Assembly: GCA_016840065.1 (NCBI GenBank)
Contig: JAEOTB010000036.1
Location: forward strand, 1 to 18,419
Direction of reading: 5' to 3'
DNA length: 18,419 bases
DNA from: Candidatus Hermodarchaeota archaeon
GTDB lineage: Archaea; Asgardarchaeota; Hermodarchaeia; Hermodarchaeales; Hermodarchaeaceae
This document shows positions 1-18,419 of this stretch, in pieces. Position numbers and translations under genes: made by a program. The notes beneath the pieces are model-generated. The model was not told where the DNA came from and searched no databases. It saw only the letters and a program-made list of their open reading frames with translations. Position 1 is the first letter of the stretch; every line of letters starts with the position of its first letter.

Positions 1-24
1 ACTGTGACGGTATTCAGGCGATAA
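1..24 (+). CDS. 3' end of an upstream gene (…TVTVFRR*), possibly an SCP2-like/archaeal thiolase-domain protein
   Basis: Frame 1 reads ACT GTG ACG GTA TTC AGG CGA TAA. A hydrophobic beta-strand followed by RR-stop resembles thiolase C-termini, and DUF35 genes typically follow thiolases. Only 7 codons are visible. Confidence 0.3.
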   Translation, partial: TVTVFRR

Positions 25-40
25 TATTTGCAATGGATGA

Positions 41-556
41 GTGATAGAAATGACTGAGAAATACAAGGAATACTCTGGTACGCCTTTGTCATCACGTGAC
101 ATCAAGTCAGGTAAGGTTATCACGTTCAAGTGGCGTCCAAATGCGAAGTATGCGTGGAGCGTTGGTATTGCTTATGGACGTTTCCTCGAGGAGTTGAAGA
201 ACGGCAAGATTATCGGTAGGCGTTGCCGCGAGTGCGAGAGAATTCTTGTTCCTCCGCGGATGTTTTGTGAGCAGTGTTTCCGACCTACTGACGAGTGGGT
301 CTTTGTCAAGGACACTGGAGTAATCAACACGTTCTCGCTTTCATACCTCGATGCTGATGCAAGGAGGATTAAGACGCCAATCCCTGTAGCTGTGATTGAT
401 CTCGATGGTGCGAGTCCTGGTATTGGCATTCTGCACAAGCTCGGGAATGTCGACCCCAAACGGATTCACATTGGGATGCGGGTCCGCGCAGTGTGGAAGC
501 CTGCCAAGCAGCGTGAAGGGTCGGTTACCGACATCAAATATTGGGAGCCCATCTAG
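41..556 (+). CDS. Zn-ribbon/OB-fold protein (DUF35 / ChsH2-C-like acyl-CoA-binding scaffold)
   Basis: CRECERILVPPRMFCEQC rubredoxin-like ribbon, then OB-fold signatures (G-V-I-N-T-F, AVIDLDG, IGMRVRAVW). Start is GTG 41 or ATG 50. Confidence 0.92.
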   Translation: MIEMTEKYKEYSGTPLSSRDIKSGKVITFKWRPNAKYAWSVGIAYGRFLEELKNGKIIGRRCRECERILVPPRMFCEQCFRPTDEWVFVKDTGVINTFSLSYLDADARRIKTPIPVAVIDLDGASPGIGILHKLGNVDPKRIHIGMRVRAVWKPAKQREGSVTDIKYWEPI

Positions 557-560
557 GAGG
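556..560 (+). promoter_or_regulatory. Shine-Dalgarno site for the second DUF35 gene
   Basis: GGAGG overlapping the upstream stop codon, 9 nt before ATG 570. Confidence 0.7.
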
Positions 561-569
561 ATATGACAT

Positions 570-1040
570 ATGTCTTTTGAGAAAATCCGTGATCCAAGAC
601 GAATTCGACACTGGAAAGGCGATATGGAAGTAGACTATATCTACACAGCAGGAGTTGCGGGTGAGAAGTTTCTTGCCACAATTAGGGATAAGGGAAAGCT
701 CCTCGCCGTTCGCTGTGGAAAGTGTAAGATTACCTACTTGCCGCCTCGAATCTACTGTGAACGGTGCCAATCTTCGTTAGATGATTGGTTTGAGGTGCCC
801 AAGACAGGGACTATCCAGACCTTCACGACCGTACACATGGACAATAATGGTGAGCCTCTCCCCAAGCCGATAACTCTGGCCTTTATCCGAATCGACAATA
901 CTGATGGTGGGCTTGTTCATGAGATTGGCGGCGTAAAGCCTGAAGCCTTGAGAATCGGTATGCGTGTAGAAGCTGTATTTCAGAGTAAATCTAAAAGAAC
1001 AGGTGCACTCACCGACATCAAACACTTCAAGCCAGTCTAG
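570..1040 (+). CDS. Zn-ribbon/OB-fold protein (DUF35 family), second paralog
   Basis: CGKCKITYLPPRIYCERC, GTIQTFT, IGMRVEAVF, GALTDIKHFKP; GGAGG at 556-560 lies 9 nt before the ATG. Confidence 0.93.
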   Translation: MSFEKIRDPRRIRHWKGDMEVDYIYTAGVAGEKFLATIRDKGKLLAVRCGKCKITYLPPRIYCERCQSSLDDWFEVPKTGTIQTFTTVHMDNNGEPLPKPITLAFIRIDNTDGGLVHEIGGVKPEALRIGMRVEAVFQSKSKRTGALTDIKHFKPV

Positions 1041-1083
1041 TCTCTCCTATCCCTACAAAGGATGGCAGTGATAATCAAAGAGC

Positions 1084-1099
1084 CTAGCTCACTAGCTAG
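1084..1099. other. Short perfect hairpin between convergent genes
   Basis: CTAGCT-CACT-AGCTAG in the 1041-1117 convergent gap. Confidence 0.3.
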
Positions 1100-1117
1100 A
1101 ACTCCGTATCCCTTCTT

Positions 1118-1411
1118 CTAGCCTCCAGCGCAGCGAGGTCGTCGGTAGGTGAGCTGATACCGCACCAGAAAGGAATCTCCCTCTTCCCGTTCAAAATCGA
1201 CCATGTCGAGGCTAATGGGTCCTGTAGGGTTTAGCTCGAAAATCAAATCTTCGAAGTAATCATATACTCCGCAGGTGTGGCAGAATGATCCAGAGAAGCG
1301 CACGACTAGCTCGTTGTTGTCAAAGCGGATGAACTCTGCTGTGGCCTCAGGGCTTCTGTATCGGTTAAAGCTAGCAATAGCGTGGCGTATGGTCTCTGGA
1401 AGATCATGCAT
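1118..1411 (-). CDS. Conserved archaeal hypothetical protein with CxxC, NifU-C/NfuA-like
   Basis: 97 aa. ELVVRFSGSFCHTCG resembles the NifU-C motif (V-x-V-x-L-x-G-x-C-x-x-C). It fills the gap between neighbours on the same strand as the upstream operon. Confidence 0.7.
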   Translation of the reverse strand: MHDLPETIRHAIASFNRYRSPEATAEFIRFDNNELVVRFSGSFCHTCGVYDYFEDLIFELNPTGPISLDMVDFEREEGDSFLVRYQLTYRRPRCAGG

Positions 1412-1433
1412 GATGTTCGCATCTAATAATTTG

Positions 1434-1451
1434 CCTTATAGAAGGTTTTGG
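1434..1451 (-). promoter_or_regulatory. Candidate BRE/TATA promoter for a leaderless transcript of the CxxC gene
   Basis: Minus strand reads CCAAAACCTTCTATAAGG. The TATAA element ends about 25 nt before ATG 1411 and no SD is present. Confidence 0.35.
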
Positions 1452-1473
1452 TTTTACAAAGACCAAGAAACGG

Positions 1474-2385
1474 TTATTTTGGGTCAGGGAACAGGCTTCT
1501 CGAAAAGCCCAAAGCCAGAACTTGGATAATAGAAGTACGGGATTCGTGAGGAAACACCTCGATTTCATGTAAGAAGCGGTCTCTAACAGCATTTAATACC
1601 GCAGTTTCTGGTGCTTCTCCTTGCCAGGCGTCAACAATAGTATCACGCCAAGTATCAAGTGTTGCTAAGGCACGGTCAAAGGTCTTGTTTACTTCGGGAC
1701 CTGTTGCAACGCCGAAATGCGAAAACACTAGATAGTCAGGCTCATATCCTTTCAGCTTCTCCAAAGATGTCCGGTAGATGTCATATTTGAAGGAGGGTGG
1801 AAAAGCCGTTGGCAGCACAGTATACCTCTGAGGGCCTAGGAGGCCTGCTGCATCGCCAGTGTAGAGGGTTCTTGACTTCCGCTCAAAATACGCTAGGTGA
1901 TCTGAGGTGTGTCCCGGTGTGCTCACTGCCTCGATTTCCACTCCCCGTCCCAAATCAATCACTTCACCGCCTTTCAATTCCTCTGTCGACGCAGTTGAGG
2001 GCAAGGGTATGATATCCTCAGCAAATGGTCCAAAGAGTTGTCGTGCACCAGCATTCAATCGTTCAGGATTATGTAGTGTGGCTAAGGCGTATTTGTGACC
2101 AGCGACGACCGCCTCTGGGAGTCCTTTTACGAGGGGTGTTGTGCCGCCGCAGTGGTCTCCATGTCGGTGTGTGACAAGCACGTATCGAACCTCATCAGGT
2201 GGTATCTTTCGCTTCTCTAGTTCAGAAAGAATGCGGGGACCACAACTTGAATGACCTGTCTCCACAACGGCAGTGTCAGAACCTTGTACGAGAAGTATCC
2301 CGGTTGTGCGTGGGCTTTTCCAGCCTTGCACATCGATTAGCTCGATGGGCTCGGATAGACGCTGCGGTTCCATAATGTAAGGCAA
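1474..2385 (-). CDS. MBL-fold metallo-hydrolase (glyoxalase II-like superfamily)
   Basis: THRHGDHCGG (HxHxDH), TPGHTSDH, LYTGDAAG, FSHFG. TTG start is supported by AGAGGAG about 8 nt upstream; alternative ATG at 2373. Confidence 0.92.
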   Translation of the reverse strand: MPYIMEPQRLSEPIELIDVQGWKSPRTTGILLVQGSDTAVVETGHSSCGPRILSELEKRKIPPDEVRYVLVTHRHGDHCGGTTPLVKGLPEAVVAGHKYALATLHNPERLNAGARQLFGPFAEDIIPLPSTASTEELKGGEVIDLGRGVEIEAVSTPGHTSDHLAYFERKSRTLYTGDAAGLLGPQRYTVLPTAFPPSFKYDIYRTSLEKLKGYEPDYLVFSHFGVATGPEVNKTFDRALATLDTWRDTIVDAWQGEAPETAVLNAVRDRFLHEIEVFPHESRTSIIQVLALGFSRSLFPDPK

Positions 2386-2443
2386 TAAATAATCTCCTCT
2401 GTTCCTAGCGTTCTCCTGTGTAGCGGTCGGTAACGTTGGTTGA

Positions 2444-3613
2444 TTACTTTTCTCTTTCGATTATTGTAGCGGTTCCCAGACCTAAGCCGCAGCACATTGT
2501 CACGAGACCGAAGCGGAGATTGCGGTCCTCCAGTGCGTTGAGGGCGGTGGTGATTAAGCGTACACCAGAAGCTCCAAGGGGGTGTCCTAAGGCGATGGAG
2601 CCTCCATGGGCTGATAGGCGTGGGTCGGTTAGTGGATCGAAGCCTAGCATCTTTCCTGTGGCAATCGGTACACTGCTGAACGCTTCGTTCACCTCTAAGA
2701 TGTCCATATCCTCTAAGGCAAGGCTGGCTCGTTCAAGGCAGGGGGGAGTAGCGTAGATAGGTCCTTCCAGACAGATAACCGGTTCGACGCCTACAACAGC
2801 CTGCGCTTTGACAAGTGCACGAGCTTTCAATCCTAGCTCATCCGCTTTTTCTCGGGACATTAGCATCACTGCTGCCGCACCATCATTGACAGGGCAGCTG
2901 TTTCCAGCAGTAACCACTCCACCAAAGAGAGGTGGTAGTGATGCTAGTTTCTCCATTGAGGTGTTACGGCGTGGGCTCTCGTCTTGTTTGACGAGTTTGA
3001 CGCCCCCATCCTCTTGGGGAGCTTCAATCGGTACTACTTCTTTATCGAATTTGCCTGCATCCCAGGCTGCAACGCCTTTCTGATGACTCCATAGGGCAAA
3101 CTTGTCCATCTCCTCCCGCGTGATTTCATACTTTTCCGCTATCTTTTCGGCACTCATGGGCATCGGGATGAACTGGTATTTCTGAATCAATTTCGGATTG
3201 AAACATAAATATCCTTCACCAAAATCAGCACCTATTGGCAGCAATGACATATGCTCAACGCCCGCTGCGATAACGATGTCTGCGTTGTCTGTGGCAATGG
3301 ATTGTGCAGCAAAATTCAGAGCCTGCTGGGAGGAACCACAAGCTCGATTCATTGTCATTCCCGGAACTGTGTAGGGAAAGTCTGCGCCTAGCAAGGCTAG
3401 CCTCCCGATATTCGCGCCTTGCTGTGCTGTCTGAGTGTTACATCCCATCATAACGTCATCGACTTGCTTTGGGTCGACCTCGTTTCGTTTGACTATTTCC
3501 CGTAGGACATGAGAAGCCAACTCGTCGGGGCGGACCTTGGCAAAGGCCTTTCCCCGTTTACCAATTGGTGTACGTATAGCGTCTACGATTACAGCTTCAC
3601 GAAGCTCTTTCAT
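2444..3613 (-). CDS. fadA: Acetyl-CoA C-acyltransferase (3-ketoacyl-CoA thiolase)
   Basis: RTPIGK start motif, catalytic NRACGSS, NEAF, GHPLGASG and TMCCGLGLG motifs; AAGGAG SD upstream. Confidence 0.95.
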   Translation of the reverse strand: MKELREAVIVDAIRTPIGKRGKAFAKVRPDELASHVLREIVKRNEVDPKQVDDVMMGCNTQTAQQGANIGRLALLGADFPYTVPGMTMNRACGSSQQALNFAAQSIATDNADIVIAAGVEHMSLLPIGADFGEGYLCFNPKLIQKYQFIPMPMSAEKIAEKYEITREEMDKFALWSHQKGVAAWDAGKFDKEVVPIEAPQEDGGVKLVKQDESPRRNTSMEKLASLPPLFGGVVTAGNSCPVNDGAAAVMLMSREKADELGLKARALVKAQAVVGVEPVICLEGPIYATPPCLERASLALEDMDILEVNEAFSSVPIATGKMLGFDPLTDPRLSAHGGSIALGHPLGASGVRLITTALNALEDRNLRFGLVTMCCGLGLGTATIIEREK

Positions 3614-3634
3614 GATGTATTTTTCTCCTTGAGG

Positions 3635-4423
3635 TTATTCGCCTGAGTATTTCGGTTTCCGCTTCTGTAGAAATGCAGAGACCCCTTCAATGAAGTCTTT
3701 TGTAGAGAAAAGTTTGCCGAATGATTTGGCTTCTAGTTCAAGCCCTTTCTCAAATGAGCCATATAGGCTCTGATTGATGCACTGCTTGGCTAGCTGTAAA
3801 GCTATTGGGGACTCTGAAGCAAGCTCTTTGGCGAAGTTCAAGACATCTTCCTCGAAGGATTCATTGGGCACTACCTTGTGAACTAACCCTATTTCCAGTG
3901 CTTCCTTCGCGGAGTACCGCTTTGATAGCATTATGGCTTCCTTTGCCCTGGCTATGCCAATGATGCGAGGTAGTCGCTGGGTGCCACCTCCCGCGGGGAG
4001 CAGAGATAATCGGACCTCTGTTAGTCCCATCTTCACTCTCTCTGCAGCTATCCGGAAGTCACAGGCTAGGGCGATTTCACATCCTCCACCAAAAGCGTAG
4101 CCATTTATTGCAGCTATCACTGGTTGAGGTAGCTTCTCAATCCGATGGAATAGTTTGTGAGCCATTGTGGCTAGTTCCTGCGCTTTCTCTGGTGTTGTTC
4201 CAGCACCATATGCTGTTAGGTCTGCACCGGCAGAAAACGCCTTTTCTCCTGCGCCAGTTAAGATCAAGACCCAGATTTCCCTGTCCTTCTCAATCTCAGT
4301 GAGTGCCTTACCTATATCTTCGATTAGTTGAAGATTGAATGTATTCAGTTTTTCGGGGCGATTTAATACGAGCCACGCAGTCTTGTGTTCAGGCTCCCTC
4401 TTCAGTAAAACAGTCTCGTACAT
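3635..4423 (-). CDS. Enoyl-CoA hydratase/isomerase (crotonase family)
   Basis: LNRPEKLN, FSAGADL oxyanion motif, GGGCE and TEV (both catalytic Glu), PAGGGTQRLPR, EGVSAFLQKRKP. Confidence 0.95.
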   Translation of the reverse strand: MYETVLLKREPEHKTAWLVLNRPEKLNTFNLQLIEDIGKALTEIEKDREIWVLILTGAGEKAFSAGADLTAYGAGTTPEKAQELATMAHKLFHRIEKLPQPVIAAINGYAFGGGCEIALACDFRIAAERVKMGLTEVRLSLLPAGGGTQRLPRIIGIARAKEAIMLSKRYSAKEALEIGLVHKVVPNESFEEDVLNFAKELASESPIALQLAKQCINQSLYGSFEKGLELEAKSFGKLFSTKDFIEGVSAFLQKRKPKYSGE

Positions 4424-4430
4424 CTTATCT

Positions 4431-4499
4431 TCCTCAAACCGATTTGAGTCGAATAGGTATTGTTCTTCCGACTCAAAAAGGCTTAAGGTACCATGGTAC
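4431..4499 (-). promoter_or_regulatory. Structured leader/regulatory region of the crotonase-thiolase operon
   Basis: Perfect 9-bp inverted repeat TTTGAGTCG (4443-4451) / CGACTCAAA (4469-4477); perfect 12-bp palindrome GTACCATGGTAC (4488-4499); SD GAGGA (4435-4431) 7 nt before the ATG. Confidence 0.5.
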
Positions 4500-4523
4500 A
4501 GGTGTTTAATTGATTCAACTACT

Positions 4524-5837
4524 CTAGTTGAGAATTAGGGTTTGTCCCTTAGTGGCAGCTTCTGCTGTGAACCCATATTCGCTTCGAAGTGTCTCTGCGA
4601 GGCTGTTACAGGCAACAGTATCGCCATGCATCGTCAGTATCTGGGGATTCCCCCTAGCATTGCGGAGGAAGTCCAGAACTTCCCCACGATCAACATGACA
4701 TGAGAAGTTGAAGGACTTGACCTTCGCCCTAACATGTAGCCTCTGACTAGAACCGTCTCTGGAGTGTAAGGTTAGGCTTCCTGTATCTAGAAGTTCTGCA
4801 CCTGGAGTACCTTGCAGTTGTTTACCTACCAGCAACACGCTGCTTCTACGGTCATCAGCAACAGCTCGGAGGTAATGCAACGCGGAGCCTCCTTTGAGCA
4901 TACCAGCTGGTGCTATGATAATCGCGGGGTCTTCTAGCGCCCGTCTTCGATCTGAAGCATTTCGCACAAAAGTGACGCGCTTAGCTGCCCGTTGGAGTTG
5001 AGGGCCACCAGTGAAGGATTGAGTATAGCGTTGCATCACACTGGTGACAGATTTAGCCATACCGTCGATATAGATGGGATAGTCAAGACCATGGCTGCGG
5101 TATTTGTGGAGTACACTTAGTACCTCCTGAGAGCGCCCCACTGCGAAGGCGGGAATCAAGACGGTTCCCCTTTCCTCAAGGGTAGCGCGCACGGTTTCTA
5201 CAAAGGTCTGCTCAACCTCTTTCCTTGGTGGATGCTCAGACAGAGCGTATGTGCTTTCCACTATGACGAAATCAAGTTCGCCTATCTCTTGTAGGCTAGG
5301 TGCACCTTGCACTAACTGGGTAGCTCTTGTGTTTAGGTCACCAGTATAGAGAATGCGGGTGGAGCCGCTTCCATTCCCTTCGATTTCCACGAGGATCGAA
5401 GCACTACCTGGTATATGTCCGGCATCCAGTAGGGTGACCCCAACCTTATCGCTAACTTGGTGCCTTTGGCCATAGGCTAAGGCTTGTGTGTTCTTTAGTA
5501 AGTGTTCTACTTCTTGTCGCTCAAAGGACAGGCTAGCACCACCAATCCGGAGCATATCCTTTAACAGTAATTTCGATAAGGCGCGAGTAAGCGCTGTAGT
5601 GTAGACAGGAACTGGCTGTGTGTGGCTTCCCGCGAGGAGTGGAAGGCTCCCACTATGATCTAGGTGAGCGTGGCTTAGAACCGCGGTCAAGTTCCGGGTA
5701 GATGTAGGTAATGGGGTACGGTGTTCTCCCTTGAACGCGACGCCATAATCCATGAGGACTCGGGCGCCCTTGTGTTCGATTAGCACTGCTGAGGCGCCTA
5801 CCTGTTGGCATCCGCCTAGAAATGTAATTTGGGTCAT
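4524..5837 (-). CDS. beta-CASP metallo-beta-lactamase ribonuclease lacking KH domains (aCPSF2/aCPSF1b-type, CPSF73-like)
   Basis: FLGGCQQVGAS, MDYG, SHAHLDHSG, AGHIPG, YTGD, ESTY, PAFAVGRSQE, GMLKGG, FSCH (motif B) and MHGD (motif C). At 437 aa there is no room for N-terminal KH domains. GGAGG SD at 5851-5847. Confidence 0.92.
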   Translation of the reverse strand: MTQITFLGGCQQVGASAVLIEHKGARVLMDYGVAFKGEHRTPLPTSTRNLTAVLSHAHLDHSGSLPLLAGSHTQPVPVYTTALTRALSKLLLKDMLRIGGASLSFERQEVEHLLKNTQALAYGQRHQVSDKVGVTLLDAGHIPGSASILVEIEGNGSGSTRILYTGDLNTRATQLVQGAPSLQEIGELDFVIVESTYALSEHPPRKEVEQTFVETVRATLEERGTVLIPAFAVGRSQEVLSVLHKYRSHGLDYPIYIDGMAKSVTSVMQRYTQSFTGGPQLQRAAKRVTFVRNASDRRRALEDPAIIIAPAGMLKGGSALHYLRAVADDRRSSVLLVGKQLQGTPGAELLDTGSLTLHSRDGSSQRLHVRAKVKSFNFSCHVDRGEVLDFLRNARGNPQILTMHGDTVACNSLAETLRSEYGFTAEAATKGQTLILN

Positions 5838-6178
5838 CTAGTAATCCCTCCCTGATTTAAAGTGTGAAAGCGTCGTCTGCTGATATGCAGAATCGACTAG
5901 GGTATTTTGATTAGTCTTAATTTGCAATATTTCTATTTCCTATGTTTTCTTGTTTTCCGCACCTGCCTCAAACGAGTCGTCTACCCAGACGCGAGACACT
6001 ATAATGGGAATCATAGCGCTAGGTGTTCGCCTCTTGCAGGACGGGTGAAATCACGTTGTCTCTAGATTCAATCCCAAATTGTAACTAAAATTAGAAACTG
6101 ATAGGAGGAAGCTAGGTAATTCCGTTTATTCACTCTAAGCCTCCTCAGATATGCGCGCACTTAAACATTCCTATTTTT
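5838..6178. other. Long (341 bp) non-coding gap with several stem-loops; possible structured RNA or UTR
   Basis: Hairpins at 5872-5897 and 5978-5991, a multibranch fold closed by GAGACA/TGTCTC (5993-6062), and a 9-bp stem 6105-6113/6138-6146. No ORF of 60 aa or more. Confidence 0.3.
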
Positions 6179-7084
6179 TCAGGCTGTGCTAATGCATGGG
6201 AAATGACCAAAAAGATCTTGGTAGCGGTCCTGCAGTCCTTGTAGAATCTTGTAGGGTACTTGGGCTGAGCCAAGGGGGGCTTTACCTTCTATTGCTCCGT
6301 GGTAATCAGAGCCTCCTGTCAAGACTAAATCGTACTGATCGGCTAACTGTTTCAGCTGCGCGAGTCGCTGTGGAATATTATCATACCACTCCTTAGAACG
6401 CCCTGCCACGTACTTGTAAGGATAAAGATGCTCAACACCCTGAAGACCCATTGGACAGAGTTTTATTAGCAATTCCTCGATTGGTGCTTTAATGGTGAAA
6501 GGGTGAGCAATGACAGGAAGTCCACTAGCATCTAGAATAGTTCGAATCCCTTCAGCGATGGTTGGTCTTGGACGCTGTGCATAGGCGGGGCGTCCATATC
6601 CGAGGTACTTGTCGAACGCTTCTTCGAAGGAGGATACATAGCCCTTGCGGATCATAACTTGTGCTAGGTGTGGGCGACCGATAGCCTCCCCGCAAACTTC
6701 CGCTTCCACCTCTTTTTGGTCGATGTCGATTCCCAACTGTCGCAGCTTTGCCAGCATCTTAGGTAGCCGTTCAGTTCGCCCTCTTCGCATACCCTTGAGT
6801 AACCGAGTGATGCCGGGGTTTGCGAGGTCAAAGTAGTAGCCCAGTAAGTGAATGCTTTTCCGCTCCCACTGACAGCTAATTTCCACACCGGGCACCACCG
6901 TTATACCAATCTTTGAACTCGCTTCCAAGGCCTCCGCTATCCCTGACACAGTATCATGATCTGTGATTCCCACTGCTCGAAGACCTAGATGGTGGGCTGT
7001 CTCTAATACTTGCGAAGGAGTATCCGAGCCATCAGAAGCGGTAGTATGAATATGGAGGTCTACAAAAGATGTCAAATTATTCAA
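6179..7084 (-). CDS. PHP-domain phosphoesterase (TrpH/YciV/RNase AM-like)
   Basis: DLHIHTTASDG, ITDHDT, PGVEIS, IHLLGY, GRPHLA, IAHP, TGGSDYHG motifs. Confidence 0.93.
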   Translation of the reverse strand: MNNLTSFVDLHIHTTASDGSDTPSQVLETAHHLGLRAVGITDHDTVSGIAEALEASSKIGITVVPGVEISCQWERKSIHLLGYYFDLANPGITRLLKGMRRGRTERLPKMLAKLRQLGIDIDQKEVEAEVCGEAIGRPHLAQVMIRKGYVSSFEEAFDKYLGYGRPAYAQRPRPTIAEGIRTILDASGLPVIAHPFTIKAPIEELLIKLCPMGLQGVEHLYPYKYVAGRSKEWYDNIPQRLAQLKQLADQYDLVLTGGSDYHGAIEGKAPLGSAQVPYKILQGLQDRYQDLFGHFPCISTA

Positions 7085-7093
7085 TCCTTATTA

Positions 7094-7990
7094 CTATTCG
7101 AAGGAGAGTGTGGGGAGGTGTTGACGGATAAACTGGAGCGACTCCTGCGCCTCCTTCATGGTTAATTCAAAGATGATAGCGCCCTTGTAATTTTTCTCCT
7201 GCAGATGAGTGAGTAACTCAGTGGTTGGTAGTTGCCCCTTTCCTAGAGCCTTATGATCTACACGCTTCACGAGTCCTCCTTCAATCACCTGATAACTCCC
7301 GTCATGTAAATGAATCTCGGCGATTCGGTCATAGTATCGCTTCACAAACTCTAGCGTTTCGATAGAACCAGATTGACCAGAAATCAGATGCCCAGTATCA
7401 AGACAGATGGAAGTATCAAGTCGTTCAGCAATCTTCCAGGTCACGTCAAAGGGAAACTCGACGTTTTCCAAGGCAAGACGACGTGGAGGGATTTTCGTCC
7501 GCTTTAATAATTCACGGATGCTTCTCTCTGCCACACTTACAAAATATCCGGCGATGATGCTCTTGAAGAGTTTTGGCAGTTTGAGGCGGCTAAATTCTGC
7601 AGCCAGCGAACCTGTCGCATGCACTACGTAAACCTCTGGTTCAAGGGGTTTCACAAGGTTCACCGCATCTACCAGACAATCTACTGATGCTTGGCGTATG
7701 TATTCGTTGGGACAAGACAGCTCTATCGCCCACAGGGGCAGGTGCGCTGTAAAGGTTAACCCCAGCTCCTCTTTGACTGCTAGAATACGTGCCACGGATT
7801 CCTCAGTTAGCCCTCCTGGTAATACGTACCTAACATCCATTGACAGCTCCATTAAAGAGAAACCCTGCTGGTGAGTTGCACGAAGAATATCTGCGAAGTT
7901 AAACCGGCCGAAATCTAATGCGCATTCGCTCCCCGCTATCTCGATGACATTCGCTAGCTCAAGCGGTGTAATTCCAAAACGCATTATCAA
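7094..7990 (-). CDS. AP-endonuclease-2/xylose-isomerase-like TIM-barrel metalloenzyme, CbiR (cobamide-remodelling phosphodiesterase)-like
   Basis: TAHLP, VVH, LALENVEFP, CLDTGH, EIHLHDG, DHKALG, IIFE metal-binding pattern. The fold is confident; the CbiR subfamily call is tentative. Start TTG 7990 or ATG 7984. Confidence 0.8.
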   Translation of the reverse strand: MIMRFGITPLELANVIEIAGSECALDFGRFNFADILRATHQQGFSLMELSMDVRYVLPGGLTEESVARILAVKEELGLTFTAHLPLWAIELSCPNEYIRQASVDCLVDAVNLVKPLEPEVYVVHATGSLAAEFSRLKLPKLFKSIIAGYFVSVAERSIRELLKRTKIPPRRLALENVEFPFDVTWKIAERLDTSICLDTGHLISGQSGSIETLEFVKRYYDRIAEIHLHDGSYQVIEGGLVKRVDHKALGKGQLPTTELLTHLQEKNYKGAIIFELTMKEAQESLQFIRQHLPTLSFE

Positions 7991-8135
7991 GACGCCCCAA
8001 GCTTTCTATTTTAACAGTAAGGAAGCTATGAAATTCAAGGTCATTAACGTAGCTCTTTAACCAAACATACAAACAGAAAATGTAAAAGGAACCTATACCT
8101 GCTAACCTTCACATTGAATCAGGAGTAGGAAAAAT

Positions 8136-8900
8136 ATGCCTCTTGTAGAACTGGAGAAAGAGAATCAAGTTGCAGTAATCACAATCAATAACCCGCCAGC
8201 GAACGCCCTCAACACCGAGATCTTCAAGACTCTCCGTGAGATGTTTACAGAACTTGACCAGGATGACACAAAGGTCATCATCCTTACTGGTGCAGGTGAC
8301 CGATTCTTCATCGGCGGCGCTGACATCAAACAATTCACAGGTCTTGACGCCAAGACTGCTGAGAAGCTTGCCCGCAAGGGACAGGAATTCACCCTCTTCA
8401 TTGAACAGCTAAGCAAGGTCATAATCGTCGCGGTTAACGGGTTCTGCCTTGGGGGTGGCATGGAAATCTCCCAGGCCTGCGACTTCATAATAGCATCAGA
8501 AAAGGCAAAATTCGGTCAAACCGAAATCAAACTCGGCATCATACCTGGGTGGGGTGGCACCCAACGCCTTCTCCGCTGGATGGACCCACAGCGTGCCCGA
8601 GAACTGATACTAACGGGCGAGATTGTTCCCGCCTCGGAGATGGGATCCTTCTGCTACAAGGTGGTTACCCCCGATCAGCTCCTTCCCACGGCAAAAGAGT
8701 TGGCTCAACGCATCGCCTCTCATGGGCTAGTAGCTGTTAAACTCGCGAAGATGGCGATGAAACAGGCCTTGTACCTGCCACTAGAGGAGGGGTTAAAGCT
8801 GGAGGCTCGCTATTTCGGAGAGACCTTCGCCTCCGAAGATGGCAAAGAGGGCGTAAAGGCCTTTATCGAAAAACGCAAGCCAAAAATTGTTGACCGCTAA
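8136..8900 (+). CDS. Enoyl-CoA hydratase/isomerase (crotonase family), second paralog
   Basis: INNPPANAL, FIGGADI, GGGME and TEI catalytic Glu residues, PGWGGTQRL, EGVKAFIEKRKP; AGGAG/AGGA upstream. Confidence 0.95.
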   Translation: MPLVELEKENQVAVITINNPPANALNTEIFKTLREMFTELDQDDTKVIILTGAGDRFFIGGADIKQFTGLDAKTAEKLARKGQEFTLFIEQLSKVIIVAVNGFCLGGGMEISQACDFIIASEKAKFGQTEIKLGIIPGWGGTQRLLRWMDPQRARELILTGEIVPASEMGSFCYKVVTPDQLLPTAKELAQRIASHGLVAVKLAKMAMKQALYLPLEEGLKLEARYFGETFASEDGKEGVKAFIEKRKPKIVDR

Positions 8901-8932
8901 GGTTAGAATGAGGAGTAGAAGGCTCCTAACCT
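8900..8932 (+). other. 3' stem-loop after the crotonase stop codon
   Basis: AGGTTA-(GAATGA bulge)-GGAG-TAGAAGG-CTCC-TAACCT; no T-tract follows. Confidence 0.3.
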
Positions 8933-8991
8933 GCGTCTAGAGGCTCTAGAGTACATTAAGCCAAGAGATATTAGACTAGACACACTATTCT

Positions 8992-9006
8992 GGAAATGTA
9001 TATAAA
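8992..9006 (+). promoter_or_regulatory. Archaeal BRE-TATA promoter of the giant surface-protein gene
   Basis: GGAAATG followed by TATATAAA (8999-9006), implying a start site near 9030. GGTGG SD at 9077-9081 is 7 nt before ATG 9089. Confidence 0.6.
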
Positions 9007-9088
9007 GTGAGCCCTCGCATTCTTCATTACTCTACATGATAGGCCAGATGGGAGAAGACTAGAATTCTCCATCTATGGTGGTCTCTAC

Positions 9089-12000
9089 ATGCGAAACACC
9101 ACAAAAATCCTAACAATAATATTCTTCCTTTGTACTGTGATGTGCATGGGGACCCAGGCCCCAAGTGGACAGGGGTTAACGCGGGGCTTACCCGCGCCCA
9201 ACTCGCCCCACACAGGGTCTGGAATCACCTTCGATGTATACGAGTTCGCTAAAAACGTAAGCGCACTCTACACAGATGGTGACAACGAAACCGATTTCAC
9301 ATTCAACAGTGCTAACTACCCCACAGGATACGAAGGATACCGAATGCACACAATGGTATCCGGACTGGGCCGAACCTTCGATGCTTTGCAGGGGTTCAAT
9401 GGCGACTTCGATGCGGGTTGGGCTGAACTCGGTGGCAACTGGACGGAAACAACTGACCAGGGTGTCGTGACGAGTATCTACAACACTTCCGGTGGCAGCC
9501 CTGATCAATGTCTCGCCCTCGAAATGAAGGGAGGCAACGTCCGCTGGGGTAAATACAATGAGATAGACGACTGGTTCTACTACATGCCTAGCCTCGAACC
9601 AAGTCTCGCCACTTGTTCATTTAGCATCAAGTACGGCTCTGATTTGACAGGGAAGCTAGAATTCAGTGTCCAACTCTACAGCCCTATTGTATCTCCAAGC
9701 ACCCTTCTGAATGAGTGGGTCTTAGACATCAGTACTCCATGGGCTCCTACCCATGGCTATGACGTCTGGCACAACGAATCCTTCACAACAGACACTTATG
9801 GTATCTCAGGTCCCATCCTTCTCCGAATTAAGGTCTTGAAAGTACACGACAACGGTGCTGTTAAGGGTCATGTGTACTTTGATAACTTCAAATACACACT
9901 CCTCACAGATTGCACACCCACCGAAGTGCAATTAGCCCTAAACGGAACAGCCCTGCAAGACGGACTCCTCAACGATGGTTCAGTCGACATCTACGCTGAT
10001 CCAGCAAACATGACAGAGGCTCCAATGACCAACACTTGGGAAACTGACCAACTCTTCCAATTCACCACAAACGACACTAGCATCCATTACGATTACAACT
10101 ACACAATGTACGTTAAGAGCTTGGACGCTGATGCAGCGACCTCAACCTTTACGGCTCCTGTGGATGAAGATCCCACATGGGAAATCAACTACACTATTCC
10201 TACTACAGGAAGTCCACCTACAACACCGATAGAATATACTGGCTACTGCTATGGAATATTTCTAGATACTGCGTGGACACTAACATCAGTAAGGAATCAC
10301 ACGGGGCACGCAATCTCCACCTATACTTACAATACAACAAGCTACTTTGTCAAGTTAGACGAAGATGTACCCTCTGCCGACGAAACCTTCTCAATATACG
10401 CCTCAAGTTCCAATTACATCTTAGAGATGATACCGCAAAAGGCCGCGTCATCTTCAGGACCGTGGACCAACCTCACATCGGGTGACTACTATATCAAGGG
10501 TGATTGGATGCGAGTCTTGGTCCTACTAAATGATATTGGGGCAGAGACAAAATATGCAAATGTTTCGGTCTTCTATCCGAACAGAGACCTTTGGATGAGT
10601 AATAATACACCAGTATACGACACTTATAGCAATAGCTTTGTTGCTGGCGGTTGGCAAATACCTCAGCTTGTGAATGCGAGCGATGCCGGTAGAACCGCTG
10701 GGAGTGATTGGCTAATAACGGCTACCTTTAACACAAACAAACAGTCAGGCATGCGAGAAAAAAGCATGACTGCAGCCATCGAAACATATGGCACAAAGAT
10801 TGCGCCTAACGATGGACTACGGGTTATCTGGGGAGACACCATCACCGTAAATGCAACTTGGACAAACCAGGACAACAGCGTAAACATCACAGACGCCTCA
10901 CTTGCACGTATTCGGTTCATCGACCGCTACTCGCAAATCCAGTACGTTGTGATGTCCCCCAACGGTTACGGCTCATACTCAACGGACTTAGCAACCGACC
11001 TTATGACTCCTGACCGTACTGCCCAATTCCAAGTGGAAATGTTCGGGTATGGCTATGTCAATGTTAGTTACGACGAAGGAACACACCTCTCCTACACCAT
11101 CAACCTCGTCAACGACCTTGATTTAATCATGGTCAAACCTACTCAGAAGGTTGGTGAGAACTACGAAGCCGAAACCACGTCTGTTGCAGGATATGTTAGC
11201 CAAGTCAGGTTCTATGACACCTATCAAGAAGACTATGTTCAGAACGCATCAATCTGGATAAATACTGAAGTTGTTTACAACTACTACGAGGATACCGGAA
11301 GCGGTTTCGGTGGTGTAATCTCTACAGGTAGTTTCATCCCCGATGCAGCTGATCCTACGTTGTACGAAAGGAACGACACCTCCTATACTGGTGTAGCTCG
11401 AGTTAAGTACGAGTGCAACATGACAATCACCAATCCCTCCACTTGGGATTATGAACAGCAGAACTTTACCATAATAATCTGGATTGTACAATTCCAGACC
11501 AATCTTGATGCGATACGCACAACAGTAACCTATCCTCCAACTGGTACTGGCGATGGATGGACCCAATACGACGCCGCCTCTGATGGCTACGAAGTCAATG
11601 TCTACTGGAGGGAGAAGCTCAACATCACAGTATACTATACCAATGAATCGACTGGTCAAGGTATTGGTGATGCAAGTGCAAACCTCACAATTGACACAAG
11701 TATGTCCAGTATGTCAAACGTAGGTGGAGGATATTACTACTACTCCTTGAATACATCAACTGTCGGCATCGGTTCAACAGATTTGTATGTGAACGCTACT
11801 CGCGCTGAACATGCAACTCAGACCATAAAGATTCGACTCATTGTTGTAGCGCGCGCGACAACACTAACCAAGGACCAACCAGGTTCAACCAAGACATTAC
11901 CCTACGACGAGGATTTCGCCATAGTCTTCACCTACCAGGATAGCGTTCCTACAGTACCCGATCCTCTTGAAAACGCTACAGGAGAAGTGGGATGCACTGT

Positions 12001-15000
12001 TACAGGATATATCACGGGCTACTACACCATTCAAGGCCACGGCGATGGAACCTACACAGTGACATTCTTCGGCAACCTCACAGAAACTACCTACTATGTA
12101 ACCATAGCCTTCACTCGAACCAATCACACTGGTCAGAGTCAATACTTCGAAATCACAATTCGTGAAGTGTACACAACAAGCTACGGCTCTGCCGATCCCG
12201 CCTCTGTAGCTTGGGGTGACAATGTTAGCATCACATTAAATTACAACGACACTGACCACAGCTATGCAGGCATTGATGGAGCTACAATCTCCTTCACATG
12301 GCAAGATGATATCGCTGGAGTTGACTACTGGATAACTGACAACAACGACGGTACCTACACTATCTTATTGAGCACATTGAAGGTAGCATCAGGCACACAG
12401 AACTTCCTGATAACGTTCGAATCATCAAAAACTCACTACGAAAACGCTACGGCAATGGTATCCTTCCAAGTCCGAGATATACTATCAGCCCTCTACATTG
12501 TATCCATCGAACCAGGTACGTCTGTACCTTGGGGCGACACTATGACAATCGTCTTGACCTACAATGACACAGAACACAGTTACATACCAATTATTGGCGC
12601 TGTGATTAGCTGTGATTGGGACACATTCTATTGGAGCTTTGCGTACAACGCTACAGACCAGACCTACATACTAACAATCAATACAGCGAGTCAAAACGAA
12701 GGCAGTTACTCCCTACACATCTATGCCAATTGTGATCACTACACAACTGGAATGACCATCCAGTCCTTTGTAATCCGTGAAATACAGACAGGCTTTACTG
12801 TTGATCCAGTATATGTTGGAGCTCACCCGTGGGGTGACAACATCACATTCACCCTAGTGTACTTGGACCTCGACCACGGTGGGAACATCACTCTTGCCGA
12901 AATTGAAACGGACTGGGATCCTGGTTACTTCACCTTCTACTGGTATCTTAATGGTTCCTACGCGATGGAACTCGATACAACTTGTAAAGGTTTAGGAATC
13001 TACTCGGTCGAATTCGTACTCTACCGAAACCACTATGCTAACGCTACGGTCACAGTCCAGATAGTCATCATCCCCCGACCGCTCTTTGTGGCAGTACTCT
13101 CTACTTCACCCGTGACTGTTGATTATGGAGGTGACGTCGTTGTCACCGTTCAAATCACTGACCATCACGGATACCGTATCAACGATTCCACGACAGTATT
13201 CCGCTGGGGAGGCCATGCAGATGTAGCTATGTCCTTTATCGGCAATGGTGTTTGGAACGTGACCTTTACCGCGAACGAAACTATAGGCACCTACATTGTT
13301 ATTGTAGAAACAAGTAAAACTTACCACCAGACAGCTATAGGCTCCGTCACATTGAACATCTTACCAATCGGCACAACATTGACCATCCTAAACGGCACTA
13401 TTACTATCCTTGTTGGAGACACCTTCCAAATCATGGCGAACTTCACTGATGAACACGGTACTCCACTCACTAGTGATGTAACCATGTTCTTCACCTGGGC
13501 TGACAAACCGACAGAATACTTCACTCATCTTGGTGATATTCTAGGCAGCGCCTACAACGGGATGTACAATGCAACGCTAAACAGTACCGGTCTCTCCTAT
13601 GGCGTAACGTACATTGTCACTGTCATTGGACTCTGCCCCAACCACGTGGATGGGTTCGATGTAATTTCAGTAAACGTAATTGCAATGCCTGTCAGTCTCG
13701 AGATAGACTTTCCACACCTTGATGTCCCCTGGGGTGAAAACTTCACTATTGAAGTCTACTTCAACAATACCTACAGTAACTCACCCGTAACTGGTGCGTT
13801 AATAATCTGGCACTGGGATGGTGAAATGGGATACTTCATTGAAGGGGTACCCCCATCACCTGGCTCAATACCACCAGCTGCTGGCGACTATTACATCACA
13901 CTCCAAACAGACCAAATGACTGTGGGTGAAGGATATTCATTGGTTGTTGAAGTCGACCATCCAGGTATGCAATACACCAAGGTTGCCATAGACGTCAGTG
14001 TTATCGCGACGCCAACGCTACTCGACGAAGAATACGCCCAATCCTACTACGGACCAACAGGCTACATAGACCTTGAGCCCATATACGAGGCTCCAATCGG
14101 TGATGAACTTCACGTCTACTACAACTTCAGCTATGAAAACGGAGACCCAGTTACAACTGGTGCAGCTACCTACTACTGTACCTTCGACACCGGTAACCTC
14201 GAATATAACGCGACTGAATTATTCTGGTGCGCCAAAATCGATCTCACAGGAGTACCAGTAGGACTCTACACCCTCAATGTACTCTTCGTTGTTCCCAACC
14301 ACGAAACGGGTTCGATGGACATAGACTTCCGTGTGATTGAAGTGCCAACACAGGTTCGACTTGATACATCTCTTGAAATCGCTACTACAAATAACACAAT
14401 AGAAGTATTTACTGGAACACCTTTCGACTTCAAAGTCATCTACTGGGATACCCACCACGACATACCTATCTCCGAAGCTCTAGTCAGATTCGAAAGTACC
14501 AATCTCTGGGCTCAAACGGATATGACAGACAGCGGCAACGGATATTACACTGCTAGCGGTCTAAGCGTCGCTATTGATGGATCCTATCGTATAGACATCT
14601 CGGCTCAGGGTGAAACAAAACACGCTCAAGGACAAATGACCATAACACTGGTAGTCAAGACTCACCCACTTGTGGCCCTTGGCTTCCAGAGCGGACTCCT
14701 AATCGCGCTGATTGGGTTGATGATAATCATCGGATGGCTCATCTACACCCGACTCTTCGCTATTCCATGGTTCGTCCGCAAATGCCGGAGCATGGCTCGC
14801 ACCATTGGTCGAGGCAAGCACCCCCACCTCTCTGACCGCGACCGCCAGCGCCTACCCCAGCGACCGGTCCAGATGATAGACATCGTGGACGACAGCTACG
14901 ACACAATCGGAGTCAAAGTCACAGCAGCGATGATTCCTGCCGCCCTCGCCCTTGAGGAGCGGGAGGCAGAAGATGATGTCATCTGGCGAGAGCTAGAAGC

Positions 15001-15328
15001 ACTGGAGGGTCTTGGCCCTGAGCAGAAACGAGAACTCTTCGAGGAGATGCGCCGCATCCCTGCAAAGGACCGAGTCTGGTTCCTAGAAGACCTCAAACGC
15101 CAGCTAGCCGACGGCACACGCTTCGCCCACACAACAGCAGACGCAGCTCGCGAGGCACCACCAGAGACTGTTGCACCATCAGGGGTTGATCCCGCCATCG
15201 CAGCGCGGGTGGAGGCCCTCAAGACACTCGGCCCAGAAGAGAAGCAGGCAATCCTAGCACAGCTAAGCACTCTCTCCAAGGCTGAACAAGAAGCAGTCAT
15301 CATGACCCTCGAAGAGGGCGAAAGCTAG
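9089..15328 (+). CDS. Giant (2079 aa) type-I membrane surface glycoprotein with tandem Ig-like repeats and a cytoplasmic helical tail
   Basis: N-terminal signal peptide (MRNTTKILTIIFFLCTVMCMG); Thr/Tyr/Asp/Asn-rich beta ectodomain with roughly 50 N-x-S/T sequons by manual count; single TM GLLIALIGLMIIIGWLIY (aa 1869-1886) followed by a basic patch (RK, R, R, RGK); charged helical C-terminal tail. Confidence 0.9.
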   Translation: MRNTTKILTIIFFLCTVMCMGTQAPSGQGLTRGLPAPNSPHTGSGITFDVYEFAKNVSALYTDGDNETDFTFNSANYPTGYEGYRMHTMVSGLGRTFDALQGFNGDFDAGWAELGGNWTETTDQGVVTSIYNTSGGSPDQCLALEMKGGNVRWGKYNEIDDWFYYMPSLEPSLATCSFSIKYGSDLTGKLEFSVQLYSPIVSPSTLLNEWVLDISTPWAPTHGYDVWHNESFTTDTYGISGPILLRIKVLKVHDNGAVKGHVYFDNFKYTLLTDCTPTEVQLALNGTALQDGLLNDGSVDIYADPANMTEAPMTNTWETDQLFQFTTNDTSIHYDYNYTMYVKSLDADAATSTFTAPVDEDPTWEINYTIPTTGSPPTTPIEYTGYCYGIFLDTAWTLTSVRNHTGHAISTYTYNTTSYFVKLDEDVPSADETFSIYASSSNYILEMIPQKAASSSGPWTNLTSGDYYIKGDWMRVLVLLNDIGAETKYANVSVFYPNRDLWMSNNTPVYDTYSNSFVAGGWQIPQLVNASDAGRTAGSDWLITATFNTNKQSGMREKSMTAAIETYGTKIAPNDGLRVIWGDTITVNATWTNQDNSVNITDASLARIRFIDRYSQIQYVVMSPNGYGSYSTDLATDLMTPDRTAQFQVEMFGYGYVNVSYDEGTHLSYTINLVNDLDLIMVKPTQKVGENYEAETTSVAGYVSQVRFYDTYQEDYVQNASIWINTEVVYNYYEDTGSGFGGVISTGSFIPDAADPTLYERNDTSYTGVARVKYECNMTITNPSTWDYEQQNFTIIIWIVQFQTNLDAIRTTVTYPPTGTGDGWTQYDAASDGYEVNVYWREKLNITVYYTNESTGQGIGDASANLTIDTSMSSMSNVGGGYYYYSLNTSTVGIGSTDLYVNATRAEHATQTIKIRLIVVARATTLTKDQPGSTKTLPYDEDFAIVFTYQDSVPTVPDPLENATGEVGCTVTGYITGYYTIQGHGDGTYTVTFFGNLTETTYYVTIAFTRTNHTGQSQYFEITIREVYTTSYGSADPASVAWGDNVSITLNYNDTDHSYAGIDGATISFTWQDDIAGVDYWITDNNDGTYTILLSTLKVASGTQNFLITFESSKTHYENATAMVSFQVRDILSALYIVSIEPGTSVPWGDTMTIVLTYNDTEHSYIPIIGAVISCDWDTFYWSFAYNATDQTYILTINTASQNEGSYSLHIYANCDHYTTGMTIQSFVIREIQTGFTVDPVYVGAHPWGDNITFTLVYLDLDHGGNITLAEIETDWDPGYFTFYWYLNGSYAMELDTTCKGLGIYSVEFVLYRNHYANATVTVQIVIIPRPLFVAVLSTSPVTVDYGGDVVVTVQITDHHGYRINDSTTVFRWGGHADVAMSFIGNGVWNVTFTANETIGTYIVIVETSKTYHQTAIGSVTLNILPIGTTLTILNGTITILVGDTFQIMANFTDEHGTPLTSDVTMFFTWADKPTEYFTHLGDILGSAYNGMYNATLNSTGLSYGVTYIVTVIGLCPNHVDGFDVISVNVIAMPVSLEIDFPHLDVPWGENFTIEVYFNNTYSNSPVTGALIIWHWDGEMGYFIEGVPPSPGSIPPAAGDYYITLQTDQMTVGEGYSLVVEVDHPGMQYTKVAIDVSVIATPTLLDEEYAQSYYGPTGYIDLEPIYEAPIGDELHVYYNFSYENGDPVTTGAATYYCTFDTGNLEYNATELFWCAKIDLTGVPVGLYTLNVLFVVPNHETGSMDIDFRVIEVPTQVRLDTSLEIATTNNTIEVFTGTPFDFKVIYWDTHHDIPISEALVRFESTNLWAQTDMTDSGNGYYTASGLSVAIDGSYRIDISAQGETKHAQGQMTITLVVKTHPLVALGFQSGLLIALIGLMIIIGWLIYTRLFAIPWFVRKCRSMARTIGRGKHPHLSDRDRQRLPQRPVQMIDIVDDSYDTIGVKVTAAMIPAALALEEREAEDDVIWRELEALEGLGPEQKRELFEEMRRIPAKDRVWFLEDLKRQLADGTRFAHTTADAAREAPPETVAPSGVDPAIAARVEALKTLGPEEKQAILAQLSTLSKAEQEAVIMTLEEGES
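11597..14660 (+). repeat. About 10 tandem ~100-aa Ig-like beta-sandwich repeats (protein level), plus a more distant copy near aa 581
   Basis: Recurring V-x-(W/Y)-G-(D/E)…Y-x-D-x-x-H…I-x-x-A…W…(D/N)-G-x-Y-x-I-x-L-x-T…H-Y. Anchor residues are at aa 840, 939, 1042, 1148, 1248, 1346, 1442, 1548, 1670 and 1775 (spacing 96-122 aa). Confidence 0.8.
14981..15310 (+). repeat. Duplicated 38-aa helical module in the cytoplasmic tail
   Basis: IWRELEALEGLGPEQKRELFEEMRRIPAKDRVWFLEDL (14981-15094) versus IAARVEALKTLGPEEKQAILAQLSTLSKAEQEAVIMTL (15197-15310): ungapped, 10/38 identical, with a conserved hydrophobic pattern. Confidence 0.85.
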
Positions 15329-15352
15329 CCAACATCTCAGTCGAACACAAAA

Positions 15353-15423
15353 ACAGGCGCGTAACAACACCGGCAAACACCGGTTAGGAACGCGTCTGTC
15401 TCTCCTCTTTTTTCCTATTTTTT
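15353..15423 (+). terminator. Stem-loop plus oligo-T terminator after the giant gene
   Basis: ACAGGCGCGT (15353-15362) pairs with ACGCGTCTGT (15390-15399, one G-U); upper stem ACCGG/CCGGT; then a pyrimidine tract with two T6 runs (15408-15413, 15418-15423). Confidence 0.65.
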
Positions 15424-15445
15424 ATATAGCATGCGTTAATGCTAT
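15421..15445 (+). promoter_or_regulatory. TATA box overlapped by an inverted-repeat operator candidate
   Basis: TTTATATA at 15421-15428 and ATAGCAT-N6-ATGCTAT at 15426-15445. No purine-rich BRE upstream, which weakens the call. Confidence 0.4.
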
Positions 15446-15494
15446 TAGGTGGATTCAGTAGCATACTTTCCTCTCAGGAGAAAAACTATTCACG

Positions 15495-16271
15495 GTGAAT
15501 TTGGAAATGCCAGGAGCGAACGAATCAGAAAGCAGATTATTGCTCAAACTCATTAAGGAGCGCCACGCCATCCGTGATTATGATACAAAAAGAATGGTAA
15601 GTGACGAGCTCCTCTATCAAATAATTGAAGCAGGTGGTTATGCCCCTAGCGCGGAAAACCAGCAACCTTGGCGGTTAATCATTGTTCGTGATCGCGCCAA
15701 ACAAAGGCGAATCGGTGAAATCGCCGTTGACCGTACCATCGAACTCTTCGGTCGTATCACTCCTCGACAGGAATTGGAACGCCGGCTTGATTACGTTCAG
15801 GCGATACCAAGCCGTGAACGAACCATCGACTGGCTGATTACAGGAAGGCGCTTCGAATACATCAAAGGTGAACCTGAGACTGACGGCGCCCCAATACTAC
15901 TGGTATTAGCTGTCGAGTCAACACATGTCGGTAATTCTCAACCCACACTCCGAGGAACTGGCGGTGTATATGGTTGGAGCAGCTATCGACACGCGGTCAT
16001 CGCTGGCAGCATGCTAATGGAAAACATGATGTTAGCCGCTACCGCCTTGGGGCTTGGGAGTTGTGTTTCCAGTGTCCAACTTGACCATTTTGACGATGTC
16101 CGCGAAATATCTGAGTTGCTGGGGATTCCACATCCTCACTGGGTCCCGATTCTATGTCTTGCCATCGGCTATGCGAAATACCCACGGACTCGTGGACCAC
16201 CACGACAAACACCTGAGGAAATCACATTCGTGGACAAATGGGGAGCGAACTGGCAACCAAAACGTGATTGA
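15495..16271 (+). CDS. Nitroreductase-family flavoprotein (FMN-binding)
   Basis: ERHAIRDY (RRSIR-like), APSAENQQPWRLIIV, ENMMLAATALGLGSC, LAIGY. Start GTG 15495 or ATG 15507. Confidence 0.9.
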   Translation: MNLEMPGANESESRLLLKLIKERHAIRDYDTKRMVSDELLYQIIEAGGYAPSAENQQPWRLIIVRDRAKQRRIGEIAVDRTIELFGRITPRQELERRLDYVQAIPSRERTIDWLITGRRFEYIKGEPETDGAPILLVLAVESTHVGNSQPTLRGTGGVYGWSSYRHAVIAGSMLMENMMLAATALGLGSCVSSVQLDHFDDVREISELLGIPHPHWVPILCLAIGYAKYPRTRGPPRQTPEEITFVDKWGANWQPKRD

Positions 16272-16288
16272 TGCGGGAGGATTAGAAG

Positions 16289-16813
16289 ATGAACTCATTA
16301 ACTACACTACAGAAATTCTTCACGAGTTGGATGGATCAACTTTGGTGGAGTATGCGTGATCGCGTCGGAGCATTATCGATGATTGAATGTTGGGTCGAAT
16401 CATGGCGGGCAGCGAGTATTGAAATCAGCAAATTAGCTCAGGTTGACGGTTTAACACCCCAAGAAACAGCAGAGAAGATCCTTGAGATGTTAGGTAAAAC
16501 CGTTCAGGTTCAGGGAAACACTATCCATATCACGAAATGCCCAATCTGGGACCGAATAAAAGAAAGAGGTCTAGAATACGCCTATCGCTGCGAAGAGTTC
16601 GCTTGTACACCATTACTACAAGCAACTGGAGCTTCTGAAGTATCGGTGGAAACCAGTTTACGCTTAATGCACTTAGAACGCGCAAGACTTGAGTACAAAA
16701 TTGCAAAGACCGGAAAGGCGGCAACAAGCGATTCTAAGGCAGAGCGTGAGAAACTCGAAAAAGAGTTGAAGCGGCTGCCCAAACAACCTCACTGCCTATT
16801 TAAAATAAAGTAA
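16289..16813 (+). CDS. Hypothetical protein, V4R/ATC-hydrolase/MetOD1-like Cys pattern with a coiled-coil insertion
   Basis: IHITKCPIW (C84), RCEEFAC (C101, C106) and terminal HCLFKI (C169); GGGAGG SD upstream. Confidence 0.65.
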   Translation: MNSLTTLQKFFTSWMDQLWWSMRDRVGALSMIECWVESWRAASIEISKLAQVDGLTPQETAEKILEMLGKTVQVQGNTIHITKCPIWDRIKERGLEYAYRCEEFACTPLLQATGASEVSVETSLRLMHLERARLEYKIAKTGKAATSDSKAEREKLEKELKRLPKQPHCLFKIK

Positions 16814-16834
16814 CACGGTATCAATTATAATCTG

Positions 16835-18232
16835 GTGCTAGGGATGTGCTCAAAGACGTCACATCAGGAGTTGACGGGTCTTTTCGCTCCCAAATCCATT
16901 GTACTAGTAGGTGCAAGCTCGAATCCCCAATCCTTGGGTTTTACTGTCGCCCGTGCTCTCCTCCAACAATTCGAAGGGCCAGTCTACTATCTAAGCCCAA
17001 CAGAAGCCAAGGTTTTAGGTTCTCCCACCTTTGCTAGAATTGAAGAAATCCCCCAAGGGCAACATCTCTGGATTTTCGCAGCAGTGACGAAGGATTTCCC
17101 AGTCCTTCTTCAGCAGATAGGTGAAAGAACCCCCGCGGCTCTAATGTTATTAATGGAAATTCCTAGTCATATCGAATCAGAAGCATTGAAGGTTCTTACG
17201 GGGATTAAATGCCCAATTATTGGTCCTCGGAGCGCTGGCTACCTTGATACAGCCACAATGCTCGACACAATAACACTTCCCAAAGATATGATTCAGCGGC
17301 CACCTTCAGGTGCCACAGGCGCCCTTACTGATAATCGGGATGTCGCATTCGGGTTACTAGAACTCCTGAGCAAATATCGGTGCGGTGTTTCTCAAGTAAT
17401 AGATCTTGGCGATGCTATTGGCGTCGATGAATCTGATGTGCTTTCCTACTTCGCTGGCAATCCAAGCACTCGGGTTATTCTGCTAGCAAGTGGGCAGATA
17501 GCAAGGCTGAGGAAATTCAAAACAGCTATTCGAAGCGCCAAACGTGCCAAGAAACCGATAATCGTTCCACAGTTCTCTGAGGAAATAGTCGGTATGCTCG
17601 GACTCCACCGACGAACTGACAATGGAGTATCTGATATCACAAAAGAGCTAGTTGATGAACTTGGGCTGATACAAACCAGTTCCTGGGGGAGAGCCGTGGA
17701 TTTAGCCAAGCTCTGTCAGTGGCAGCCTCTCCCAAAGGGTCCAGGCATAGCAGTCATCTCGAATTTCGGACCTTACTGTGTCAATGCTGCCAGTAGCCTT
17801 CAAGATTCCAAAATGAACGTGGCACATCTTGCTGCAGAAACCCTCCGTCAATTACAAGACAAACTCCCTCCGTATTGCAGGGCGAATAATCCCACCTGTC
17901 TTTACACCAATGCTGACGAAATCCGTCTCGACACTGCTCTACAAATCGTGTTTCCTGACCCATCCGTTCATACAGTAATGCTCTGCTTACTCCCCACTTC
18001 GCCGTTTATCGATTCAGATTATCTAGGTATAATGCTTCGCCAGCGCCTTGCTAGAATAAAAACTCCCAAAACGATGATTGGAGTCATCCCTGCAACCGAG
18101 CCTGACAATCTATTAGTCCAGTCTCTTGAGCAACTCCAAATCCCTGTCTATTCTAATCCTCATCGAGCGGTTAGCACGTTGGAAACAGCCTATAACTATG
18201 TCAGCTCTACACTAAAAACAAGGAGAAAATGA
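16835..18232 (+). CDS. ADP-forming acyl-CoA synthetase alpha-subunit homolog (CoA-binding plus ligase domains), highly divergent
   Basis: LFAPKSIVLVGASSNP..LG CoA-binding start, IIGP..G, KKPII, PLPKGPGIAVISN, LPP…NP, DPSVHTV, IPVY..P.RAV. Several catalytic motifs are altered. Start GTG 16835 or ATG 16844. Confidence 0.85.
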   Translation: MLGMCSKTSHQELTGLFAPKSIVLVGASSNPQSLGFTVARALLQQFEGPVYYLSPTEAKVLGSPTFARIEEIPQGQHLWIFAAVTKDFPVLLQQIGERTPAALMLLMEIPSHIESEALKVLTGIKCPIIGPRSAGYLDTATMLDTITLPKDMIQRPPSGATGALTDNRDVAFGLLELLSKYRCGVSQVIDLGDAIGVDESDVLSYFAGNPSTRVILLASGQIARLRKFKTAIRSAKRAKKPIIVPQFSEEIVGMLGLHRRTDNGVSDITKELVDELGLIQTSSWGRAVDLAKLCQWQPLPKGPGIAVISNFGPYCVNAASSLQDSKMNVAHLAAETLRQLQDKLPPYCRANNPTCLYTNADEIRLDTALQIVFPDPSVHTVMLCLLPTSPFIDSDYLGIMLRQRLARIKTPKTMIGVIPATEPDNLLVQSLEQLQIPVYSNPHRAVSTLETAYNYVSSTLKTRRK

Positions 18233-18234
18233 AA

Positions 18235-18419
18235 ATGTACAAAGCATACGTTTTGATTAAGGTCGTCCCACACGCAGAAGATAAAATCCTGAGAGAACTC
18301 AGCAAAGTTCCCGCAATCACCGAGGCACACAAGCTCTTCGGAGTTTATGACCTCATTGTTGAAATCGAAAGAAAGGGAATGCGAGAAATCATGGAAAGCG
18401 TTTCTCGGATTCGCAGCCT
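18235..18419 (+). CDS. Stand-alone Lrp/AsnC ligand-binding (RAM) domain protein, truncated by the window edge
   Basis: Not in the ORF track. Translates MYKAYVLIKVVPHAEDKILRELSKVPAITEAHKLFGVYDLIVEIE…IRS, with AYVLI and G-x-YDLIV signatures and no HTH. AGGAG at 18221-18225; an in-frame ATG at 18229 overlaps the upstream TGA. Confidence 0.88.
   Translation, partial: MYKAYVLIKVVPHAEDKILRELSKVPAITEAHKLFGVYDLIVEIERKGMREIMESVSRIRS

Follow-up and report, generated by a model that had tools for sequence, protein, structure and literature searches.

The window analysed here is an 18,419-nucleotide stretch of DNA from a Candidatus Hermodarchaeota archaeon. Positions 9089-15328 on its plus strand form a single open reading frame (ORF) of 2,079 residues plus a stop codon, whose product is probably a type-I single-pass surface glycoprotein of this Asgard archaeon, as judged from its sequence. 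The protein begins with MRNTTK followed by hydrophobic residues 7-25, which resembles a signal peptide, and the N-termini of its orthologues are alike. The public gene call (P0002; 2,060 residues) starts 19 codons later, so that the signal peptide is lost. A preliminary description of the locus had proposed a signal peptide, a sequon-rich ectodomain, one transmembrane (TM) helix and a sequon-free tail, and all of these are seen in the hydropathy profile, the 53 sequons and the 192-residue tail. The layout is identical in all 19 of the first homologues (19/19). A search for sequencing runs listed no RNA run; the three DNA runs listed all stem from a single marine-sediment study, and two of them may have yielded the present DNA. 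The features of the gene are as follows.

9089..9163, plus strand: signal-peptide-like N-terminus (residues 1-25), with a basic n-region and a hydrophobic core, from hydropathy and a pattern common to orthologues
9206..10723, plus strand: head (residues 40-545), all-beta, a CBM/galactose-binding-like jelly-roll followed by beta-sandwich domains
10724..14683, plus strand: stalk (residues 546-1865), about 12-13 tandem beta-sandwich repeats of ~100 residues, sequon-rich
14684..14749, plus strand: single TM helix (residues 1866-1887), Kyte-Doolittle 2.4, AF2 helix with pLDDT 86-96
14750..14905, plus strand: juxtamembrane (JM) motif (residues 1888-1939), net charge +5, from an alignment of 29 tails
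14951..15124, plus strand: acidic helical module 1 (residues 1955-2012), almost without variation in Hermodarchaeota, AF2 pLDDT ~77-82
15125..15184, plus strand: variable Ala/Pro-rich linker (residues 2013-2032), 62% identity, low pLDDT
15185..15328, plus strand: helical module 2 (residues 2033-2079), which repeats module 1 in diverged form, and stop codon

Structure of the ectodomain

The region before the TM helix contains 53 N-x-S/T sequons, compared with 20.3 +/- 4.0 expected from 500 shuffles. Because of this excess and because the same genome encodes STT3/AglB, the ~1,840-residue ectodomain is probably N-glycosylated at many of these sites. The stalk had been described as Ig-like, in agreement with internal repeats of ~100 residues that extend from about residue 530 to 1860 (E down to 8e-12) and with weak Pfam matches to Invasin_D3, CarboxypepD_reg and Ribophorin_II. 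The repeats become visible in segment-wise BLAST, whereas self-BLAST of the whole protein returns the identity match alone. Searched as a whole, the protein gives three sub-threshold Pfam matches, none of them to an S-layer family, and nothing in NCBIfam.

The head gives no Pfam sequence match. Its AF2 model (m6f158a493b94) has a pLDDT of only 70 and resembles, at the fold level only, the jelly-roll of galactose-binding-domain-like and CBM4_9-type proteins. Foldseek against the PDB returned CBM16, CBM4, CBM61 and CBM28 (E 2.8e-5 to 2.4e-4, target TM-score 0.33-0.63) together with the MAM domains of meprin and PTPRK and the ligand-binding domains of Eph receptors; all head matches lie between E 1.6e-5 and about 5e-4, with target TM-scores up to 0.63. 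An Atlas feature search on the head reached scores of at most 0.81, which serve as a lead only. The modelled fold suggests that the ligand of the head is most likely a glycan or a partner surface.

Eukaryotic type-I adhesion receptors carry tails that bind adaptors, as in the integrin beta-talin and cadherin-catenin pairs. The preliminary description drew a parallel with such receptors, which holds for architecture and fold but not for homology. Common to both are a signal peptide, a glycosylated modular ectodomain and one TM helix. Both also have a basic juxtamembrane segment, together with a conserved tail that contains no enzyme and that here would putatively dock a soluble protein. The Foldseek matches to PTPRK MAM-Ig-FN and Eph ectodomains add a likeness to jelly-roll-headed receptors such as RPTP mu/kappa (MAM-Ig-FN) and Eph. 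However, a fold likeness of this sort is very common and extends to bacterial CBMs. There is no sequence homology to eukaryotic adhesion receptors in any part of the protein, and the fold of the tail is unrelated to theirs. No Pfam match places the protein in the integrin, cadherin, Ig-CAM, Eph or RPTP families; the head likeness is at the fold level only.

Archaeal S-layer-type glycoproteins, such as the haloarchaeal S-layer glycoprotein and Sulfolobus SlaB, are held in the membrane by a C-terminal anchor. They share with the present protein a Sec signal peptide, a large N-glycosylated beta-rich ectodomain and a single C-terminal TM helix. However, they stop a few residues past the TM helix or are PGF-CTERM-processed, whereas a conserved cytoplasmic unit of 192 residues follows the helix here. 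The protein further differs from S-layer proteins in that its ectodomain varies among the members of a multigene family and in that it matches no curated S-layer family of Pfam or NCBIfam.

Topology and anatomy of the tail

Residues 1866-1887 are the sole strong hydrophobic segment near the C-terminus. There is 1 Lys/Arg in the preceding 15 residues and there are 11 in the following 52. Because of this asymmetry (positive-inside rule), the tail is placed in the cytoplasm, as had been proposed, and not outside. It contains neither sequons nor Asn. The JM segment aligns with 28 other tails from several Asgard lineages. Its core reads F-A-I-P-W-F-V-R-K...G-R-G-K-x-P, with P1893, R1897 and R1925 invariant, and the tail matches the JM model at E 1.1e-22. 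The JM family is defined by [FYW]-x-[IVY]-P-x-x-[VIL]-R ... G-[KR]-x-x-P ... R directly after a single C-terminal TM helix; this motif is present here, and so is the combination of a sequon-rich ectodomain with a sequon-free tail. The HMMs of modules 1 and 2 match each other reciprocally, and a search of the other ORFs of the genome found neither module. In the paralogue on contig C29, the linker is expanded to about 170-190 residues and is rich in Pro and Glu.

No family that matches the tail was found in Pfam, NCBIfam or the PDB, and hence no described anchor family. NCBIfam searched at E up to 1 gave nothing, including no PGF-CTERM or archaeosortase substrate model. The tail model found nothing in the PDB by Foldseek at E <= 0.001 and only TM-scores of 0.35 or less in the ESM Atlas, and the tail profile found nothing below E 0.5 among PDB sequences. 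Its Pfam matches (YqbF_HeH, HAAS, BET and DUF3106) are all sub-threshold; YqbF_HeH is the commonest, with a best E of 0.0016 against a cut-off of 27 bits. Repeats of the FliG or MgtE_N type were considered for the modules and rejected, as 16 tails gave no PF03448 or PF14842 match at E up to 10 and an MgtE_N match came from P0063, an unrelated repeat protein.

Selection on the tail and the family of variable ectodomains

Compared with a same-genus orthologue, conservation along the protein is highest in the tail, as the receptor-like reading of the preliminary description requires. At dS ~1.1-1.4, the tail shows 89% identity and a dN/dS of 0.06, and the ectodomain 47% and 0.34. Within the tail, dN/dS is 0.023 for module 1 (96.6% identity), 0.047 for module 2 and 0.11 for the TM helix and JM segment. 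The tail is under strong purifying selection, and the ectodomain evolves fast. It is thus very unlikely that the tail is a plain membrane anchor that merely stabilises topology and owes its conservation to constraints unrelated to a partner. Such an anchor would agree with a tail that has no known domain or fold match and is partly predicted to be disordered in the AF2 model. However, a few basic residues suffice for stop-transfer, module 1 is nearly unchanged where dS exceeds 1, and the motifs are invariant across lineages.

A tail paralogue in the same genome lies within an open frame of 7,129 residues with 230 sequons. In the sister genus, as many as 11 tail matches occur per genome, some of them in 3-4 genes arrayed in tandem at the syntenic position, and the heads of the ~2,100-residue array members are 36-44% identical to the present head. 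Paralogues retain 56-60% identity in the tail alongside only 23-28% in the ectodomain. One cytoplasmic unit is therefore common to paralogues with unrelated ectodomains. The JM motif is present in 95 of 151 Asgard genomes, with 1-9 copies each and ORFs of up to 6,208 residues, and all JM matches that carry names are Asgard. Many members in the GTDB families f9 and f2 have the JM segment and lack the modules, which belong to Hermod/Thor-type tails.

The combination of variable ectodomains with a conserved TM and cytoplasmic segment is also known from clustered protocadherins and from Plasmodium PfEMP1, which has a conserved acidic terminal segment. In the tandem paralogues described here, however, constancy is kept by purifying selection on separate genes and not by shared exons. 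The likeness is an analogy only; nothing in this family points to switching or antigenic variation. The locus had been put forward as a candidate for an undescribed system. Literature searches found no description of the tail or of a link between the giants and a partner, but the protein is not isolated: its multigene family extends over about 12 of the 23 sampled Asgard GTDB families.

A soluble protein family linked to the JM tail

At 21 loci in four GTDB families (f9, f2, f20 and f22), the JM-bearing gene is followed on the same strand by a gene for a protein of ~375 residues. This protein is TM-free (maximum hydropathy 1.28 or less) and gives no match in a Pfam search. The gap between the two genes is 0-83 nt at 14 loci and up to about 350 nt elsewhere; gaps of 0-15 nt, near translational coupling, occur. 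The JM proteins of these four families have tails of only about 70 residues, nearly all of which is JM, and therefore a cytoplasmic partner could contact little besides the JM segment. Among the 151 Asgard genomes, the ~375-residue family is present in 95 of the 95 JM-positive ones, both are absent from 47, and 9 have the partner with no detectable JM. Related genomes are not independent, and a small number of gains or losses may account for this co-occurrence. Presence and absence are also concordant within families f3 and f14. A natural fusion occurs in genome G141, where an ORF of at least 1,283 residues joins an ectodomain, a TM helix, a JM-like segment and the ~375-residue protein; it was found once, on a contig of 4.6 kb, with a JM segment too diverged for the JM model. 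Gene order, co-occurrence and one fusion thus link the two families. The proposed connection to an intracellular partner gains independent support at this level.

The genome studied here has a single orthologue (G000 C85:5927-7219; E 1.1e-67 with an HMM built without the C85 sequence). A longin-Arf-like GTPase fusion gene precedes it by 177 nt. Because the partner gene does not adjoin the giant genes in this genome, in its family f1 or in the Thor-like f6, the link between JM and partner rests on the other lineages.

These data also bear on two further explanations. The first is that the JM segment, perhaps with the modules, is a biogenesis or sorting signal that a cytoplasmic factor reads to insert, fold, sort or retain the giants. 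The motif does follow the TM helix immediately in many different surface proteins of each genome, gaps of 0-15 nt are typical of a chaperone and its client and fit a chaperone or sorting factor as well as an adaptor, and searches of the tail detect no signalling domain. In PGF-CTERM/archaeosortase A, LPXTG/sortase and PEP-CTERM systems, a short motif by the C-terminal TM helix likewise marks many surface proteins per genome. However, their motif lies outside and is followed by a short basic cluster inside, whereas here the motif lies inside and is followed by 140 conserved residues; 192 residues after the helix and no NCBIfam match also set the protein apart from PGF-CTERM substrates. Known archaeal signals of this kind place few basic residues inside, compared with 192 residues at a dN/dS of 0.06 here; moreover, the partner orthologue in this genome adjoins the GTPase gene and not the giants, and the fused form would leave a chaperone permanently attached. 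A sorting signal is therefore unlikely, and it is equally doubtful that the ~375-residue protein acts as a chaperone or targeting factor dedicated to the giants, with a tail that has no signalling or cytoskeletal role after their placement.

The second explanation is self-association beneath the membrane. The JM segment carries a net charge of +5 and the two modules carry -6 and -5, the duplication of the module would permit multivalent contacts, and the modules occur in no other ORF of the genome. Cultured Asgard archaea are covered by an amorphous protein coat, whose components are not identified, and not by an S-layer (10.1101/2025.11.06.686947; PMC11284389). Binding of the acidic modules and basic JM segments of neighbouring molecules to each other or to anionic lipids is nevertheless quite improbable, and the same applies to the clustering of the giants into such a coat with no separate partner. 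The operon coupling, the co-occurrence and the fusion with the ~375-residue protein would be left unexplained, and many f9 and f2 members have JM without the modules.

Three other proteins were considered as partners. The tail (residues 1887-2079) and a 225-residue longin/winged-helix protein of contig C128 gave a complex-prediction score of 0.01 with two alignments, which yields no verdict, and a search for longer fused forms of the latter found none; the ~375-residue family is the better candidate. A 421-residue longin-roadblock-double-winged-helix protein (C80) occurs in f1, f6 and f25 only and never adjoins giants, and was rejected as the JM partner because its range is too narrow. This range coincides with that of the tails with modules 1 and 2 and probably amounts to a single clade. 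A 708-residue longin-plus-helical gene lies just upstream of the 7,129-residue paralogue, an arrangement retained in 4 of 5 sister-genus genomes and not in f6; it was given little weight because general synteny between these genera is also conserved.

A proposed constant docking module for variable adhesins

The reading that we favour, with a probability of roughly 55%, is that of a variable adhesin or receptor on a constant cytoplasmic docking module. The signal peptide would send the ectodomain across the membrane, where the single TM helix would anchor it. The jelly-roll head, presented at the tip of about 12-13 predicted beta-sandwich domains, would most likely bind a glycan or a partner surface. 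Inside, the helix would continue into the 192-residue unit, in which a basic JM helix is predicted to be followed by two acidic three-helix modules. We propose the JM segment as a candidate docking site for the soluble ~375-residue family (here C85:5927-7219), and modules 1 and 2 may provide additional protein-binding sites. Through such docking, adhesins or receptors that vary outside would be connected to one shared machine inside the cell, either for inward signalling or for their positioning and anchoring from inside.

The GTPase gene beside the partner orthologue suggests an extension of this docking model. Asgard archaea have a named repertoire of longin, roadblock and small-GTPase proteins (PMC10933270; 10.1101/2020.10.19.343400), and the partner orthologue lies here in a cassette that also contains longin-Arf-like GTPase fusion genes, although the ~375-residue family itself, unlike that repertoire, has no Pfam match. 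Tran et al. 2024 (PMC10933270) note that in MK-D1 most GTPase genes are located outside operons with their regulators, and a term search of that article yielded no transmembrane, membrane-protein or receptor partners of these regulators. A pre-eukaryotic receptor-to-small-GTPase module made up of the JM tail, the ~375-residue protein and the neighbouring longin-Arf-like GTPase is a tentative and rather unlikely proposal. Cultured Asgard archaea crawl on surfaces with actin-filled protrusions, for which no adhesion molecules are named (PMC13716822), and crawling on surfaces requires adhesion. It is similarly speculative that variable adhesins recruit a GTPase regulator to the membrane and thereby transmit contact, whether with particles or with partner cells, to the actin and membrane remodelling that underlies protrusions and crawling.

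This Asgard-only family of giant glycoproteins provides concrete candidates for the coat and for what connects it to the inside of the cell. The coupling of surface receptors to GTPases would be older than eukaryotes if the partner indeed works together with the longin-Arf-like GTPase encoded beside it.

Reading frame and topology

The region 9089-15328 (+) forms one uninterrupted reading frame with 2,079 codons. Residues 1-25 resemble a signal peptide, and residues 26-1865 contain 53 N-x-S/T sequons, compared with 20.3 +/- 4.0 expected from composition-matched shuffles. Residues 1866-1887 form the sole strong hydrophobic segment near the C-terminus, and the 192-residue tail that follows has neither a sequon nor a single Asn. 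Because Lys and Arg are more frequent after this TM helix (11 in 52 residues) than before it (1 in 15), the tail is predicted to be cytoplasmic by the positive-inside rule. The preliminary description of a signal peptide, a sequon-rich ectodomain, a repeat stalk, one TM helix and a sequon-free inner tail is correct on sequon count, hydropathy, charge and segment-wise BLAST. The public gene call (P0002, 2,060 aa) begins 19 codons later, with the third Met, and loses the signal peptide (window 9089-9145); the start at 9089 is preferred because the N-termini of orthologues agree with the longer form. An STT3/AglB oligosaccharyltransferase gene is present in the same genome, and expression, glycosylation and surface location of the protein are predicted.

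The source assembly (131 contigs, 84% complete) has its closest relatives among MAGs labelled Hermodarchaeota or Promethearchaeota, such as 'Candidatus Hermodarchaeum yapensis' and H02S_Hermod_124, and the window DNA is present in metagenomes from marine sediment. Metabolic genes flank the ORF, with products that comprise a thiolase, two enoyl-CoA hydratases, a beta-CASP nuclease, a PHP protein, a TIM-barrel protein, a nitroreductase and a CoA-binding protein. Between the genes for the last two lies an ORF of 174 aa (window 16289-16813, +) that matches nothing in Pfam, and its 180-aa counterpart in the sister genus has a conserved position.

Head and stalk of the ectodomain

Segment-wise BLAST has revealed ~100-aa repeats in the stalk, from residue ~530 to 1860, which by length corresponds roughly to 12-13 beta-sandwich domains; the estimated length of the stalk is ~50 nm. 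Nothing in Pfam matches the stalk above threshold, and the sub-threshold matches include Invasin_D3 and CarboxypepD_reg. The head (residues 40-545), folded with 14 orthologous sequences, gives an all-beta model with a pLDDT of 70. Its Foldseek matches are CBM16, CBM4, CBM61, CBM28, the MAM domains of meprin and PTPRK and Eph ligand-binding domains, with E values of 1.6e-5 to ~5e-4 and target TM-scores of up to 0.63, for single-domain CBMs. These matches indicate that the modelled tip is a galactose-binding-domain-like jelly-roll, a statement at the level of fold only.

A strongly constrained cytoplasmic tail

In the AlphaFold2 model, the TM helix continues into a basic juxtamembrane helix (JM; motif residues 1888-1939), followed by a poorly ordered stretch and two small helical modules around a variable linker (module 1, residues 1955-2012; module 2, residues 2033-2079). 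Module 1 has a W-F-L-E-D-L core. HMMs of the two modules recognise each other, so the modules are diverged repeats; no other ORF in this genome has them. In a comparison with the same-genus orthologue in genome G003, ectodomain identity is 47% and dN/dS 0.34, compared with 89% and 0.06 for the tail and 96.6% and 0.023 for module 1, while dS is ~1.1-1.4 throughout. The tail has no match in Pfam, NCBIfam or PDB sequences and no convincing match in fold searches, and its profile matched only 50 clusters among 1.84 billion representative proteins. In every full-length match, the tail forms the C-terminus of a large protein. The tail is thus an undescribed, strongly constrained module.

The protein shares a C-terminal TM anchor with archaeal surface glycoproteins, but a long conserved cytoplasmic unit is added to it, and it tests negative both for signals of the PGF-CTERM type and for the curated S-layer families of Pfam and NCBIfam. 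It is very unlikely that the C-terminus is a plain membrane anchor.

In other Asgard families, some of the more distant tails retain the order TM, JM, module 1, linker, module 2, and others have JM alone, or JM and module 2. Self-association of the tails beneath the membrane is considered improbable. When 29 sequences are aligned over JM alone, P-x3-R and a downstream R are invariant; in the studied protein these residues are P1893, R1897 and R1925. The JM model was run on 151 Asgard genomes, made up of the assembly of the window and 150 others sampled at >=85% completeness, and matches 95 of them, with 1-9 matches per genome and the longest ORF at 6,208 aa. Of the 23 sampled GTDB families, 12 have the motif, for example in 37/37 genomes of the Thor-like family f6 and in 33/34 of f9, and has no match in f4 (0/18), f21 (0/9), f13 (0/5) and f19 (0/4). 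All named matches are Asgard (Hermod, Thor, Loki, Odin or Hod), and all are annotated 'hypothetical'.

Paralogues and tandem arrays

The same genome contains a second copy, C29:2617-24003 (-), whose open frame spans 7,129 aa and includes 230 sequons. Its TM, JM and module 1 are those of the studied protein and are followed by a Pro/Glu-rich linker of ~170-190 aa and module 2. Just upstream on the same strand, C29:24329-26455 (-) (L019:327-2453) encodes a 708-aa protein with an N-terminal longin-like domain and ~590 aa of helices; this adjacency is seen in 4/5 sister-genus genomes and not in f6.

The tail is present in 18/18 genomes of the same GTDB family. Sister-genus genomes have up to 11 tail matches each, including arrays (L054-L063, L009-L018) of 3-4 tandem genes where this genus has one. 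The array locus is syntenic with the window and has the same neighbours, namely genes for enoyl-CoA hydratase, nitroreductase and the CoA-binding protein. Array members match the studied tail at 56-60% identity where their ectodomains reach just 23-28%. The ectodomain orthologues, array members of ~2,100 aa, are 42% identical over the full length and only 45% in their tails. Because the studied ectodomain is orthologous to these members but its tail is nearer to those of other members, the sequence comparison points to exchange or faster drift of tails in the sister genus. The tails of the ~2,100-aa members have one additional copy of module 2.

Hermod-type tails also occur in a MAG labelled 'Candidatus Thorarchaeota' (JBHLSA01, isolate TM2M.154; loci L075, L081 and L088). 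One of its contigs agrees in length and in tail coordinates with a contig of G013, which belongs to the GTDB genus of the Hermodarchaeota MAGs. The Thorarchaeota label is probably wrong.

A soluble candidate partner family

Clustering of the ORFs in the 5-kb regions that follow 40 JM-bearing genes revealed a ~375-aa protein that recurs in f9 and f2, immediately downstream and in the same orientation. It has neither a TM-like segment nor a Pfam match. Consistently, in a reverse survey limited to high-scoring members with sufficient upstream sequence, a JM-bearing ORF ends 0-83 nt before the partner start in 14/14 further members (f9, f20, f22). Coupled loci total 21 over four GTDB families, and five lower-scoring paralogues have no upstream JM gene. 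The surface proteins preceding the ~375-aa gene have tails of ~70 aa that are nearly all JM, and so any partner contact must involve JM.

The partner family is present in 104/151 Asgard genomes, including 95/95 JM-positive ones, and 47/151 have neither. Presence and absence are also concordant inside f3 and f14; a nominal Fisher P for this co-occurrence is not meaningful because related genomes are not independent. On G141:C270 (L153), - strand, one ORF of no less than 1,283 aa encodes an ectodomain with sequons, then a TM helix, a JM-like segment that has diverged and a partner domain (E 4e-56), although this apparent fusion lies on a short contig and may be an artefact of assembly or sequencing.

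The partner gene is unlinked from the giant genes in genomes of the Hermod type (f1) and in Thor-like ones (f6). The window has no partner-family gene, and the sole orthologue in the genome is C85:5927-7219 (-) (E 1.1e-67 with an HMM built without this sequence). It has a Lys/Glu/Pro-rich C-terminal extension that is missing in operon-coupled members, and belongs to a duplicated cassette in which a gene for a longin-Arf-like GTPase fusion lies upstream of its start at a distance of 177 nt:

C85:5927-10515 (-), the same as L132:1928-6450: four co-oriented genes, of which the first encodes a longin-Arf-like GTPase, the next a 298-aa protein whose N-domain is related, the third another longin-Arf-like GTPase at L132:3397-4260 and the last the ~375-aa-family protein

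Asgard longin, roadblock and GTPase proteins have been described, and a term search of that paper found no membrane receptor named for them (PMC10933270). In f6 genomes, a ~300-aa longin and winged-helix gene lies directly upstream of a ~430-aa longin-roadblock-double-winged-helix gene (for example, G098:C2:167617-169821), a layout resembling that of the NPRL2/NPRL3 pair.

That the tail is a signal for biogenesis or sorting, recognised by a chaperone of its own, is a possible but unlikely reading. From gene order, co-occurrence and the fusion, the JM segment is a candidate docking site for the ~375-aa family. The searched literature contained no description of the tail or of its link to this family.

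Implications for the Asgard cell surface

The receptor-like interpretation in the preliminary description is partly supported. The strongly constrained tail and the gene order, co-occurrence and fusion with the partner family speak for it, and the plan resembles that of a eukaryotic type-I adhesion receptor, with a jelly-roll head, a beta-sandwich stalk, a TM helix, a basic JM and an enzyme-free candidate docking tail. However, the protein is a member of no eukaryotic adhesion-receptor family. Clustered protocadherins and PfEMP1 share the 'variable outside, constant inside' pattern by analogy only. Cultured Asgard cells have an amorphous, unidentified coat (10.1101/2025.11.06.686947; PMC11284389), and crawling that depends on adhesion has been described (PMC13716822). 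With a probability of about 0.55, the protein would be an adhesin or receptor in which a variable outer part is mounted on a constant docking module, and the JM segment of this module would bind the soluble ~375-aa family.

Follow-up and report, generated by a model that had tools for sequence, protein, structure and literature searches.

The giant surface protein encoded in the 18,419-nucleotide stretch of DNA analysed here (the window) probably bears, at its far cytoplasmic end, two anciently duplicated acidic three-helix domains, which are joined by a disordered tether and would serve as a docking platform. The repeat is real, the two modules of the tail being anciently duplicated copies. 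Several Asgard lineages have conserved the domain, always in surface giants and always on the C-terminal side of their membrane helix. Across the family, module 1 is nearly fixed while copy number and tether length vary. The structures given for the protein are predictions from two AlphaFold2 models of the window tail; those of the modules come from the model built on a 38-sequence alignment.

Architecture of the giant surface protein

The 2079-residue protein (Table 1) is composed, in this order, of a signal-like N-terminus, a sequon-rich ectodomain, one membrane helix and a cytoplasmic tail of about 190 residues. The ectodomain contains 53 N-x-S/T sequons, compared with about 20 expected from its composition, and the tail contains none; Pfam finds weak Ig-like and Invasin_D3 matches on the ectodomain and nothing else. 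The signal-like N-terminus, the distribution of the sequons and the basic stretch (+8) following the membrane helix agree with the intracellular location of the modules proposed in the initial annotation. In this uncultured Hermod-type Asgard archaeon, the giant would be a surface protein that crosses the membrane once and is probably N-glycosylated.

Table 1 Features of the giant surface protein gene and its cytoplasmic tail (window coordinates)
Feature	Residues (aa)	Coordinates	Strand	Basis
Giant type-I surface protein gene, 2079 aa		9089..15328	+	ORF list and translation
Single transmembrane helix	1865-1887	14681..14749	+	Hydrophobic stretch in translation; helix in AlphaFold2 model, pLDDT 89-97
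Basic juxtamembrane segment, net charge +8	1888-1926	14750..14866	+	Alignment, charge count
Middle segment: short acidic stretch, then hydrophobic IGV...MIPAALAL	1927-1955	14867..14953	+	AlphaFold2 pLDDT 48-61 (low confidence)
Module 1, net charge -7	1956-2009	14954..15115	+	AlphaFold2 pLDDT 83-89
Ala/Pro/Thr-rich linker, 24 aa, predicted disordered	2010-2033	15116..15187	+	AlphaFold2 pLDDT <50
Module 2, net charge -5, reaches C-terminus	2034-2079	15188..15325	+	AlphaFold2 pLDDT 77-91

The protein shares a signal peptide, a sequon-rich ectodomain with Ig-like repeats and a single C-terminal membrane helix with archaeal S-layer-type glycoproteins, its glycosylation being predicted from the sequons. 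Anchored glycoproteins of this type end a few residues past the anchor, whereas the Asgard giant continues for about 190 conserved cytoplasmic residues with two predicted folded domains. To our knowledge, folded conserved cytoplasmic domains behind the anchor are unusual for archaeal surface proteins.

In an alignment of 38 tails (alignment A2), in which the window tail forms row 1 and shows every block common to the other 37, the transmembrane helix is aligned in all members. The juxtamembrane segment contains a family motif around FAIPW-x-VR-K, whose proline and arginine (columns P44 and R48) are likewise invariant in all 38 tails, and this segment alone also matches giants of Loki-type genomes.

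The repeat in the cytoplasmic tail

The initial annotation described a duplicated module of 38 residues with the core E-A-L-x-x-L-G-P-E-(Q/E)-K. Translation of positions 14981-15310 in frame 1 reveals this core in both copies (EALEGLGPEQK at aa 1970-1980 and EALKTLGPEEK at aa 2042-2052), and the copies are indeed homologous and ungapped; the proposed length was not upheld, since the structural unit comprises about 46-54 residues. The Ala/Pro-rich linker, which is also rich in threonine, and a second copy ending at the C-terminus were found as described.

The best ungapped 38-residue self-match within the tail lies at an offset of exactly 72 residues and has a BLOSUM62 score of 48, a value reached by one of 5000 shuffled versions of aa 1901-2079 and by none of 5000 for aa 1951-2079. 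When the profiles of copy 1 and copy 2 were compared with hhalign, those from 20 homologues aligned without gaps over 46 columns (probability 95.7, P 9.9e-9) and those from 38 tails of two lineages over 49 columns (P 3.5e-8); the Hermod-type set alone gave a P of 1.2e-10, and the likeness is weak in the Thor-type tails alone (P 6e-4). The copy-2 HMM recovers copy 1 in the window protein with a domain E of 7e-4. No repeat exists at the DNA level between the two copies; the duplication is therefore old, and a recent duplication of the module was rejected.

These data also bear on the extremely improbable reading that there is no domain here at all and that a charged helical spacer or low-complexity region gives the appearance of a repeat by its composition. 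About 40% of the module residues are charged, and the module HMM also matches an unrelated Ala-rich repeat protein (P0167), both of which would suit such a spacer. However, composition-preserving shuffles almost never attain the observed score, the helix breaks (Gly-Pro, Pro) and the core hydrophobic and aromatic positions are fixed across the 38 tails, and AlphaFold2 packs three helices at a pLDDT of 83-91, compared with values below 50 for the true spacer.

Distribution and conservation of the tail family

By profile search, the tail family comprises 240 cluster representatives at E <= 1e-3. Each of the 18 other genomes in the Hermod-type family to which the window belongs has the tail, as do most genomes of the Thor type. 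Members of the groups f27 and f30 carry it too, and there are Asgard genomes without it. The HMM search of genome and phylum that had been suggested for the module showed it to be kept in both orthologues and paralogues. The bearers are surface giants of up to about 7100 residues with the tail behind a single C-terminal membrane helix, and nearly all matches listed extend to the C-terminus of the protein or stop only a few residues short of it. The window tail fits the layout of the family, which runs from a single membrane helix through the juxtamembrane motif, module 1 and a linker of variable length to a C-terminal module 2. Copy number ranges from one to five, with two copies in 159 of 192 proteins and three to five in 16 of them, and the tether measures about 20 to 190 residues, its columns being gapped in alignment A2. 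A second bearer in the same genome, 7129 residues in length, has a Pro/Glu-rich linker of about 190 residues; apart from the tail bearers, this genome contains no further modules. Sister genomes yield up to eight matches each, often in tandem. A family member of 231 residues with almost no ectodomain is encoded on a short contig. The DNA runs carrying the sequence are marine-sediment metagenomes of one study, probably its source, and no RNA run with the sequence was found among the runs listed.

Module 1 is more strongly conserved than any other part of the protein, its mean pairwise identity being 60% for paralogues of the Hermod type and 52% for those of the Thor type; the corresponding values are 42% and 40% for module 2 and 35% and 32% for the middle segment. 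L1969, F1998 and Q2005 of module 1 are invariant in all 38 tails and, together with the Asp-Arg pair at 1994-1995, mark its invariant face; many of its polar residues are near-invariant in the Hermod-type tails. Identity of the tails as a whole amounts to 54-62%, versus 24-30% for the ectodomains in most comparisons (41% over one shorter local alignment).

A single copy of the module is located inside a different cytoplasmic domain of about 480 residues in Loki-type giants (e.g. Lokiarch_08060, all of them annotated as hypothetical). It is a true copy, matching module 2 at an hhalign P of 4.7e-12 and the pooled profile at 1.7e-13, and these giants likewise have a sequon-rich ectodomain and one membrane helix. 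They differ from the window protein in having one copy instead of two, set among further conserved cytoplasmic parts with no equivalent in the window protein.

Predicted fold and structural comparisons

The AlphaFold2 model bears out the suspected three-helix module, with helices at aa 1952-1971, 1977-1989 and 1992-2008 in module 1 and at aa 2035-2043, 2049-2059 and 2064-2078 in module 2, and the modules are predicted to be folded, not disordered. Each copy is modelled as an acidic antiparallel three-helix bundle of about 50 residues; that such a bundle would be autonomous is argued by the Loki-type giants, whose single copy resides in a cytoplasmic domain of another kind.

All structural matches lie below the chance level of the tool for helical models: in an all-against-PDB comparison (VIA-align), the protein A B4 domain came first (Z 6.8, rmsd 1.5 Å, 45 aligned residues), and further three-helix binding modules were matched, namely the XD domains of the measles and mumps phosphoproteins (Z 6.1 and 6.0, respectively; rmsd 1.9-2.5 Å over 43-47 residues), a streptococcal beta-protein domain, Embp/Ebh modules and CUE1. 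The best of these matches fall on module 2. Foldseek against the PDB likewise ranked protein A, Z and affibody chains first (E >= 0.5, TM 0.57-0.65 normalised to the target), and neither model gave a match at E <= 0.001. Because scores of this size do not rise above the noise expected of helical models, the fold is uninformative on a specific function.

The modules resemble the protein A B/Z, GA-type and beta-protein modules in being predicted up-down-up three-helix bundles of about 45-58 residues that follow one another, joined by linkers, in a large surface protein. The bacterial modules, however, are extracellular and cell-wall-anchored, those of the Asgard protein are cytoplasmic and archaeal, and the Pfam matches listed show no sequence relationship between them. 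The initial annotation had restricted this likeness to an analogy of fold, and the first rank of the B4 domain, with no score that demonstrates homology, is in keeping with that restriction; kinship is not implied by the score. The same applies to the XD domain, a nucleocapsid-binding domain in which a minimal bundle of three helices engages a partner helix: it has no sequence similarity to the modules and belongs to an unrelated biological setting, so that the models suggest an analogy only.

A further comparison concerns eukaryote-type ubiquitin-binding domains. UBA and CUE domains are similar in size to the modules, cytoplasmic and composed of three helices with a Gly-hydrophobic turn after helix 1, a pattern of helix, Gly-hydrophobic loop and helix that we take as a lead. 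The modules could accordingly be distant relatives of these domains and read ubiquitin-like modifiers or act as ESCRT-linked adaptors, which we consider very improbable. Module 1 was superimposed on CUE1 of SMARCAD1 (Z 4.7, rmsd 2.7 Å, 56 residues), and the one-module Loki-type tail ends in a helical part with weak Pfam matches to MIT and TPR (E 0.028 and 0.61). The CUE1 score, however, does not exceed the noise and is lower than those of protein A and XD, and the MIT matches are far under the curated cut-off. In addition, the characteristic MGF/MFP loop is absent as such from the modules, which have GLG-P, GLS and GLT instead, and UBA and CUE models are absent from the Pfam matches of the window tail (E <= 1) and from the 25 families most often matched by the 38 tails, although hmmscan can miss short divergent domains.

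Family assignment

The description of the modules as a family without known relatives stood up to searches of Pfam, NCBIfam, PDB sequences and the ESM Atlas, none of which gave anything above threshold. In Pfam, the whole protein, the tail and the 38 tails produced only sub-threshold and inconsistent matches, to YqbF_HeH, RecX_HTH1, HAAS, BET (3 members) and MgtE_N. Three candidates among these were rejected: a HeH/SAP-like domain (YqbF_HeH; 8 of the 38 tails, best E 0.0018; the window tail scores 12.7 bits, the cut-off being 27), RecX_HTH1 (in 6 of the tails, best E 0.0066, below the curated cut-off) and MgtE_N/FliG helical repeats (MgtE_N in 2 of 38, best E 0.16; FliG at a Foldseek E of 3.1 only). 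Binding of DNA or RNA via a helix-turn-helix was rejected as well, because modules as acidic as these (net charge -7 and -5) are poorly suited to binding nucleic acid or anionic lipid. NCBIfam returned no match, and for the modules the ESM Atlas returned no usable one; the Loki-type tail matched there only an archaeal cluster without a name. The best match of a profile search of PDB sequences was PcfF at E 0.15, chains of protein A or GA being absent up to E <= 10, and the Pfam models of the protein A B domain and GA are missing from the matches of the window tail (E <= 1) and from the 25 most-matched families of the 38 tails. A literature search of incomplete coverage yielded no publication dealing with these proteins or with Lokiarch_08060. 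The two-module tail family merits a domain model of its own, which would end the plain annotation of its bearers as hypothetical proteins.

Possible function of the tail

We infer that the tail modules are acidic docking modules for an intracellular partner. Module 1 would bind either a conserved partner in the cytoplasm or its own counterpart in an adjacent tail. Module 2 and any extra copies, carried on flexible tethers, would extend the reach and raise the avidity. In this way, paralogues whose ectodomains differ considerably would be coupled to one common intracellular component. In favour of this reading are the stronger conservation of the tail relative to the ectodomains, the occurrence of one tail on many ectodomains and the small three-helix protein-binding modules that make up the best structural matches.

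Against it, no partner gene was found in the gene neighbourhoods, where the neighbours are metabolic. The window gene is flanked by genes for fatty-acid and CoA metabolism, nucleases, a nitroreductase and a V4R protein, and the Thor-type loci by LPG-synthase-like, PHP, UbiA and DUF362 genes that are not common to the Hermod-type loci. The sole flanking family common to both, a paralogous CoA-ligase-like protein with 24-29% identity, is taken as a chance occurrence because this family is highly paralogous. The lack of a partner gene would fit a self-associating tail, in which the modules bind their counterparts in adjacent tails, or the basic juxtamembrane segments there, and build a lattice or cluster under the membrane without a separate soluble partner. 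We regard this as rather unlikely, even though the tail is common to all paralogues of a genome whose ectodomains differ, the acidic modules (-7 and -5) adjoin the +8 stretch, a variable copy number would tune valency and the strong conservation of module 1 could reflect such contacts; the near-invariant polar residues of module 1 in the Hermod-type tails fit a heterologous partner equally well.

The conservation of module 1 could also reflect a role in biogenesis or sorting, with the tail being recognized during membrane insertion, glycosylation, turnover or placement (e.g. in protrusions) and not acting at steady state. The specificity of the tail for very large secreted proteins and the occurrence of the juxtamembrane motif, with its invariant proline and arginine, in Loki-type giants without the two-module tail are in line with this quite improbable alternative. 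Sorting signals are usually short linear motifs, however, and two folded domains, one of them strongly constrained, exceed such a signal; the 231-residue member nearly devoid of an ectodomain also speaks against a tag for giants, though it stems from a short contig.

If the tail is a docking platform, it may form the membrane-proximal end of an Asgard-specific transmembrane linkage that couples the diversified giants to a common machine, such as the actin cytoskeleton, ESCRT or small-GTPase/roadblock proteins; this extension we consider improbable. It brings to mind the tails of metazoan adhesion receptors of the protocadherin, cadherin and integrin type, in which arrays of paralogues vary in their ectodomains and have a single conserved cytoplasmic region in common, through which they presumably bind the same intracellular proteins. 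No relationship of sequence or fold to these receptors was found, and the likeness is one of architecture alone.

Significance

One domain family is common to hundreds of Asgard surface giants and constitutes their most constrained part. Should the tail only cluster the giants, it would still be a new building block of archaeal envelopes, of narrower interest. If the modules bind an intracellular component, they would offer, in the form of a soluble bait of 50-130 residues, a handle on how Asgard archaea link their coat, protrusions or cell-cell contacts to the inside of the cell, which bears on the question of how eukaryotic cell organisation arose. If the transmembrane linkage existed, it would be a prokaryotic parallel to the outside-in coupling mediated by cadherins or integrins, and one that evolved in the archaeal relatives of eukaryotes.

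The giant surface protein and its tail

The window contains one gene for a giant, i.e. a very large single-pass surface protein, whose features are collected in the table below. The protein starts with a hydrophobic signal-like segment, and its ectodomain of about 1860 residues contains 53 N-x-S/T sequons, compared to about 20 expected from composition; Pfam gave only weak Ig-like or Invasin_D3-type matches to this part. The membrane helix is followed by a tail of about 190 residues, which opens with a basic stretch of charge +8. Under the positive-inside rule, a well-established principle of membrane topology, this charge predicts a cytoplasmic location for the tail. As to composition, 187 residues of the tail (aa 1893-2079, positions 14765-15325) include no asparagine and therefore no sequon.

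Coordinates of the giant genes, the predicted structural elements and neighbouring genes
Feature	Position	Strand	Description or basis
Giant surface-protein ORF	9089-15328	+	2079 aa; translation
Single membrane helix	aa 1865-1887	+	translation
Module 1 helices	aa 1952-1971, 1977-1989, 1992-2008	+	predicted, AlphaFold2
Module 2 helices	aa 2035-2043, 2049-2059, 2064-2078	+	predicted, AlphaFold2
Second tail bearer, own genome	G000 contig 29, 2617-24003 (tail L004:925-2028)	-	7129-aa open frame
CoA-ligase/ACD-like genes	window 16835-18232; L054:6892-8289; L057:5157-6560; L060:7934-9373; L062:8789-10228		few kb from giants
Conserved ORF near Thor-type giants	L062:10606-12300 (+); L061:8608-10788 (-); L059:1-2237 (-)		~565-745 aa; no Pfam match
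Loki-type giant	L079:2266-6966 (G169:C10)	+	1567 aa; sequon-rich ectodomain, poly-Gly run, one membrane helix, ~480-aa cytoplasmic domain
Open frame, own genome	G000 contig 69 (C69_+_81765_1352)		1352 aa; lacks the module

An ancient duplication

The initial annotation had described two ungapped copies of a module at 14981-15310, which corresponds to aa 1965-2074 of the translated tail. Both modules indeed carry the core E-A-L-x-x-L-G-P-E-(Q/E)-K, and the repeat stands up to statistical analysis: within the tail, the top ungapped 38-residue self-match (BLOSUM62 score 48 at an offset of 72 aa) was equalled by one of 5000 composition-preserving shuffles of aa 1901-2079 and by none of 5000 of aa 1951-2079. 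Comparison of copy 1 and copy 2 by hhalign gave 46 ungapped columns with 20 homologues (probability 95.7, P 9.9e-9), 49 columns with 38 tails from two lineages, the Hermod-type (the window's own family) and the Thor-type (P 3.5e-8), and P 1.2e-10 with the Hermod-type set alone. An HMM of copy 2 also recovered copy 1 in the window protein (domain E 7e-4).

No repeat between the copies is visible at the DNA level, which marks the duplication as old. When full tails are aligned across the lineages, each copy pairs with its positional counterpart (1 with 1, 2 with 2). Profile pairs of the same position reached P 5e-7 each between Hermod and Thor, whereas the cross pairs gave P 0.019 (Hermod copy 1, Thor copy 2) and, over a shorter stretch, P 2.6e-6 (Thor copy 1, Hermod copy 2). 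Since same-position pairs outscore cross pairs, these profiles, which are short and constitute weak evidence, suggest a duplication older than the Hermod/Thor split.

Predicted fold

For the whole tail, AlphaFold2 with a 21-sequence alignment predicted three helices in each module (mean pLDDT 70.8), in line with the three-helix character proposed initially. In a second model, based on a query trimmed to aa 1940-2079 and an alignment of 38 diverse tails, pLDDT was 83-89 for module 1 and 77-91 for module 2, and the linker (aa 2010-2033) again fell below 50. Both copies are thus predicted as folded rather than disordered, and the reading that the region represents no domain at all receives little weight.

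Foldseek searches of the tail models against the PDB gave no match at E <= 0.001; the best rows were protein A, Z-domain, and affibody chains (target TM 0.57-0.65, rmsd ~3 Å, 55 columns). A structural search against all representatives matched module 2 to the protein A B4 domain (Z 6.8, rmsd 1.5 Å over 45 residues) and to the P protein XD of measles (Z 6.1, 1.9 Å over 43 residues) and mumps virus (Z 6.0, 2.5 Å over 47 residues), and module 1, or both modules, to three-helix modules of streptococcal and staphylococcal adhesins (Z 5.4-6.4). Since Z scores under about 13 are common for helical models according to the tool, each module is taken to be a small antiparallel bundle of three helices of a generic type and nothing more specific. 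Protein A leads both searches with weak scores throughout, and the resemblance remains the fold analogy it was first taken for. Module 1 also matched SMARCAD1 CUE1 (Z 4.7, rmsd 2.7 Å over 56 residues), a score within the same common range, and a function as UBA/CUE-like reader is considered improbable.

Conservation, family, and distribution

Constraint on these proteins is strongest in module 1, which has the top regional identity in both lineages. Mean pairwise identity among Hermod-type paralogues and Thor-type tails, respectively, was 60 and 52% for module 1, 51 and 43% for the juxtamembrane segment, 43 and 24% for the membrane helix, 42 and 40% for module 2, 37 and 20% for the linker, and 35 and 32% for the middle segment. 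Hermod-type tails show hardly any variation at many polar positions of module 1 and in a V-W-F-L run; as a single helix cannot bury every one of four successive hydrophobic residues, some of them are probably solvent-exposed. Leu 1969, Phe 1998, and Gln 2005 do not vary at all among the tails of the two lineages.

The tail region including the membrane helix (aa 1850-2079) retrieved 18 other proteins (1395-2322 aa, 49-59% identity), all unnamed or 'hypothetical', from MAGs labelled Promethearchaeota, Hodarchaeota, or Hermod, names that rest on uneven source labels; a near-identical tail occurs in a MAG titled 'Hermod'. Within the same protein pairs, tails were 54-62% identical, whereas ectodomains shared 24-30% (41% in one shorter local alignment). 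In the 7129-aa paralogue from the window's own genome, the membrane helix, the juxtamembrane motif, and both modules recur, but the linker between the modules is Pro/Glu-rich and runs to about 190 aa; module HMMs detected no copies beyond these two proteins in this genome (84% complete).

Among 400 genomes of the phylum (MAGs, 60-99% complete), 100 had tail matches. Matches occurred in every one of the 18 further genomes of the window's family, numbering up to eight in a genome and frequently arranged in tandem. A large distant group (Thorarchaeota by source names) also matched, through open frames of 1500-6500 aa with 24-33% identity. In other large families of the phylum, the single-sequence query gave no or only weak matches. 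The 38-tail profile retrieved 240 proteins at E <= 1e-3 (122 at E <= 1e-30) from 1.84 billion cluster representatives, and the module is thus conserved in orthologues; among the matches listed, nearly all end at most a few residues from the protein C-terminus.

By a pooled module HMM, 159 of 192 proteins had two copies, 10 had three, and 6 had four or five. In P0054, P0072, P0146, P0149, and P0153 (cluster-representative proteins), several of which are contig-end fragments, four or five modules stand in tandem through repetition of module 2, with acidic linkers separating the copies. A third subfamily with another juxtamembrane motif (Y-Y-Q-W-x-K/R-x-P) also has two modules (P0161, P0168, and locus L078, G301:C47); its seemingly complete member P0161 (231 aa) has only about 20 extracellular residues and comes from a 1.6-kb contig. 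P0167, an unnamed NCBI protein of 975 aa with an N-terminal membrane segment, gave nine pooled-HMM matches on Ala-rich 14-15-residue repeats (M-S-x-E-D-A-A-A-L-L-K-A-L), probably by low-complexity resemblance rather than kinship.

Genomic neighbourhood

The neighbours of the giant gene are metabolic. Among the sequencing runs listed for this DNA, none was of RNA. The flanks (1-9088 and 15329-18419) are syntenic with sister-genus loci L054-L057 (G104:C34, G101:C24), where tandem arrays of three to four paralogous giants occupy the place of the single giant gene in the window; one flank comprises enoyl-CoA hydratases, thiolase, beta-CASP, and PHP genes, the other genes for a nitroreductase, a V4R-like, and an ACD-like protein. 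The neighbourhoods yielded no candidate partner, and the flanks of Hermod- and Thor-type loci have only paralogous CoA-ligase-like genes in common. These are different paralogues in the two lineages (24-29% identity) and vary in orientation, so that their shared presence is probably due to chance. Three genomes carry the conserved ORF within about 10 kb of Thor-type giants, one in the upstream flank and two in the far flank.

A second context: Loki-type giants

In five genomes with earlier weak matches, the results of a profile search fell into two classes: other giants matched over the membrane helix and the juxtamembrane motif, and a different protein family matched over a single module (L079, also L075 and L076). 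The L079 module matched the module 2 profile with P 4.7e-12 and the pooled profile with P 1.7e-13. The surrounding cytoplasmic domain recurs at 56-74% identity in at least 153 proteins, Lokiarch_08060 among them, and every one is annotated as hypothetical; the C-terminal helical part of the domain has weak Pfam matches to MIT (E 0.028) and TPR (E 0.61). By eye, roadblock/longin-looking and winged-helix-looking parts precede the module and a helical end follows it. The 1352-aa open frame in the window's own genome shares residues 30-274 of this domain (phmmer E 9e-31). The module is thus an autonomous unit, which Asgard surface giants employ in no fewer than two distinct cytoplasmic arrangements.

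Possible function and relation to known systems

Pfam, NCBIfam, and PDB sequence families gave no match to the tail or modules, the ESM Atlas gave nothing for the modules, and no description of these proteins was found in the literature covered, which was incomplete; the initial assignment to an unknown family agrees with these results. Binding of nucleic acids or anionic lipids is argued against by the acidic modules (net charge -7 and -5).

The modules are held on flexible tethers and are common to paralogues with different ectodomains, and we infer that the tail is a protein-docking platform. Such a shared tail could alternatively cluster the giants by tail-tail self-association, which we regard as unlikely, or act in biogenesis or sorting, to which we give less credit still. 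The docking of a conserved intracellular partner is the reading we favour with some confidence: module 1 would be the site of specific binding, with module 2 or any additional copies contributing reach and avidity. Although the three-helix fold class is common, this module family, and its location after the membrane anchor in giant surface proteins of archaea, seem not to have been described before; with variable ectodomains on one conserved tail, these proteins follow the same logic as metazoan adhesion receptors.
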